NCBI GenBank assembly: GCA_002811645.1 | Contig: PDIP01000018.1 | Span: forward strand, 83,609 to 147,608 | DNA: 64,000 nt | Reading direction: 5' to 3' | Source of the DNA: Corallochytrium limacisporum Hawaii | Lineage: Eukaryota > Protista > Pluriformea | In this document: in pieces, positions 1 to 64,000 of the stretch | How positions within the stretch are numbered: the stretch's first letter is position 1 | Layout: every line of letters begins with the position of its first letter | The notes under the pieces: model-generated | What the model saw: only the letters and a program-made list of their open reading frames with translations | The model's database searches: none | What the model was told of the DNA's origin: nothing | Program-made: the position numbers and the translations under genes

Positions 1-46
1 TTGCTTTGGTGTTTGATTACTCACTTTGCAAAGCATTGCGGCTAAT

Positions 47-1882
47 TCAGCGATGCTTCACTCTCTTGTTGAAGCCAAAGGTGGCCACCGGTCGGGTCTT
101 CTTGAGCACGCCCTTGGTTGGCTTAATGTCCGGGCTGAAGACAGCCTTGCTCTTGTCCATTTGTCGGTGCACATGATATTCCTGTGCCGTGTTCTTGGAA
201 AGTTGGATGCGAACTCGCTTCTTGGCGCTTTCACTGAGACCGCTGGGCGTGCCGGTGCTACTTACCTTGGTGCTGCCCTTTGGACTCTTCTTGCCACTGT
301 TTTGGTGCTTCTGCTTTTTCGATTCTTTCTTGGATAGAGTGGGTGTTGTCTCTTCCGGAGCGATGGCCCGTTTCAACCCATTAGTCTTAGAAACTGTCTT
401 GTTGTTAGTTACAGCCTTGGCGTCCGGAGTGCGAGGCCGGAGCTTGGCCCGCTGCTTGGTCCGAGGGCTGGGGGACTGGATCGGAGAAGGTGTAACAGGT
501 CCCTTCTGGGGAGTCACCTCTTCTTCGCCGTCCCCAGACTCCTCGTCGCTTTCACTATCTTCGCTGTCTTCTTCTTCATCGGAGTTATCTACGACAGCAC
601 CGTTCACACCCCGTCGATTCGATTGAGGCGGTGTGGAGACCAGGAGCAGCTCATCAATGCGGTCTGCCAGCGAGGCAAATTTCTTTCTCATGGCAAACGT
701 CTGCTTGCGGATGGCTGGGTGCGTCGCCTTGTGGCTAGCCACCGCCTCCAGAATATCTGCAATTTCTCCCGCACCCAAATCCCCGGCAATGGCCATGGCT
801 TCCACCATCTCCGGCGTCTCTTCAGCGGCAGCTGGGCTTACTTTACGCATCGGAGAGGCCAACGAACTGTCGAGATCGTAGCGTGTTTCCATGACATCAA
901 AGATGCGCTCAAAACAGCCCGACAGAATGCGCTCACCTACAATGACCCGCTCTGTGACAATAAGATGCCCTCCAATGGTCTCCAGCATTGCGTAGACATT
1001 CTTGGAAGAGATAGGAGCCGTCTCTGCCACGGCTCCCTTCAGCACCTCCGTCCACCAATGCTCATAGACGGCCAGCCGCGGTCCGTCTAAGGATTGCTTC
1101 GATGCCTCGTCCGAAAGTACATTGGCTTCTAGAATAGCAAAAATGTCCTGCACGGCTTCTTCGACCCAGCCATAAGCCGTAATGATTTGAAATTGAACCC
1201 GCATGAACGCTCGAAGGAGGAAGTAGAACTTGTCCAGACGCAAGCGATCAATCTTTGACCATTCCCGGATTAGTGTGCGCCAGAAACAAGCGAGGTAGAG
1301 AATCTGGCGTGGGAGAAGGGCAGCAAACTGATGCAGACTGCCATCAAACCGAGTCAAATTCAAGTCCTCAGCGTTCAAATAGACCACTGGGGTGGCCTCT
1401 TCTGCTGCCGCTGCCTTTGTGTTCTCCTGCTCTTCCTCCTCCTCTTCATCCTCTTCGTCGTCGTCTTCTTCCTTCTCCTCATCCTCATCCTCTTCCTCTT
1501 CCTCATCCTCATCCTCTTCCTCTTCATCCTCTTCTTCCTCGTCACTACTGTCCTCCTCGACGATCGGAGGAGGACCTAGCTCCAACACAATATTTGCTAA
1601 ATTGTTTGCCAGCTCTTCCTGCACAAGCGGTTTGTCGGATAGCCACATGCAGTAGAAGAGAGCCTTCCATAACTTTAGCATATCAATGTACTTGAAGTCT
1701 GGTCGGCTCTGGATGTACTCCACGACCTTGCGCATGGCTGCGGCACGGGCCTTCTTTTGCGGCACGACAAGCCGCCGGGCGAAGTTAATCTGAGTCTGAC
1801 TAATGTCTCCAATGTCTTCGTCCAGCTTAGGCTTCTTAGCCCTCGCCTTAGCGGCCGCTTTGGCATGCCGCTTTTTGCCCAT
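47..1882 (-). CDS. RRP1: Ribosomal RNA processing protein 1 (Nop52 domain), with acidic insertion
   Basis: 611-aa ORF with the Nop52 blocks MLKLWKALFYCMWLSDKPLVQEELA and FWRTLIREWSKIDRLRLDKFYFLLR, and a basic C-tail (KKRVRIQL...FSPDIKPTKGVLK) like RRP1B. Confidence 0.92.
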   Translation of the reverse strand: MGKKRHAKAAAKARAKKPKLDEDIGDISQTQINFARRLVVPQKKARAAAMRKVVEYIQSRPDFKYIDMLKLWKALFYCMWLSDKPLVQEELANNLANIVLELGPPPIVEEDSSDEEEEDEEEEDEDEEEEEDEDEEKEEDDDEEDEEEEEEQENTKAAAAEEATPVVYLNAEDLNLTRFDGSLHQFAALLPRQILYLACFWRTLIREWSKIDRLRLDKFYFLLRAFMRVQFQIITAYGWVEEAVQDIFAILEANVLSDEASKQSLDGPRLAVYEHWWTEVLKGAVAETAPISSKNVYAMLETIGGHLIVTERVIVGERILSGCFERIFDVMETRYDLDSSLASPMRKVSPAAAEETPEMVEAMAIAGDLGAGEIADILEAVASHKATHPAIRKQTFAMRKKFASLADRIDELLLVSTPPQSNRRGVNGAVVDNSDEEEDSEDSESDEESGDGEEEVTPQKGPVTPSPIQSPSPRTKQRAKLRPRTPDAKAVTNNKTVSKTNGLKRAIAPEETTPTLSKKESKKQKHQNSGKKSPKGSTKVSSTGTPSGLSESAKKRVRIQLSKNTAQEYHVHRQMDKSKAVFSPDIKPTKGVLKKTRPVATFGFNKRVKHR

Positions 1883-2319
1883 GATGACGGTGTCTTACTG
1901 TTTTGTGTCCTTGTGTATCTAAAGTCCTAACCAAGAGTTGTGTTGTTCTACATTATCTGCTTTTCTTTACTACCCTCGTGCTGGACTCTCGTGTCGAACT
2001 GCGTGTCTCACTTGGCGCTCATGTCCACGTTGGGTTCCAGCTCCTCGTATCCACGGCTTCTAGTACCAAACGGTATGATCGGAACTACCGGCCAGTCAAA
2101 TCCAAATTAACTTCTTCAAGAGAACTGTTCGTCGTCACATAACTCACAGAGTTACCCACAAGGCTGAACACGCGCAACTACAACAAGAAAAAGGAAAAAT
2201 AGAGCCAAAAAACCCAGAACCGCACATTAGCGGCAATACGGGAGGCCCAACCACCCCACGAGTGAGCCTGCGGCTCCCACCTTTGTGCTGCGCCGCACCT
2301 CCCACCGCCTCATCCCTGG

Positions 2320-2353
2320 GTGCGTGCGTGCGTGCGTGTGTGTGTGTGTGTGT
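2320..2353. repeat. (TGCG)n(TG)n microsatellite
   Basis: Seen directly. (CT)10 follows at 2551-2570 and a CA-rich tract at about 2755-2786. Confidence 0.9.
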
Positions 2354-2991
2354 ATACGTGCGGTGTGGTGGCCACCGGGGTAGCCTCGCTGGTCGCAAGG
2401 AACTGCCCCCCCCCCCCGGCTTCCTCCTCCTCCACCTCCCTTCAACCGGCCACCCGTACCTCCCGGGCCACATTTTTTTTCCTTCCTTTTTTCTCTTTTT
2501 TTTTTTACTTCTTTCTTCGGGCGCTTGGGCTTGTGTCTCGCCCGCTCTATCTCTCTCTCTCTCTCTCTCTTCCCTTCCCGCCACCCTAACCCCCCCTCCT
2601 CCGCACACACTTGCCCACCACCCGTCCCCCCCCTCCCCGGGGGTCTCTAACCACGCGTGCCACCCTCCCCCGCCATCTTTTCTCTTGCCTCGGGTCCTTT
2701 GCCGGGAAAATTTCCTTGTTCGCGGCGCGCGCCGAATTTCCTTGTTTTCCGACTCGCACGCACGCATGCACACACACACACGCACGGGCGAAGGCCTCCC
2801 GCACCCCGCGGAGGGGGGAGGGGGGCCGGGAAAAAAGAGCCTTCAGACGAAGGGGGTGCGATACCGGAGGGCTGGCTGGCTCCCCGATTTTCCCCCCTGG
2901 GGGCCGGGCGGGGCCGGGTCCTCTTTATCCGTCCCGCTTTTTGAGGGACGGTGCTGCTGGGGCCCGCCCCGCGAGGCTCCCCCGGGGGGGG

Positions 2992-3033
2992 NNNNNNNNN
3001 NNNNNNNNNNNNNNNNNNNNNNNNNNNNNNNNN
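2992..3033. other. Assembly gap (42 N)
   Basis: Run of N flanked by G and C homopolymers. Confidence 0.99.
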
Positions 3034-3301
3034 CCTGTGCCCCCCCCCCCTTCCCTTCAGGCCACGACATAACCCCCCCCCCTACCCAGCCAAAGACACA
3101 GGAAAGAATGGCGACCCTTTTAAAATTCCATTTTTTCTTTCTCTGTTGGCGAGATATTCTCACTTTTTTTATTTCATATTTTTGGGTTTTTCCATTATTT
3201 TTTTGTGTTGTTGGGCACGGAAGTTATTTTTTAATTGTCATTTATTACTTTTTTATTGTGACACTGGGGGTCTCGGGGAACGAGCGGTGGGGTGGGCTTA
3301 T

Positions 3302-4102
3302 TCATTGCTGCTGGGTGGACGTGGGTCTCGGGGAGAACCGAAAGATGCGCTTCATGATCGCCTTCATTTCGCTTGGAGCAGCACCGTATAGTTCGCGTTC
3401 GCCAATGACGGCATAACATGTGGGCCAGGTACCGTTCTGCATCCGGGAACCATTGCCCTTTCCCACCCAACGTAGGACAAAGTCGATGTCGGAGAAGTCC
3501 ATTTCACCGAAGACGTCCATCAGTGCCCATCTCTGCGACCCATCGATTCGGAGGTCGGAGATGCGTACCAACGGTTCGTCTACGCCATCACGAGGCACAA
3601 TTCCGGGCCTGAGTGCAATTTCCGCAGTGACAGACTGCCTTACTTCGACATTCATATCATCTGCCAAACCACCGGACAGGATGCGAATGATGACGGTTCC
3701 ACATGTGGTGCGGTCCGCGAAACGCGTATCAAAGGACAGTTCTACAGTGACAGGTGCAGCACCCCAGTGGGCCATGTCATCGAAGGGGATCTGTAGCTGC
3801 AATCCAGCACCTGCAAGTGTGTCCCGTAATAGCTCCCGTCTGTATCTGTAGTCCAGCCAAAGATAGGTGAACAGAGCCCAGGGATGACTGAATTGCAGCT
3901 CTACCTCGTCTTTACACTCAAAGCGTTTACTGGCCTCAAACTTCTCCCCGAAGACTGATTCAATATACTGCTTCCAGACCTCGGAGGAGCTGTACATACT
4001 CCGCCACCGACGACACACAAACCGACACTCAACAGCATCTTTCCAGGGGAGGAATCGACAAATTCTGGCCACCAACTCCGGTGGCAGATCCGTCCACATC
4101 AT
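3302..4102 (-). CDS. F-box protein
   Basis: N-terminal F-box WTDLPPELVARICRFLPWKDAVECRFVCRRWR. The remainder is unrecognised. The 3' end abuts low-complexity sequence near the gap, so the stop is less certain. Confidence 0.8.
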   Translation of the reverse strand: MMWTDLPPELVARICRFLPWKDAVECRFVCRRWRSMYSSSEVWKQYIESVFGEKFEASKRFECKDEVELQFSHPWALFTYLWLDYRYRRELLRDTLAGAGLQLQIPFDDMAHWGAAPVTVELSFDTRFADRTTCGTVIIRILSGGLADDMNVEVRQSVTAEIALRPGIVPRDGVDEPLVRISDLRIDGSQRWALMDVFGEMDFSDIDFVLRWVGKGNGSRMQNGTWPTCYAVIGERELYGAAPSEMKAIMKRIFRFSPRPTSTQQQ

Positions 4103-4550
4103 CCCGTCCTTGTTTCCCTCATTGTTATCTTTGTCAAATTAAATTCTTTTCGCTGGTCATCACAGCCCATCAAACCGAACAGGAAGCCTAGCACTTTGAC
4201 CTACCTTTCCAAAACTACACTCATACGATATCCAGCGTACGCACCCGCTCATCTTCCTCACAACCAACCACTGCTATTACTGTTGCAAAACTGACACCTT
4301 CATTCATTTCGGCCGAGCTAACTTCATCGAATTTGCAGCATAATAGCCTTGAAGGCTGGCATTCCCGAACGTACTGCGTTGCTCGGCAGGGTACGAGGGA
4401 GATTCTGCGAGTTCGTTTCAAGCCAGACCCCATTGACAGCGCCTTACGCTTAGGTCAGTGCCAGTGTGCCGGATCTCACAGCGGTATGTCGTCGGGGGTC
4501 CCGTAAAAAAAGGGAAGGGGGATTTCGTGGAGAGCGGCACCGGGGGGGTC

Positions 4551-4559
4551 TTTTCGCGC
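4551..4559 (+). promoter_or_regulatory. Putative E2F site (TTTTCGCGC) upstream of HELLS
   Basis: Matches the E2F consensus TTTSSCGC in the divergent F-box/HELLS spacer. Confidence 0.4.
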
Positions 4560-4952
4560 TCAAAACTCTCTTGCCCCCCGTCCGCAGGAGTCTTGTCGCC
4601 CCCACAGTGACAGTCTGTGACCCGCTCGGCTCGTTCGGCCCGCGGGGTTGGGTAGCACAAACGGTCGGCCAGTTAGAACTGAAACTACGGTATTTTTCTG
4701 TGGACAACGCAGCGGATTTTTCCGCTTCGGTTCGGTCGCGCGGGGCCTACCGCGCGTTGGCGTGCTTAGGTCAGAGGCCGGTGAGAGTGAGACAGTGGCC
4801 GAGTGGCTGTAGTATGCCTATACGGAGGCAGCTTCGAAGGAATGTGCGGTTCCCAAGCGCGCCAAACTTTGATGGTGATGACCCGGGGTTGCATAATCAG
4901 ACGCACACAGGGTACAAGATTTGTGCAACAACAGTGTGAATCGGTGTCGAGT

Positions 4953-5006
4953 GTATGTTAGTGAGTGATATTGATGATATGCAAAGCATTGCCTAATGTG
5001 ATACAG
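4953..5006 (+). other. Putative 5'-UTR intron of HELLS
   Basis: GTATGT (4953), CTAAT (4993-4997) and TACAG ending at 5006. An alternative upstream donor is possible. Confidence 0.45.
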
Positions 5007-5059
5007 AACTAGTAGATTAGTTGCTTGTGGACCATCAGAAAACAGCCACGATTGCGAAC

Positions 5060-7621
5060 ATGGTCGGAACAAAGGCGCCGGAGCACCGGGCCGACTGGAA
5101 GCACCCTAATAAGGATGATGTCTTCATTCCGGAGAGTCGGTCCACTTCGGAGGGCGAGGACTCTGACGATTGCAAGCACAACATTGTCATCACAAAGTCC
5201 ATGCTTGATGAAGAGACCAAGATCCACCAGGACTTTGAGAAGACTCAAGAAGAGGACCGTATTAAGGCACATGAGTCCTTTGAAAGCGAAGTGAAGTCCA
5301 AACGTTTGCAGCGTCTCAACTTTTTGCTAGAAAAGACCGACATTTACTCCTCCTTCCTCAAGTCCAAGATGGAGCAGCAGCGCGAGGAGAAGAAGCTACG
5401 CAAGGAAAGGGAAAGTAAGAAGACAATTGAGGCCGCAAAAAAGACATCAGTCCTGGACGAACAGAAGGAGATTACCACCCGAACGGGGACGAAGCGCGGC
5501 ACCGCCTCACCAGCCAGGCCGAAGGCTAAGGCAGTCAGGACTGCCAAGCGAAAGGCCACGAAGGACCTAGAGAAGAAGTATGATATTGAGGAAGCGCTGG
5601 ATCAATCTCAGGGAACGGAGCTCAGCAATGGTAATGATGCTGGCCTCTCACGTAACGAGGATGGAATAGTACAGCCTGCCCTGGTATCTGGAGGGCAGCT
5701 CCGTGATTACCAGTTAGAGGGCGTTGAGTGGATGATTGGCCTTTGGGAAAATGGATTGAATGGTATTCTAGGTGACGAAATGGGTCTGGGTAAGACCCTA
5801 CAGTGCATTAGCTTCATAGCCCATCTGGTTGAACACAACGTGCGGGGTCCGTACTTGATCGCCGCTCCTCTATCCACACTAGGTAACTGGATCAACGAGT
5901 TCCGCAGGTTTACGCCTGAGATTCCAGTCATGCTGTATCACGGCTCTCCAGAAGACCGTGTCAAGCTTCGCCGGAAGATGGGTAAGCTCTACGAGATCAA
6001 ATCGCTGAATGGTGTACACTGCTATCCCATTGTGGTCACTAGTTACGAAATTGTGATGCGGGATCGTAAGTTTTTGCAGAACCACATGTGGAAATATGTA
6101 ATTGTGGATGAGGGACACCGCATCAAAAATCTCAACTGTCGCTTAGTACGTGAACTTAAGAGCTACCACTCCGCTAACCGTCTCCTGCTGACCGGTACTC
6201 CGCTGCAGAACAATATTGCGGAGCTGTGGAGTCTGTTGAATTTCTTGCTGCCGGATATTTTTGACGACCTAGACACATTCCAGCAATGGTTTGATTTCGG
6301 TGAGCTCGGCGAAGATACTGGCAACGAGGAACGGGCACGCATCCTTAACCAGTTGCATAAGATCATGTCTCCATTCTTGCTTCGTCGTCTGAAGAGTGAT
6401 CTCGACATTAATATTCCCAAGAAGAAGGAGTATCTCTTGTATGCCCCTATGACTGAGGTCCAGCGCACGTACTACACTTCGACCTTAGACCGGAGTATCA
6501 CGGCACTCCTAAACATGGATGGCCAGGCTCAGCATGATGAAGAGGAGCTCTTAACCATGGACACTCGAAATCGAGCGTCAAAACTTCGAGCGTCCTCGTC
6601 CGGATTCAAGGAGCAGAGCGATACCCAATTCTTTAAGGATGCTGACGGTGTAACTTTTGATGAAATGGATGAAATGGAAGAAAACCGTCGCCGGAGCAGT
6701 ACTTCTGAGCTAGCAAAGAATAAGGATACCAGCATCACAAACGTCAAGCTCCAGAACGTCATTCAGCAGCTGCGTCGCATCTGCTGTCATCCATACCTCA
6801 TCGACTATCCTCTGACCAAAGACGGAGACTATCGCATCGATGATGACTTGGTCAAGGTTTCAGGGAAGTTGCAGTTGCTGGATCAAATTCTCCCTCGGCT
6901 CCATCAAGAGGGTCGAAAAGTTTTGCTGTTTTCACAATTCACGACAATGTTAGACGTCTTGCAGGACTACATGTGGCTTAGAGGCTATGGATTCTGCCGT
7001 CTAGACGGAAGCACTGGCCATGAAGAGCGTCTGGAGGCCATCGACTCCTTCAATAATGACAAGGAAACTTTTGCCTTCCTCCTGAGTACACGTGCCGGCG
7101 GCCTGGGCATTAACTTAGTTGCTGCGGACACATGCATCATTTATGACAGCGATTGGAATCCCCAGGTTGATTTACAGGCTCAAGATCGCTGCCACCGCAT
7201 CGGTCAGAAGCACAATGTTATAATTCTGCGCCTGTGCACAGAGCAGTCCATTGAACAAAAAATCCTTGAGCGTGCTGGAGAAAAGCGTCAGCTCGAGAAA
7301 CTGGTTATCCATCAGAAAAAGTTCAAGGGCATCATGAAGGGGTCTAAGGCACTAAACGCAGATGATCTGCGAGCACTGTTGGGCAGCGAGGACGCTGAGA
7401 AGGTCAATTATAAGGAAACGACCCGCAGGAGTGCCCGTAGCCGTGACTCTACACCCCGTAGCAGGACGAGCACCACCGTTCCCAAGCCAGGAAAGGTCAA
7501 GCCGGTTTTGCCCCAGAGGGAACTTGACCGCCTCTTGGACCGAGACTTTGACAAACAGGACCAAGAATCCGGTGAGAAATTTGCTGTATACAACTCAGAG
7601 GATCTTCGAGAGCGGGCTTAG
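5060..7621 (+). CDS. HELLS: HELLS/LSH/DDM1-type SNF2 chromatin remodeller
   Basis: N-terminal RLQRLNFLLEKTDIYSSFLKSKMEQQ is typical of HELLS. SNF2 motifs: GILGDEMGLGKT, DEGH, LLLTGTPLQNN, STRAGGLGINL, QAQDRCHRIGQ. First ATG is at 5060. Confidence 0.93.
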   Translation: MVGTKAPEHRADWKHPNKDDVFIPESRSTSEGEDSDDCKHNIVITKSMLDEETKIHQDFEKTQEEDRIKAHESFESEVKSKRLQRLNFLLEKTDIYSSFLKSKMEQQREEKKLRKERESKKTIEAAKKTSVLDEQKEITTRTGTKRGTASPARPKAKAVRTAKRKATKDLEKKYDIEEALDQSQGTELSNGNDAGLSRNEDGIVQPALVSGGQLRDYQLEGVEWMIGLWENGLNGILGDEMGLGKTLQCISFIAHLVEHNVRGPYLIAAPLSTLGNWINEFRRFTPEIPVMLYHGSPEDRVKLRRKMGKLYEIKSLNGVHCYPIVVTSYEIVMRDRKFLQNHMWKYVIVDEGHRIKNLNCRLVRELKSYHSANRLLLTGTPLQNNIAELWSLLNFLLPDIFDDLDTFQQWFDFGELGEDTGNEERARILNQLHKIMSPFLLRRLKSDLDINIPKKKEYLLYAPMTEVQRTYYTSTLDRSITALLNMDGQAQHDEEELLTMDTRNRASKLRASSSGFKEQSDTQFFKDADGVTFDEMDEMEENRRRSSTSELAKNKDTSITNVKLQNVIQQLRRICCHPYLIDYPLTKDGDYRIDDDLVKVSGKLQLLDQILPRLHQEGRKVLLFSQFTTMLDVLQDYMWLRGYGFCRLDGSTGHEERLEAIDSFNNDKETFAFLLSTRAGGLGINLVAADTCIIYDSDWNPQVDLQAQDRCHRIGQKHNVIILRLCTEQSIEQKILERAGEKRQLEKLVIHQKKFKGIMKGSKALNADDLRALLGSEDAEKVNYKETTRRSARSRDSTPRSRTSTTVPKPGKVKPVLPQRELDRLLDRDFDKQDQESGEKFAVYNSEDLRERA

Positions 7622-7803
7622 ATGGACAAAGAACTCCTGAATCATTAATCATACATTTCATCATGCATCATGCATCCTTGTCAGTCATCGATTATAGCGG
7701 TAGTGCATTCGAACGGTTTTGTTGGTCACTAGTTTCTCGTATTGCTTCTGAAAGCATTCACTGAGTGAGGACGGATCTCAATACTCAATATTCACCAGTA
7801 GGG

Positions 7804-7823
7804 TTTTGGCGCGAAAATTTAGA
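7804..7823 (+). promoter_or_regulatory. Near-palindromic E2F site with adjacent CHR-like hexamer
   Basis: TTTTGGCGCGAAAA followed directly by TTTAGA, about 280 nt upstream of the CENP-H-like ORF. Confidence 0.5.
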
Positions 7824-8099
7824 CTGGAGGCCATAGTGGAACTCTCAGGTGAGACCCCTCTAGGGTCCTCGGCAACGGTACATTTCAATGCCGGCCAGGT
7901 ATGTGATGTCTTGCGTGTAATTTAGTTGGAGTAACAATGTATGACTGAGAACAACATTAGAGACGTTCGACGATAGGAGAAAAGTAACACTTAATGATAA
8001 CATTCATCTATAAACAAAGTCAAGACACATCCACCTACATCAAACGGGTACAGAACCATGGTCCAGCAACACAAAAAGCACTAGTTGGAGAATTGGCCA

Positions 8100-9452
8100 A
8101 TGATGGCGCTAAAAGACAGATCCATTCAGAATATTGCACAAGTACTGCATGAAAACTCTGCCAGTGTTAAAGAAGAGCCAATTGAGGAGCAGAAACCAGA
8201 CATTTCTTCTAGTGTAGAGTCCGACAGACTTGATCACATAGAGAAGCTTGCCAATGACTTAAAGAAAGAATCCAAACGCCAGTACTGGGCTGGTCTGGCG
8301 TCATCGGGTACCTCTATGGAAAGGGAGCGAGACTTTCTGAGAGCACTGCGAGGGCCGAATCCACCGAAAGCGAGACAGATTACGAGTTTTGCAGGATTGC
8401 GGACACTATTGGTCCACCTTCTGCACCGCAGGCGCGTCCTACGGCAGCAAATGATTGAGATGGAGGCCATGTGCCGGGCAAAAAAAGCCTGGCTCGAGAC
8501 AGCGCACAAAATGGATATTGGTTCTTCACAATCAGATTCGCATGAGGCGCTGATGGAAGCGCGATTACGGTATCAGCGAGCAGTGGTGAACTACAGAGAA
8601 GGACCGTTCAAGCAAGCGATGCTTTCGGGCCTCCCACAGACAACGGACGACGCTCACATCAACGCGGAAATCGAACACGGCTTGGAGATCCAGCGGAAGC
8701 AGCAGGCGCTGACAGAAGCACGGATCGCAGAAGTAGCAGCAGCGTGGGCCCAGTTCCGACGTACCCACAGCGAGCGACGCCGGGCCATCCAAGACTTGCG
8801 CCGGCGGGTAAGGAGGGCGCGAAAATTAACACGACGAGTCGAACGACATGCCGTCGCATTGGAGGCACTGCGGAACGGAGAAGTAACGCTGCTATCGGCA
8901 CCGCATGGAACGGGTGCTGAGGCAGCACCAGAGGCGCTAGGTAGCAGCGTGACCACGAAGGAGACGACCGACCAACTGTCGGGAGTAGGAGAAGCAGAGA
9001 AAGGCAATGTTGAGGGTTACTACAACCAAGATGATGACATGGACGACAGCTATGACTTCAACGAAGAAGAGGAGGAAGAGAGCGTGGGCGATGAGATCCC
9101 CGAGCAGGACGCAGATAATAGCAGTGATGAAGAGGAAGACGACGACTGTGACAATACCGGTGCAATTACTAGTGATCCATTCACAGAGGGAGATCGAACG
9201 TCGCTTATCCCTCATGATAAACACATCTCCGATTCCGACAGAGTCCGCGTCGCAGTGGCACAGGACTGGTTTCGCCACCGCGTCTCCTCCCTGCGGGAGC
9301 GGCACACCGACCTCCATAAGCGCATTCGTATCCTCCGTGATGTAGGTCAGGTACTTCTAAGTGCCCTGGACATGGACTGGTCGCAGGAACCTACCCTCGC
9401 CGCCGCTGTTGAGGTGCTCTTCAGGGACGAGGATGACATAATGGAGAACTAA
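8100..9452 (+). CDS. Coiled-coil protein with CENP-H/Fta3-like C-terminal motif
   Basis: Long helical ORF with an acidic insert. The C-terminus ILRDVGQVLLSALDMDWSQEPTLAAAVEVL resembles the CENP-H 'VNWAEDPAL' terminal motif. The start is uncertain. Confidence 0.5.
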   Translation: MMALKDRSIQNIAQVLHENSASVKEEPIEEQKPDISSSVESDRLDHIEKLANDLKKESKRQYWAGLASSGTSMERERDFLRALRGPNPPKARQITSFAGLRTLLVHLLHRRRVLRQQMIEMEAMCRAKKAWLETAHKMDIGSSQSDSHEALMEARLRYQRAVVNYREGPFKQAMLSGLPQTTDDAHINAEIEHGLEIQRKQQALTEARIAEVAAAWAQFRRTHSERRRAIQDLRRRVRRARKLTRRVERHAVALEALRNGEVTLLSAPHGTGAEAAPEALGSSVTTKETTDQLSGVGEAEKGNVEGYYNQDDDMDDSYDFNEEEEEESVGDEIPEQDADNSSDEEEDDDCDNTGAITSDPFTEGDRTSLIPHDKHISDSDRVRVAVAQDWFRHRVSSLRERHTDLHKRIRILRDVGQVLLSALDMDWSQEPTLAAAVEVLFRDEDDIMEN

Positions 9453-9554
9453 TATAACTCGATTATCACTATATAAGAAACTAACTAGTGGCCATTTCAT
9501 CACATATGAGAAATTTCTTTACGGCGCTGCCCTCACATTGTGATGTAATTTGTT

Positions 9555-12500
9555 TCACTTCTTCTTCAACTTGAATTTAAGCTTTGGTCGAGCAGGTTTT
9601 GGCGCATTGTCAGGACCACCACCTCCGGGGGATGGCTCCGATGATGTTGGTACACTGGCACTCGCAACAGCGACGTCTTCAGGCGGCCTGGGCACTGCCA
9701 GGGATGGGCTGACAGCCTCTTTTGGTTTCGAAGCAGCAGCGGGCGGGGGTGGTGCCTCATCCGGCGCGGCAGGCGTCGTTGTGCCACGCGGTGAGTCTCC
9801 CGGACGACGTGTAAGTTTGAGGCGGCCACCGAGCTTTAGAGAGAGTTTCGGGGGCGCCCGCGCCGGCGCTGCAGGTGGTGCTGACTCGCTACTCGAGCCT
9901 GCAGCAGTGGCGGTTGACGCGGCATTGACAACAGTGCCTCCATCCTCGGGCGCTGACTCGGGCGCTTGCGTGCCGCTGTGGCCATCAACGTCCATTGGAA
10001 CCATGGCTGGAGCGGGCACTGGAATCACGCGTGGGCTGCTTTCCATTGGCACCGGAGCAGCTTCGACTGTACCAGGCACAGATGGTGCTATTTTCGGTGG
10101 CGGCGGTGGTCTCCTGGCACCCAGCTTCAGACGCAGTGGCTTCTTGGTTGTACTAGCGGCTGCGCCAGTGGTGGAGGATGCCGGGCTCGATATGTCACTG
10201 ATGAGATCGATAGCCGCAACCCCGAGAGCAGCAGGTGGCTGGGAAGTGGCTGCTGTGCTGGGGACAGCAACATTGCTGTCGCGCGAGACGTCCATGGGCC
10301 CAACCCCAACTGCGCCACTGCCACTTGCCGAGCCACCGTCCAAAGGACTCAGAGCAATCATACCGCCGAGGCCATCGCTGCCGACGCTTCCTTCTCCGCG
10401 CCCCTCGTAGGCAGGGGCATCTAACGGTCGGTTCTGCGGATGGTACGTGAGTGCTTTCGGATCTTCCGCCGGTGTAGGTACTTTGTCACGAATCATAGCC
10501 TCCATAGTGTCCAATTCCTGGCGATGTGCCTCTATCCACTTCCGTCCTTGCTTGAGGGCCTCTTCGGCGACGCTGAGCTTGCTTGCGTCGTTGAAGAAGA
10601 ACTTACCTGTGTTCTCGTAGATGAGATTTAGATCCATCTCAAACTGCGCTACGGTTGTGTAAATGTGGTGGGTTGCCTTGTTCTTCATTTCTTGAAGTTC
10701 CATGGGCGTCTTAATGAAGCGATAGTAGTCCGGATAGAGATACGGGGGCAACGGCTCTAGAATATGCATAGCGCGCTGACGCCGGTCAGCCCTCTTCTTC
10801 CCAAAGCCGGGTCCGCCACCTGTGAAACGTGACGTCAGGTGATTTACCCCCCCTCGGAGCTTAGTATTGAATCGGCCAAGTGGATCCTCCTGGATGCGGG
10901 ACAGTTTCTCATCTGTAACACTGCCTATGCCCCTTTCAGCAATGGCCTTGCTGAGGGCTTCGCAGATCTGCTTGCGCCTCGGATCAAGGACCTTTTCCTT
11001 GTAGTAGTCCACCAGCATGCTAGCCAGGGGGATCAGTCCGTATAAATCGTTCTGGCTGTTGAACTTAATACAGTTGTCACGGATGCGCTCCACATCTTCC
11101 GTGAATTCCTCCAGGCTTGCATACTTACCCTGACGGCACTTAACCTTCATAGTTTGTAGATCGATAGGACGCTCAATGATCTGATAGTAGACGGGCAAGT
11201 TGGCACGGCTTACTGGCGTGTGGAACATGGCTATGTAGGCCCTGAGATGTCGATCAACCGGCATCTTCTTCAACTCATCAACCATGTGCAACAGTTCACG
11301 ATTCAAGTTTGTCAGCGGACTCTTTGAAAGATCTTGGATGCGCTTTAGCAATTTGTTTTGCGCCTTGAGTTCCTTCTTGGATGGTGTTGCGGGCATCTCT
11401 GCCGAGTATTCCAAATCATCTCCGGCCTCGGATACCGGGGCAGACACTGGCCCGGCGAGTTCAGCTTCCTGAGCAGCTGGAGTCAATTTCACTGAGCGCG
11501 GCAGTGTGAGTGGCAGACTGCCATTGTTCCTTTCACCAGTGAGCGCTGTTGCACTGCGGCCACCAAAGGTCAACGTGAGTGGCTTCCGATTCTTTGCAAT
11601 CTGCTTCTTGCGAGCTTCCTCAAAGGATTCAAACTTGATGTCCAGTGCCTCATTTGAACTTGCCAAGGAGATGCCTGATTCCCGCTCCTGCTTCTTCATA
11701 GCCAAGTATCCAGCAATAACCAGTGGGTTGGTGATCACCTCATTCACGACGTGCCAACCGCTGCCAGTGTCCTTGAACTTCTTCTTGGACGATGCGCCAT
11801 CCACAACTCCATCGGTGCCGTCAGTAGTGTTCAATTTGCCTGCGGCAGCCGGGCCCTCGTTTTCCTCATCACTCGAGTCATCTTCACCACTGGAGAGTCC
11901 TTTGTTGAGCCGTTCCTGACGGCGCTTTTGAGCGCCGGTGAGCCAAACACGACGGCGAATGACCAGTTTCTTGCCAACATATTCATCAGGATTTAAACCA
12001 CCAAGTCGGCTTTCCGTTGCGCCAGTCATCATTGCCTCAAAATCAAAGTCGTCATCGTCATCAGAGTCTTCTTCTTCTTCTTCGTCGTCGTCACCATTGT
12101 CTTCGTCATCTTTATCACCATCGACATCCATCAGGAACGGATTCTCTGCAGCGGAAGTCTTCTTTTTGGATGAAGCTTTCTTCGAAGTCTTAGTAGCTGG
12201 TGCACTACTGACTGTCTTCACAGCTACTTCGTCCTCATCATCGCTGAGTGGAGTCGCTTCCTGGACCTCGCCAGTCCTTGGATCCGGCGTAATCGAGGCG
12301 AAATTATTGCGGAAGACTGTGCGGCTGAGTTTGCGGTAACGATCATACTGCTGCAGAGTGACACCAGGGATTTTCTTGGACATCACGCGCTTCCTAGGAT
12401 CCTTCATGAACTTGCTTCTCTGCTGCTTCAAGAGTTTCAATTTCTCCTTCCGGTTCATGGTTTCCGCTTGGGCGGTAGTGATCTTGCCGACGATGACAAG

Positions 12501-15422
12501 GAAGCCATCGAGGTCTTCGTTCTTGATACTTGCCATTGGAATCTTACAGAGGCCTTTGATGTAGTCTTGTTGCTCACCATTCAGATGACCAGGCAGAGTC
12601 CACTGAACGTGCGCCTGTCCGCGACGAGCTCGCTGCTCTGTCTTTGTATCGTATAGCGACGGAGCGCAACGCAAAAGAACCAAGGCAAGACCACGACCAC
12701 TCACATCCACGCGATAGGGCGCCTTCGTACAGGTTGCGGCGTTGGTGCCTTTCAGACCCTTCGCGACAACATCGAGCACAGTTTTGTTTTCACGTGCATC
12801 CTTCACAGCCTGACTGACGACCCAAGGTGTGGTCAAGAATGGCGGCGGAGCATCTCGTGGAGGGTTTAGGCTCAGCTTGTTGTTTGCTCGCGCACCAAAA
12901 CCCTTGGGAATCTCGTCCTCGTAGCCAAGGTCGATCAAGCGGCGAGCCACGTGCAAGAGAGCAAGTTCAACGGTCCAATCCTCGGGGCTGAGCAAGGCTT
13001 GCAATTGACTGTCTTGCAGGGGCAAACTTTTGTCCTTACGCAACGCGTACCGGGAGTCTCGGGTGCTCTTGGTTAATGGAGCCGCAAGCGATTTGATAAT
13101 CTTCTTCCGCCAGTCGTCTCTGATGTCCGGGAACATTTGCTGCACCAGACGATAATCGAAGGAGTTTTTGTTGGAATCAATCACAAAGCGCAAAGTATAC
13201 ACACGTATACGCTCTTCGATAAGCTCTCTGCGGCGTTTGAAGTCCTGTATGGTATGCACTTCCCGGTTTAAGAACTGCTGACCAACTGCAAAACGCACAT
13301 CAATGTTCCGAATCCAGAATTTGTTATTCGAAACAACAATGAGAAAGTCATCATTGGCGCGGTTTGTTCGCGTCCAGGTGCCCACGGGAGCGTTGTACAA
13401 CCGATTAGACATCACTGTCATTGTGTTTCCAGGTTCGATGAACATGTCGTCACCGAGGAACGGAGACGGCGCTTTGGACGGTAGATATGTAGTGACAGGT
13501 GCCCAGACATTCTTCTTGAAACCTGACGTGTCCTTCGGTCGCAGTCGTCGGTAGTATGTGAATAGTTTGGTTACCATACCGAATCTCAGCAGCAAAGACG
13601 GATACGGGTCCAAGTGTTCAAAAAGCACAATCTTACCATCTCGTGCAGTGAGATCACGTACCTTTCGAAATCCCAAGAGGTCGCTGAAGTGCCCAATATT
13701 TTGTTTTTCAGCCTCACGCAATCGCTCCACTTTCTCAATATTACGACGCAAGGACTTGATCTTGGCGCCAATTACATTCGCCTTAAAGATCTGGCCCATA
13801 CGATCGGGCCGGGCGATAGGCGTGTTCTCCTTAACGGCTATAAAAGCTTGTTTCCGAAGTTTCTCGCTAACACTGCGAGCAGCAACATCCTCGGTGCGAA
13901 ACGGGGGACCTTTTGCTTTGCCCACCTCGCCACTCCCCGCGTCTGCCTCCGGGACAGTATCAACTGTTTCATTGAGGTGTGCTTCATCTTCCTCGGGAGC
14001 CAGTCGCAGCTGTGGGCGATGATGTCGACGCAGCTGTGGCACAGACATGTGCGTCGGGTAGAAGAAGTCGTTAAGGCGGACGGCAGGGCCTGCATTATTG
14101 AATTCTCGATACTGGCGCTCCTTCTGCTTGACTTCGGACTCCTTTCTATAGAATGCATCCTGGGAAACATTGAAAGCAGACACTTTCTGTTCAATTTCAA
14201 GTAGCCGTCCCTCCACCGCATTTCGTGCAGCGGCACGGGCAGTGCGGATCCGCTTCAGCAGAGCGCGACGCTCCCGACCGTGGTCGGCTCGAGATTGGAA
14301 CTCACCAGCCAGGGCCGGATCGTTCAGATCCACATACACGACACCGGTACCGAGTCTCCTAGATGGACCTTGATTCTGTGCTTCTTCTTCATCCTTATCA
14401 GCATCGGCATCATTCTCTTCATCTCCAGCCTTGGCATCGTCCCACATGACCCAGCTTTCCCAATCAACATCATCAACAGGCATCGGGACCTTATTCGCAA
14501 GCAGAAAATCTGTGTCTCCCTTTGGTTCCTGCGTGTCTTCCAGTTTTGGACGCTTTATCTTTATGCGAATGGAACCAGTGTCGCTGTCACTGGCACCACC
14601 ATCAGCATCCCACTTGATATTTTGTTCCCAATCGTCAATTTCGAAGAGACGTACTGCGTTGACGGACTTAAAATTGGCGTCTTCATCTTCGGCTGCCAAA
14701 GGTACGCCGATCTCGCGCTTTGCTCTACCAGCGGCAATGATATCTTCATCATAGTCGCTTATGGCACCAGCGTCCGATGTTTCACCTCCATCAGGTGCAA
14801 GTGAGTCCTGAGCTGGCCGGGTCAAAGTGTCCTTCATTGATTCTGCAGGTGCTTTTGGCTTCTTGACGTCTGTGATTTGGTCAAGAGGCGTTGACCCAAG
14901 CAAGGAATGCTTTTCTTTTTCTTTCACTTTCCTTGCGGCTAAAATTGCGCTCGGTTCCAGGCCCTCTGTAATCTTCCATATCCGATACGAGTATTGGGGA
15001 TCAGATTTGCTATCAATGTTGCGGAAAATAATAGCTTCTGGCACGGCACCGGCGAAATTCTCGCTGCCTTTCTGATATTTCGTAAGTGCCTGATCTCGAT
15101 CGAGGGTAGTCCTTTGGAATCTGGCTCTTCGCTCTGCAGCTTCCCGATCCAAACGCGCTATCCGCTGCTCCTCAGTCTCGTCTGCTTCTTCGACCGGAAC
15201 GACCGCGTCTTCCGCCTCAACTATTTCCAACGCTCGTTGCCTAGCCTGTGCTTCTTTACTTTCTTGTTCTTTCTTACGCTGAAGAATTGCTTCCGCCTTC
15301 TGTTTCTCTGCTTCGTCGTCACTGACATCGAAGTCTTCCTCGTCCTCATCCGCGGCTTTGTGACCTTCCTTTGTGCGCTGTAAGCGCTGCAAGGCCAAAT
15401 AGGCCAAGCGATTTTCATCCAT
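9555..15422 (-). CDS. TAF1: TFIID subunit 1 with tandem bromodomains
   Basis: TAF1 core blocks FNVSQDAFY, FYPTHMSVPQLRRHHRP and DLTARDGKIVLFEH...GMVTKLFTYYRR, plus two bromodomain-like units (FHTPV...YYQIIERPIDL...NCIKFN; YPDYYRFIKTPMEL). Confidence 0.92.
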   Translation of the reverse strand: MDENRLAYLALQRLQRTKEGHKAADEDEEDFDVSDDEAEKQKAEAILQRKKEQESKEAQARQRALEIVEAEDAVVPVEEADETEEQRIARLDREAAERRARFQRTTLDRDQALTKYQKGSENFAGAVPEAIIFRNIDSKSDPQYSYRIWKITEGLEPSAILAARKVKEKEKHSLLGSTPLDQITDVKKPKAPAESMKDTLTRPAQDSLAPDGGETSDAGAISDYDEDIIAAGRAKREIGVPLAAEDEDANFKSVNAVRLFEIDDWEQNIKWDADGGASDSDTGSIRIKIKRPKLEDTQEPKGDTDFLLANKVPMPVDDVDWESWVMWDDAKAGDEENDADADKDEEEAQNQGPSRRLGTGVVYVDLNDPALAGEFQSRADHGRERRALLKRIRTARAAARNAVEGRLLEIEQKVSAFNVSQDAFYRKESEVKQKERQYREFNNAGPAVRLNDFFYPTHMSVPQLRRHHRPQLRLAPEEDEAHLNETVDTVPEADAGSGEVGKAKGPPFRTEDVAARSVSEKLRKQAFIAVKENTPIARPDRMGQIFKANVIGAKIKSLRRNIEKVERLREAEKQNIGHFSDLLGFRKVRDLTARDGKIVLFEHLDPYPSLLLRFGMVTKLFTYYRRLRPKDTSGFKKNVWAPVTTYLPSKAPSPFLGDDMFIEPGNTMTVMSNRLYNAPVGTWTRTNRANDDFLIVVSNNKFWIRNIDVRFAVGQQFLNREVHTIQDFKRRRELIEERIRVYTLRFVIDSNKNSFDYRLVQQMFPDIRDDWRKKIIKSLAAPLTKSTRDSRYALRKDKSLPLQDSQLQALLSPEDWTVELALLHVARRLIDLGYEDEIPKGFGARANNKLSLNPPRDAPPPFLTTPWVVSQAVKDARENKTVLDVVAKGLKGTNAATCTKAPYRVDVSGRGLALVLLRCAPSLYDTKTEQRARRGQAHVQWTLPGHLNGEQQDYIKGLCKIPMASIKNEDLDGFLVIVGKITTAQAETMNRKEKLKLLKQQRSKFMKDPRKRVMSKKIPGVTLQQYDRYRKLSRTVFRNNFASITPDPRTGEVQEATPLSDDEDEVAVKTVSSAPATKTSKKASSKKKTSAAENPFLMDVDGDKDDEDNGDDDEEEEEDSDDDDDFDFEAMMTGATESRLGGLNPDEYVGKKLVIRRRVWLTGAQKRRQERLNKGLSSGEDDSSDEENEGPAAAGKLNTTDGTDGVVDGASSKKKFKDTGSGWHVVNEVITNPLVIAGYLAMKKQERESGISLASSNEALDIKFESFEEARKKQIAKNRKPLTLTFGGRSATALTGERNNGSLPLTLPRSVKLTPAAQEAELAGPVSAPVSEAGDDLEYSAEMPATPSKKELKAQNKLLKRIQDLSKSPLTNLNRELLHMVDELKKMPVDRHLRAYIAMFHTPVSRANLPVYYQIIERPIDLQTMKVKCRQGKYASLEEFTEDVERIRDNCIKFNSQNDLYGLIPLASMLVDYYKEKVLDPRRKQICEALSKAIAERGIGSVTDEKLSRIQEDPLGRFNTKLRGGVNHLTSRFTGGGPGFGKKRADRRQRAMHILEPLPPYLYPDYYRFIKTPMELQEMKNKATHHIYTTVAQFEMDLNLIYENTGKFFFNDASKLSVAEEALKQGRKWIEAHRQELDTMEAMIRDKVPTPAEDPKALTYHPQNRPLDAPAYEGRGEGSVGSDGLGGMIALSPLDGGSASGSGAVGVGPMDVSRDSNVAVPSTAATSQPPAALGVAAIDLISDISSPASSTTGAAASTTKKPLRLKLGARRPPPPPKIAPSVPGTVEAAPVPMESSPRVIPVPAPAMVPMDVDGHSGTQAPESAPEDGGTVVNAASTATAAGSSSESAPPAAPARAPPKLSLKLGGRLKLTRRPGDSPRGTTTPAAPDEAPPPPAAASKPKEAVSPSLAVPRPPEDVAVASASVPTSSEPSPGGGGPDNAPKPARPKLKFKLKKK

Positions 15423-16137
15423 TATTGCAAGTCTCTCCTTGCTGTTCTTTCTATTTCACTAGTATTACCCCATTGCTGATGGTCAGATCTGGCAATGCAA
15501 TAGGCAGGCACTCTTGTTACCGCATGTCGTTGGGTCTCCTACTGGCCACTTCTTACACACGCGTATCGCTCTATTCAGTTATTCCATGTCTTATCCATTC
15601 CTTTATATAGCGAGTGATTTGCAAATTGTTTCGCACCTCGAAACCGCCTATCAATCAAATTCCTGACCATGACAAACGAATCAAGTCCACGTCCGGTGCA
15701 CGAACACTGGGCACACATACCAAGGCGCGATTCGGTGGCGCTTGGCGGACCCCCCTGGACCCCGCGCACTTTCGCCTTGGTTGAAGGGAGACCACCAGTG
15801 CCTTGCGCTGCTGCTCTTCCCCCCTCCGCTGTCCCAATCCGAAAATGCCCTCCCCTCCGGGAGGTCGTGGCCTGCGAGGCACCTGGGTGGTGGCCAACCA
15901 GCCCACCCCGTTGTCGAAGTCTGAAAAAGCTGCGCAATCCTCAATCTTCCAGGTTCTGTGGTCAACATTTGCCCCTTTGCTGCTCAGCTCGGATTCGATA
16001 TTTAGCTACGAGTCTAATTAGGCGATAGCGTCAATTATGCTATTTAGGCATGTGAAGTCCGTGTCTATTGACAGGCATGTGACCGTACTTGTTTTCATCG
16101 GTTGCAGCAAGTACGTCGTACGTAACGTGTATTCACC

Positions 16138-16440
16138 ATGGTCGGAGCAGCACAGAAGCTTGCAGGACTTTCAAAATCCAGCGTACGCGAGCTGCGCTTT
16201 CATTTCTGTCAGAAGGGCGCTACAAGCAAGGGCATGCGCGACTTTGTCAACAACTTCTACCCAGCGGTAAAGAACGAGAACCAGGATGTTCCATTTCTGA
16301 TCCGCGAGGCCGGTAATATTGACCCAAAGATCATCGCTCGCTACGAAAATGGGGTGGAGAAGATGACTTCTACCGCTGACCTCACAGCAGAACAGATTGT
16401 CGACCAGATTGCTGCCCTGAAGGCCGCCGGCAAGAGCTAA
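16138..16440 (+). CDS. NDUFA2: NADH:ubiquinone oxidoreductase subunit A2 (CI-B8)
   Basis: VRELRFHFCQKGATSKGMRDFV...PFLIRE...PKIIARYENG matches the L51/S25/CI-B8 family. 100 aa, with an accATGg start context. Confidence 0.9.
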   Translation: MVGAAQKLAGLSKSSVRELRFHFCQKGATSKGMRDFVNNFYPAVKNENQDVPFLIREAGNIDPKIIARYENGVEKMTSTADLTAEQIVDQIAALKAAGKS

Positions 16441-18181
16441 ACGATCAGTAATCTGAAACTTAGTTGCGCATGGTGCTGAAGGATATTAAAAATTAACATA
16501 GGTCCTCTAACGATAATGAGTATATTAAACAGAAACGTTTGCAATAGTATGTGAACATAAGCAGGATCCTAACCATAGTCATTTTCATGTTGGCATCATG
16601 ATGATGGACTGCACACATTAGGGAGCAATCATTGGCACCCTTCCAATACATCCCCTCTTCATTCAAACACAATTTTACTATACAAATGATATGGAAACTT
16701 CTCCTTTGAAATTCGCATTTGCCTATACAGCATGCAATGCTACCATAGTTAACCCTACCCGGCTATTGCAACAGCCATCGCGTGCCACCCTTCGGCCCCT
16801 GGACCTTTTGTTTTTGTTATGGTCGCTCGATGGGAGCCTAATTTTCAGGCAACTCTATACATTCAGTAAGGCCCCCACGGCTTCAAAGGTCGGGAGTCTA
16901 TTATTTCATTGTAGGCCCATCCCAGGAACCCCCGGGACGATGGACCACCGCTCCGGATGTCATCAGTCCCCCTGGCCCCACCTCAAGGCTGCGCTACTGA
17001 AAGTACTGCAAACCCTTTGCAGCCCCATTGGCCACAGCCGGCGAAAGATCTTCCCGGCTTCGCACAGCGGACCAAACGGCAGCGGGACGGCAGGGAAAAG
17101 TGACCCAGGGCTCCCTCCCCCTCTCCACCGCGGGCGGTGGCCGAGAGAAACCCAACGATCGATCGCTTTTCGAGCACCGCAAAAAGGCCCGTTTGTGGAG
17201 GGGGGGCGAAGTCAGAAGACTGACACATTACTTTTTTTCTATTACCTCCATATTCTTTTGTGGCCGTCTCCGGGACATTTTCTCTTGGGACGGGAGGACT
17301 ACTCAATTTCTTCCGGGACTCTCACTATGATTTCTAATTTTCCAGTTTGCAAGGTATTTTGATTTTCTGGTTTTCTTGTTTCTTTAATGGTTTTTTTTGA
17401 GCGGGAAACAATTCCTGGAGAAGAGGGAGGGGGGGGGGAGTTTCTGCGATAAGGCAGAGCACCTGAAGAGGGGCTCTGCAAATCGTTGGTCCCGAAAAAA
17501 AAATGAGGGAATATTTTAGCAGCGAAAGCGAAAGGCTGAGGACAGTGGCAGCCCCAAAAGCCGAACACAGCGCACAGAGGCCGACAACCGGACCGAGACT
17601 GAGAGACAGAGGAAGAAAGGACTGGGAGATGCGTGCACAGATTAGAGAGACCCCGCAGGACTCATTGCGCAGCAGCAAAAGCTGCATTTGTTTGCTATCA
17701 CAACCCCTCCCCTACCAACACCCCGGTCCCCGAGTGAGGTCAGTTCTGGGCTTGCGATTGGACACAGGGGCTCCCGGTGTCACTGCGGCGGTGCCGGGAA
17801 TGATCTGCTGGCTGGAAGCACGCCACCGTCCGTGTCAATAATTTCCAATCGTTCCGGACTTCACGGACAGACCAAACGATGATAATTGGCGTCCATGGAT
17901 GTCAATGTGAGCTGTCGTTCTCATGGGTACAAGGCTCCGGTGATGGCTGTTGAGAGCGGCTATATGAGATCAGTTGGCCGGCTGTGGAGTCAGTGGGTCA
18001 GTCACGAACGCTTGCTTGAGTTACCACCTCGGGAACTGCGTAGTCCACTCATTGAATAGGAATCGTAAGTCACCTCGAACCACGTGACATGAGATACAGC
18101 ACAAGATGACGTAGCCCAATTCAGTGCAATTACAATGATCTACGGGTGTTCATACCAGCAGATGCTGAAATTGGGACCAGT

Positions 18182-21100
18182 ATGATTGCAGAGAGGCGGG
18201 TCCTTTTCGACGGGTTCATCCCGTTTCGCAAGCAGGACACCACAGATCCGCAGCCTGATTGGAGTACGCTCACAGGATGGTACGTGGACAAGAAAACAAG
18301 ACGGATCACTGCACGTATCCTAATACGCCATGTTGCGTTAGTTACAGCAATAGGCATCCGCGGAGACAGTGCATCGCGGCTTCAGTTCGAAGGGTGTCAG
18401 TTCTTTCTCGACATCTCTGGCTTCCATGGCACGGCAGCTTCAGAACAAGCTGAGGCCGAAGTATTTGATGCTGATCAAGAAGCATCTCTAGCAACAACAG
18501 TGCCATCTTTCGGTGGGGTAACGTGGAGCAAGCAGTCAACTCTCCCGGTGCCCGGGTTTGAGGAAGATAAGGGGCTAGTGTTCCATGTGGCAGGCGCTGG
18601 AAAACTCATTGATATCTGCTTCAGCCTCCCGGAGGACTTGGGGGCCATTGATGAGAGACGAGTATCCTCATGGTGTGTAGTACTCGATGGGTTCCCCGCC
18701 TACGCTCTGCCTCCAAGTAGGGAGCATATTCAGCTGCTAAACGTTACCCGGGCTTTCCAATTGGATCTGGTACAGCACCACAAGAAGTTCGAGGCCGTCA
18801 AGGCAAAGGAGGAGAAGGTTAAGGGAGTTACAGAGCAGCAACCAAACCTGACCCTCTCTGAGTCACCTCATCTCGCAGTTACTCTGCTACTGTCGGCGCA
18901 GTCTTTGCTGGGCGCTCGAAAGTATCGTCAAGCCATCGAATTTTTGCGCACATACATTGCTGCGGTGGAATCGGATCCATTGTTGATTGAAAGTGGGGGC
19001 AGTCCCTCTAGTGATCGGTACGGCTCTCCGGAATTTCGGCCCGAAGACGACAGTGAGTTAGAAAAGGGCATAAATGAGGATTTCAGTCGGCATGGTTCGG
19101 ATCCATATCGTACGGCACAGCAGCGGAAGCGAACCAGTGGCAAATCTAGCAAGCGGAACTCTTACTTAAACGATCGCCAGCACTCCCCGCTGACTTTGCC
19201 ATCTGGAAGTTGGCCAGGCAGAAATGTGCTTGGGCCACAGAGTAGTCGGAGTAGCGGATCAATGCAACCTGCATCAGTGCACTCATTGTCGGGACTTCGT
19301 TGGAAACCACCAGCGTGGAGCTCCGGAGCGTACTCGTTTTTTGAGACGCAGTCAGTACCGAATGCCAAGGCAGCACGAAGGGCACAGAGAGGTTCCAGGG
19401 GCACACCACCTGAAGTGGAGGAAAAGGATCGATCTAACATAGAAACGGTTAAGGAAGCACACGAAAATTTGATACGACAGCCAGCGATGGGTCCCTGTAA
19501 CACGGCCATGGCCAAATGGCGAGAAATGATGAGACCAGTTGACTCGGGCGTGGGTGAAGGTACGAATTGTCTGCGTGAGCAGCGCGTAAACCAGAGGCCT
19601 CCTAACGGTGAAAATCACACAGCTGAACAGAGCTGGAGCGCAAGCAGCAATGGGCTGAAATGGTCGGAAGGGGAGTATTGGTCACCGTACCAACACAATA
19701 TCATTTCAGTTGAAGAGCCCAGGGTGGATACCGTACGGGCCGAGGGAACAAAGATTGGGAGACCGGATATTGCTTCAACATCGGTGGAACCAGATGAGCA
19801 TGCCGCTGGAATAGTAGAGTTTATTGAGGACTTAGAAGAGCCCGACGCTTGTATGTCTGAACATGGCATTTGGTTTGGTGAGATGCTGTTGCCAACAGCA
19901 GACCATGCTCGATTAATCGTCGCAGATGCACACTTCCGCCGGGGGGCAGACCATCACTGGCTGAGCGTTCTGCTTGAAGCAGCGGGACGGCCGCCACATC
20001 TGCGCGCACACCTTCCGCACGCCAATGATGGGCGAATTGGTGATGCTGTCGATGAAGTCCTTCATCATGGTATCGTGGGTCAGGAACCCCTTCGTCCAGA
20101 GGATCTCCGGGAGGTTACAATTTGCCTAGGCGGCGCACTTTGTGCAGCAATCGACCACCCGTATGAAGTGATCCGTACGGCTAGCCTGCACTGCTTGGAG
20201 CATCTCCTTCAACTCTATCCATCAGCGGTTGGCATGCTTGCAAGTCCGATGGTCCTGTCACTTGCCAAAGCGGCACCACCAGTGCGGTTGGCACGTGGCA
20301 TGATTATACAGAACGGACATCTCACAAGCAGAAGCAATGGCAATGGCAACGGTCCCCCGAGACCAAATCGATCTAAGGCCGGCAGGGCGGTGCGGGGATC
20401 GCTAGGGCCGCTTGGTAGCCCCCGCGAACAAGTTGTGGATGTCAACGAACCCTTGCGCGGAAGTGGTGCCGGCGAGGCACTTCAGCTTCATATATCTGAT
20501 GGTATGCCCAGCCATTCGTCAGAGCAAGGGGGGCAACTGAAGCAGGGACTGGGACTGCACGACGAAGTGCTTGCTGAGGAGGGGATGGAAGACCACGTCG
20601 GTCGAACCGGTATCTTACACAGCCGATTGAGTCGGATGAACCGCGACAATAGCTTGACATGGCAGGCCTTTGCAGAACTGCGGACCACAAGCATGTACAC
20701 AGTGCTTCAGCACAATCGCCAGTTCGCCTCCATGCTGGAATTGTTGCCGTCCCTGAACCCTGAGATCATGCAATCACTTTTTGGTGCACTGATTCAGCTG
20801 CTTGTGCATCCTCCGATTCCCGACTACGCCCCCGTTGCTGCCGTGTATTCACGCACTAAATGGGTCGCAAAGGAGAATGACCACGAAGAGGAGGCTGCCA
20901 TGATTGAGGATTTTCTGTGGGGTCTAGGATCAGGATACGAAACCTACTTTGAAGGCTACGATGGAGTGGTAAGAGAAGCCCGAGACCTATCGGCACAGGC
21001 CATGAGTTCCATCCAAAAAGCTTGCCTCAAGGCTGCGCGTATGGTTATGATGGGACGACGAGGATTCCAGACAGTAGATGATGCAGATGCCTCACAGAAT

Positions 21101-24100
21101 TGGACCCGAACTCAGCGCCTGGTGCGGCAGAATCACATATTCTTCCCGACGATACAAATGTTGGATGCACTGTTTGATATCCACGAGGTTGTCCTCGGTG
21201 GACGGGACACAGATAAAGTCAAATTTGTCCGAGGAGCTCCTGATCTTGGCATGGAGTTTTTGCAGTCACTATTGCAGTATTTGGCCGGGGACGAGATTAC
21301 CACGGCCCCCGCGACCAGCAGAGGCGGCCTCAGAAGCGAAAGCGGGATCATTGGTTCATTCAGCAATCGCTCGTCATCGTTCTCGATCAACAGTGCAGCG
21401 TTCGGATTTGGCATGCTCAATGACGGCACCACAACTGCGGAGCGCTTTCGGCAGCATAGCATGGCAACCCGTCAGATAATCGCTGTATTGCATCGCATGC
21501 AGCGCAATTCTCGTGGATGGCCAAACGGCGCCTGTCATAGTACACTGGAGTGGGCGCTGAGAAGACTGCAGAGGTTGGGTAATTTCAGTCCGTTGAGTCC
21601 CTGCGCCTCCTCTTACGAATTGTTACTGAATTTCGTCTTTTTGAGTGCTGTCGAAGCGAAGCATATTCCGCGGACATCGAAGGCCAGGCGCACATGTCAA
21701 AGGTTAGTTGCCAGTGTCTGCAAGCTGCTGCTTGATCGGGTCATCCTCTTATGGAGGCCTGACCTAGATCCGGATGGTGAAGCAGCGCAAGAATTTGTTC
21801 GTGTCTGGACCGATTTCTGTATTGTAACGGAACAGATTCCTTTGGAACAGCGGGTAGCAGTGGACAGTCTGCTCGAACGGATCGTGTCACTGGCATCCGG
21901 TCTGGTTGATGGAGGAGACGTCGGTGTGAGCTTTTTTGCCAGCGTCAACCTTCTCTTGCAGCCTTCCCTAGCATACGATGTTAACCTTGCTACTGAATTA
22001 GAGAACCTGCTGTCCAAGCTCATCAGCCGAGCTATCGACCGCACCGATGGTCACGCGGCGCAGCACTGCGCATTGGCGATCTCGGTTATTCGCATGCTTA
22101 AGTATCCCTTGAGCAAAACAGTGCTTTTCCAACTGTTTGATAGCATTCCGGTGCTTTTGCGCATGCGGGACCGGGTTGCACCTTTCTTCAGTACCAACTT
22201 CCTCAATGGTACGTCTGGCTCAGGAGCCACCGCAGAAGAGGATGCACTGACCATAATGCGCTCTCTTTGCTCGGTATACGCGACAATGTGCGTGTCAACG
22301 CGACCGGACGGCAACGAAGAGCTAAACAACCGCTTTATTGTAGCCCCGAAACGCTGCCGCTTGAAGGATCAGGGCAGCCCTGGCAGCGAACCGCACTGTC
22401 TGTATCAAGGGGTCTTCCTGGAATTCAGCACCTGGTGGGAAGCAACTTGGCAGAAACTTCATCTCGAGGACACCAGCCGATCTCATTCCCACAAAAACAT
22501 GGCTGAGCGCACACAGTTCACGGGAGACTACACAGAATCTGGAGTAGACATTGATGCATACTACGTGCACTCTGCTGCTCTACACTTCGTTGAGATCTGG
22601 AGTGGTCTCGCCGGCGGCGTTCCACTGGTATCGCAGGTGCCACCGAAACATGGATTAGGAACCCCCACCAAAAGTGAATTGGAGACTTCATCCAAGGGTT
22701 CCTCTGAAGAGGACTGGCAACTCGTTTTTGAGAATTTTTTGATGTCGCAGCAAGACGATGTCGTGGAACAAGGTGGCGATCATATGGATTTGGACCTAGC
22801 ATTGCAACATCACGTTGCCTGGGACATCTTGGCGCAATGCACCTCAACCTGCTCGCCCCTGCTACGTATCCTCAGCAACGGCAGTGGCAATGATGAGGAA
22901 ATAACTATGGCCAATCTGTGCTTCCGCACTTTCCAGGACAGAATTTTCCATCTGATCATTGGCTGGGTACGGCAGGAGCTACAGGGCATTGGAGCAGCGA
23001 TTGCCCTACTGCAGGAACACGGTATTGCAATTGAAGGCGTGAACGCCGGTCCTCGCGTTTCGCTCTACGGCGCCTCGCCGGACAATTCCTTGGAGCCAGG
23101 CTCACTGCTGTCACCGCCCCACATCGGGATGACGATAATTCCTCGGTGCGCCATGCTCACGGTGCTCTACGACCCTTTCATCAAAAGCCTGGCCCTGATG
23201 CGAATGGACGCGGACGGTCGCAGTGAGTGTCTGCACGCCCTGATCACCACAGCGACCTACGCCGCCTCCATTCTGCCATCCGGACATCCGGGTCTTCTGA
23301 GCATCCGCAACCTCGCCATAGATGTGTCAACTCAGCAACTCCTGCGACCGCATGCCCGCCCAAGTCCGTTCCGCAGCATTGAGACCAAGGTGGCAATCTT
23401 GTTGTCCATGGGCATCAAGACGCTGTGTGATGGTCAGGCGTTGGCGCTGCTCAGGGAGCAACAGTGTGGCAGACCGGGCGCCAGAGGGAAGTACGTGGCC
23501 GACAGCAGTCGCACGGATGTCATTCGACGAACGTGGCAGGCTTTGGATTGTGCATTGTGTCTCATGAATCAGCGCATGATTGTGGGGCTGCGCCTTACAG
23601 CGCTGTGGTGCATGGCGCGCCTCTTGAGTGTAATTCCGCTGGTTTTGGACAGCAGTGAAATGAGCATGACCGGCATAAGCGTGTCTGAGGAGACTAGCAT
23701 GTCGAAGAATGGTTATTCAAATTTGTTGGCCACCGCAAGAGAAGCATGGCAATGTTTACGTGGTATTGCCACAGACCCGTCCCACGTTTTCCGCCGGTTT
23801 GCAAGGCAGGTTGTGGCGCTGACGTGCCCGGGAAGCCTTGGGGACGGACTTTTGCATGCGGAACTAGAAGAGTTTCTTCTTAATCCGTGGCTGGTGAGCA
23901 ACCGCGCTCGAAACCTGCTTCTGCAGCCAATGCAGCAAGGCACTGGTAGTAATCCACTCGTTTCTCACAATGAGAACAGCGTTGTGAGTGCAGTGCAGCG
24001 GCTGTTCCGATACCATGCCATGCAATTCGATGCATGTCATCCGCTGCGGACCGAGGACGTCTTTCCATACCTTTGGGCTATGCGTAGCACCCCACCACAG

Positions 24101-25123
24101 GACGAGGGAGCCAGCCACGGACCAAGCCGCGGAAGTTACGGCGCCGGTGCTAGCAGCCATAGCAATGCACGCGGCACTCCCCACCAGAGTCAGAGTCTGC
24201 CCATCCCGCAACACTCATCGCACCTTATGCGCCGGATCATTGATGGCAGCAAGGCCATGGATCCGAAAGGAAGCCTTATGCCCCCGTTGGTGAGCGGAAA
24301 TCCGACCAGCGCACCTGGTGGTGTCGTCACCTTGGCATCGTCGTCAGTGGAACGAGAGCCTTCGCCCCCTGGAGCGCGAGGACCGGGATCTGGATTGGAG
24401 GCTGCCATGGGTGTGAGCGCACTCCGCGACTCGCTGAACATTGCAATGCCTCCCCCGCCAGGCACGACAGACCCGGAACTGGCTGTGTCCATCGACGATG
24501 TTGACTCGGAAGAGGACGTCGTTGATCCAACGGAGGTGATGGTTGATGAGATTGACGTTACTCCTCCTACAGCCCTACGAATGTCCGCTGAAGAGGAAGC
24601 TGACGAGCTGGCAGCACTTGAAGCAACCGAGGCATTAGAAATCGGGGACAACAACACCATTGGTCCGAAGAAGCAACGTGATCCTTCACCAGATCCTCCA
24701 CAAGATCGACAGCACGGCGAGAACCCGAATGCAGCTGTTGGTGAACCTGCTGCGACAGAGCCTGACGAACCCAAGCAAACATCCGCGTCGACGACCCCCG
24801 TTGTTGCTGTAGAAGATTCACGACAGTCACCGCCGGAGGTGCCCCAATCGGTAGCGGCCGTCGATCTTGGCACAACGGCGCAAACCGTGCCCCTTGGCGG
24901 ACTGCGAGGCAACCGGCGGCCGCACCGGCCCGCAACCGGAGCTGTCGGGGACCGTGGGGCACGACCGGGCGGTCCTGGGCGTTCCCAAAGCGCCACCGCG
25001 GCACTTGAGTCATTTTACAATGACCTGGGCGCGGACCAGGACGACGAGGTCGAGTATCTGTACATCCGGGATGAACTAGACCGCCTCGCTGATGAAGAGG
25101 ACGATGACTCAGTTGACACGTGA
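18182..25123 (+). CDS. Very large hypothetical protein, probable HEAT/ARM-like alpha-solenoid
   Basis: Uninterrupted ORF of more than 2300 codons. Leu-rich helical segments (e.g. HPYEVIRTASLHCLEHLL) alternate with disordered regions. No family recognised. First ATG is at 18182. Confidence 0.85.
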   Translation: MIAERRVLFDGFIPFRKQDTTDPQPDWSTLTGWYVDKKTRRITARILIRHVALVTAIGIRGDSASRLQFEGCQFFLDISGFHGTAASEQAEAEVFDADQEASLATTVPSFGGVTWSKQSTLPVPGFEEDKGLVFHVAGAGKLIDICFSLPEDLGAIDERRVSSWCVVLDGFPAYALPPSREHIQLLNVTRAFQLDLVQHHKKFEAVKAKEEKVKGVTEQQPNLTLSESPHLAVTLLLSAQSLLGARKYRQAIEFLRTYIAAVESDPLLIESGGSPSSDRYGSPEFRPEDDSELEKGINEDFSRHGSDPYRTAQQRKRTSGKSSKRNSYLNDRQHSPLTLPSGSWPGRNVLGPQSSRSSGSMQPASVHSLSGLRWKPPAWSSGAYSFFETQSVPNAKAARRAQRGSRGTPPEVEEKDRSNIETVKEAHENLIRQPAMGPCNTAMAKWREMMRPVDSGVGEGTNCLREQRVNQRPPNGENHTAEQSWSASSNGLKWSEGEYWSPYQHNIISVEEPRVDTVRAEGTKIGRPDIASTSVEPDEHAAGIVEFIEDLEEPDACMSEHGIWFGEMLLPTADHARLIVADAHFRRGADHHWLSVLLEAAGRPPHLRAHLPHANDGRIGDAVDEVLHHGIVGQEPLRPEDLREVTICLGGALCAAIDHPYEVIRTASLHCLEHLLQLYPSAVGMLASPMVLSLAKAAPPVRLARGMIIQNGHLTSRSNGNGNGPPRPNRSKAGRAVRGSLGPLGSPREQVVDVNEPLRGSGAGEALQLHISDGMPSHSSEQGGQLKQGLGLHDEVLAEEGMEDHVGRTGILHSRLSRMNRDNSLTWQAFAELRTTSMYTVLQHNRQFASMLELLPSLNPEIMQSLFGALIQLLVHPPIPDYAPVAAVYSRTKWVAKENDHEEEAAMIEDFLWGLGSGYETYFEGYDGVVREARDLSAQAMSSIQKACLKAARMVMMGRRGFQTVDDADASQNWTRTQRLVRQNHIFFPTIQMLDALFDIHEVVLGGRDTDKVKFVRGAPDLGMEFLQSLLQYLAGDEITTAPATSRGGLRSESGIIGSFSNRSSSFSINSAAFGFGMLNDGTTTAERFRQHSMATRQIIAVLHRMQRNSRGWPNGACHSTLEWALRRLQRLGNFSPLSPCASSYELLLNFVFLSAVEAKHIPRTSKARRTCQRLVASVCKLLLDRVILLWRPDLDPDGEAAQEFVRVWTDFCIVTEQIPLEQRVAVDSLLERIVSLASGLVDGGDVGVSFFASVNLLLQPSLAYDVNLATELENLLSKLISRAIDRTDGHAAQHCALAISVIRMLKYPLSKTVLFQLFDSIPVLLRMRDRVAPFFSTNFLNGTSGSGATAEEDALTIMRSLCSVYATMCVSTRPDGNEELNNRFIVAPKRCRLKDQGSPGSEPHCLYQGVFLEFSTWWEATWQKLHLEDTSRSHSHKNMAERTQFTGDYTESGVDIDAYYVHSAALHFVEIWSGLAGGVPLVSQVPPKHGLGTPTKSELETSSKGSSEEDWQLVFENFLMSQQDDVVEQGGDHMDLDLALQHHVAWDILAQCTSTCSPLLRILSNGSGNDEEITMANLCFRTFQDRIFHLIIGWVRQELQGIGAAIALLQEHGIAIEGVNAGPRVSLYGASPDNSLEPGSLLSPPHIGMTIIPRCAMLTVLYDPFIKSLALMRMDADGRSECLHALITTATYAASILPSGHPGLLSIRNLAIDVSTQQLLRPHARPSPFRSIETKVAILLSMGIKTLCDGQALALLREQQCGRPGARGKYVADSSRTDVIRRTWQALDCALCLMNQRMIVGLRLTALWCMARLLSVIPLVLDSSEMSMTGISVSEETSMSKNGYSNLLATAREAWQCLRGIATDPSHVFRRFARQVVALTCPGSLGDGLLHAELEEFLLNPWLVSNRARNLLLQPMQQGTGSNPLVSHNENSVVSAVQRLFRYHAMQFDACHPLRTEDVFPYLWAMRSTPPQDEGASHGPSRGSYGAGASSHSNARGTPHQSQSLPIPQHSSHLMRRIIDGSKAMDPKGSLMPPLVSGNPTSAPGGVVTLASSSVEREPSPPGARGPGSGLEAAMGVSALRDSLNIAMPPPPGTTDPELAVSIDDVDSEEDVVDPTEVMVDEIDVTPPTALRMSAEEEADELAALEATEALEIGDNNTIGPKKQRDPSPDPPQDRQHGENPNAAVGEPAATEPDEPKQTSASTTPVVAVEDSRQSPPEVPQSVAAVDLGTTAQTVPLGGLRGNRRPHRPATGAVGDRGARPGGPGRSQSATAALESFYNDLGADQDDEVEYLYIRDELDRLADEEDDDSVDT

Positions 25124-25228
25124 ATCGACACCCGTCACGCGCATTCAGTCCAAATATTCTAATATCTATATAACATGTAATAGTTCCAATTTTGTAAGCG
25201 ATTGCGATTATTTCGTGGCCTTCAACTC

Positions 25229-26341
25229 TCACTGTTCCTCAAGAGAATCCGCGCCACGTAGTCTATGGTACGACCCGGCACCACCTTGTGTCGCTGACCG
25301 CCCGCTGTTGCGGCGCTGCCGCGTGTTCTCCAGCGGCAGAGCGGGCGACCGGTCATGGTTGACATTGCTGTGGAGGTTCGATCCAGTGGTATGACTGTTG
25401 CTACTGTTGTGGTGATCCGACGATGGGGAGAAGTGGCTGGCCACATCGACCTGGCTCGCCACAAAGTACCGAATACATGCACTGCCACACTCGGCGCAGA
25501 ATTTCTGGCTCTGTTTCAGGGTGCAGCCGCAATTTGCGCAGAAACCGCCTTTGTCTTTGCCAGTCAGGCGCTCTAAAAGCGAATGGCTCTCCGTCGGTTC
25601 CACCCCGTTGTCTTCGTCGTCCAAAGTGCCGGGACGGATGCGGAAAGACTGCACGCTGCGAGTCAGGCGGGACAGTTGGAGCCATTGCGTAATCATGATC
25701 GCCACGCAAACAACTTGCATCAGCGCAAGAATGATCAGTCCGGCAACAGACACTGGTCCCAGTTCAACTTTCTCAAGATGTACTTCCACTGGTGTCTTTG
25801 GACTGTCCAAATGGATTGCCATGGGAAATTTCTTGCCCGTCATTGTCAAATCCATTGGCATAGATCCCGATTGCATGTCAATGTCCATAGAAGTGGTTTG
25901 GGTATCCATGGTCAGGTTCATGGGCGTGGATTTTGAATTCAGGTTTACATTCATGGGTGCCTTATCAACCTTGAGTGTCACATTGAACGGGACCGTATTG
26001 GAGTTCATGTTAATGTCAAAGTTCTGCTTGTCGGCGCTCAGCGCGACATCCATGTTGGTTTGGTTAATGTCAAAGTTAACGGCCATTTGTACATTCTGAC
26101 TGCTCACCCCCATATCGATCGCGGGCAGGTCCATCTCGGCCACGGCCATTTCCACATGTGTAACATTGATCTGTGAAATAATGTCGAGGACAGTTTGCTC
26201 AATGCCTTTGCGGATTGCGTCTTCAATGCCGAAGTCGACACCAAAATTGCCTACAGCATTCTGCAGCTGTGCCACTGCCGCTGTTACGGCAAGGTTTGCC
26301 AAAAATAGGTATCTACTGTGCATTATTTCCTTTGTTCCCAT
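25229..26341 (-). CDS. Type I membrane protein with 11-aa repeats and cytoplasmic zinc ribbon
   Basis: Signal-like N-terminus (YLFLANLAVTAAVA), about 11 tandem 11-mers, a TM helix (VAGLIILALMQVVCVAIMI), then FCANCG...KFCAECG. Confidence 0.82.
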   Translation of the reverse strand: MGTKEIMHSRYLFLANLAVTAAVAQLQNAVGNFGVDFGIEDAIRKGIEQTVLDIISQINVTHVEMAVAEMDLPAIDMGVSSQNVQMAVNFDINQTNMDVALSADKQNFDINMNSNTVPFNVTLKVDKAPMNVNLNSKSTPMNLTMDTQTTSMDIDMQSGSMPMDLTMTGKKFPMAIHLDSPKTPVEVHLEKVELGPVSVAGLIILALMQVVCVAIMITQWLQLSRLTRSVQSFRIRPGTLDDEDNGVEPTESHSLLERLTGKDKGGFCANCGCTLKQSQKFCAECGSACIRYFVASQVDVASHFSPSSDHHNSSNSHTTGSNLHSNVNHDRSPALPLENTRQRRNSGRSATQGGAGSYHRLRGADSLEEQ

Positions 26342-26745
26342 ATGTTCTTGTCCTTTATTTTCCTTTACGATCCGCAGTATTTGTACGTTCCGGAGGTCAT
26401 CCCGGGTCGGCGACTAGAGGTATCCCTTCCGCTACAGATTTCAAATGTGTGACAATTATAGTGACACAGGTTTTGTCGTGACCTTCAATACCTTTCATGG
26501 AAGCTGTCGATCTCATTTCCCCCAGAAACTCATCCTTTGCAAGCCTCCAAAGTCTACACACAAGAACCTCCGGCTCTCGACGGCGACGAGTGAAGCGTAA
26601 CGAAACGTCCGTCGAATCACTTCAGGGCCGCGGATCTGCCCCCGTTATTTTTTTGTGAACCGGACCCGAACGACGGAATAACGCGGCCCCAGTCGGTTTA
26701 GGGCGAGGCCGACCGTATTATAGCGTAATCCACACTCTTACAATT

Positions 26746-26856
26746 CCGAAAGGCGGACCACCAACCCAGCGAAATCTTCTCCCCCCCCCCCCAAAACCGT
26801 CCGAAAGGCGGACCACCAACCCAGCGAAATCTTCTCCCCACCCCCCCCAAAACCGT
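26746..26856. repeat. 55/56-bp direct tandem duplication
   Basis: ccgaaaggcggaccaccaacccagcgaaatcttct-C(n)-aaaaccgt occurs twice, differing only in the C run. May be an assembly overlap artefact. Confidence 0.85.
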
Positions 26857-28072
26857 CGGGCGGTGATGGGGTGGGTGAGGTACGGCGGTACCGGTGGTAC
26901 TGGCTGTTTTCCTTTCTTACTCTTTTGCTTTTGGAGAGGGGGTGGGGAGAGGAGAGAGAGAGAGGGAGCCGCTTGCGTGCCTACTGGCCCCCCCCCTCTC
27001 TCGGTCTCTCTGCCTGTGTGCCCCCCACTCCCTGCCCCGGCTCCGCACCGTAGTCGTGCCGGCTGCGGACGAGGAGGGGGTCCGGCCAAGGCCCGGGAAG
27101 AGAGAGAGAGAGAGGGTCCTGCTGGCTCTTTAAAAAACTAATCCTTCCCCGTACCATTACTTATTTAAAATCGGACAGAAAATTAGACTCCCAAATACGA
27201 TGAAGTAACTCGGAAAATTTGGACTCCCAGCCTTCTCATGCAAAAATCTCTCCATCTTCTCTGGTCGAGCCTCCGTTTCTCTGTGTTTGGTTAAACAACA
27301 CACACCCACCCCTCCATTCTTCGAACTTCTCCCTCTCTTTTAAATCACCCAGTCCTCCAAGGCTTCTTCTTAAGGCGGTGGAATCTGTCCAGACTCTCTA
27401 AAAATAGAGCAGGCAGTGAATGCCTTGAAAAAGGACGACAAGGGACCGTACGCAGAGGAGGAGTCCCTGGTCCCATAGTCCCATTCGCGGGTCAAGGGTT
27501 TAAGTGTGCACAATCGACTGGGAAGGGTTTTCGTCGTGCTTTCCATTTCGGTTTCTACTTACTAGGTCAGGTGGTTGGCATTCGTACCTTAATAGATCAT
27601 CAAAGGACAAAGACCGCGGCATCTATCCTGTCCGTTTGTTATTGGAATGTCGCGTTGGCTGTTGCGAGTTATCGGAGATTTGTCACCGGCGCCCACAGAA
27701 CAGAACGCCTTGCTCCAAAATTAGGGAGATGGCAGCCCCGTGCGTAGGCCTGGTTGGCATCGGCCGGGTTCATCCATTATTCATCAACACTCCTCCGGAG
27801 CAACGAGGGTCGCAGTAAACCTGAGGTAGTACGCCTGGGTGCGGCTTCCTTGGGACTCCCAATGCGTAGCGGGTTCAAGTCAGCTTCGTACGGACCGGGC
27901 GGGGCTAAGATTATCACCCACACAACAGGACAAGCACTAGAGCAGATCCGCAATCGTGCGCACGCACAGATCCTTAGCTATTTCAATAAACGAGAGTAAA
28001 ATGGTTCCGTCAGACTATACAACAGACTGAATCAGGTTTGAACGTTAGCGAGCTAATTCACTACAGATAACC

Positions 28073-29194
28073 ATGGCATCCAACTATCCTACTAGCATGA
28101 AGGCATGGCTCCTCAAGAAGGATGTCGACCCTGCGATCAAACGCAATAGGATCGCCCTTGAAACCATTCCTGTACCCAAATTGGAGCCTGATGAGGTTTT
28201 GGTCAAGCTCAGTGCTGCTGCCCTAAACCACCGTGACGAGTGGCAGCGTATGGGCATGTACCCGGGTATTGTCTTTGACGTGGTCCAGGGCGCCGATGGT
28301 AGTGGTGTCATCGAAGCTCTTGGCTCCAAGGTTGACACCGAAAGCAAAGCCTTCCTCCACAAGGGCAGCCGCGTAATCGTCGATGGCACGTTCAACTTTG
28401 GCACCGACCGCATGCACATTCTTGGCATGCCCGTAAACGGGACTTTTGCACAGTATGTTATCTTGCCAGCGGCTAACGTGTACCCCTGTCCCCAGCACTT
28501 GAGTAGTGAGGAGGCCGCCGCCTTACCTCTGGCCGGTCTGACTGCCTACCGCGCTGTTGTGACAAAGGGTGAGGTGGGTCCGGGATCCAAGGTTCTCGTT
28601 ACTGGTGTCGGTGGGGGTGTGGCCATCCAAGCAGTACAACTTGTGATCGCTCTGGGCGCGGAAGTCTGGGTCACAAGCAGCAGTGAGGAGAAGATCCGCC
28701 GGGCTGTGGCCATGGGTGCCAAGGGCGGCACAAACTACCGCAAGGCCGCTGCCTCAGCCAAAAACACCCGTGGAGGTGCGAGCGGTGCGCTGGCAGTGGC
28801 TATCGGGCGCGAGAGCGGTTGGGGTGGTGAGTTCGACTGTGTCATCGACGGCAGTGCTGGTGAAGGGCTGAACGCGTATGTTCGTCTGGTACGAGTCGGT
28901 GGCAAGATTGTGAGCTATGGTGTGACGGCAGGTGTGCCCAAGAACTTTGGGGTGGCACCGATGTTCCTGAAAAACGTGGACTTGTGCGGCACTGCCATGG
29001 GTTCTCCGGAGGAGATGGCTGCGCTGGTGTCGCTGGTGAAGCGGGCAAAGATTGTGCCGGTGATTGACAGCGTAGAACCCTTCGAGAAGCTTGACAAGCA
29101 ATTTGCGAAGATGCGCGCAGCCGATCAATTTGGTAAGCTTGTAGTGAGGATTAACCCATCCATTGGCTGGACAGGTACCAAAAACAAGATCTAA
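28073..29194 (+). CDS. MDR-family NAD(P)H:quinone oxidoreductase / alcohol dehydrogenase-like
   Basis: EVLVKLSAAALNHRD, GADGSGVI, AAALPLAGLTAYRA, Rossmann VLVTGVGGGVA and C-terminal QFGKLVV. Confidence 0.9.
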   Translation: MASNYPTSMKAWLLKKDVDPAIKRNRIALETIPVPKLEPDEVLVKLSAAALNHRDEWQRMGMYPGIVFDVVQGADGSGVIEALGSKVDTESKAFLHKGSRVIVDGTFNFGTDRMHILGMPVNGTFAQYVILPAANVYPCPQHLSSEEAAALPLAGLTAYRAVVTKGEVGPGSKVLVTGVGGGVAIQAVQLVIALGAEVWVTSSSEEKIRRAVAMGAKGGTNYRKAAASAKNTRGGASGALAVAIGRESGWGGEFDCVIDGSAGEGLNAYVRLVRVGGKIVSYGVTAGVPKNFGVAPMFLKNVDLCGTAMGSPEEMAALVSLVKRAKIVPVIDSVEPFEKLDKQFAKMRAADQFGKLVVRINPSIGWTGTKNKI

Positions 29195-29331
29195 GACAAG
29201 ACCAATACCACCATGCAAACAAAGTCGATTGACTCTTGTATATAAAGACCTGTACGCATAGACTGCTTGTATATCAAAGAGAGTAAAAACGATGTTCGTG
29301 ATGTGAGGGGAAAACTACCCTTTGAGTTGGT

Positions 29332-30930
29332 TTACAGGCGCTTCAGATTCCTCTGGGTGGCCTCCTGCTTGGCTTTCCGGCTGATACGAGGGTAGCGACG
29401 ATGCACCGGCTTCACAGATTCAATGGGAGTAGCAACGTCTTCCACGCCTGTGACGGCTGCAGTGGGCGTGCTTTGGGCGTTCGCTAAGTTGGTCAGGGCC
29501 ATGCGACGGATGTCGTCCTGGCCATCGCTGCTGCCCAGAGAACTGCGCAGTGGAGTGTCCTTCTTGTCAATGATTTTTGTCGGAGAAATAGTCCAAGACA
29601 GTGATTCGACGGTCTCCGATTCAGCCTCCACACGCGGGCGCTTTACGCGACCGACCAGACGAGGTGTACCCTGGCGGCAGCCCTGGTGAGCATCCCAGGA
29701 AGCACGCCGGGGGTAGCCATACGGGTGGTGTCGGTGACCGTAGGCACTGCTGCCATCGTTTGTTTTGTCCACAAGTTTGTGACAGGCCACGCAATAGTCG
29801 CGATCGCAGGCCTTACAGTGACGGGTGCAGAGGCCAGTGAGGGGGGACAGCACGGTGCCCCGGTTGAGCGTGGGACTGTTACAGCCGGGGCACGGGAGCT
29901 TGCCACTGGGAGTCTGTTGTTTGGTTGGCAGGAGCTGGCGGCTGACGGCAAGAGTTCGCTCGTCCTCGTCGTCTTCAAGGCCCAGAGAATTATTACCCAT
30001 GAGCTTCGAGGGCACCATTTGCAAGGAGAAGCGTTCCGGGGGAAGTTCCCCGAGGGCCGAACGACCGTGCGCCATGACATCTCTGGTGGTACTGAAGTCC
30101 GCAGCATCTGTGCGTGCCCAATGTTCCTCAAGCCCTTCAGCCAAGACGGAAGGTCGTGCAGTGGTGACAGCCAGGTCGATGTTTTCGATGTCGCTCTGCA
30201 TTGACGAATTCAGATCAACCGCAACGGTACCTTCAGTGTCGGGAACAATGTTCTCGACATCCGCCTTGCTAATGGCAGGAGCTCGGACGGTGCGAGGACT
30301 GTAGGCCTCCTGGCGGGGGCGCAGTGCACCCTGTACTGCCCCGCGCGGATCTGTTCTTTCTCCTTCAATTTGCAGCGTCTGCAGTCTGCGAGTGGCCTCT
30401 ACCATCTTCTGTTCTACCAGTTCCGAATGCTGCTGATCAACTATTTGCTGCTTCAGCATGTTAGCCTGGCGGCTGAAAATCGTGCGCCAGCTGAATCCCT
30501 GAACACTCTTTCCGACAGAACGCGGCAGTGCCGCATTGGCAGTGCTCTGCCTACGGCTCAGAGTTTCCCATAGTTCGCTTTCGCCAAATACTGCGCGCCA
30601 GTGACGATTGACTGCGCTGCACTGGGCTAGGCACCGGGCCAGAGTTGCATCGGATTCCTGGCACAGATCTACCAGTTGCCTGATTATTGTGTCTAAGATC
30701 TCAGCAGGGAGAGTGTCCCACTGTGAACTTGGAACTCTCAGGAAATGTCGTCCACCAAATCCCGAGTCTGGTGTGGCGATCTCGATCTTCTGACGCCTAC
30801 TTACAGAAGCGGGGGAGATGCCGGCGACACCGCTATCGACCGTGCTGGGTGTGACATCCTTTCCTTTACCCTTTGCAGTGATTGGGGTCTCAAAATACAT
30901 GCCAGAAGTGGCGATTTGTTTTCTCGACAT
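29332..30930 (-). CDS. Emi1/Emi2 (FBXO5/FBXO43)-like APC/C inhibitor
   Basis: DSG motifs, F-box (WDTLPAEILDTII...CSAVNRHWR), RxxL boxes, a ZBR-like CPGCNSP...C...CKACDRDYCVAC, and a C-terminal RNLKRL. Confidence 0.8.
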   Translation of the reverse strand: MSRKQIATSGMYFETPITAKGKGKDVTPSTVDSGVAGISPASVSRRQKIEIATPDSGFGGRHFLRVPSSQWDTLPAEILDTIIRQLVDLCQESDATLARCLAQCSAVNRHWRAVFGESELWETLSRRQSTANAALPRSVGKSVQGFSWRTIFSRQANMLKQQIVDQQHSELVEQKMVEATRRLQTLQIEGERTDPRGAVQGALRPRQEAYSPRTVRAPAISKADVENIVPDTEGTVAVDLNSSMQSDIENIDLAVTTARPSVLAEGLEEHWARTDAADFSTTRDVMAHGRSALGELPPERFSLQMVPSKLMGNNSLGLEDDEDERTLAVSRQLLPTKQQTPSGKLPCPGCNSPTLNRGTVLSPLTGLCTRHCKACDRDYCVACHKLVDKTNDGSSAYGHRHHPYGYPRRASWDAHQGCRQGTPRLVGRVKRPRVEAESETVESLSWTISPTKIIDKKDTPLRSSLGSSDGQDDIRRMALTNLANAQSTPTAAVTGVEDVATPIESVKPVHRRYPRISRKAKQEATQRNLKRL

Positions 30931-31028
30931 GTTCTATATATGTGTTTGGTTTGAGCACAGGTGGTAGCCTGTTTCTCGTCTGATCCGTGTGCGCCGACTA
31001 TTTGCTCCCCGTTTCGTTTTGTACGTGC

Positions 31029-31489
31029 TTTGAATATGTCGCGACGTCAATTCAGTCCAAGTACTATTGAGCGCGCACTTGATTTCGAGCACATGATGTC
31101 CAAAGCTTTTTATATACCAGTAAATATCTGCGGAAGTCTGTGCTGGTTCACTGAGCTTTGGGTCTATGTGAATCGTTCTTCCTCCGGGCCGATTCCTCAT
31201 TTTTTTTTCCCTTTTACTTTTCCGTCTTTTTAAATTTGAATTTCCCGCGCACAGACCAGCAGCCCTTGAAAATGTACCAGGAATTCGTAGGGCTGCACTC
31301 CTCGTTTCCCCCAACCCCCCCCCCCTCCCCGCCAGAAAGTTTTGGGTCGTTCTTTGTTGCTTGGGTTTTCCTTGCCTCCCTTTCTTTTCTTTTTTTTTTG
31401 GTGCGAAAATGAACAGCGGGGGCCGGGTTTGGCAGGCACACAAAAAGCCGGGAACGGGGAGCGAGGAAACCTTTGAATTTTTCGCGCGC
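31029..31489 (-). promoter_or_regulatory. Three CDE/E2F-CHR-like composite elements upstream of the Emi-like gene
   Basis: TTTGAA at 31029, 31235 and 31472, each closely followed by a CGCG core (TATGTCGCG, TTTCCCGCGC, TTTTTCGCGCGC). Confidence 0.55.
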
Positions 31490-31817
31490 TTGGGCCGAGG
31501 ACCGCCGTCCCGGAACGGGCGAGGGCTACGCAACGATGGAGGCCCCCTTCCTCCCTGGAGGGGAGGGGCCGGGAGGGAGTGGGCTGTTGTTGTCCCCAGT
31601 GGAAGTGAGGAAGAATGCGGGCAGATCTTACCGAGATCCTACCCCGCTCCAGGACCATTGGATGCGCGGTGTGTGTGTATGTGTGTATCTGGTGTACTAC
31701 TGGCCTAATGTCGCCATGATCTGTATGACTGGGTAGTTCAAATCTAAAACAAAACTCGATTGAGTACATGGTGGTTGGTCATAGGTACAATATAAATTTC
31801 GGGCTTCTGGGCTCAGG

Positions 31818-33050
31818 ATGGCACCCGTGACAGAGGAGGGACAGGAAATCACAGATGCCCAAGGCCTCAAGTCGACTGTGAGCACAGAGATCAAAATGGA
31901 GTTGCCTGTTGTGGACTTCACCAACTGCGCAGAGGGAGATGAATACGACCTGGAGAAGGCTAAGCAGGCAGGGGACCTAGTAAGGAAAGCGCTGGAAGAG
32001 TATGGTGCCTTTGTCTTGCTGGATCCCCGGGTCAAGCCTGAACAGAACGATGTCTTTTTGCGTACGATGGAGTCCTACTGGGAGCGTCCAGCAGAAATGC
32101 GTGAGAAGGAGACCCGACCTCACCTGAGCTATCAACTTGGTCTTACTCCAGAGGGCGTGGAAATTCCTCGGTGCAAGGCTGACACAAACTGCCACAAGGT
32201 AATTGATAATTTGGCAGATGAAGACAAGCCCATCAAACCTGAAGGTGCTGACCCGAAGCTGAGGTACTTTTGGCGCATCAGTGAGCGGCCAAAGCCTGTG
32301 CAGAAGGACAAGGATGGCAAGGAAATTCCACTCACCGAGGAACAAAAGGCCAAAGACCCAGATTTTGCACCACAGGTGGTGCCCGAAGGTATGGATGGAT
32401 TTGAGAAGGTCATGGAAGGCTGGGGCAATCAACTACTGGAGGCAGGACAGATGATTCTGCACTGTTATGCTCTGGCTTGTGGCGCAGAAGGTGACTTGTT
32501 GACCAAAAAAATCATGAACGGCCACCATTTACTGGCACCCACCGGTGTCGATCTGTCCACGCACAACCACGTCAACACCATCATGGCAGGATTTCACTAT
32601 GATCTGAATCTGCTTAGTTTGCATGGCAAGGCCAACTATCCCGGATTGGCCATTTGGACCCGGGAAGGTAAGAAAATGGAGGTCAAGATGCCCACAGGAC
32701 CCTACCTCTTGTGCCAAGCAGGGAAGCAGTTCGAATGGCTGACCGCTGGTAAGGTTCTGGCTGGTTTCCACGAAGTCGCGGTCCGGGAGTCAACACTCAA
32801 GGTTCTGTCTGGGAAGAAGGCTGATGATGGCGACGCCAGCAAGCGAAAGAAGCCTCAAAGCTCGTGGCGTGTGAGTTCAACGCTCTTTATCCACGTTCGC
32901 TCCGACGATGACCTCTACCCCATGCCCGAATTGATTGGGGAAGAAGCCGCGGCGGCAGAAGAGAATAAGGTCAAGTACCCCAGGACCCGCACTGGAAAGC
33001 AGGTCATGGATGAACTGTCTGCTATCAATCTGTCTGGTACTGCAGAATAG
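31818..33050 (+). CDS. 2-oxoglutarate/Fe(II)-dependent oxygenase (isopenicillin N synthase-like fold)
   Basis: DIOX_N-like LPVVDF...ALEEYGAFVL, facial triad FHYD...FHEV, and 2OG-binding WRVSS. Confidence 0.88.
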   Translation: MAPVTEEGQEITDAQGLKSTVSTEIKMELPVVDFTNCAEGDEYDLEKAKQAGDLVRKALEEYGAFVLLDPRVKPEQNDVFLRTMESYWERPAEMREKETRPHLSYQLGLTPEGVEIPRCKADTNCHKVIDNLADEDKPIKPEGADPKLRYFWRISERPKPVQKDKDGKEIPLTEEQKAKDPDFAPQVVPEGMDGFEKVMEGWGNQLLEAGQMILHCYALACGAEGDLLTKKIMNGHHLLAPTGVDLSTHNHVNTIMAGFHYDLNLLSLHGKANYPGLAIWTREGKKMEVKMPTGPYLLCQAGKQFEWLTAGKVLAGFHEVAVRESTLKVLSGKKADDGDASKRKKPQSSWRVSSTLFIHVRSDDDLYPMPELIGEEAAAAEENKVKYPRTRTGKQVMDELSAINLSGTAE

Positions 33051-33182
33051 GATTCGTTGGCCTGAAAATATATAATGTATGATACTATTGGTGTAATTAT
33101 TGCTCCTCGTAGTGGATTGAAAGATCTGAAACAAGGAAGGCCCAAATGGCAAATAAGTGATAAGAAAATACTATACGGGACA

Positions 33183-34088
33183 TCACCAGTAGAATTTCTT
33201 GGTGAGCCACGAGGCAGCGGCACCGATTACACCACCGCCATCATCCTTTTTGTTTTTATCACCCTTGCGTACCAGCCATCCTGTGCCCCAGCTAGAGTCA
33301 TTCGCCGCCACGCCGTCATAGTCGTCCTCATCAATGTAGCCATCGTCAGCTTCTGCATCAGCAACTACAGGGCAAGGGTCAACCAGGACTTCCTCACCGT
33401 TGTCGTTCTTTACAACCTGTTGTGCGTGAACATCCTGCTTGTCATTGACCGCCTTGCAAATCTGTTCCACCTTTACGGCATGTGTCACCCTGACCACCAC
33501 ACGTTCCCTTGAGATGTCAAAAGTGAAGGAGATCACACCACGTACGGTCAACAGACGCTCCTCGACGATACCACGGAGCTCTGATGTATTCATGCCCTCA
33601 ACGTACAGGGTCACAGTCCTAGCCTTCTTTACACTGGCACCGGTAAAGAAAGACTGTTGTTGACGCTTGCCGGTCTGCGATCCAGCGCTAGATCCAACTG
33701 CAGCGTTAGCCTTTGCCTGTGCAAGAAGCTTCTCCCGCTTCTCATTGTTTGACGAGGCCTTTTGCGGTGAGAGGCGCTTCTCCAGTTCTTGTGCCTCATT
33801 CAGAATTTCTGGGTCGGGCAAACGGTTCTGCAGCTTCTGGAGATTGTCCAACAGACCGGCCTCACCTTGAATGGCAGTTCGACCTTCCTGCTCCTCCGTA
33901 AGGTAACGCAAGGCTTCGAGAGCAGTACGTACAACTTCAACTTCGCTGCTATCAAGGAACAGAATCAGTCCGCCTAGAGAGGCCTTGTCCCTGACAATGG
34001 CGGAACGGTTGTTCGGCTGCTTAGCCAAGTCTCGCAGAGATGAAACAATGCCTTGAACATTCATACCGGTGGCAGTATCAACAACCAT
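33183..34088 (-). CDS. ARMC1: Armadillo repeat-containing protein 1
   Basis: LRDLAKQPNNRSAIVRD...GLILFLD, an HMA-like domain (TVTLYVEGM...LLTVRGVISFTF) and the characteristic terminal ...KKFYW. Confidence 0.9.
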   Translation of the reverse strand: MVVDTATGMNVQGIVSSLRDLAKQPNNRSAIVRDKASLGGLILFLDSSEVEVVRTALEALRYLTEEQEGRTAIQGEAGLLDNLQKLQNRLPDPEILNEAQELEKRLSPQKASSNNEKREKLLAQAKANAAVGSSAGSQTGKRQQQSFFTGASVKKARTVTLYVEGMNTSELRGIVEERLLTVRGVISFTFDISRERVVVRVTHAVKVEQICKAVNDKQDVHAQQVVKNDNGEEVLVDPCPVVADAEADDGYIDEDDYDGVAANDSSWGTGWLVRKGDKNKKDDGGGVIGAAASWLTKKFYW

Positions 34089-34093
34089 GTTGT

Positions 34094-34233
34094 CTACAGC
34101 ATTTCCATATGCAACAAGTATTTGTTAGTGTTTGTCTTCCCAACGAAGCGTCCCCGGTCGGATCCCCAAACTCTGGACAAACGATATAATACAGCAATGG
34201 ATAGGAGTCAAACTGGTAGCAACTCTGAGATAC
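34094..34233 (-). other. Putative 5'-UTR intron of ARMC1 (140 nt)
   Basis: Minus strand reads CAG|GTATCT ... ACTAAC (34129-34124) ... TGCTGTAG|ACAAC-ATG. Confidence 0.65.
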
Positions 34234-35394
34234 CTGCATAAAGGATTCCGATCCGCCCCATGAAATGAAACCCTCGGATAGTCTCAATGTCCCCCGGTAC
34301 CAAGCGAAACCACATTCTCCGAATCCGATAGGATGCATTCCAAATGCACAACCCTGCTTCCACCTTGTGAATTTTCGTTGAACCAGGCCACAGCAAGCGC
34401 AGACAGTGACCCATCGTCAACCTTCACGCCAAGTGCCGTACCCCCAAGAGCGCGGCGTATGCGGCCACGAGCACACCTGGCCCCTCTCCTCGGTTGGAAA
34501 CAGTCCGCACTCGTCATCCTTGGCGAAAACAAGGCAAAAGGGAGATAGGTGCCGACTCTAACCACGCGATGACTTTCAGTACTGAAACAATATCAAATAT
34601 TTATCACACGAACGCGACCAAGCAAGGAGCCATCCGCGTCGCAGCAAGGACGGAAATACAAGAGAAATCTTCTCCACGGCCTGCTCTCCTCAATTTCGGA
34701 AAATGAAAGGAGCCAAAGAAAAAATATGAAAATCTTTCGACCCGTCATTTTCTTTAAGCCCTACCCCCCCCCCTGCCCTCTAAACCTTACTTTTCATTTT
34801 TCTTTTATTCCCCCCGCCGCCGGCCACTTTCTTCCCGTGTTCAACTCAAGCCCAAGGGCCCTCCCTGTTTTGCTCCCCGCTTTCTTTATTTTGGTTTTTT
34901 TTTCCCCCCGTCTGCAAACCCTTGCCCTGGTGTCTCCCCCGCTCTCCACCTCCCCGTCCCCCTCAAACTTCTTCAACCACCGAAGCCCCTGGCTTTCCCG
35001 CCGAAATAAGTGCCGTACATTTTCATAGAAAGTCTCGCCCACGATTGCGTCGGACTCCTTCTCCCGCTCTTTCCCGGGCCGTTTCTATTTGGGTGCTGGC
35101 GGTGGTAGAATCCCCCTCCCCGGGGCGCCCAGTCCGTCCCGCCCAAAAGGGAAAATTTGCCGCGCTGTGAGACTCTCTCCCCCCCTCCCTTCCTGTGCTG
35201 TGGCTCCCTCCGTGCGCTTGGGCCTCCCCTCTCCCCCCTCCCACCGTCCCGGTCTCCGCCACTGGCCTCCACGCAACGGTACCCAGATATATTTGTATAT
35301 TTTGTGAATCTATAATCAGGGGCCATATTAAGCTCCCGTCTCCCAACTTAAGCCGCCGCACAGACCGCGGTTCGAAAGGGGGAGACAGACTCTG

Positions 35395-35712
35395 GTATGT
35401 GTGTAAAACGAGTGGGCTGAGATGGAAGAGATGAGAGAGTCGCTGCTCTGAGGTGGAAGGCCCCATCGGAAGAGATTGGGCGACGATCAAAACGTTGCCA
35501 CTCAATTTTTTCCCTGCCCCGTAAAGCGCGCAGGACGCTGGCGGACGGGCGTGACTTGTGCGACACTCTCTACTGCATTGGGTGCCGTCGGTTGCCTCCG
35601 CAGAAAGCCTATTTGGGGAGCCACAGAAAATAAGAGGAATCGGCCAGTACCTGAACAAGTCACAGGCGTGAACTAACGACTGGATCAAAGCGATGTTGAA
35701 TTTGTGCTGTAG
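35395..35712 (+). other. Putative 5'-UTR intron of PAF-AH gene (318 nt)
   Basis: G|GTATGT (35395), ACTAAC (35672-35677) and TGCTGTAG ending at 35712, 32 nt before the ATG. Confidence 0.6.
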
Positions 35713-35744
35713 CGCTCCCAGTCAGCAGACCCATTCACTCTTAT

Positions 35745-37253
35745 ATGGGTTTTTCTAGATATCTTTGGATCGGTACCCCTGCACTAGTGTTGGCTGCTGC
35801 GGCGGGAATACAGTCATATCTTCGCGTAACGGTGCCTGGTGGCAATATGTTTACCCTGAGGCAACCGTTCGGACACTACGTGGTCGGCTGTGCTGACTAC
35901 GAGTACAACATCCCAGTCGATCAGCTCAAGTCCTTCGAGAAGGACTTGTTGAACAAGAATTGCTTGAGCGATGATGGTAACGAAGTCAACCTTTTGTTTC
36001 GAGTCTTCTACCCAGCGGAGGTGAACGCGTCAGGCCAGGCCATAACCACCATGGGCATAAAGGCCAAGCAGAGCCATTGGATTCCGCATTGGAAATATGC
36101 ACAGGGATACGCCAAGTACGTAGGGATGAACAGGTTTATGTCGAATGTTGTATTTCCCGCAATTTTGGGACCAAAGAAAATCAGTGCATTTGATTATGCC
36201 AAACTGAACGAGGGCGGTCATGCGGATGAGCCTTTGCCGAAGGGTGCGGGCAGGGAGGAAATGGTAATGGGTGTTTTCCCCGTTATTCTCTTCAGTCACG
36301 GTCTATCTGGCCACCGCACCACGTATTCGGCAGTTGCAGCCGAACTGGCTGCCGCTGGCTTTGTGGTGGCATGCATTGAGCACCGAGATGGCACGGCAAG
36401 TACCACATCACGGGATGCGATGAGTAATTTTATCTCATTCTACTTCTACAAGGTCACCAATGATGACGAGGTCGACTACAGGTTCAGGAACAAACAGAAC
36501 CTGCACCGTCGGTTGGAAATGAGTCTGTTACTTGACATTCTGGAGAATTGGAATAAACACGGCAAGGCACCGGGTGGGGTGGAAAACGTTTTCACGGACA
36601 ATCCCATCAAGCCTATGGAATTCAAAGGGCGGTTGGATACCAAGGTGGTAGTGGCTGCCGGTCATTCGTTCGGAGCATCCACAGCCTTGGAGACCTTGTA
36701 TCGGGATAGCCGCATCTCTGGTGTATTTTGCCTCGACGCGTGGTTGTTTCCCCTGAGTAGAGCGATGATTAAAGAGGGACCGGTGAACGGATCGCTGCTC
36801 TTCCTCCACAACGAGCTTTTCCCTTGGAAGAAGCTGACCGCGAAACGTCGCTTGGGATCGCACGCTCGGAAGGCTGGCCATGAGTCATTCCTGTACGAAC
36901 TGTTGGATTCGGGCCACCAGAACCAGAGTGATTTTCCTCTGTTCCCACATCTGGGATGGAGCATGAAGAAGAGCGGCATGGCTGGACCGGCTGAGGCATG
37001 GGAACTTATGGATGTCGGGAATGAACTTTGTCTTCAATTCTTGCGGAGGCAGATCTTGATCCCGCGTGGCATTCAACCGGCACCGATGCCCGATGACCCT
37101 AACTCGCACCCACTTTTGGATGAAGTCAAGGACCACAGATTGCTCAATCGGCAGATCCCTTATATCGAAGAATGGAACGAGAGCGAAGAGGGCAAGGCGG
37201 AGGCCCGAAGGAAAGCTGCTCAACAGAAACAGAACGATGGTGAACAAACTTAG
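35745..37253 (+). CDS. Platelet-activating factor acetylhydrolase (PAF-AH II/Lp-PLA2 family)
   Basis: FPVILFSHGL, IEHRDGTA, nucleophile motif GHSFG, LDAW, HQNQSDF, and an N-terminal hydrophobic anchor. Confidence 0.9.
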   Translation: MGFSRYLWIGTPALVLAAAAGIQSYLRVTVPGGNMFTLRQPFGHYVVGCADYEYNIPVDQLKSFEKDLLNKNCLSDDGNEVNLLFRVFYPAEVNASGQAITTMGIKAKQSHWIPHWKYAQGYAKYVGMNRFMSNVVFPAILGPKKISAFDYAKLNEGGHADEPLPKGAGREEMVMGVFPVILFSHGLSGHRTTYSAVAAELAAAGFVVACIEHRDGTASTTSRDAMSNFISFYFYKVTNDDEVDYRFRNKQNLHRRLEMSLLLDILENWNKHGKAPGGVENVFTDNPIKPMEFKGRLDTKVVVAAGHSFGASTALETLYRDSRISGVFCLDAWLFPLSRAMIKEGPVNGSLLFLHNELFPWKKLTAKRRLGSHARKAGHESFLYELLDSGHQNQSDFPLFPHLGWSMKKSGMAGPAEAWELMDVGNELCLQFLRRQILIPRGIQPAPMPDDPNSHPLLDEVKDHRLLNRQIPYIEEWNESEEGKAEARRKAAQQKQNDGEQT

Positions 37254-37321
37254 ATCTTCAAATTACAACTAAAAATATAAGGTCATGAGATAATGCTTCT
37301 TTAAGGTTAGTTGATCCACAC

Positions 37322-37966
37322 TCACGACTTGTGAGTGAATACATGGACATGGATCATCGGGTCTTGCCAGTGGGGATCGAGGTCGGCACTCCGGATTTCT
37401 TTGATCGATGCAAACTTGGCAATCTCCTGAAAGAAATGATCTTGAACGTCCTGTTTTCCAGTCTCGGAACGATCCTCATGACTCATGATGATCTGCGTGT
37501 TCGGGTTTGTCTCCAGGGCTTCCCGACACACATTGAGAAGTGGATCAATGCTCTCCTCGTAGTAGAGACAATCTGCTATCAAAACCAGATCAATAGGGCG
37601 CTTGAACGTCCAGGTCCCATTAACCCAATCCAGGGTGCTTGCTTCTACCACAGTTCCTTCAGACAGTAGGTGCTGGTTTTCGACAATATTGCGCTCAGCC
37701 ACGGGTACCAGTCTCTCAAGATCAGTCAACACCACGTACTGCGCACCCAGAACTGCTGCGGTTAGTCCACATGCACCTACACCGGCACCTAATTCAACAA
37801 TACTTCGGCCCTTGACGAGGCCAATGTGTTTGTTCAAATACGCACAGAGCACCAGAGCAGCATCCCAGACTACCACACCAACATCCCCATCCAGATTCTG
37901 TGAGAACACCAGAGTGCGGCCAACAGAAGTTACCTCAAAATCCCTTGTGAAGGTCTGCCCCGTCAT
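37322..37966 (-). CDS. VCPKMT: Protein-lysine methyltransferase METTL21D/VCPKMT-like
   Basis: Methyltransf_16 motifs VGVVVWDAALVL, VELGAGVG, VVLTD, LDW and ADCLYY. The paralog assignment within METTL21 is less certain. Confidence 0.75.
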   Translation of the reverse strand: MTGQTFTRDFEVTSVGRTLVFSQNLDGDVGVVVWDAALVLCAYLNKHIGLVKGRSIVELGAGVGACGLTAAVLGAQYVVLTDLERLVPVAERNIVENQHLLSEGTVVEASTLDWVNGTWTFKRPIDLVLIADCLYYEESIDPLLNVCREALETNPNTQIIMSHEDRSETGKQDVQDHFFQEIAKFASIKEIRSADLDPHWQDPMIHVHVFTHKS

Positions 37967-38794
37967 GTGAGGTTCATCTGCACCGAGCTCGTCTAATGTT
38001 CTCTACATTGGCAAGCTCCTCGCGGTGAATGCAGCTGCGGGCACTGTCCCTTCATGTACCTTGTCGCTTAGCTTGACCTGTCCGAATTGCTCGGCTTGGG
38101 AACACCGCGCTTGGCCTCTCCACCTCCCCCTTTTACAGTAGTGGTAGTCTCTGTAAATGGGGGCCTATTTTCGCGGTTGTTGCCTCGGTTGCTGCCGCTC
38201 CTCCGGGGCTTCCCCTCACCCACCCCCCCCCTTCCCCCGGGGGGGGGGACCGGGGAAGGCGGGAGGCCCCGCTGCTACGAAATGTGCGGAAGGGAGGGGT
38301 TGGGGGCTGGGGTTAGAGCCAAGTCCGAACGAACGCACCCACCAGCAACCGGGTCCCCCAAAAAAATCTTCGCAAGGCACCGGGAAAAATCCGCACAGTC
38401 AGGTCAGCTGGCAACGGAGGCTCAACCTAGAGATTTTGGGAAATTTTCCGTTCTTTGTTTTTGGATTGAAGTCTTGGCGCGTCGTGAGAGGATTACCATC
38501 AAACATTGCGATCCAGGGTCTGTGCAGAACTCTTATCGGAAGCTATAAGGGAGTGTATACAGCGACCCGCTAGCATGTTGCGGCTGCAACGGTTGGTAAG
38601 GACGACGAACGTGGTTTCACAGTCTCAGAAATCCCACTTCATTGTAGTGAGGTTCCAGGCCAACGTTGGAAATATACTGAGAACGTTTAAACAAGGTCAC
38701 AATGTGAGGTGACAAATGACTGAAAACAGAGTTTGAAAACTTTCTGTTTTGCAACGTGGCGTATGCGACTGAGGAGTAGCGAAGCTCTATCACA

Positions 38795-40414
38795 ATGTCA
38801 AATGCTGTCGCATTCGTCCGCGACAGCGTGCGGGAGGCACAGAATTTCGTGTCCAATGTATATTACCATTATGTGGCTCCAAGTGTTGTAGCACTGGCCT
38901 CGGCATCTTTGTCATTAACCCACCGCAGTCGTGGTGACATGCACGGGGCTCTGATGGTTTACGAAGTTCGGCCACCCCTAAGTAGTGCCCTTTTGCTAAT
39001 GACGGTCACTGTCATTCCTTACTATGCACTAAAGAATCTAAAGCGAGGACTGGGTAAGTGGTATCGTAGGCGCGGGCTGCGAGACGAAGACAAAGTATAC
39101 CTGCAGCGGGAATATATGCATGTGGTATCCGACACCGGGAAATTAACCAATGGCGAGTACATGGCTCGCATCTTCACCCTAGTCCGTTTGACGTTGCGAC
39201 CACTGATCAAGGATCTTAAAAAGAGCCAGAAAATTCCCAAAAAGAGCGCCAAGAAACCGAACCCACACGAACTCCAAGGGTATATTCAGCTCATGCTCGA
39301 CCACACAGCCCTGTTTGCCGCCAAGTTGAACGCGAACAGCAGTGAACTTCGTACAATGGCACAATTCCTCATGGAGAAGCGTATGGCTTTCAAGGACTTG
39401 GTGCAAGCCGGCTTTGCGGTGCCGTTCACAGCAAAGGACGTCGGTACTGCCTTTTCATACGGACTGCAGCTCGTCAATTGGGCCACAGAGGCTGAGTATG
39501 TCTTTGAAATGGACCATCGCATGGAGATGCTGGCCAACTACCGCCAGTGTCTTTTGGTGCTTCAACAGAGTCACGTTCAGCACACAGAGCAAATGAGCCA
39601 CCTGAGGCCGGATACGCTCGTAATGGGTTGGTCACCCCCGCGGGGGCAGCCGTCATCAGGACAGTCGCCAATGAACACCAGCAGGTTGTCAAGCTATGCA
39701 GCACAGCCCGCAGATGAGAGTCTGCGAGGGTCGCAGCTGAATATGGACGCGAGATCGTTCACCCGGGAAGATGATCGCGCAGGCACTACAGTTGTAGGTA
39801 ATGATAGCACGTCTTCACAACGCGCGAGTATGAACAACCTGCAGCAGGACATGAGCCCAGTACCCGCCGCAGGTCCCCGCAAGCCGCGGTACACATCCAC
39901 TAGCAGCAATCCGAGCATGGCACGGTCAGGAGGACTGCACAACAGTGTGGATATGTCGTCCATGGCACGGGGAGATGCTATGAGTTTCTCTGAGATCAGC
40001 GAAAGCGGAACTGCGGGAGGAACGGGCAACATTAATGGCAATGGCAACGGTCTTCAGCAGCGGTCCTATACGGATAGGAATTACCCATCGTCAAACATGA
40101 CAAATGACTCGCTTGACGGTGGCTTCTTTACTGAATCAGCGTCTCAGCGATCGAATTCGCTGCGCCGGGTGAACTCACGACAACGATATAGTGGTCAATC
40201 GGGTACCCTTGTGTATCGGAATCCATCGACGACCAGCCACGGTAGCAACATTCAGCATTCCAAGTCATACCGTCTGCACCGATACGACAGCACTGCCAAG
40301 ACACCTTCCCAACGACGCAGTGAAGTGGATTTGAGCGGGTTTGATGACCATGTGGAGAGTAGGGAATATATTGCCACCAACGCGGACACGGACGAGGACG
40401 AAAGGAGCATGTAA
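38795..40414 (+). CDS. Hypothetical protein (N-terminal hydrophobic segments, helical core, Ser-rich disordered tail)
   Basis: 539-aa ORF with ATG in acaATG context. No family recognised. Confidence 0.75.
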   Translation: MSNAVAFVRDSVREAQNFVSNVYYHYVAPSVVALASASLSLTHRSRGDMHGALMVYEVRPPLSSALLLMTVTVIPYYALKNLKRGLGKWYRRRGLRDEDKVYLQREYMHVVSDTGKLTNGEYMARIFTLVRLTLRPLIKDLKKSQKIPKKSAKKPNPHELQGYIQLMLDHTALFAAKLNANSSELRTMAQFLMEKRMAFKDLVQAGFAVPFTAKDVGTAFSYGLQLVNWATEAEYVFEMDHRMEMLANYRQCLLVLQQSHVQHTEQMSHLRPDTLVMGWSPPRGQPSSGQSPMNTSRLSSYAAQPADESLRGSQLNMDARSFTREDDRAGTTVVGNDSTSSQRASMNNLQQDMSPVPAAGPRKPRYTSTSSNPSMARSGGLHNSVDMSSMARGDAMSFSEISESGTAGGTGNINGNGNGLQQRSYTDRNYPSSNMTNDSLDGGFFTESASQRSNSLRRVNSRQRYSGQSGTLVYRNPSTTSHGSNIQHSKSYRLHRYDSTAKTPSQRRSEVDLSGFDDHVESREYIATNADTDEDERSM

Positions 40415-40942
40415 TGGAAGCGGTCCGCAGAGATACACTGAAATAATCTACAATAACATCATCATCACAATCATCCTTGACTTTTCGCACAGTCGTGATC
40501 AAGTGCCAGAACATAACAGTATCCTGTATAAACTCATTCTTTCCGGCTGCCTCCGATTCACGCCATCTTCAGTGAATTAGCAAGCTCTGTCTCTGTCACT
40601 CGTGAAAGCGGGAAATCGCTCAAACTCTGGGCCCTCTTCCCACGAGATCCAACCCCTCCCCCTCGAGCGGGAGCTGACCTCACGATGGCAACGCGTCCTA
40701 GTGGGTATGTCAGAACATGGCAGAATTGCCAGCGGACCAAGTGGTCAAGCGCAGGTGTTTAAACAAACATACAATGGACACAGTTGCCTAGAGGAATATA
40801 TTGGTAGAATGTTTAAGAACCCTGAGTAACAAGTGGCTAAAATGGATTCGGAAATAGGATCGGACTCAACCCAACCTGGGACTTTCTTTGGAAATAGAAT
40901 TCCGACATGGAATGAGCAGAACTAGTTTACAGAAAACACTCC

Positions 40943-43651
40943 ATGATGCCGGACCATCAAACTACGTTAGATGGTTCAGACGCCCTGACCAGGTTGTTCA
41001 AGGAACTTTTTAAATATCCGAGCTTCCGACCGGGTCAACGAGAAGCCATCAATGCCGTGCTGAAAGGGCAAGACGCACTAATAGTCATGCCCACTGGTGG
41101 TGGTAAGAGTATGTGCTACCAACTGCCGGCCGTGTTCAAGGGACGTAGTGATGGTACTCTAACTGTAGTGATTAGTCCATTAATTAGTTTGATGGAGGAC
41201 CAGGTGAGTGGGTTGCAACAGAGGAACATTCCGGCGGTGACGCTCAATAGCAAGTTGCCGATTTCGGAGCGCCGGAAAGTGGAGCAGGCGTTGAGGACCG
41301 CCTGTGCTGCGACGGTGCGGAACACGAAACAAGAATCAGCGGGCAATCAGCGCCTACTCAACTTCGCCTCGTCGTCCTTGTCCGATGGACCAAAGTCGAA
41401 ACTGCCGTTCCACCTATTGTACGGCTCTCCCGAGCTCGCTGCCACGGGGAACTTCCGGGACCTTCTGCGGCTGCTGCACTCGAAACAACTAGTGGAAATG
41501 ATTGTGGTCGACGAGGCTCACTGTATCAGTGAATGGGGTCATGATTTCAGACCGGATTACCGGCGACTGGCTGATTTAAAGAAGCTACTACCGGACGTAC
41601 CGTTCATTGCCCTCACCGCCACCGCCACGCCGAAAGTGCAGCAGGACATCACTCGTCAGCTTGGTATGAGGCACCCCCACAAGTACCAGGCCAGTGTGTT
41701 CAGGCCAAATCTTTTTTATGATGTCGTGCACAAGGAGCTGATTGCAGCGAAGCGGTTTAAACCGACAGGTGTGGATGATCTCGGGTACACGGGCACTGAA
41801 ACTGGGGGCGGAGCTGGTGGGCGTGAGGCTGTCTTGGATGATCTTGCGAAATTTGTCAGAGGGGCACTGACCCATGAGAACTACGACACCTTGGAGCATG
41901 AGCTGCGTGGCTCGGCAATCATTTACTGCCACAAGCGTGAGGACTGTGAGTTTATAGCGGCACACATAAGCGAAACCTTGCCCTGTCTCGCGTACCACGG
42001 TGGTCTCAGTGCAAGCAAGCGGACAGAGGTACAGGATCGATGGTCCTCCGGAGAAGTGCCAGCGGTGGCAGCCACCATTTCGTTCGGCATGGGCATCGAC
42101 AAGGCAGACGTGCGCTGTGTGGTCCACTGGACGCTCGCCAAGAGCATTGAGGGCTATTACCAAGAGTCCGGTCGCGCTGGCCGCGACGGCAAGCTTTCTC
42201 GGTGTCGGCTTTACTATTCTCAAGAGGATCGCAGCAAGATGGAGTATCTGATGAACCTCAAGGACTCTGAGAACCAAGACGGTGGTGGATTTGCTAGTGC
42301 AGGAAACGGATACCGCCAGAGGGAGTCAAAGGAATCTTTCTATCAAATGGTTGAGTACTGTACCAAGGCCACCTGCCGCCACGCCTTTCTGGCAAAGTTC
42401 TTTGGCGAGTCGCACAAACCGTGCGGCCAGAGTTGTGATTTCTGCAAGGATCCGAAGAAGGTCAAGGCGGAGCTAATGCGCACAAGTGTCAGCCATACCG
42501 GCGGTCGCATCAAAAACGAAGGCGAGGGGTACGGCAAGCGCAGAGGCCGCCGTGGTGATGGAGAGTACAATGCCGGAGGATGGGGGGCACGACCAACGCC
42601 AATGCTTGATCAGAAGAATTCAGGGTCAGGCACGATCGACTTCTCAGATACTGTCGGTTTCAGCACAGCGGCGGGAATGATGGGTGCGTCCCTGCAATAT
42701 CGCCAAAAGAAACAGATCCAGGAGCAGAAGCGTGTAGAGGAGTCTCGAACCGGAGTCATCACCGACGGTGTGCGGAAGAGTGCAAAGCGTGTACTGAAGG
42801 CGGCCTTTGACGCCTGCAGTCATCTGAATGGCTACGATGCTCTGAAAGAGCGACTGGTGAACTCTGCGGAGGAGGTTGCCCTCCTGTCTGTGGAGAACCG
42901 CCAGGGGTACTACGGTGAAATGAAAAAGTTTGCTGACCTGGCCAAAGAGAATCCGTTGGAGGTGCTCAAGCAACTGCATGCTACCACAGATTCCGAGGCA
43001 GGTGTCGTCATCAAGGTGTTGTTGGACGAGCGTAGGGATAAGGAGGAGCAGCACAAGGCACAAGAAGAGCATCTCAAGAAGGTTCGGAAGTCGGAAGCAG
43101 CCAATTTGACCCAAACAACCACGGCAACACGGAGGAGCTCGGGAGATTTTAAACCGGCATCCGCGTCCGTACCTGCCTTGAGCGGCTTCCAGAGCGCGTC
43201 CCAAGTCCTCAAGGCCAACCAACAACGCACTGCTATCAAGCAAGAAGCAAAGGACGCCTCTACGCGAGCCAAGAAGCGCGGGAGTAGCCAGCCGGATATC
43301 CGCACTGCGTTAGTGACTTCCACATCAAAAAGGGTTAAAAAAAGCGATGACGGGAATGTCGCTGGTGGCGCCGGTGATCTGAAGAACGACATTGCAAAAG
43401 TCGTGACAAAGCGCTTGAGTCCGCTATACCCAGCCAACTTTCCGTCCAAGGACAGATTCAAGGCAACGGCCAAGGACATCACACACGTTGCCCATGCGTT
43501 GCATCTGCGCAAGCAACGCAAGAACGTAGCCACGCAGGCGCTGGACGCAGCAGTGCAGAAAGTCCTCGATGCCCTGGACATCAAGAAGGACCCCGACTGG
43601 CACTTGGGCGTGGCCGCGGCTGTGGATATGGAACTCAGCAGGAATCTGTAG
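40943..43651 (+). CDS. RECQL5: RecQ helicase, RECQL5-like with C-terminal SRI domain
   Basis: FRPGQ, MPTGGGKS, VDEAHCISEWGHDFRPDY, YYQESGRAGRDG, Zn-binding CRH...CGQSCDFC, and SRI-like IAKVVTKRLSPLY...SKDRFKATAKDITH. Confidence 0.85.
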   Translation: MMPDHQTTLDGSDALTRLFKELFKYPSFRPGQREAINAVLKGQDALIVMPTGGGKSMCYQLPAVFKGRSDGTLTVVISPLISLMEDQVSGLQQRNIPAVTLNSKLPISERRKVEQALRTACAATVRNTKQESAGNQRLLNFASSSLSDGPKSKLPFHLLYGSPELAATGNFRDLLRLLHSKQLVEMIVVDEAHCISEWGHDFRPDYRRLADLKKLLPDVPFIALTATATPKVQQDITRQLGMRHPHKYQASVFRPNLFYDVVHKELIAAKRFKPTGVDDLGYTGTETGGGAGGREAVLDDLAKFVRGALTHENYDTLEHELRGSAIIYCHKREDCEFIAAHISETLPCLAYHGGLSASKRTEVQDRWSSGEVPAVAATISFGMGIDKADVRCVVHWTLAKSIEGYYQESGRAGRDGKLSRCRLYYSQEDRSKMEYLMNLKDSENQDGGGFASAGNGYRQRESKESFYQMVEYCTKATCRHAFLAKFFGESHKPCGQSCDFCKDPKKVKAELMRTSVSHTGGRIKNEGEGYGKRRGRRGDGEYNAGGWGARPTPMLDQKNSGSGTIDFSDTVGFSTAAGMMGASLQYRQKKQIQEQKRVEESRTGVITDGVRKSAKRVLKAAFDACSHLNGYDALKERLVNSAEEVALLSVENRQGYYGEMKKFADLAKENPLEVLKQLHATTDSEAGVVIKVLLDERRDKEEQHKAQEEHLKKVRKSEAANLTQTTTATRRSSGDFKPASASVPALSGFQSASQVLKANQQRTAIKQEAKDASTRAKKRGSSQPDIRTALVTSTSKRVKKSDDGNVAGGAGDLKNDIAKVVTKRLSPLYPANFPSKDRFKATAKDITHVAHALHLRKQRKNVATQALDAAVQKVLDALDIKKDPDWHLGVAAAVDMELSRNL

Positions 43652-43804
43652 CCGAGGAAATACATTTCTGGTGTTTTAGGCCGAATGAGATATTAGATGT
43701 TTCTATTCTAACTGAACAAAGAGAGCAACGTGTATTGCACTGAAGAATCAAGATCAGTGATGCCCATGCCACACAATAAATGGTTTAGTAAACAGAAGTG
43801 GGAC

Positions 43805-45526
43805 TCAGAGCGCCTTGAACAATTCCTGGTACCCAATAATAATTGGCAGGCTGAGGAGGGTGGACACAGTAATCATACCGGTCACCACATCGAGTTGAAC
43901 ATTATACGGTCGGGCGGTGGCATGTGAGATAATGGCTTGTGGCATGGCGGCCAATAGGATGAGAATCTGTTCGTCATCACCGGTGATATTGAGCGCGCTG
44001 GAAGACAGCCACATGAGCAATGGTGCCACCACAAAGGTCACGACCATACCCACCGCAAGAATGGAGACACTGCACGGAACAAGACCAGTGCCCTGCATGA
44101 AAAAGCCAATGTTGAACACAGCAATCGCAGTCACGCAATCTCCAAGCGGGCCGAGGAAGTTCCGGATCACCACGGGCATTTCAAAGTCAAGCTCGGCCTG
44201 CAAGACGCTGAGAATGGCGCCAATCACGGCGGCGTAAAGTGCAACATTCTTCGCTAACAGGGGCAAGATCTTGGAGCCAATCTGTTTCGCCGTGCTGCGC
44301 CAATCTGGCCTGTCCTTGGCAACGGCCTTGTCTGGTTGACCGGTGTGGCTATGGCTGCTGCCAATGGTAGCAACCTCGTCAATATCGACGCTGGAGTGGA
44401 CAGTACCAGACTTGTTGCTCCCTGACGAAGACTCCCCGAGGGGCACAAGCTTGTCCCCTATGCCACTGTCACTGTGCTGCAGCATGACACTGCCGTGCAA
44501 TGGACAGTCTGGGTCGACGCCATGGGAAAAGATCTGGGCAACCGCGGCAGGAACGCTAGTCGAGGTTCCCGTGCGGCGCTCCTCCGCAACAGTGTCCATT
44601 CCGCACAGGTTGCTTGGATTGTCCACGTCCAACCGCAGATCAGCTGGAATCTCCAGCCGTTTCACGATTTCTTTACTGCCAGGACTTGCACCCTGCTGCG
44701 GGCCCGAACCGTAAGCCTGCCAGTTCTCTGCTACTTTCTTGGCACCATCGATACTGCCGAACGCGTCTGCGTACTGTGATGGCACCTGCACATTGCGGCA
44801 GGTACATTTTTCGCTGTTATCATCAACTAATGTGGGTACTCCCATTTGCATGCCCGCAATGACTTGTTCTTGTTCTTCCTTGTACTGCCGCATCACCACC
44901 GCAGCTTCATAGAAAACATACTCCATAGGCACGATGAAGACCGCCTGCATTGTAATGAATGCTACAATTATCAAATCGGCCTCTGTGGGATCATACAGAC
45001 TGATCAGTACCGGTCGTCCTACAATCAAACCGTTGCTAAAGACCAACATCGCTACGCCGGTTGGGAAGGAATCGAAGGTCGCAAGTGGCACCCGTTCCGC
45101 CCAATTCTTTGCTTTCACCTTGATCGATGCTCCGGACTGACGAAGCTTGTCCGAAAAGGATGCTCGCGATCCTGTTGAGGCTCGAGCGTAATCATTGCCA
45201 CCATGTCTCAGGTTGTCGCTAATGTCACTGATTTTACGTAGTGTGAGCACCACGAAATTGTACAGCAGAAGTGCACCGGCCGTGACCAGCCAGCAAATAG
45301 GTGTCCATAGGAAAATGGCCATTGCAATATTGAGATCGAAGCTCGTCACGTCCACGTCCAACATGATTTCTATAACGAGGGCTGGAATGGCAAACTTCGT
45401 TATGTAGACACTCATCATTCTACTGCCCTCTTGACTAATTAGCCCTGACCATGCGGCAAAATAGCCGAGGGCGATGAACAGGTACACGGGCACCACATTG
45501 TTCACAACGTCAACTATGGCGCTCAT
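43805..45526 (-). CDS. PIN-like (auxin efflux carrier / Mem_trans family) transporter with long central loop
   Basis: About 5+5 TM helices split by a ~200-aa hydrophilic loop. PIN-like motifs VPVYL..ALGY, FAIPAL, SNGLIVGRP, EMP, MPQAI...PYNV, LSLPI. Confidence 0.85.
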   Translation of the reverse strand: MSAIVDVVNNVVPVYLFIALGYFAAWSGLISQEGSRMMSVYITKFAIPALVIEIMLDVDVTSFDLNIAMAIFLWTPICWLVTAGALLLYNFVVLTLRKISDISDNLRHGGNDYARASTGSRASFSDKLRQSGASIKVKAKNWAERVPLATFDSFPTGVAMLVFSNGLIVGRPVLISLYDPTEADLIIVAFITMQAVFIVPMEYVFYEAAVVMRQYKEEQEQVIAGMQMGVPTLVDDNSEKCTCRNVQVPSQYADAFGSIDGAKKVAENWQAYGSGPQQGASPGSKEIVKRLEIPADLRLDVDNPSNLCGMDTVAEERRTGTSTSVPAAVAQIFSHGVDPDCPLHGSVMLQHSDSGIGDKLVPLGESSSGSNKSGTVHSSVDIDEVATIGSSHSHTGQPDKAVAKDRPDWRSTAKQIGSKILPLLAKNVALYAAVIGAILSVLQAELDFEMPVVIRNFLGPLGDCVTAIAVFNIGFFMQGTGLVPCSVSILAVGMVVTFVVAPLLMWLSSSALNITGDDEQILILLAAMPQAIISHATARPYNVQLDVVTGMITVSTLLSLPIIIGYQELFKAL

Positions 45527-46277
45527 GGTTGTGTGTATATATAAAGTAACAGTCTGCGGTTCTACCGAACCTAAGGACTATGACCCGAGATCTTCTGTCT
45601 ATTCTATGCACAAAAGGATTCCAATGCTTCCCTTTCCATCTTTCACATCTCTTTCCGTTACGTCCTGCCTTTGTATCATCGACTCCCCACCAGTGAACCC
45701 GGGACTATTGAAAGGCGATCTAATTTAACACAATAAGCAACACCTTGAACCTACATGACTATGCTGCGAGGAAATCTCCCGAAGTACCTTTCCAGCGAAG
45801 TCATCACCGCCACTTCCTGCTTGCTCCGACCGCGATGTGGATCGCGTCTCTTCCTTCCCCTTCGGGCAGCAACAGATCATGCACCGCGGGTCTCACCACC
45901 ACGCCCAAAGGCAAACGGCAGAACACGCCCCAGTAACTTTTATTCCTTTCTCTCTCTCCTTCCCCCTTTCTTTCCCCCCCCCTTTCCTCCCTTCACGGCC
46001 CTTCCACCACTGCCGAACGCTTCCTTCCCTTTTTTTTCTTTGGCTTCCCTGGCGGCTCTGCTTACCCCCCTCCCTCCGGGGCGCCCAGTCATGCACTTTC
46101 TTTGGTTCACTTTGTGCAGGCTTCTCCTTCCTCTCTCTCTGGGGATCAGGTCCCCTGGTACTCGGCAGCCCATTCTGCGGATATTAGAATTTCCTCTTCT
46201 CTCTTTTTGGTTTCCTTTTTCATTTTTTTGCTTGGGTGGAAGGAGCAGGGCAATTTCATTTTGGCCCGCCGTCCCCC

Positions 46278-46279
<2 letters not shown>

Positions 46280-46313
<34 letters not shown>
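46280..46313. repeat. G34 homopolymer
   Basis: Seen directly, preceded by C7. Could be a real G4-forming tract or a sequencing artefact. Confidence 0.8.
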
Positions 46314-46314
<1 letters not shown>

Positions 46315-46804
46315 AATGAAGTGCCAGATCGCCCATTGTAAACGGGAGCCATTGGGGGGGTCCCTTTCCCCCCTTCTTTCTTAGCTCTCCGCATAATGTG
46401 GGTGCTTGCAAGTTTCCTGGGTATCGCCCATGCTATGGTTGGTTTCTCTACTGTTAGTGACCACATGTCCAAAGCTTTCAATCATTCATCATAATATTTT
46501 CTGCTTTCTGCACAGCTTTTGCTTTCAGGACTCTTGTACAATCCGATAATAGGTATGAGAACAGGCTCCCGTTCCCAATGCACATCAGGTCCCTGAATCA
46601 CCCTACTTGACTTTGGGCAAACGACCCAATAGTTTACAAATATGTTCTAGGTGATGACGTTGTCTGTATCCAGTAAGGTAGAGGACAGGTGTTGCTGTTA
46701 TAACCATGTAGAATCTAGACAAGTAAGGATTATTCGACGTTAGAAAGTAAAACGCGAGCCAGAGCGAAAAGTTATATCCCGTGGGCCACAGGCTCGACCT
46801 GACT

Positions 46805-49800
46805 ATGCTGGACATGAGTATGTTTAGTCCGGCTACAGAGTTTTCCTCTTTCGGAGGGATAAATTGGCCGTATGGTCATGGTCCGTCCATCCGTCTGCGG
46901 CGGGAGACAGGGTCTGACGGGTCGCCGGCATTAGATCAGAGTAGCGTGTGGTATTGGGTAATTCTGTTGGCACCCGCAGTTTTGGGTCTTCTCATCGCGG
47001 GTCTGAGTAGAATTGTGTTCCTCGCGAGGTTCTCAACAAAACCAAGGCTGTGTATGGTGGCCAAGCCCATGTATTGGACCAAACTTGGAATGGTAGCGTT
47101 GCAAATTGCATTCACTGTATTCGGAGTCGTATATCTCCATGAGGTGAACAGTACCATTGAGATATGCGTTCTCGTGTCAGCTGTGGCAAACGCATGGGTG
47201 TTCATGCTCATGGTGGTGGACCATTGCATGCACACTATGAATAATTTTGTGATTAGCTTTTACTATCTCACGGCACTTTTAGCAGAGGTGGTGTTGATTC
47301 TTCTTGATGTGCCAAATCCCTCGGACCAATTCGCTTTCCGCCTGGTAAACATTGGTCTGATCTTCGTAAACACGGTGCTCTCCGGAATGAAGGATCACTA
47401 CTCTACGGAGACTTTGGTGCGCATGGAAGGCCATGGAGATCCAGATGATGAGTATTTTGGTGCAAAACCGGAGAAACTATGCCCGGAGTTGGAGGCAAAT
47501 CTGTTTTCGCGTATGACCTTTTGGTGGGTAAATAAGTTAGTGGCGCTGGGCTACAGACAACCGGTGCGGCAAGATGATCTATGGCATCTGAAGGGGTCTC
47601 TGCAGTCGAAACGTGTACATGACCGCTTCCAGACAAAATGGCAGAAGGATGCTGCTGCTAGCAAAGCAAATTTGTGGAGGACCCTACTGCTTGGGTTCGG
47701 CATGCAATTCTACGTCGCAGGGTTCTGGCAGTTCGGGGCCACCATCTTGCAATTTGCGGGTCCAGCATTGCTGGGGGCCCTGATCAATTTTACGGATGAT
47801 CCGACCGCTCCTTTGTCCCTCGGTATACTATACTCTGCACTTTTGTTCATCTCTGCAGCGGCTCGAAGCATCCTGACCAACCTGTATGTCCAAGGCATCA
47901 TGCAAACGGGCATCAAGCTTCGGTCCTCGATTATTTGCGCGGTTTATGAGAAGTCCTTTCGCCTAAGTAACAAAGCACGCCAGGAAGCTAATAAGGGACA
48001 GATCATCAATCTCATGGCAGTTGACGCTCAGAGGTTTTTAGACCTATGCAATGTATTCCATAATATCTGGGCCATTCCATTGAACGTGGTACTGTCTCTG
48101 GCATTCCTGTGGGCGCTGCTCGGATATTCCACGGCTGTGGGTCTTGGTGTCATGCTGCTCACGATGCCTTTGAATTCCATGATCTCAGTGAAGTTGAAAA
48201 AGCTGCAGCAGAGGCAGATGACAGCGAAGGATCACCGCATGAAATTGATGGACGAGATTCTAAATGGCATCAAGGTAGTCAAACTGTACGCATGGGACCA
48301 ATACTTTGAGGATTGCGTTACTGAGGCTCGCAGTGAGGAAGTGGATGCCATGAGGAGACGGGTTTATATGATTGTCCTGTCCTCCTTTAGTTTCACCATG
48401 GCACCATTCATGGTCGCCATTGCAACCTTTGCAACCTACACAGCTCTCGGAAACAGTCTGACTGCCGACAAAGCTTTCGTGGGCCTGAGTCTTTTTGACA
48501 TGCTGCAGATTCCTCTGGGTCAGGTTCCCACTGTTCTCAGTGCCTTTGTCCAGGCAGACGTTGCCAACAAGCGACTGACGTTCTTCCTGAAGCACGAAGA
48601 AGCTGACTTAGCCGCAGTGGGACATCAGCCTGCACCAGCAGTGCCAGAGCAACCCGTGGTACAGATAAAAGGTGGCACTTTCTCGTGGGTGCCAGACAGC
48701 GACAATGTCATCCGCAATTTAGATCTAGATGTATCCCCTGGGGAGCTGGTCGCTGTCGTTGGTCCGATTGGCTCAGGAAAGACTTCGTTGCTCAATGCAA
48801 TTCTTGGCAACTTGATCAGAATCAATGGAAGTGTCATTGATCGAGGAACGGTTGCCTATGTCTCGCAACAGGCTTGGATACAAAATGCCACTGTTCGTGA
48901 AAACATTCTCTTCGGTAGGTCAGAAGAGAGTAAGTTTTACGAAGCGGTGGTAGATGCATGCGCTCTCCGTCCAGACCTAAAGATATTTCCTCACGGCGAT
49001 TCGACAGAAATTGGAGATCGTGGCCTCAATCTCAGTGGTGGACAGAAACAGCGCCTTGCTATGGCCCGTGCTGTGTACCAACAACGTGACATCTACCTCC
49101 TGGATGATCCCTTGAGTGCCGTTGACGTACATGTGGGACGCCATCTGTTCCGACATGTGATTGGCCCCCAAGGCGTGCTCAAAAACACCGCACGGATTCT
49201 GGTCACTCACCAGCTCTGGACCTTGAGTGAAGTGGACCGTGTGGTGGTTCTGGAGGATGGACAGATTACCATGCAAGGGTCCTATGCTGATCTGATGGCC
49301 AACTCAAAAAAGTTCCGAGCGCAAATTGAGAAGTATGCTGATGCGGTTGTCCAGGAGGGTGAATCGCCCCAGACACAAGTAGACACTCTGAGCTTGGTAG
49401 AGGAAGAGATCCGAATGTCATTGCACTCGATTCGCACTTTCCAAGAGCAGGAAGAAACTCAGTCGATTCAGAATGAAGACTATGGCATCTCAAATGCTGT
49501 TATACAATCCAGCGAAACCGACAGCATTAGTTCACGCAGTTATTCAGGAACAGTACATCTAAAGGACTTTGTAGAGACCCAAGACGAAGAGAAGAAAGGC
49601 CGCTTGACTACTATTGAAAAGGAGACTACCGGTAACATTGGTGGCCACACTCTCAAAGCGTATCTTCGGGCCCTGGGCCGCGTTGGTGTTGTGCTGATGA
49701 TTTTGTTTTCGGCCATATCGCAGACTCTGCAAGTCATGACCAATGTGTGGCTTGCCAAGTGGAGTGATGCAGAACAGGATGCGGAAGATAATGGCACTTC

Positions 49801-51544
49801 CGTCGACCTGAGCTATTATCTCGCTGGTTATGGTGCTCTCGGCGTCTCTCGGGCCGTGTTTGTGCTCGCAAATGCTCTGGCTGTGTCCCTGGTGTCTCTG
49901 TTTGCGGCAATCAATCTACACCAAGACATGTTGCACTCAGTGCTCAGGGCACCGATTTTGTTCTTTGACACGACGCCGGTTGGGCGCATTGTGAATCGCT
50001 TCTCCAGGGACGTATACACCATGGATGATAAGTTGGCTGTCAATCTTCGTAATTTCCTTTTGCAAATAATGAAGCTCTTGGCCGTGGTCGTGGTGGTAAC
50101 TTCTGCGACTCCGTGGTTCATTGTGGTCGTCGTGCCTTTGTCTTTCGGGTATGTCTACCTGCAACGCTACTACGTGAGAACATCTCGGCAGGTGCAACGT
50201 CTTGAGGGTGTCACTCGCTCTCCCATCTATGCCCACTTTGGTGAATCGCTGACAGGATTTGAGATAATCCGCGCCTTCAACAAGACGGATGACTTCCGAT
50301 TGGAGAACGAGCGTAAGGTCGACCATAACGCCAAAGCTGTCTTTGCGAATGGTTCGGCTAACCGATGGTTTGGCGTCCGTATGGAGATTATGGGCAATAT
50401 GATTGTCTTCCTTGCCGCCATCTTTGCGGTGGCACAGCGTAACCACATCAGCTCATCAGCAGTGGGCCTGAGTCTTTCGTACGCCCTGAGCGTTACGTCC
50501 ACATTGAACTTTTTCATGCGACAGGCGGCTGCCATTGAGACAAACATTGTGTGTGTGGAACGGATCCAGGAATACTCTATGTTGGATTCTGAGGCACCGC
50601 GGAACCTGCCCGGTGATCGTGATTTGGCAGGATATGACGACGATGGCAGTGATGACCACGCAAATGGAGTCAAAGAGAAACACGACGAGAGGGACTCCTG
50701 GCCCCAAACCAACATTTGCCTCATAGGCGGCATGCCCTCTGATGGATACGCCTGGCCAGCACAGGGTGCCATTGAGTTTCGCAACTACAGCCTGCGGTAC
50801 CGCAAGGACTTGGACTTAGTGCTCCGATCTATCAATCTCAGCATCCACGGAGGCGAGAAGATTGGGGTTTGTGGACGCACGGGAGCCGGCAAGTCCAGCC
50901 TACTTCTGGGTCTATTCCGATTGATCGAGCCAGCTGCTGGTACCATATTTATCGACGGGCAGGATATAACCGAGCTGGGTCTGCATCTGCTGAGGAGCCG
51001 GCTCACAATCATCCCACAGGATCCATTCCTATGGGCTGGCACTATCCGGGAAAACTTGGACCCTACGCAAACCTACAGCGACGCGGCCATTTGGGCTGCT
51101 CTCGAGAGCGCGCGCCTGAAGGATACAATCTTCAAATTGCCCGAAAGACTTAACACGCAGATGGCTGACGGAGGAGACAACTTTTCGGTGGGTGAGAAGC
51201 AGCTTCTGTGTATGGCTCGGGCCATCCTTTGCCACACTAAAATTTTGGTTCTGGACGAAGCGACCGCCTCGATCGATATGGAGACTGACAATTGCATTCA
51301 GCAGATCCTCAGAGAGCAGTTCAAGGACTGTACTGTAATCACAATCGCCCATCGAATTAACACTATCATGGACAGTGACCGTATTCTCCTGCTGGAAGCT
51401 GGACAAGTTAAAGAGTTCGACAGCCCGGCACGTCTGCTAAAGCAGCCAGGCTCTCAATTCTATGCAATGGCCCAGGAGGCCCATTGCCTTGCGGACGAGG
51501 ACGAATCTAATGATGCACAGCTGCAGCAGCAGCAGCAGCAGTAA
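46805..51544 (+). CDS. ABCC/MRP-family ABC transporter (long form with TMD0)
   Basis: TMD0 and lasso (CPELEANLFSRMTFWW); NBD1 GPIGSGKT, LSGGQKQR, LLDD; NBD2 GRTGAGKS, FSVGEKQL, VLDE. Confidence 0.95.
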   Translation: MLDMSMFSPATEFSSFGGINWPYGHGPSIRLRRETGSDGSPALDQSSVWYWVILLAPAVLGLLIAGLSRIVFLARFSTKPRLCMVAKPMYWTKLGMVALQIAFTVFGVVYLHEVNSTIEICVLVSAVANAWVFMLMVVDHCMHTMNNFVISFYYLTALLAEVVLILLDVPNPSDQFAFRLVNIGLIFVNTVLSGMKDHYSTETLVRMEGHGDPDDEYFGAKPEKLCPELEANLFSRMTFWWVNKLVALGYRQPVRQDDLWHLKGSLQSKRVHDRFQTKWQKDAAASKANLWRTLLLGFGMQFYVAGFWQFGATILQFAGPALLGALINFTDDPTAPLSLGILYSALLFISAAARSILTNLYVQGIMQTGIKLRSSIICAVYEKSFRLSNKARQEANKGQIINLMAVDAQRFLDLCNVFHNIWAIPLNVVLSLAFLWALLGYSTAVGLGVMLLTMPLNSMISVKLKKLQQRQMTAKDHRMKLMDEILNGIKVVKLYAWDQYFEDCVTEARSEEVDAMRRRVYMIVLSSFSFTMAPFMVAIATFATYTALGNSLTADKAFVGLSLFDMLQIPLGQVPTVLSAFVQADVANKRLTFFLKHEEADLAAVGHQPAPAVPEQPVVQIKGGTFSWVPDSDNVIRNLDLDVSPGELVAVVGPIGSGKTSLLNAILGNLIRINGSVIDRGTVAYVSQQAWIQNATVRENILFGRSEESKFYEAVVDACALRPDLKIFPHGDSTEIGDRGLNLSGGQKQRLAMARAVYQQRDIYLLDDPLSAVDVHVGRHLFRHVIGPQGVLKNTARILVTHQLWTLSEVDRVVVLEDGQITMQGSYADLMANSKKFRAQIEKYADAVVQEGESPQTQVDTLSLVEEEIRMSLHSIRTFQEQEETQSIQNEDYGISNAVIQSSETDSISSRSYSGTVHLKDFVETQDEEKKGRLTTIEKETTGNIGGHTLKAYLRALGRVGVVLMILFSAISQTLQVMTNVWLAKWSDAEQDAEDNGTSVDLSYYLAGYGALGVSRAVFVLANALAVSLVSLFAAINLHQDMLHSVLRAPILFFDTTPVGRIVNRFSRDVYTMDDKLAVNLRNFLLQIMKLLAVVVVVTSATPWFIVVVVPLSFGYVYLQRYYVRTSRQVQRLEGVTRSPIYAHFGESLTGFEIIRAFNKTDDFRLENERKVDHNAKAVFANGSANRWFGVRMEIMGNMIVFLAAIFAVAQRNHISSSAVGLSLSYALSVTSTLNFFMRQAAAIETNIVCVERIQEYSMLDSEAPRNLPGDRDLAGYDDDGSDDHANGVKEKHDERDSWPQTNICLIGGMPSDGYAWPAQGAIEFRNYSLRYRKDLDLVLRSINLSIHGGEKIGVCGRTGAGKSSLLLGLFRLIEPAAGTIFIDGQDITELGLHLLRSRLTIIPQDPFLWAGTIRENLDPTQTYSDAAIWAALESARLKDTIFKLPERLNTQMADGGDNFSVGEKQLLCMARAILCHTKILVLDEATASIDMETDNCIQQILREQFKDCTVITIAHRINTIMDSDRILLLEAGQVKEFDSPARLLKQPGSQFYAMAQEAHCLADEDESNDAQLQQQQQQ

Positions 51545-52402
51545 ATGACAGAAATTTTCCATCCCCGAAATAAAAAGCCTTTCCAGTACAGAATGAAAAC
51601 AGGGTCCGGTCCCCAATCAGACGGCTCTTATATCTCCGTCTCCGGGTAGATGTACCGGTGGTAGTGTAATTTTGCAGCGAGGCCGATGGGGTTCACAAAA
51701 TTTGATACCTCCTATCACCACCGGGGGAACGGAGAAGGCAGATAATCCACGCTAAAAATAAATGAGAATGAATCTGTCCCTTCTGCACATGGCAATTTCA
51801 GGCCTACCGGTACCGCAATCTTTCACTAATGGGTGGGCAACGACCAGCTCTGTACGTGACGAAACCGAATGCGTTCCCGATGGTGATGCCCATACCTAGT
51901 ATTCTATTTGTAGACGTTTCTTGATCACTCCAAGAACGTGATGAGAAGTACCTCTTGTAGATTACTGAAAAAGGTTTGAATCAGGGAGCTGGTCCAAAAG
52001 CCATTGCGACAGGGAGGGCGGGGCACAAAAACTGCTATTGCGTAGACGGAGGATTCCCAGGTGCTTGGTTAGAACTTGCCCTTGCCCGATGAGGCGCGCC
52101 CTTAAGCCGTTTCCCCACTGTGAAGAGGAGAAGGGGGAAAGGGAGCGCAAGGCATTGACCAACTCACGTCCAAAGCTTCTCTACGCCAACGATGAGATGT
52201 AGTTAATCAGTGCTGTTCAGAGCACAGTGTACCATTCCGGGAGAAGGTAAGCATGCTCGGCGTGCGTCGAGCGATAAGAGTCAGCGAGAGGTATTTCATG
52301 AGAGATCCAGGAGTACATTGCATAAGTGATGCCTTGAGACCACGCGTCCGCGGATCACCAGGCTTTGTTCGAGCTCGTGATACGAAGAAGTACAAAACAA
52401 GC

Positions 52403-52597
52403 ATGAAGTTCTTGAAAGATGTCACTTTTGTTGTCATTTGTATTGGCAGCATGGTTGAAGCTATGCATGTCAAGGATGTCGAGGGTTTGCAGACCGAGTG
52501 CGGTTATATCGGTGACCCCTGCCAAGTTATAGACGGCAAGGATTCTTGCTGTCCGGGGTTTGGTTGCTGGGGTGGGTCGTGCAAGACCATAGGTTAA
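52403..52597 (+). CDS. Small secreted knottin (ICK, conotoxin-like framework) peptide
   Basis: 64 aa: signal-like MKFLKDVTFVVICIGSMVEA, a short spacer, C-x6-C-x8-CC-x4-C-x4-C and a terminal Gly. A-rich leader before the ATG. Confidence 0.75.
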   Translation: MKFLKDVTFVVICIGSMVEAMHVKDVEGLQTECGYIGDPCQVIDGKDSCCPGFGCWGGSCKTIG

Positions 52598-52776
52598 GGG
52601 ATGATCACCGCTAGGACCTTCTTTCCTCTTTGCTAGCCTATGATTGTAATCTGTTGTGAATAGACGTCTTTAGTCAATCAGTTTGTTTCTTCTCCATGTC
52701 CTCGTCGTGATCTGGGAACACCTACAGCCAGATGGCAGGACAACCTGTTACAACAAAGTGTGAATTCATTACATCA

Positions 52777-54381
52777 CTAATTCATTTCATCTGAAATCTG
52801 AGATGAGGCGTGAGGAGTGGCGGTACAGTTGTCGACTGGGTGAATGTACCAGCGATTCTTGTACCCATCTGCTGGTTCCAAGGTGTAGCAGTCGTCGTAA
52901 TCAAGTAAAGATAATATATGGCTTTCACTCTCAAAGAGTTCAAGAGGATCTTCAGTTGTTCGACGTTTGCTGGGGCAACTCAGAAATTGGGGAGGAAAGG
53001 ACTCATGTAGAGTCTGATCACACATGAGCTCAGGCACACTGTTGAGGTCACAGGTCCAAATCTCCGCTGCAGCTACCTTGCCGGCAACAGAATTCGCTCT
53101 GCCGGCCACACTTGGAGAGATAAGGGTATCCAGGAAAGTATCCGACCACTCCGCACCAATCAAAATCATAGCCATTTTGGCCACATCTCTGATCTGGCCG
53201 GGGGTAGCGAGTTGGCTTTCGAGGATGAGCTCTGGGACCGTGATGTTAGCGAGGTTTGGAATTCCATTGCCCTGGATCCAGGTCTGGATACCGGTCTTCT
53301 CGGCATCATAGACCACATCACCAGTAATGTAGATGTCCGCTATAGTCTGTTGTGTCCAGACCGTAATGTTCACGACAGCTTCAGGAAGAACTGTGGGAGT
53401 GGAAGCAAACGTTACTGTCTCCGTGACTGTCTTGGTTTCGGAGACTCCTGTAGTGAGCGCTTCGGTAACAGTTGTTGACAGGCTGTCCTTGATGGTCGTA
53501 GAAATCTCATCTGTAAGGCCACCAAGGCTAATACCAGCTTTGTCGCTAACGTCAACTTCGGTAGAGACTGAAGTGGTACTGGAGACTGACTGTTGAGAGG
53601 AAACCGTTGTTGATTCAGTAACCGATTTCGAGTAATCTGCATTGAATGACAAGCATAGAGCATCACCATTACTTTCAACATGTGTGTCCGGTGCTGATTG
53701 TGTCTCAGAGGTCTGAATGTCCCAAACGCGTGTCAAGAGGTAGTCCACTGGCTGTTGACTGTAGGCTGAATTGACACTTGGCCCGATTATCGGAACACAC
53801 TGCACGGCGCCCATTATGGCTTCCAGCACTATAAAGGCTTGGTTTTGTGGGAAGCCGACTGCCCAGGGCTTGAACGATGAATCCTGGGCATTGGGGTCAC
53901 AGTACGCTTGCGAAGTATCCGAAGGACTCAAATCTTGCAGAGCATTCCACCATGCGTCCCACATGTCAGCATTCTCATCTGTTCGATTTATCTGGTAGGG
54001 TGACGCGAGAATTGGTCCTGTGAGTGCGTTGAGTTTCCAAAGCACGGAGCTCCAGGGATCTATATCACCGCTTGTAGAATTTAAAACCTGAAAGTTTCCC
54101 ACCCGGTCTAACATGTATTCCTCAAAATCAGTTCCCTGGTCAACAATGAACTGGGAAAGAGGACGCATGTCAGCTAAGCCATTCATGATCAGGAAGAAGT
54201 CGAAGTCTTGCGTTACCTGATTATTTCCATCGTCGTCCCAAATGGAGGCATCTGCAGTCATTTCCAGTGTTGGACAAAAAGGTTCAGGTAAGACTTCTCT
54301 CCTGGACGACATTGACGCTGCTGCAACCAGCGCGTATCCGCCGATCAACAGGAAGGCACAGGTCGTTTGAATGTTGGGCAT
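52777..54381 (-). CDS. Secreted aerolysin/ETX-MTX2-like beta-pore-forming protein (putative)
   Basis: Signal peptide from ATG 54381, followed by SSRR. Ser/Thr-rich strands flank a hairpin (YSKSVTESTTV...AGISLGGL...SETKTVTETVTF), followed by TVLP..VVNITV...ITGDVVY. SKRR lies 60 aa from the C-terminus. Confidence 0.7.
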   Translation of the reverse strand: MPNIQTTCAFLLIGGYALVAAASMSSRREVLPEPFCPTLEMTADASIWDDDGNNQVTQDFDFFLIMNGLADMRPLSQFIVDQGTDFEEYMLDRVGNFQVLNSTSGDIDPWSSVLWKLNALTGPILASPYQINRTDENADMWDAWWNALQDLSPSDTSQAYCDPNAQDSSFKPWAVGFPQNQAFIVLEAIMGAVQCVPIIGPSVNSAYSQQPVDYLLTRVWDIQTSETQSAPDTHVESNGDALCLSFNADYSKSVTESTTVSSQQSVSSTTSVSTEVDVSDKAGISLGGLTDEISTTIKDSLSTTVTEALTTGVSETKTVTETVTFASTPTVLPEAVVNITVWTQQTIADIYITGDVVYDAEKTGIQTWIQGNGIPNLANITVPELILESQLATPGQIRDVAKMAMILIGAEWSDTFLDTLISPSVAGRANSVAGKVAAAEIWTCDLNSVPELMCDQTLHESFPPQFLSCPSKRRTTEDPLELFESESHILSLLDYDDCYTLEPADGYKNRWYIHPVDNCTATPHASSQISDEMN

Positions 54382-57300
54382 GATATTGATTCTTGCCTTG
54401 TTCAGATGCAGCACGGCAACGCAAGTCAGGTGCTTGAACACTGAATGATATGTTCTGTTTGGATCCAGAATGTTACAAGGGGGTTCAGACCGATTGAGAT
54501 CACAGGTGATAACAGATCGGTCTCGTTTCGAATACCCTTAGGGGCGATCTGACTGTGCACAGCACCACCATCATTGAGCAGCAGGACCGTGGAGGCATGG
54601 CGGAGCGGAATGCAGGGCGGGACCATCTTAGGGTTCACCGAGAAGGGGGGGGTTCTCTCTCTCCCCGCTTTCTCTTCTGGGAGCCTCACCGGGGAGAGGG
54701 GGAACCGAGACGGATCGATCAAAGTCGCGAGCGTGCTACGAGCCGCGCGCGGCTCTAATGGAAATTAATTTCATGCTTTGACTGGTGTGCGCAAGAAGGC
54801 CTACCTCTCGGTATCCCCAAGGCGCGACGAAATATTTTGCACTGGCACACTACGTCACCGTTGCTGACAGTACGGAGAGCCGGCTTCCCCCGGTGACCAG
54901 TGTTTCCTACGTTGATTGGCTGTGTTTGGGACGAGGACATCGTACCAACTTCTTCCAAGTTTTCCAAACTTGAAAACTCCGCGCGAAGGCAAGGGGGTAC
55001 CTTCAGAGCCACTTGCGCGCAGCCAGGGATGTTCGCGAGTGCGCTGGGACAAGGATTTGTACGAGAGAGCGATTACCATACCTATCCATACCAGAGCATG
55101 ATGTAGCTGTACAATCCCAATATAGCAGGAAAATTCCAACGACGGCCGGTGCCAGCGTTGGACCGTTGCGCTACCATTTGTATCGTGGAATGAAGTGGCT
55201 TGCCGATGTACCTGGCGACGTCTCTGTGCCTTGAAGTGTCTCCGATTGGCATGCACATGGTCTTTTTCGACAAGGGGAAATCAACATCTGAGTCATTTTA
55301 CTGATTTTTGTCATGGACGCCAGTTGAATGCTCTTGAATAGATTGTGTCGGAACTGAGCACAGCTTGCCAGGGGCTTAACATCCTAGGACTTTCCGTACG
55401 AACGTGATACCGCGGCCTGGGATTACGTTTGTTCTGGCTCGAGGAGGTCTTCCCAACATGCTATGGTGAGGGACTCATATCTCGTTTAGCAGTCGACGGT
55501 GTCGTGGACTGTATCCACTATGGCGTCGGCATGCCTCACTGTCGTGATGATGCCTACCATAGGAACATGAAGACGAGCGTCTTCCCTGGCCGGGGCCATC
55601 GTATCGATCCAAGGAGCTGGGATGTTATTCCTACAGCTTAAGGAATAGGTCTCACATTCCAACTGAGACTTCCGCTTCACGTATTGCATCCCGTCCACAA
55701 CACAAGAATTGGAAGACGCTCCTTAGGCCAGAATGAACGGAGCTTGCGAGGAAATTTGCCATTGAGTACTACCAAATGGGTTTGGGGGTGCTGGACAGTT
55801 CAATCGTATTTGTTTACAACAAATGCGCAGCCGTCCATGGCCCAATGGGAGTTTGCTTCTATGATTGTGTCTAATTGCTTGCATGTCTTTGGAATAGGGG
55901 CGAAATAGCATTCCAGTGCAGTTCGGAGCAACCTTGGCTCTAAATGTCATAGGACTGTTTGCTCGCTGTCGACCAACCCAGCTCCTGTCCCGGGACTCAT
56001 GGAGATTCCTGATTGAAGAGATCTACGCAACCCTGCCTTGATACGACAAAGAATGCGGTGACAGATGCGCATGACTCAGGGAGACTCCGTTGCAAATTCT
56101 CAGAGAGATCCACAGATTGGTGCGTTCTGATCGCAATGTGCGAGATGTCGTTGACCTCCAGCTCGGTCGGAGGCTTAGCGTTCGGGGTTTGGTCTCTGGA
56201 AGAATAGTTCCACTCATTAGCGTTTGCTTTGGAATGTCTGAATACAGTATGTTCTCGCTGCCCAGTAATTGTGGATCTCACATGCACAGTTTACTTTTGT
56301 GGTAAGTGCTATTCTTCTTGAGATAAACTATTCATACACTGCCAAACCTTCCGAGTGAACGTTCACTGGATGTTTCATGACCACTCCCTGTACTGTTCCA
56401 TTTCTTTGTTTCGTTGGCACTTACAGCTGTGAGAGATGAGAGGGTTGTCAGCCAAACTGTTGCAGTACAGAATTGCCTACAAATCTGCCGCACTTTCGAC
56501 CCTTCCGCAAATTGAGTTCTTGGTACATTCGATGCACATACCAGAGCAAGCCTGATTATCCCCCTAGGTACCCAACCCAACATTGATGTATGTCGAAACA
56601 AGGACAGAATCTTCGTTCAGATCCTGCCCGGGTTTTGGTGTCCATCAATGCTGCCCTTCGGTAGGGTTTAGATAGAACCTTTCCCCCCGTTTCATATGGC
56701 CTCATTGTTAACCCGCCTTTTTCCCCGCGTCCGACACACTGCTGGGCCATTGTTTCTCTTTCTTACTCTGTGGTATTCATAATGATGTAGAACGATGCAA
56801 GAGCATGATGGATGGTCGGTATGTGGCATACCTCCAAGGAATTCACCACACCTCGGCCTCTTACTTTCTATCACTCTCTGTCCAGTAGATCTCCTTTACG
56901 CAAAACACATTTTCAAATGTCCTGTGACAGCGCCGCCCTGGGCTGGTCCACCGAAGGGCAAAACCCTCTTTGGTCGTGGCGGAACCCCATGTGACCAACG
57001 GCAAACACTGAGTCCAACAGCGCTAACCTTTGGCATTGTTGGCATTGACTTCCACACCCCCCCGGAGGGGGGGGGGCCCTGGGGTCCTTCTCCCGTCTCC
57101 CCGGCCTCTCATCTAGAACGATATCACATACACACGCGAAAATGTGATGACGCTAAATCGACTGGGTGCGCTTGGTTCTATTGATTGTGCGTTGGGACAT
57201 GCCATACACTCTAGAATCATCCAAACCTCTTACTTACTTCCACCGGTCGGTACTATGAGACTCCAGTGTGCCCAGCAGGACCAGAGTGCCCGTCCTAAGG

Positions 57301-57637
57301 CGCACACAATGTCCCGAAATGGGAACATAACCTGACCTCCCAGATCCCGCTAGGCGGGCTACTGAGAAAGCCCCTGAGCCTGCTTAAGCCAATTCGATCT
57401 GCCCGTCGAAAAAAAAGAGTACAAAAGCACCCAACAAAAAAAAAAGAAAAAAAATCAAAAATCAAAAACTGGGAGAAAAGGAACAGAGGGCACTAATCAC
57501 ACAAATAGAAAAAAGAAAAAGATAAGGAATTTTGTGCAGTGTCACACTCTTAGGGCGGGCGAGCTTGCCCTGTTTTGGAAGGCAGAGCACACAGCCACAA
57601 ACAAAAAACAAAAAATGCAAAGGGAAAAGGAGGCGTT

Positions 57638-57638
<1 letters not shown>

Positions 57639-57676
<38 letters not shown>
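57639..57676. repeat. (GT)19 microsatellite followed by (GGGTT)-type repeats
   Basis: Seen directly. Confidence 0.95.
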
Positions 57677-57678
<2 letters not shown>

Positions 57679-59510
57679 TTGGGTTGGGTTGGGTGGTTGG
57701 TGTTGTTTTTGTTTTCTCTTTGCTTTTTATCCTCCTTCTTTTCCATTGATTTTGACAGGTTCGGTGTGTTTGGCTCCTTTCTTCTTTTTTTTTTCCGGTT
57801 CGGATGTTTACGCCAATGTTTCGAAAAAATTCCAGCAGGTCAGAGATCGAGAGAACACGTAGATCAATATATCGACCATCGCATATTGCTAATGGTGTCG
57901 GAGTCGAACGGGCCGGGCCTTTGAGCAAATTGCACGAGATCAGCAAAGGGTTCTCATTTCACTTTTGTATGGTTGACCAGTTGTGATACCCGGGACAGGT
58001 AGGACGGAGTGGGGAGAATAAATGGCTTCTGTTGCGATACGAGTTCAAACAACTTTTGTTTGTTTTCGGAAGAGATGTGGGCGAGAAGACACTACACCGA
58101 ATTGGTCGTTCAAAAGATGCGCATTGATCTCGGGAAAGTGTCGGGGATCAAAGCTAGTGCAGTGCATGATTCTGCAACAATGTTACACCACTCCGGACCT
58201 AGCCTACATCTTTCGGTTGGCATGATAATGCAGTTTGGAGACCATGCCATGGAAAGAGAATGCACGAGAGTTAAATGCCTGCTGGAATTGGAAAGAGAAG
58301 AAGATAAGAGCAAGGGAAGAAGATAAGAGCCATCTGCCTTACAGCCATCTTACAGATGCCCGTGTCCCATGGTCCCAACGATCTCTCAGTAGACACAGGT
58401 GCCTGGGAACCTAGATAGGAGGCCGTCAGTGGCAAAATAGCCCGATGATGACGCACGGATGATGCGCTGTGCAGATGCTGCGCATCAAATGGTACACAGA
58501 TGGAGCGCAGATTGTGCACAGTGCAGCCGAGAGAAGTTCATGTCCCAAGACACCTCATGGCTATGAAACAGAGTTGATATTCTTGGCCGGCTGTCCAGCC
58601 CAAAAGGCTCAGCCACTTGCCTCTTCCTTGGCCCCAACTCCCTTCTCGTCCGCCGCTCGCATGTTGTGTACCTGAAAGTGCTCCACTGCAAAATCTATCA
58701 TCACATTCCCGGCCCAACTCCACTGCCTCCCCGGCAACCCCGGCGGCCCTTACTCCCTTCCCTTTTTTCTTCCCTTCTCTGCCTCCCCCCCCTCCCAAAA
58801 CTCCCCCCCCACCGCTAGCCTCGCAAAGACCGGGGCCGGGAAGTGGTGGGGTATGGATTCCGGCTTTTACTATCCCTCCGGAGAGTAAGACCACCCCCTC
58901 CTCCCCCCCCCCCCTTGGGGGGGGGGACTCCTTTGTTCGGGTGGGGGCTTGGCCCCTGAAATGCTCCAGTTTACACGTTTCAGTACTTAATGTACGATGG
59001 TGTGTGGTCCACTGGTCCACCGAATAGTTCTCGCCTTGGGGGGAGGGGGAGGGACCGGGAGGTTTGGGGTTGCAGGAATCTTGAGAACACAGGCAAAGGG
59101 CTCCGGAAGAGTTTTGCAGGAAGGCAGGATCCGGGATCCGGATTCCGCCCGAGATGAACGAGGGTTTGCTCAAAACAGGCATTTTTACAAAGGGACCGTC
59201 TGAACTATGAGAACGATTTTGGCATCTTGGGGACATATATTCCCTTTCTGAACCACCCAAAGGTGTGTACGAGCATCTGGATGGCCTACAAGATTATGGC
59301 AGGTGCAGACCGTCGTTGGGAGGTGTGTAGCAAAAGATTCGTCCTCATTGCGTATCCTACCCGAGGAACCCACTCTGGGACCCTTTCCCCCCCCCCCTTT
59401 TGGAGAGGGGAAAGGGCCACCTGGCGGGCATTTTGTTACGCTGTCTTGGATCCCATCTATTGATGCTACTATGCACACAATACCGTTCAACACATCGACT
59501 GTGCAGTCAG

Positions 59511-59691
59511 GTAAAGAGAAAACACCAGTATTTGGTCGGAATAGATTCTATTAGCCCCATTGTTCTCGGAATGGAACGAGTTGCTGGCATTGGCAAGTCA
59601 GCCAATCATTTCCTTATTCCCTTCGACATGGAAAAGGTGATGTTGGATTTGATTGTGCAAAATTGAGATCAGAACTGACTCTATTGTACAG
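59511..59691 (+). other. Putative leader intron of Cys-rich gene (181 nt)
   Basis: CAG|GTAAAG, CTGAC (59675-59679) and TACAG|G. Confidence 0.5.
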
Positions 59692-59845
59692 GTTCTTCAG
59701 ATACAAGCTTTTGGAAGAATGATCAGTAGGCTCGAGTGGAGTACAGCAAATTACAAACCTGTGATTTGATCAGGGGTACCAAATCTCTACATTTACACTT
59801 GGATCAGAAGTTCCCAGGATCCTACATTGATTCAAAGTTCAAACC

Positions 59846-62800
59846 ATGGGTGGCGACTGTTTGGCAGAATGGCAGCCCTGCACGACGCACCGTGACTGTT
59901 GTGGATACGAGCGTTACACCTTCCCTACCACTCTCTGTGCCTATCCGCCGCCGACAGACAACTGGGCCGTTGGTGTCGATGTGAGTGTTGCCGAGCCTGT
60001 GCTGCAATGTATTCCAAATGCGTCGAAGAAAGACAAACCTTGTGAACATGGTGTTGACTGTGTTAGCCGTCGTTTGACGACAAGTTTGTACTGTGATGTG
60101 GATACTTGTCGTGAAATACCTCCCCAGCAGTGTTCGCTTGTTTGCGAAAAGCCGTACGTTCCAGTGCTGGATGAAGTCTGGTGCCAGGATGCACACGGAC
60201 GCCCTCGCCGGTGTACGGACCATGACTGCTGTATTTTACCACCAACCTGTGAAAACTTCCATTGCGATACTGGGTACAAACCAGATCCTATTGCTGTATG
60301 CGCTGTGGACGGATGCTCTCCGGAAATCTGCTGTAATCCGACGTGCTCAGAAGAAGGTGGCTCGTGTTCCGGGGACGAAGACTGTTGTGGAGACAAGTTG
60401 GAATGCCTGTTGATACGCAGGGGTGCTGATGAGGGAGTTTGTCTCCCTAAGTGCTCCAAGGATGAGGAAGAGTGCTTCAGTGATGACCAGTGCTGCGGAG
60501 AAAGTGTCTGCAACCCAGTACCGCACCCACCAAAGAAGCGTCGCGATCACATACCAAGCAAATGTGGTCCACTCGGGCCGCTCTGTGTAGAGGGTAGTCC
60601 CTGTGATGAGCCTGGGGATTGCTGTGACGAAGCACCGTACTGTGTTCTTCCTGCTACTACTTTTCTACGTCGTGAACCCGTCCAAACACCGACAGGCGTC
60701 CCAGCTCCGCCACCCGGTTCTTCCGGAGAGTGTAGAAAAGACCCGCCTTGTAAGAATGAGAAGGAGGGGTGTTTTGAGGATGCAGACTGCTGCGATAATG
60801 GAGCAATGTACTGCAATACTAACGGTCCCGTCCCTGTCTCTTCCGATCGCCGTGACGCTCCTCCTGGGATCTGCGAACCTGTCCCTGTCTGCAAGACCGA
60901 AGGCTTTGACTGCTACGATGATAAGGACTGTTGTGGTCATTGTGACTTCTTCCGACTTAACCGTCGTGAGGGCACTACCGGCACGTCACCAGCACCCGGC
61001 ATTTGCGTATCCGACTGCAAGCCGCAAGGTGGACTCTGTGTAAGAAATGGAGATTGTTGCGACGACTTTGTGTGCATCGATATTACGACGTCAACTATAA
61101 CCGGGACACCAACTATAACCACAGGCACCGGGATCGAAACATGTCAACCCGGCTGCTTGAGCCTGGGCACCGAGTGCCATGGTGTGGTACCTTGCTGTGG
61201 TGACCTGGTCTGCGAAGAGGAACGGCCAACGCCAGTGCGCCGCACCGTTGAAAGGCGAGTATGCACAACACCCTGCAGTGATGAGCATGTGGAGTGCGAC
61301 GGCGATGAAAATTGCTGTGGTGATCTAGTCTGCCGACAGAATGCGATCGATAAACGCCGTGATGGCTATACCGGCACTTGTGAGCCGCTGTGTTCTGCTA
61401 AGTACCTTGGTTGTGATGACGACAATGACTGTTGCGAGAGCCTGAGGTGCGATTACTCTGTGGACATCTCTGTGGACATCAGCCGTCGGCGCATAGGGGG
61501 CATCTGCTTAGAAGAGTGCAAGGATTATGACCAGTCCTGCTACCTTGACGAAGAGTGTTGCGAAAGTTTTGTCTGCGAAGGTGGTGGTGTCCTGCCCCCG
61601 CTCCGTCGCGATACAGAACGGCGAAACGACTTCGAAGGCAAATGCAAACCAGCCTGCAGCCTTGAAGGTTGCAATGAGGATGGTGACTGTTGTGAAGGTT
61701 TGGTCTGTGGTGAATCCCCCCGGGACACCAAACGCCGTGATGGTACCACTGGTAGCTGCATCCCCGAGTGCAAAGACGAGGAACAGGAATGCTACGAAGA
61801 CGACGACTGCTGTGGTGATGGTCTATCCTGTGAGCCACCGTCTCCCAAACGGAGAAGCACGGAACCGGGAGTTTGCAAGCCTACTCGACCCCCGTGCCAG
61901 GAACTCGATGACGGATGTGATAGAGACGAAGATTGCTGCGACAGGAGGCTATTCTGCGACACGCTGACCCAGCCTCGCCGTGACATTGACGATTGGCTAG
62001 GCATCTGCAGGCCGAGACCAGAGTGCAAAGAGGCAGATGAATCGTGTTACTGGGATGGTGACTGTTGTCATGCGGACCTGTACTGCGAAGGTGGTAGCGG
62101 AAACACTACGACCACAATCACTGTCACGGTCTTCGGCGGGGAACCGCCTGGTCTTTGCAAACCCCGCTGTCGAAGAGGCAAAGAAACCTGCGATGACGAC
62201 GATGACTGTTGTACAGACAACGGTCGGCTCACCTGCCAAGAAGTCAGAGATGAAAACCGCCGTGAGGTAGGGAAAGTTTGTCTTCCACCGCCCGTCTGTG
62301 TTGAAGATTTCCAGGAATGTCAATCTGGTGATCAGTGTTGCAATAGTACCTCGTCTTGCCTTCCTTCGAGACCACCTGCACGCCGTGATACGTGGGTGGG
62401 CACTTGCACTCCTGATTGTAGAGATGAGTTAGTACCATGTGCATCGCACGAAGAATGTTGTCCAGATCTCTACTGCGATCCCGCAGCGTCCGACCCTCGA
62501 CGAGTGGTAGTCAAGGGTGTCTGTCGCAAGTGTGACGCAGGTTTCAGATGGGATGGACAAGAATGCGTCTGTGTCAATTTTGATGATTGTGGTGTCTGTA
62601 ACGGCGACGGAACTACATGTAAGTGCCATACTGGCTACCACTGGGATGGCCAAGACTGTGTTCCTGATACGTGCTGTGAAGTTGCTTGCGATATCCTTCC
62701 GTGGCGACGAGACTCCGACTGTGAACAATGCAAGGACGACGCCGGAAGGGAGCGGCCTTGCACATCCGATGACTGTTGTGACTCTCCTCCAGACTACCTA

Positions 62801-64000: not shown

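What the first reader, a model, noticed from the sequence alone, without database searches (positions are those of the whole stretch)
29332..30930. Complete Emi1/Emi2-type APC/C inhibitor in an apparently non-animal genome
Seen, in order: DSGVAG and DSGFGG motifs among TP/SP sites, an F-box, RSALGEL (D-box-like), a zinc region LPCPGCNSP...CKACDRDYCVACH, a second RMALTNLAN D-box, and the terminal basic tail TQRNLKRL. Known: vertebrate Emi1/FBXO5, Emi2/FBXO43 and fly Rca1 have this DSG degron / F-box / D-box / ZBR / RL-tail order. As recalled, Emi2 ends in RNLKRL and the Emi1 ZBR reads C..CNSP...DYC..C. The family is generally treated as metazoan. Inference: if the host is a unicellular holozoan, the Emi-APC/C switch predates animals. 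The DSG motifs lack the second Ser of the canonical DSGxxS degron.
Basis: partly seen in the sequence, partly recalled or inferred. Interest (0 to 1): 0.85.

Follow-up and report, generated by a model that had tools for sequence, protein, structure and literature searches.

The report
Emi1-like mitotic brake in a protist
A single-celled relative of animals (almost certainly Corallochytrium) has an expressed gene whose protein carries, in order, the parts of the Emi1/Emi2 brake on the cell-division ubiquitin ligase APC/C, a brake that reviews call animal-only, although the sequence has diverged too far for a standard homology search to prove kinship.

Summary
29332-30930(-) is an intact, intronless, transcribed, single-copy 532-aa gene in a 24.11-Mb, intron-free genome matching Corallochytrium limacisporum (non-animal; identity inferred). 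Order: DSG degrons, F-box, D-box, IBR-like zinc region, terminal RNLKRL.

For Emi kinship:
- Nearest ESM Atlas clusters are FBXO5/FBXO43 (0.84, lead level).
- The zinc region's top PDB hit is the Emi2 ZBR (E 0.29).
- The tail hexapeptide equals shark FBXO43's (P 4e-7).
- D-box-to-zinc spacing (57 aa) matches vertebrates (53-56).
- Three CHR-plus-E2F/CDE pairs lie upstream.
- The host encodes UBE2S (MRRL tail), UBE2C, Cdh1, Cdc20, beta-TrCP, Plk and E2F/DP.

Against:
- An Emi profile does not find the gene in its own genome.
- IGRKxG is absent; only 6 of 8 ZBR ligands are in register.
- The ZBR tree is unresolved; no other non-animal relative was found.

Best reading (0.72): a divergent Emi1/Emi2/Rca1 orthologue inhibiting APC/C-Cdh1; function untested. 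Filed as a variant, not a strict member. The first DSG does have a second Ser (DSG-x4-SP). No paper on non-animal Emi found. The scan noted this same stretch and its promoter earlier; nothing on other DNA.

The parts
29332..30930 (-). CDS, 532 aa, intronless Emi1/Emi2-like F-box protein (P0001); single copy in the genome
   Evidence: unspliced RNA-type contig 29375-31065 in run X3 and pieces in X4
30811..30837 (-). DSG degron 1 (aa 32-40, DSG-x4-S-P): candidate beta-TrCP phosphodegron whose second Ser is a CDK-type site
   Evidence: consensus from PMC4474599; function inferred
30751..30768 (-). DSG motif 2 (aa 55-60), preceded by T53-P; no second Ser within 4 residues
30550..30720 (-). F-box (aa 71-127), generic type; lacks the IGRKxG motif that precedes the F-box in animal Emi
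30037..30063 (-). D-box 1 (R290-x-A-L), 57 aa before the first zinc Cys (53-56 aa in vertebrate Emi1/Emi2)
29932..29967 (-). Predicted linker helix aa 322-333, aligned by MAFFT to the Emi pre-ZBR helix with a 5-residue offset
   Evidence: helix at model residues 3-11
29779..29892 (-). IBR-like zinc region (aa 347-384): six ZBR-type Cys in register, plus C372, H371 and H384
29677..29688 (-). H415-x2-C418: possible displaced ligands 7/8 after an insertion (H399/H401/H402 are alternatives)
   Evidence: inferred, pLDDT under 50 there
29479..29505 (-). D-box 2 (R476-x-A-L-x-x-L-x-N), cyclin-B-like, between zinc region and tail; no counterpart in animal Emi
29335..29388 (-). Basic C-terminal RL tail; last six residues identical to those of shark FBXO43 (P0019); the G-x-K-K-S-K part is not conserved in register
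31029..31044 (.). CHR (TTTGAA) plus CGCG core, 4-5 nt apart; lies inside the 5' end of the transcript contig
31235..31250 (.). CHR directly beside an E2F consensus site (TTTCCCGC); this compound occurs 7 times in the genome (control 1)
31472..31489 (.). CHR plus E2F consensus site (TTTCGCGC)

Best explanation
The gene is a highly divergent orthologue of animal Emi1/Emi2/Rca1 in a unicellular holozoan and works as a multi-site APC/C inhibitor. Shown: the gene, its transcription, the motif order, the promoter elements and the partner genes. Inferred, by analogy with Emi1: (1) E2F/DREAM-type elements switch it on at G1/S. (2) The R290 D-box occupies the Cdh1(Cdc20)-Apc10 degron site. (3) The linker helix and zinc region block UBE2C-driven ubiquitination at Apc11/Apc2. 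(4) The terminal RNLKRL competes with the host UBE2S tail (ending KKQMRRL) for the Apc2/Apc4 groove and stops K11 chain elongation. (5) Cyclins accumulate in S/G2 and re-replication is prevented. (6) At mitosis, CDK and Plk phosphorylate the N-terminal DSG-x4-SP degron and SCF-beta-TrCP destroys the protein, releasing APC/C. The second D-box may make it an APC/C substrate in G1 or add avidity.
For: Unbiased searches: ESM Atlas whole-protein neighbours at ranks 1, 2, 3, 8, 10 and 11 among 7.7 million clusters are FBXO5/FBXO43 (best 0.84). The top PDB hit of the zinc region is Emi2 ZBR 2rt9 (E 0.29). Zinc region against an Emi model: 18.2 bits, p=0.0018 versus Cys-fixed shuffles; against an RBR model 15.4 bits, while all 12 true RBR domains prefer the RBR model. 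The triad C-x2-C, Pro at C2+3, Asp at C5-2 is in 23/31 Emi, 0/16 RBR-type domains and the query. Tail P=4e-7; the only long open frame in the genome ending [KR]NL[KR]RL. D-box spacing and RxAL form match vertebrate Emi. Three CHR+E2F/CDE pairs upstream against 0.02-0.08 expected; human FBXO5 is a listed DREAM target (PMC5729532). Host has UBE2S, UBE2C (115), Cdc20 (116), Cdh1 (117), a beta-TrCP-like F-box-WD40 (48), Plk (84, 93) and E2F/DP (94). Emi mechanism from PMC5717348 and PMC6534075.
Against: No homologue at E<=0.001 among 1.84 billion representatives or E<=0.01 among scored candidates. A 230-position Emi profile did not retrieve the gene from its own genome and ranked other F-box and RBR genes instead. 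F-box ranks 22nd of 116 against the Emi F-box model; IGRKxG is absent. ZBR ligands 7/8 are not in register, and the near-invariant Arg before the third Cys is not clearly kept. Zinc-to-tail distance is 149 aa against 34-44 in animals. Only the last 6 of the 14 conserved tail residues match. The tree is unresolved with a long branch; fold searches give IBR-fold hits with RBR ligases ahead of Emi, all non-significant. The Atlas score is below 0.9. No functional data.
Confidence: 0.72

Rival explanations
1. Convergent APC/C inhibitor: a lineage-specific F-box protein that independently gained a D-box, an IBR domain from an RBR ligase and a UBE2S-mimicking tail. It works like Emi1 without common descent, as yeast Acm1/Mes1 and plant UVI4/OSD1 do with other parts (own knowledge).
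For: Short motifs evolve easily; the host UBE2S tail supplies the template; the F-box is generic; the profile search fails; the zinc region scores almost as well on the RBR model.
Against: It needs five modules to arise again in the same order, with the same D-box-to-zinc spacing, the Emi-type zinc triad and the Emi-type N-L-K-R-L rather than the UBE2S-type ending; F-box plus lone IBR is otherwise seen only in Emi clusters.
Confidence: 0.14
2. A cell-cycle-regulated SCF substrate adaptor or plain APC/C substrate: the F-box is the working part, the D-boxes and DSG only time its destruction, and the degenerate zinc region and tail no longer (or never did) inhibit APC/C.
For: The F-box is more canonical than in Emi; two D-boxes, SP/TP sites and an E2F/CHR promoter fit any cell-cycle substrate; the ZBR is incomplete; the second strain shows 7 amino-acid changes among 12 CDS SNPs, i.e. 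weak constraint in the linkers.
Against: It does not explain an exact terminal RNLKRL (P 4e-7); no SNP falls in the zinc region, D-boxes or tail (few SNPs, low power); there is no substrate-binding repeat domain behind the F-box.
Confidence: 0.11
3. Animal contamination or recent gene transfer from an animal.
For: All recognisable relatives are animal.
Against: One genomic contig at even depth spans the gene and its neighbour; GC matches the window; it is intronless like its neighbours, transcribed in two RNA-type data sets including a second strain, and far more divergent from animal Emi than animal Emi are from one another.
Confidence: 0.03

Closest known systems
Emi1/FBXO5 (vertebrates) and the single invertebrate Emi (coral P0007, molluscs, brachiopod, annelids)
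   Same: N-terminal DSG, F-box, D-box about 55 aa before an IBR-like zinc region, pre-ZBR helix, terminal N-L-[KR]-R-L; E2F/CHR-type promoter.
   Different: Short N-terminus (F-box at aa 71 against about 190-600); no IGRKxG; about 130 extra residues between F-box and D-box and about 110 extra between zinc region and tail; ligands 7/8 not in register; second D-box; tail conserved only over 6 residues.
Emi2/FBXO43 (XErp1)
   Same: Top PDB hit of the zinc region (2rt9); identical last six residues and highest zinc-region identity (35%) with shark FBXO43; two DSG-type motifs.
   Different: No FBXO43_HTH (PF28485) hit; the host has no known oocyte-type arrest; the Emi1/Emi2 split is vertebrate (own knowledge), so it cannot be assigned to either paralogue.
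Drosophila Rca1
   Same: F-box, ZBR and RL tail; Cdh1/Fzr inhibitor (PMC6534075).
   Different: No Rca1 sequence was retrieved, so not compared directly.
RBR E3 ligase IBR/BRcat and Rcat domains (Parkin, HOIP, HHARI, RNF14)
   Same: Same fold family; weak Pfam IBR hits (about 13.6-13.9 bits) and best fold-search rows.
   Different: No RING1, no second IBR, no catalytic Rcat motif; RBR domains tested lack the Emi triad and all prefer the RBR model.
UBE2S C-terminal LRRL tail
   Same: Basic tail ending [KR]RL; the host UBE2S (L111) ends in MRRL.
   Different: UBE2S is the E2 that the tail is predicted to compete with, not a relative.

Membership tests
Emi/Erp family (Emi1, Emi2, Rca1) | F-box | tested here: met
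   PF12937 above cut-off, aa 71-127
Emi/Erp family (Emi1, Emi2, Rca1) | Emi-type F-box with preceding IGRKxG motif (invariant in 14 animal sequences) | tested here: not met
   rank 22 of 116 on the Emi F-box model
Emi/Erp family (Emi1, Emi2, Rca1) | D-box followed by linker, upstream of the ZBR | tested here: met
   R290-x-A-L, 57 aa before C347 against 53-56 in vertebrates; linker helix aligned
Emi/Erp family (Emi1, Emi2, Rca1) | ZBR with IBR topology | tested here: inconclusive
   IBR-like by Pfam (E about 0.06), PDB (E 0.29), hhalign (E 1.3e-4, 54%) and fold search (non-significant; model built on an Emi alignment):
Emi/Erp family (Emi1, Emi2, Rca1) | Full C6HC ligand set in register (PMC4141206) | tested here: not met
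   Six Cys align; H-x4-C absent at the expected place; displaced candidates H415/C418, H384, H399-402
Emi/Erp family (Emi1, Emi2, Rca1) | C-terminal tail ending in RL | tested here: met
   Last six residues score 19.1 bits (Emi range 10.4-20.5), P 4e-7
Emi/Erp family (Emi1, Emi2, Rca1) | Whole conserved 14-residue tail in register | tested here: not met
   14-residue PSSM 3.4 bits against 29-44 for Emi; an S-R-K-A-K run lies five residues upstream of its expected place
Emi/Erp family (Emi1, Emi2, Rca1) | N-terminal beta-TrCP degron | tested here: met
   DSG-x4-S at aa 32-39 fits DSG-X(1-4)-S; weak alone, DSG occurs in 9% of shuffles
Emi/Erp family (Emi1, Emi2, Rca1) | Reciprocal profile detection | tested here: not met
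   Emi profile A4 against the own genome does not list the gene; ESM Atlas neighbours are FBXO5/43 at lead level only
Emi/Erp family (Emi1, Emi2, Rca1) | Monophyly of the zinc region with Emi ZBRs | tested here: inconclusive
   37-column tree, long branch, no supported placement
Emi/Erp family (Emi1, Emi2, Rca1) | Inhibits APC/C in a D-box, ZBR and RL-tail dependent way | not testable with these tools
   needs biochemistry
RBR E3 ligases | RING1-IBR-Rcat triad | tested here: not met
   11 Cys in total against 23-32 in the host's seven RBR proteins; one Cys cluster only; not found by the PF22191 genome search

The most novel reading that the evidence does not exclude
This is the first non-animal Emi1/Emi2/Rca1 orthologue. 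The whole circuit (E2F/DREAM transcription, Emi-type inhibition of APC/C-Cdh1 through a UBE2S-mimicking tail, Plk/beta-TrCP release) then existed in the holozoan ancestor, and further unicellular orthologues have been missed because the modules are spread apart by long insertions and the second zinc site is rearranged.
Probability: 0.6. Interest if true: 0.82.

Novelty: new variant of a known kind. Interest (0 to 1): 0.72.

Why it matters
Emi1 sets the irreversible G1/S switch and prevents re-replication in animals, and Emi2 is the core of egg metaphase arrest. Reviews call the family metazoan (PMC6534075, PMC5717348), and comparative cell-cycle papers on Capsaspora and early fungi do not mention it. 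An orthologue in Corallochytrium would move its origin to the base of Holozoa and show that an apparently animal-specific control is older and merely hidden by divergence. Corallochytrium can be stably transfected (own knowledge), so the question is directly testable. The natural variant also tests which Emi parts are needed: second zinc site, IGRKxG and the short ZBR-to-tail spacing.

Tried and rejected
- phmmer-type searches with the whole protein or zinc region found only itself; no viral relative; no contig record.
- Single-sequence AlphaFold was uninformative (pLDDT 42). The alignment-based model (pLDDT 65) is biased by its Emi rows, and its fold hits are non-significant.
- PDB search with the tail alone gave nothing. 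Pfam Beta-TrCP_D gave no match and rang in no control, so beta-TrCP was identified by PDB match instead. The 18S rRNA search failed for technical reasons, so host identity is inferred.
- Alignment A1 misplaced the F-box fragments and was discarded.
- A weak own-genome hit (E 0.025) is a Cys stretch in a BK-channel-like gene and was rejected as a paralogue. L169 (259-aa open frame ending QNLRRL, no Pfam hit) may not be a gene.
- ParM and angiopoietin PDB hits (E about 1) are chance.
- Literature searches for Emi1 with holozoa, choanoflagellate, Capsaspora or LECA terms gave no relevant paper. Several primary Emi papers and the 2011 APC/C phylogenomic paper could not be opened (one search returned an unrelated paper).
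- PDB Emi1/Emi2 chains have no reference id here, so they were not typed in as queries; Emi seeds came from a motif scan and a database search. No contig was taken for human: the one amniote-like locus pair (L019/L037) differs from the human chain shown.

Full report
The gene. Window 29332-30930 (-) is one open frame of 532 aa between a zinc-type dehydrogenase and a 2-oxoglutarate-dioxygenase-like gene. A genomic contig at even depth spans it and its neighbour. Two probable RNA runs cover the genes but not the spacers; one gives an unspliced contig from 29375 to 31065. That run is a second strain with 12 CDS differences, seven residues changed, none in the D-boxes, zinc region or tail (low power). 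The gene has no paralogue.

The host. The assembly has 24,109,830 bases in 286 contigs. The window is gene-dense, with long unbroken frames for TAF1, SNF2, RecQ and an ABC transporter. Neighbours are held only by EukProt. DNA runs date from 2017 and RNA-type runs from 2015. PMC5560861 gives Corallochytrium limacisporum 24.1 Mb, 7535 genes and 0.0 introns per kb, and places it among unicellular Holozoa. The identification is an inference; the rRNA check failed.

The observation. The F-box passes the Pfam cut-off. One goes against: after the sixth Cys there is no H-x4-C, so the C6HC motif that defines the ZBR (PMC4141206) is not complete in register.

Reference set. Direct searches returned only the protein itself. 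I scanned metagenomes for the ZBR ligand spacing and recovered 36 distinct animal ZBR-plus-tail sequences and RBR-type controls. One full-length frame, probably from a coral, matches human FBXO5 at E 1.6e-29. A profile search then gave named FBXO5/FBXO43 proteins from molluscs, a brachiopod, a shark and mammals, and no non-animal hit (word-based and capped at 8000 candidates, so not a test of absence).

Evidence for kinship. (a) Two searches blind to the hypothesis point to Emi. The zinc region's best match among 177,635 PDB sequences is the Emi2 ZBR (E 0.29). The whole protein's nearest ESM Atlas clusters are FBXO5/FBXO43 at ranks 1, 2, 3, 8, 10 and 11 (best 0.84, a lead by the tool's own calibration). 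(b) The last six residues equal those of shark FBXO43, with P=4e-7 for a random C-terminus; no other long frame in the genome ends [KR]NL[KR]RL. (c) The D-box has the RxAL form and lies 57 residues before the first Cys, against 53-56 in vertebrates; MAFFT aligns the following helix with the Emi pre-ZBR helix. (d) With cysteines fixed, the zinc region beats shuffles on an Emi model (p=0.0018) more than on an RBR model (p=0.026), and it leans to Emi by 2.8 bits where all 12 true RBR domains lean the other way. A three-character signature is in 23/31 Emi, 0/16 RBR-type domains and the query.

Evidence against, or limits. An Emi profile did not retrieve the gene from its own genome. hhalign aligns only 34 columns (E 1.3e-4, 54%). 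True Emi sequences score 60-95 bits on the model where the query scores 18. The F-box is generic and lacks IGRKxG. The spacers are much longer than in animals. The tree cannot place the zinc region. Fold searches show an IBR-like fold with RBR ligases listed ahead of Emi, none significant. By the stated rule the protein is therefore not filed as a strict family member.

Context. All three TTTGAA (CHR) on the + strand of the upstream spacer are followed within 3-5 bases by a CGCG or CCCGC core, and two of these form E2F consensus sites. Shuffles give 0.02-0.08 such pairs (P<=3e-4; pattern chosen after seeing the sites) and the rest of the window has one. The tightest compound occurs seven times in the genome. 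Only 2 of 52 sampled genes have two E2F sites within 600 bases upstream. The spacer is shared with the divergent dioxygenase gene, and the spacing is 3-5 rather than strictly 4 bases (PMC5729532, which also lists FBXO5 as a DREAM target). I found these sites; the scan had also noted them (s1-575094). The host encodes UBE2S with a basic tail ending MRRL, UBE2C, Cdc20 and Cdh1, a beta-TrCP-like protein, a Polo kinase and E2F/DP proteins. APC/C core subunits were not searched.

Mechanism. By analogy with Emi1 (PMC5717348, PMC6534075): cell-cycle transcription, D-box occupancy of the coactivator-Apc10 site, zinc-region interference with UBE2C, tail competition with UBE2S at Apc2/Apc4, and CDK/Plk-triggered beta-TrCP destruction. 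Only the parts list is shown; every interaction is inferred. Tail mimicry is the best-supported step, because the host's own UBE2S keeps the matching tail. ZBR action is the weakest, given the altered second zinc site.

Novelty. Reviews call Emi1 a metazoan inhibitor. Full-text searches found no paper placing it in unicellular holozoans, and two comparative cell-cycle papers do not mention it. Subscription papers and family databases could not be checked, so a prior annotation is possible. Verdict: real feature, new variant of a known kind; divergent Emi orthologue 0.72, convergent inhibitor 0.14, non-inhibitory F-box protein 0.11, contamination or transfer 0.03; interest 0.72.

Noticed in passing
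L111 (G000:C223:152930-156337), ORF 1459-2037 +: Clear UBE2S orthologue (E 3.5e-62 against 4e-29 for the next class) with a basic C-terminal tail ending MRRL, a variant of the animal LRRL tail.
   Followed up: yes
L120 (G000:C257:146902-150039), ORF 469-1908 -: The beta-TrCP-like F-box-WD40 protein itself ends in QLRRLF, the second-best Emi-tail score among 116 host proteins (13.7 bits); Pfam Beta-TrCP_D was not detected. Chance or a second RL-type tail.
   Followed up: partly
L150 (G000:C242:42545-46456), ORF 193-2481 +: Cdh1 orthologue is long (763 aa), has 10 full CDK sites, ends in LR rather than IR, and no canonical C-box was matched by my pattern.
   Followed up: no
window 33183-34088 (-): ARMC1-like protein (armadillo plus HMA-like region, C-terminal FYW); weak Pfam hits only.
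   Followed up: no
window 25229-26341 (-): Signal-peptide/TM protein with a roughly 11-residue Met-rich repeat stalk and a cytoplasmic zinc ribbon (PF13240, E 0.001).
   Followed up: no
window 18146-25123 (+), 59846-63781 (+), 38795-40414 (+), 52777-54441 (-): Long open frames (2325, 1311, 539, 554 aa) with no convincing Pfam match.
   Followed up: no
G000:C8:52871, C13:29335, C25:250648, C186:323719, C193:62893, C272:36700: Six other genomic copies of the tight CHR-E2F compound (7 in all, control 1); the downstream genes could not be fetched and are candidates for a cell-cycle regulon.
   Followed up: no
L083, L087, P0015, P0021 (metagenome contigs): A divergent Emi subgroup of unknown host lacking the pre-ZBR helix and, in the fragments held, the usual linker; forms a 100/100 clade. 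Worth identifying.
   Followed up: partly
L050:900-2303 (-), P0007: Intronless full-length Emi frame on a metagenome contig, probably a coral transcript or retrocopy; useful cnidarian-type reference.
   Followed up: partly
L044, L046, L069, L092 (metagenome contigs): An unassigned family of GC-rich-genome proteins with a C-terminal C-x4-C-x4-C-x2-C-x4-H-x4-C motif and an RG-rich tail ending in RL, about 80 aa after the motif; not Emi by profile (14-18 bits).
   Followed up: no

Follow-up and report, generated by a model that had tools for sequence, protein, structure and literature searches.

A tandem array of predicted knottin-like units with a conserved Arg-Arg motif in the last loop in Corallochytrium limacisporum

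The window analysed here is a stretch of 64,000 nucleotides from contig PDIP01000018.1 of Corallochytrium limacisporum Hawaii (assembly GCA_002811645.1), a unicellular close relative of animals. One open frame of 1311 codons spans 59846-63781 on the + strand, as do all features described below, and encodes 1311 amino acids. The encoded protein contains 182 Cys, all of which are in register in the intact frame, and 266 Asp + Glu against 142 Lys + Arg. Ahead of three C-terminal modules, it is predicted to form some 20 small disulfide beads of the knottin kind. Of these beads, 17 belong to one type, here called type A; a second type, with a different Cys spacing, is referred to as type B.

The 17 type-A units form a contiguous array at 60344-62524 (residues 167-893). 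An independent parse reproduced exactly the array reported in the original prediction, including its linkers of 3-6 residues, most of which contain Pro. The frame is C-x6-C-x5-CC-x(2-7)-C-x(11-29)-C, with Cys residues numbered C1 to C6; the array begins with a C1 and ends with a C6. The uniform C-x6-C-x5-CC spacing reported earlier holds in 15 of the 17 units but not in unit 3, which has C-x5-C, or in unit 11, which has C-x4-C. The six Cys columns are invariant across all 17 units in a MAFFT alignment, and pairwise identity among the units is only 32-53%. All units are markedly acidic: their Asp + Glu number 5-12, compared with 1-8 Lys + Arg.

In 15 of the 17 type-A units, the loop between C5 and C6 contains RR, whereas this loop otherwise varies freely. 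It has 11 residues in unit 1 (60344-60442; RR codons 60416-60421), 17 in unit 2 (60452-60565; KKRR, RR codons 60539-60544), 29 in unit 3 (60584-60733; RR codons 60668-60673), 19 in unit 4 (60749-60874; 60848-60853) and 20 in unit 5 (60890-61006; 60962-60967). Two units have the pair twice: unit 7 (61154-61264; 61238-61243 and 61253-61258, three residues apart) and unit 10 (61517-61645; 61604-61609 and 61619-61624). The motif lies at 61355-61360 in unit 8 (61274-61381; KRRD), within an RRR run encoded at 61484-61492 in unit 9 (61391-61507), at 61733-61738 in unit 11 (61655-61759; KRRD), at 61850-61855 in unit 12 (61769-61876; KRRS) and at 61976-61981 in unit 13 (61895-62008). It recurs at 62258-62263 in unit 15 (62168-62281), 62381-62386 in unit 16 (62297-62407) and 62498-62503 in unit 17 (62417-62524). 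RR is also found outside the last loop, once in unit 13, between C4 and C5, and once in unit 15, just after C1. The two units that lack it, unit 6 (61016-61144; last loop 22 residues) and unit 14 (62024-62158; 23 residues), have Thr-rich loops, as had been noted. All of the contexts given in the original prediction were recovered (IRRG, KKRRD, LRRE, DRRD, NRRE, VRRT, KRRD, SRRR, LRRD, KRRD, KRRS, PRRD, NRRE, ARRD and PRRV), and with them its count of 15 of 17.

When the loops were shuffled 200,000 times, each retaining its own composition, at most 12 contained RR, compared with the 15 observed. The spacing from RR to C6 is exactly six residues in 10 of the 15 RR units, in the pattern RR-[DE]-x3-G-x-C, with a conserved Gly two residues ahead of C6. 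The RR codons vary among units (CGC, CGT, CGA, CGG, AGG and AGA), and conservation is thus at the amino-acid level. We read RR-[Asp/Glu] as a short linear motif that purifying selection maintains. The dibasic residues are RR, and never KR, at 15 of 15 sites, all of which sit between C5 and C6 rather than between units. As only one of the 15 has a basic residue at P4, and none has the furin-type P4 Arg, these are not classical furin sites.

The array is flanked by other Cys-rich sequence. On its N-terminal side are unit 0, a related six-Cys unit without RR (59858-60010; C-x6-C-x5-CC-x10-C-x24-C), and, within an N-terminal Cys-rich region, a type-B-like six-Cys unit (60182-60265; C-x9-C-x4-CC-x5-C-x4-C) with RR just before its C2. 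Downstream, an unclassified Cys-rich segment (62531-62674) leads from the array to the type-B repeats. Type-B unit 1 (62729-62821; C-x9-C-x4-CC-x8-C-x4-C) has RR on either side (62705-62710 and 62837-62842); unit 2 (62870-62962) is followed by RR at 62975-62980, between units; and unit 3 (63017-63082) is truncated and merges into the first of three 10-Cys modules. The RR pairs that had been reported for three later repeats of another type are thus present and lie in the type-B linkers. The linker motif, RR-[D/E/G], is as in the type-A loops but in a different structural setting, and its recurrence there is easier to reconcile with a linear motif than with a brace of the fold.

The three copies of the 10-Cys module (63080-63253, 63344-63517 and 63599-63772) are separated by an Asp/Gly-rich tether that includes a (GD)n run (63254-63343) and by a Gly/Asp/Asn-rich tether (63518-63598). 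Copy 3 ends two residues before the end of the protein, and there is no hydrophobic tail at the C-terminus. Copy 2 was modelled with AF2 at a pLDDT of 77.6. The module occurs at 20 or more other loci of this genome, where its carriers include GH114, Agd3-type deacetylase and purple acid phosphatase genes, some of them with a signal peptide. No match to it was found in the PDB (by Foldseek, a VIA-wide search or sequence), the ESM Atlas or Pfam. Lacking a Pfam or fold match and being present on many secreted enzymes, the module is a candidate for a new domain that binds glycans or serves as an anchor, and it may anchor or target the protein to an extracellular glycan.

Because the 10-Cys modules recur on genes for secreted enzymes, we infer that the 1311-residue protein is extracellular and glycan-anchored. 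Its own start gives a different indication: the ATG is in a strong initiation context (caaaccATGG), no hydrophobic leader or signal peptide is found at it, and the 5.4 kb upstream is without long open frames. These observations would be expected if the gene did not encode a working secreted protein, either because it had lost its leader and was decaying or because its product was an intracellular Cys-rich protein; in both cases RR would be a relic of a former function. A scan of the same 5.4 kb (54.5-59.8 kb) yielded no convincing leader exon; of the candidates, one was a (GT)n-encoded artefact and the others were weak. This negative is weak evidence, since for the convertase gene described below the scan likewise fails to recover a leader. 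Other genes of this genome, the convertase and GH114 genes among them, seem to have their leader on a separate exon. No second copy of the leader of a nearby small knottin gene was found.

The RNA search gave no run shown to hold the stretch, and two runs with the same species label, whose kind was guessed, yielded only four short contigs, which cover 61355-62583 at 90-95% identity and leave the 5' end without a match. Among the differences listed, 23 codon changes are non-synonymous and 13 synonymous, a high ratio that would suit decay, but the Cys and RR codons are untouched by any of them. Given also the intact 1311-codon frame with its 182 Cys in register and the C-terminal modules shared with signal-peptide enzymes, we regard both the decaying and the intracellular alternative as very improbable. 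We take the gene to be real and lineage-restricted, and its product to be a large, presumably extracellular protein built like beads on a string.

Structure prediction was carried out with AF2 on units 8-9, from an alignment of non-overlapping unit pairs; a sliding three-unit alignment was dropped, as MAFFT had joined overlaps instead of repeats in register. The two-unit model has a mean pLDDT of 76, with cores at 83-89, and places strands at C5 and C6, forming a hairpin, in both units. Residues 28-30 and 68-74 fall below a pLDDT of 50. These lowest-confidence stretches end in RR, which places the motif on a low-confidence, probably flexible segment and not in the core; in the model, RR thus marks the junction of the C5-C6 loop with the C6 strand.

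Structure matches of the type-A model are almost all to ICK toxins, with colipase and Dkk in addition, although scores are modest for what is a very small domain. For psalmotoxin the superposition takes in 37 of 38 toxin residues at 1.8 A, with a Z of 4.8, and the colipase/Dkk matches reach Z 5-6.3 over both units; for this predicted model of a very small domain, Foldseek E-values are 0.013 or higher, and the VIA Z-scores of single units span 3-4.8, with colipase reaching 6.3. Together with the core confidence and the C5/C6 hairpin, these matches are compatible with the earlier assignment of the C-C-CC-C-C units to the inhibitor cystine knot, and we describe the type-A units as predicted knottin-like. 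The array has no Pfam family. A TrAA12 match, given by the whole protein and by parts of it, was attributed to chance and low complexity, and there was no other Pfam match.

It had been proposed that a model of adjacent units would set the disulfide register, and the two-unit model groups C6 with C1-C5 of its own unit. The sequence repeat could instead be out of register with the fold, each domain being made of C6 and the C1-C5 of the next unit (C-x3-C-x6-C-x5-CC-x4-C). In that register RR would separate one domain from the next, and its cleavage would free some 15 different six-Cys peptides, the second of two outcomes envisaged in the original prediction. The C6-to-C1 linkers, of 3-6 residues and a conserved x-Pro-x type, are compatible with such an arrangement, as are the RR loops, which are long and variable like inter-domain linkers; a clasp of the two chain ends would be compatible with the Cys count, and Pot II precursors provide a precedent (PMC2259423). 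On the other hand, each of the two units modelled by AF2 has a hairpin that joins its own C5 and C6 strands, a complete single unit can be superposed on ICK toxins of solved structure, and the array runs from a C1 to a C6. Units of related type, both elsewhere in this genome and in fungi, are isolated by long Pro- or Thr-rich linkers; as they stand alone, the canonical unit appears to fold on its own. We consider the shifted register very improbable: with C6 modelled in the bead of C1-C5, a release of permuted-frame peptides is not the outcome that we favour.

Searches for relatives of the array brought up no usable homologue. A word-indexed search with residues 167-893 found no homologue, nor did a metagenome scan, and an ESM Atlas feature search gave 0.81, under the usable score. 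When 1.84 billion representatives were searched exhaustively with a profile, 24 weak matches came back, the best at 49 bits and most over C1-C5 only. Within the genome itself there is only one other locus, which has short loops and no RR. Similar knottin units occur in secreted mucin-like or PA14 proteins of the fungi Zymoseptoria tritici (P0025 and the P0019 locus) and Fulvia fulva (P0026), which share the frame C-x6-C-x5-CC-x3/4-C-loop-C and have Thr-rich stretches; P0025 has a precomputed PF07740 match, unlike the array. A profile-profile comparison of fungal and type-A units gave 95% probability over C1-C5, the likeness shown being that of the Cys frame.

The equivalent fungal loop can carry a dibasic pair, a few residues before G-[TS]-C: KR, RR or RKR is found in 7 of 11 units in Z. 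tritici and 2 of 3 in F. fulva, a mixture of Lys and Arg that is what a dibasic site would show. The fungal units differ from those of the array in their long Ser/Thr-rich linkers, as against 3-6 residues here, and in having the pair in only some units. At the aligned position they have a conserved R-N/D (x-R-N), which is monobasic in four units, each of which keeps a KR a few residues upstream. In the literature searched we found no published processing of these fungal proteins, and nothing relevant on knottins with Kex2 or on Corallochytrium cysteine-rich proteins.

The original prediction presupposed cleavage by a kexin- or furin-type enzyme, and the genome does encode a genuine one, at a single locus. 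In this convertase, Peptidase_S8 and P domains are joined by a stalk rich in Ser/Thr, a TM segment and a tail of acidic character. Its E-values are 4e-126 to furin and 3e-117 to kexin, and its own pro-region holds an RRR run. A complex prediction of its residues 100-570 with units 8-9 scored 0.00 and, being without controls, speaks neither for nor against binding.

In our preferred reading, to which we give a probability of about 0.4, the RR sites are cut by the convertase to leave two-chain knots held by disulfides. We infer every proteolytic step in this scheme. RR-[D/E], at the junction of the C5-C6 hairpin with the C6 strand, would serve as a dibasic site for the genome's single convertase, and cleavage would turn each bead into a two-chain knot held together by its own disulfides. 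Since C6 belongs to the same bead as C1-C5 in the predicted fold, a cut would release nothing; given canonical ICK pairing, the chain would stay joined by disulfides, as the first outcome in the original prediction supposed. The three RR pairs in the type-B linkers could, in addition, detach the array from its C-terminal anchor.

The same motif might never be cut, RR-[D/E] being a binding or structural feature of the hairpin in a protein that remains a single chain. One such role would be to brace the C6 strand through an Arg-Arg-acid turn; others would be to provide a basic patch for pairing with the strongly acidic neighbouring beads, or a contact for an extracellular polymer or receptor. 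Several features of the array fit such a role: the residues are strictly Arg-Arg at all 15 sites, 10 of which stand at a constant distance from C6, with the conserved Gly two before it, the units are acidic, and the fungal units have x-R-N at the aligned position, with a single Arg in four. Yet RR lies in or adjoins the lowest-confidence part of the model and is also found in the type-B linkers, while the fungal loops mix KR, RR and RKR, and the four single-Arg units keep their upstream KR. An uncut motif is the chief rival to cleavage, and we consider it only somewhat less probable.

Cleavage of the RR sites, our preferred reading, has partial parallels, and the earlier statement that no example of either outcome had been described was overstated, as CsTx-8/12/13 (PMC7232441) and the potato type II precursors (PMC2259423) are published. 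CsTx-8, -12 and -13 of Cupiennius salei are ICK toxins in which a loop is opened by protease into two disulfide-held chains (PMC7232441). The likeness is in a knottin loop near the C-terminal hairpin that is opened post-translationally by a specific protease. However, each is one small peptide of a venom, where the present protein strings 17 units together; an additional disulfide closes the toxin loop, and the protease reads PQM or inverted PQM rather than RR. Their cleavage has been shown experimentally, whereas here it is a prediction from sequence and model.

The Kex2-processed repeat proteins of fungi, such as alpha-factor and Ustilago Rep1 (PMC6339444), resemble the present protein in having a dibasic site once per tandem repeat and a convertase in the genome, and the type-B repeats carry RR between units as these proteins ordinarily do. 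In Kex2 repeat proteins, the sites fall between units and yield free peptides, while 15 sites here are inside a six-Cys frame; they also have signal peptides and mostly KR, where we find no leader and only RR. Potato type II inhibitor precursors, for example that of Nicotiana alata with six repeats, are likewise disulfide-rich tandem precursors with processing sites within the sequence repeat, and are cut off-register and include a two-chain domain (PMC2259423). They have a different, 8-Cys fold without sequence relation, and their EEKKN linkers are removed by plant proteases; their register is permuted, whereas the register predicted here is canonical.

DkTx, among the weak structure matches, also has more than one knottin domain per chain, but it is a venom peptide with two domains instead of 17 and has no in-loop dibasic sites. 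Proinsulin has dibasic sites inside a disulfide-held fold, and the Lys-Arg ahead of its A chain precedes a Cys by 5 residues, comparable to RR six residues before C6. It is, however, a single domain of unrelated fold from which the C-peptide is excised as a rule, whereas only units 7 and 10 of the array have two sites.

A bolder version of the preferred reading, which we think unlikely, is that nearly every RR is cut and that the protein is an extracellular fibre of about 15 nicked two-chain knots in series, a design shared across opisthokonts. The backbone of the fibre would alternate peptide segments with single disulfide bridges, and reduction alone would split it into about 16 defined fragments. 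The in-loop KR and RR of the wall- or adhesin-like fungal knottin beads are the basis on which such a design would extend to opisthokonts as a whole.

Cleavage at the RR sites would make this the first protein of many units to be kept continuous by one disulfide per bead, and a redox-severable extracellular polymer in a close unicellular relative of animals with an animal-type convertase. It would provide that convertase with a natural substrate, none being described for the lineage in the literature searched, and would draw attention to the dibasic pair in the corresponding loop of wall- or adhesin-like proteins from two fungal plant pathogens. If the sites are uncut, the array presents a conserved Arg-Arg-acid motif on the knottin hairpins of an orphan surface protein, with a putative role in binding. 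In either case, the 10-Cys module would stand as a candidate new domain for binding or anchoring to glycans.

A single unbroken open frame of 1311 codons (59846-63781, + strand) encodes the poly-knottin protein, which contains 182 cysteines and in which Asp and Glu (266 residues) outnumber Lys and Arg (142). Our independent parse reproduced exactly the count and coordinates of the original prediction, with 17 contiguous six-cysteine units at 60344-62524 (+; residues 167-893). These type-A units follow the frame C-x6-C-x5-CC-x(2-7)-C-x(11-29)-C, are joined by linkers of 3-6 residues, and depart slightly from the frame in the first loops of unit 3 (x5) and unit 11 (x4). Aligned, they share the six cysteines and no other invariant column, and their identity to the first unit is 32-53%. 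N-terminal to the array lie an 18th related unit without Arg-Arg (unit 0; 59858-60010, +) and a six-cysteine unit of a second kind (60182-60265, +). C-terminal to it, an unclassified Cys-rich stretch (+) precedes two and a half units of the type-B repeat (62729-62821, 62870-62962 and 63017-63082, +), and the C-terminal part is made up of a 58-residue, 10-cysteine module in three copies (63080-63253, 63344-63517 and 63599-63772, +) carried on Gly/Asp tethers.

An Arg-Arg pair (RR) is present in the last loop, between C5 and C6, of 15 of the 17 type-A units, in the sequence contexts originally listed; the two exceptions, units 6 and 14, have Thr-rich last loops. The pair is doubled at a distance of three residues in units 7 and 10, and extended to RRR in unit 9. 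When residues were permuted within each loop, keeping its own composition, none of 200,000 shuffles placed RR in more than 12 loops. The observation itself is solid. The codons used vary among units (CGC, CGT, CGA, CGG, AGG and AGA), and it is therefore the amino-acid pair that has been kept, rather than a stretch of DNA duplicated in the recent past. The pair lies exactly six residues before C6 in 10 of the 15 units, with the pattern RR-[D/E]-x3-G-x-C. All in-loop sites are RR and none is KR; a basic P4 residue occurs at one site only. An RR-[D/E/G] motif is found in two structural settings, the type-A last loops and the linkers around the type-B units (RR at 62705-62710, 62837-62842 and 62975-62980, +).

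A run under the same species label, which we guess to be RNA, has contigs that match four parts of 61355-62583, are 90-95% identical there (about 7% difference) and carry a single in-frame insertion of 6 bases behind 61743. The 40 listed differences affect 36 codons (23 non-synonymously, 13 synonymously) and leave the Cys and RR codons untouched; 11 further differences lie outside this listing. This is suggestive of a fast-evolving protein with a conserved frame, and the divergence means either that the locus is hypervariable or that the allele or strain has diverged. The transcript piece next to this region, at 63816-63900, shows no differences.

Units 8-9 were modelled with AlphaFold2 on eight aligned unit pairs that do not overlap; the model has a mean pLDDT of 75.9 (83-89 in the cores), falling below 50 only at model residues 28-30 and 68-74, the loop segments that end in RR. 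The hairpin in each unit is formed by strands bearing that unit's own C5 and C6. Foldseek returned no match for this model at E <= 0.001; above that cut-off, nearly all entries were inhibitor cystine knot (ICK) toxins, plus colipase, Dickkopf and MIT1. On realignment, a single unit matched psalmotoxin with Z = 4.8 (37 of 38 residues, 1.8 A), and both units together matched procolipase with Z = 6.3. The knottin-like character proposed for the type-A units, short of the disulfide register, is thus supported at the level of prediction.

The 10-cysteine module matches no Pfam family and no fold in PDB or the ESM Atlas. In this 24 Mb assembly of 286 contigs it is a large family, present in one to four copies at each of at least 20 further loci (among them L026, L027, L028, L029, L030, L032 and L034). 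It is joined to enzymes, several with clear signal peptides: a GH114 glycoside hydrolase, Agd3-type deacetylases, a purple acid phosphatase and others that are unassigned. Its tethers across the genome are rich in Gly/Asp/Asn or in Thr. From the enzymes that carry it, we infer an extracellular glycan-binding or anchoring module, and because these enzymes share it, the poly-knottin protein is best read as extracellular, probably matrix- or wall-associated, with a glycan-directed C-terminal anchor. The GH114 gene (L027) and Agd3-like deacetylase domains (L028, L032) amount to several galactosaminogalactan-type toolkit genes in a holozoan genome, which hints at a GalNAc-rich exopolysaccharide.

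The ATG of the 59846-63781 frame stands in a strong initiation context and is followed by no hydrophobic leader, and a scan of the 5.4 kb of ORF-poor DNA upstream gave no convincing leader exon. The absence is weak evidence against cleavage, since the same scan misses the expected leader of the convertase described below and the leader of the GH114 gene seems to lie on a separate exon; that the gene is non-secreted or decaying is, in our view, very improbable. The upstream region itself (54441-59845) has no long open frames, is unusually long for so compact a genome, and contains a (GT)n microsatellite near 57640-57680 and G/C-rich low-complexity runs near 58600-59100.

Elsewhere in the genome, the type-A frame was found at one locus (L024:1219-4662, - strand; G000:C10), where RR is absent. 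This paralogue, broken by an assembly gap, is a surface protein with a signal peptide, many short-loop knottin units, poly-Pro linkers, a TM anchor and a cytoplasmic tail. A 64-residue knottin with a clear signal peptide (C-x6-C-x8-CC-x4-C-x4-C) is encoded 7 kb upstream of the poly-knottin frame (52403-52597, +); no second copy of this gene or its leader was found in the genome. Its neighbour at 52780-54381 (-) encodes a 534-residue protein with a signal peptide, from a family of at least 60 loci in this genome, without a Pfam match or a PDB sequence match.

No homologue of the array was detectable in sequence, profile, metagenome and ESM Atlas searches. Of the weak profile matches, one, the Zymoseptoria tritici protein P0019, aligned over the whole unit, RR part included. 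Its deposited 240-residue model covers only the end of a longer open frame (L020:708-5723, +; at least 1672 codons). The product of that frame is rich in Ser/Thr and contains 11 knottin units, of which the final seven bear KR or RR between C5 and C6. The IPO323 model of this gene (P0025) has a signal peptide; its source names it 'polycystin', and it appears partly out of frame. In Fulvia fulva, a PA14-domain protein with a signal peptide contains three units of this kind, and in two of them the C5-C6 loop bears KR or RKR. When the fungal units are aligned at C6, x-R-N is common to them a few residues ahead of G-[TS]-C, and those with a non-basic first residue have KR a few residues upstream. 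Profile-profile comparison with the Corallochytrium units gave 95% probability over C1-C5 only, and for that reason common descent is no more than plausible.

The original prediction placed kexin/furin cleavage inside the knots. The genome has one convertase locus, encoding Peptidase_S8 and P domains, a Ser/Thr stalk, a TM segment and an acidic tail (furin, E = 4e-126; kexin, 3e-117), with an RRR run in its pro-region. In insulin, the Lys-Arg site ahead of the A chain precedes a Cys by five residues, so that RR six residues before C6 is not sterically odd. That a dibasic pair recurs in the C5-C6 loop, and in fungi as a mixture of K and R, makes a processing site more probable. Against cleavage, the strict use of Arg-Arg, its constant distance from C6 and the R-N/D conserved in the fungal units would also fit a non-proteolytic binding or structural motif, which we consider possible, if somewhat less probable than nicking. 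We favour convertase nicking, at a probability of roughly 0.4; cleavage at the in-loop RR would leave each knot as two chains held by disulfides.

The original prediction knew of no described example of either outcome; this premise does not hold, as each is partly preceded. The Cupiennius salei ICK toxins CsTx-8, -12 and -13, in which a specific protease opens a loop to give heterodimeric two-chain peptides (PMC7232441), partly anticipate the nicked knots. Potato type II inhibitor precursors, whose sequence repeats do not coincide with the structural domains and in which proteolysis removes linkers and a two-chain domain is formed (PMC2259423), partly anticipate permuted-frame peptides; we think an off-register peptide library unlikely here. 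In a survey of fungal Kex2-processed repeat proteins, all sites described lie between units (PMC6339444), and no description of a long series of knots each with a site inside its frame was found in the literature searched. The poly-knottin array is a neat and testable oddity that has an echo in another kingdom, the fungi, and the 10-cysteine module may be a new domain for glycan binding or anchoring.
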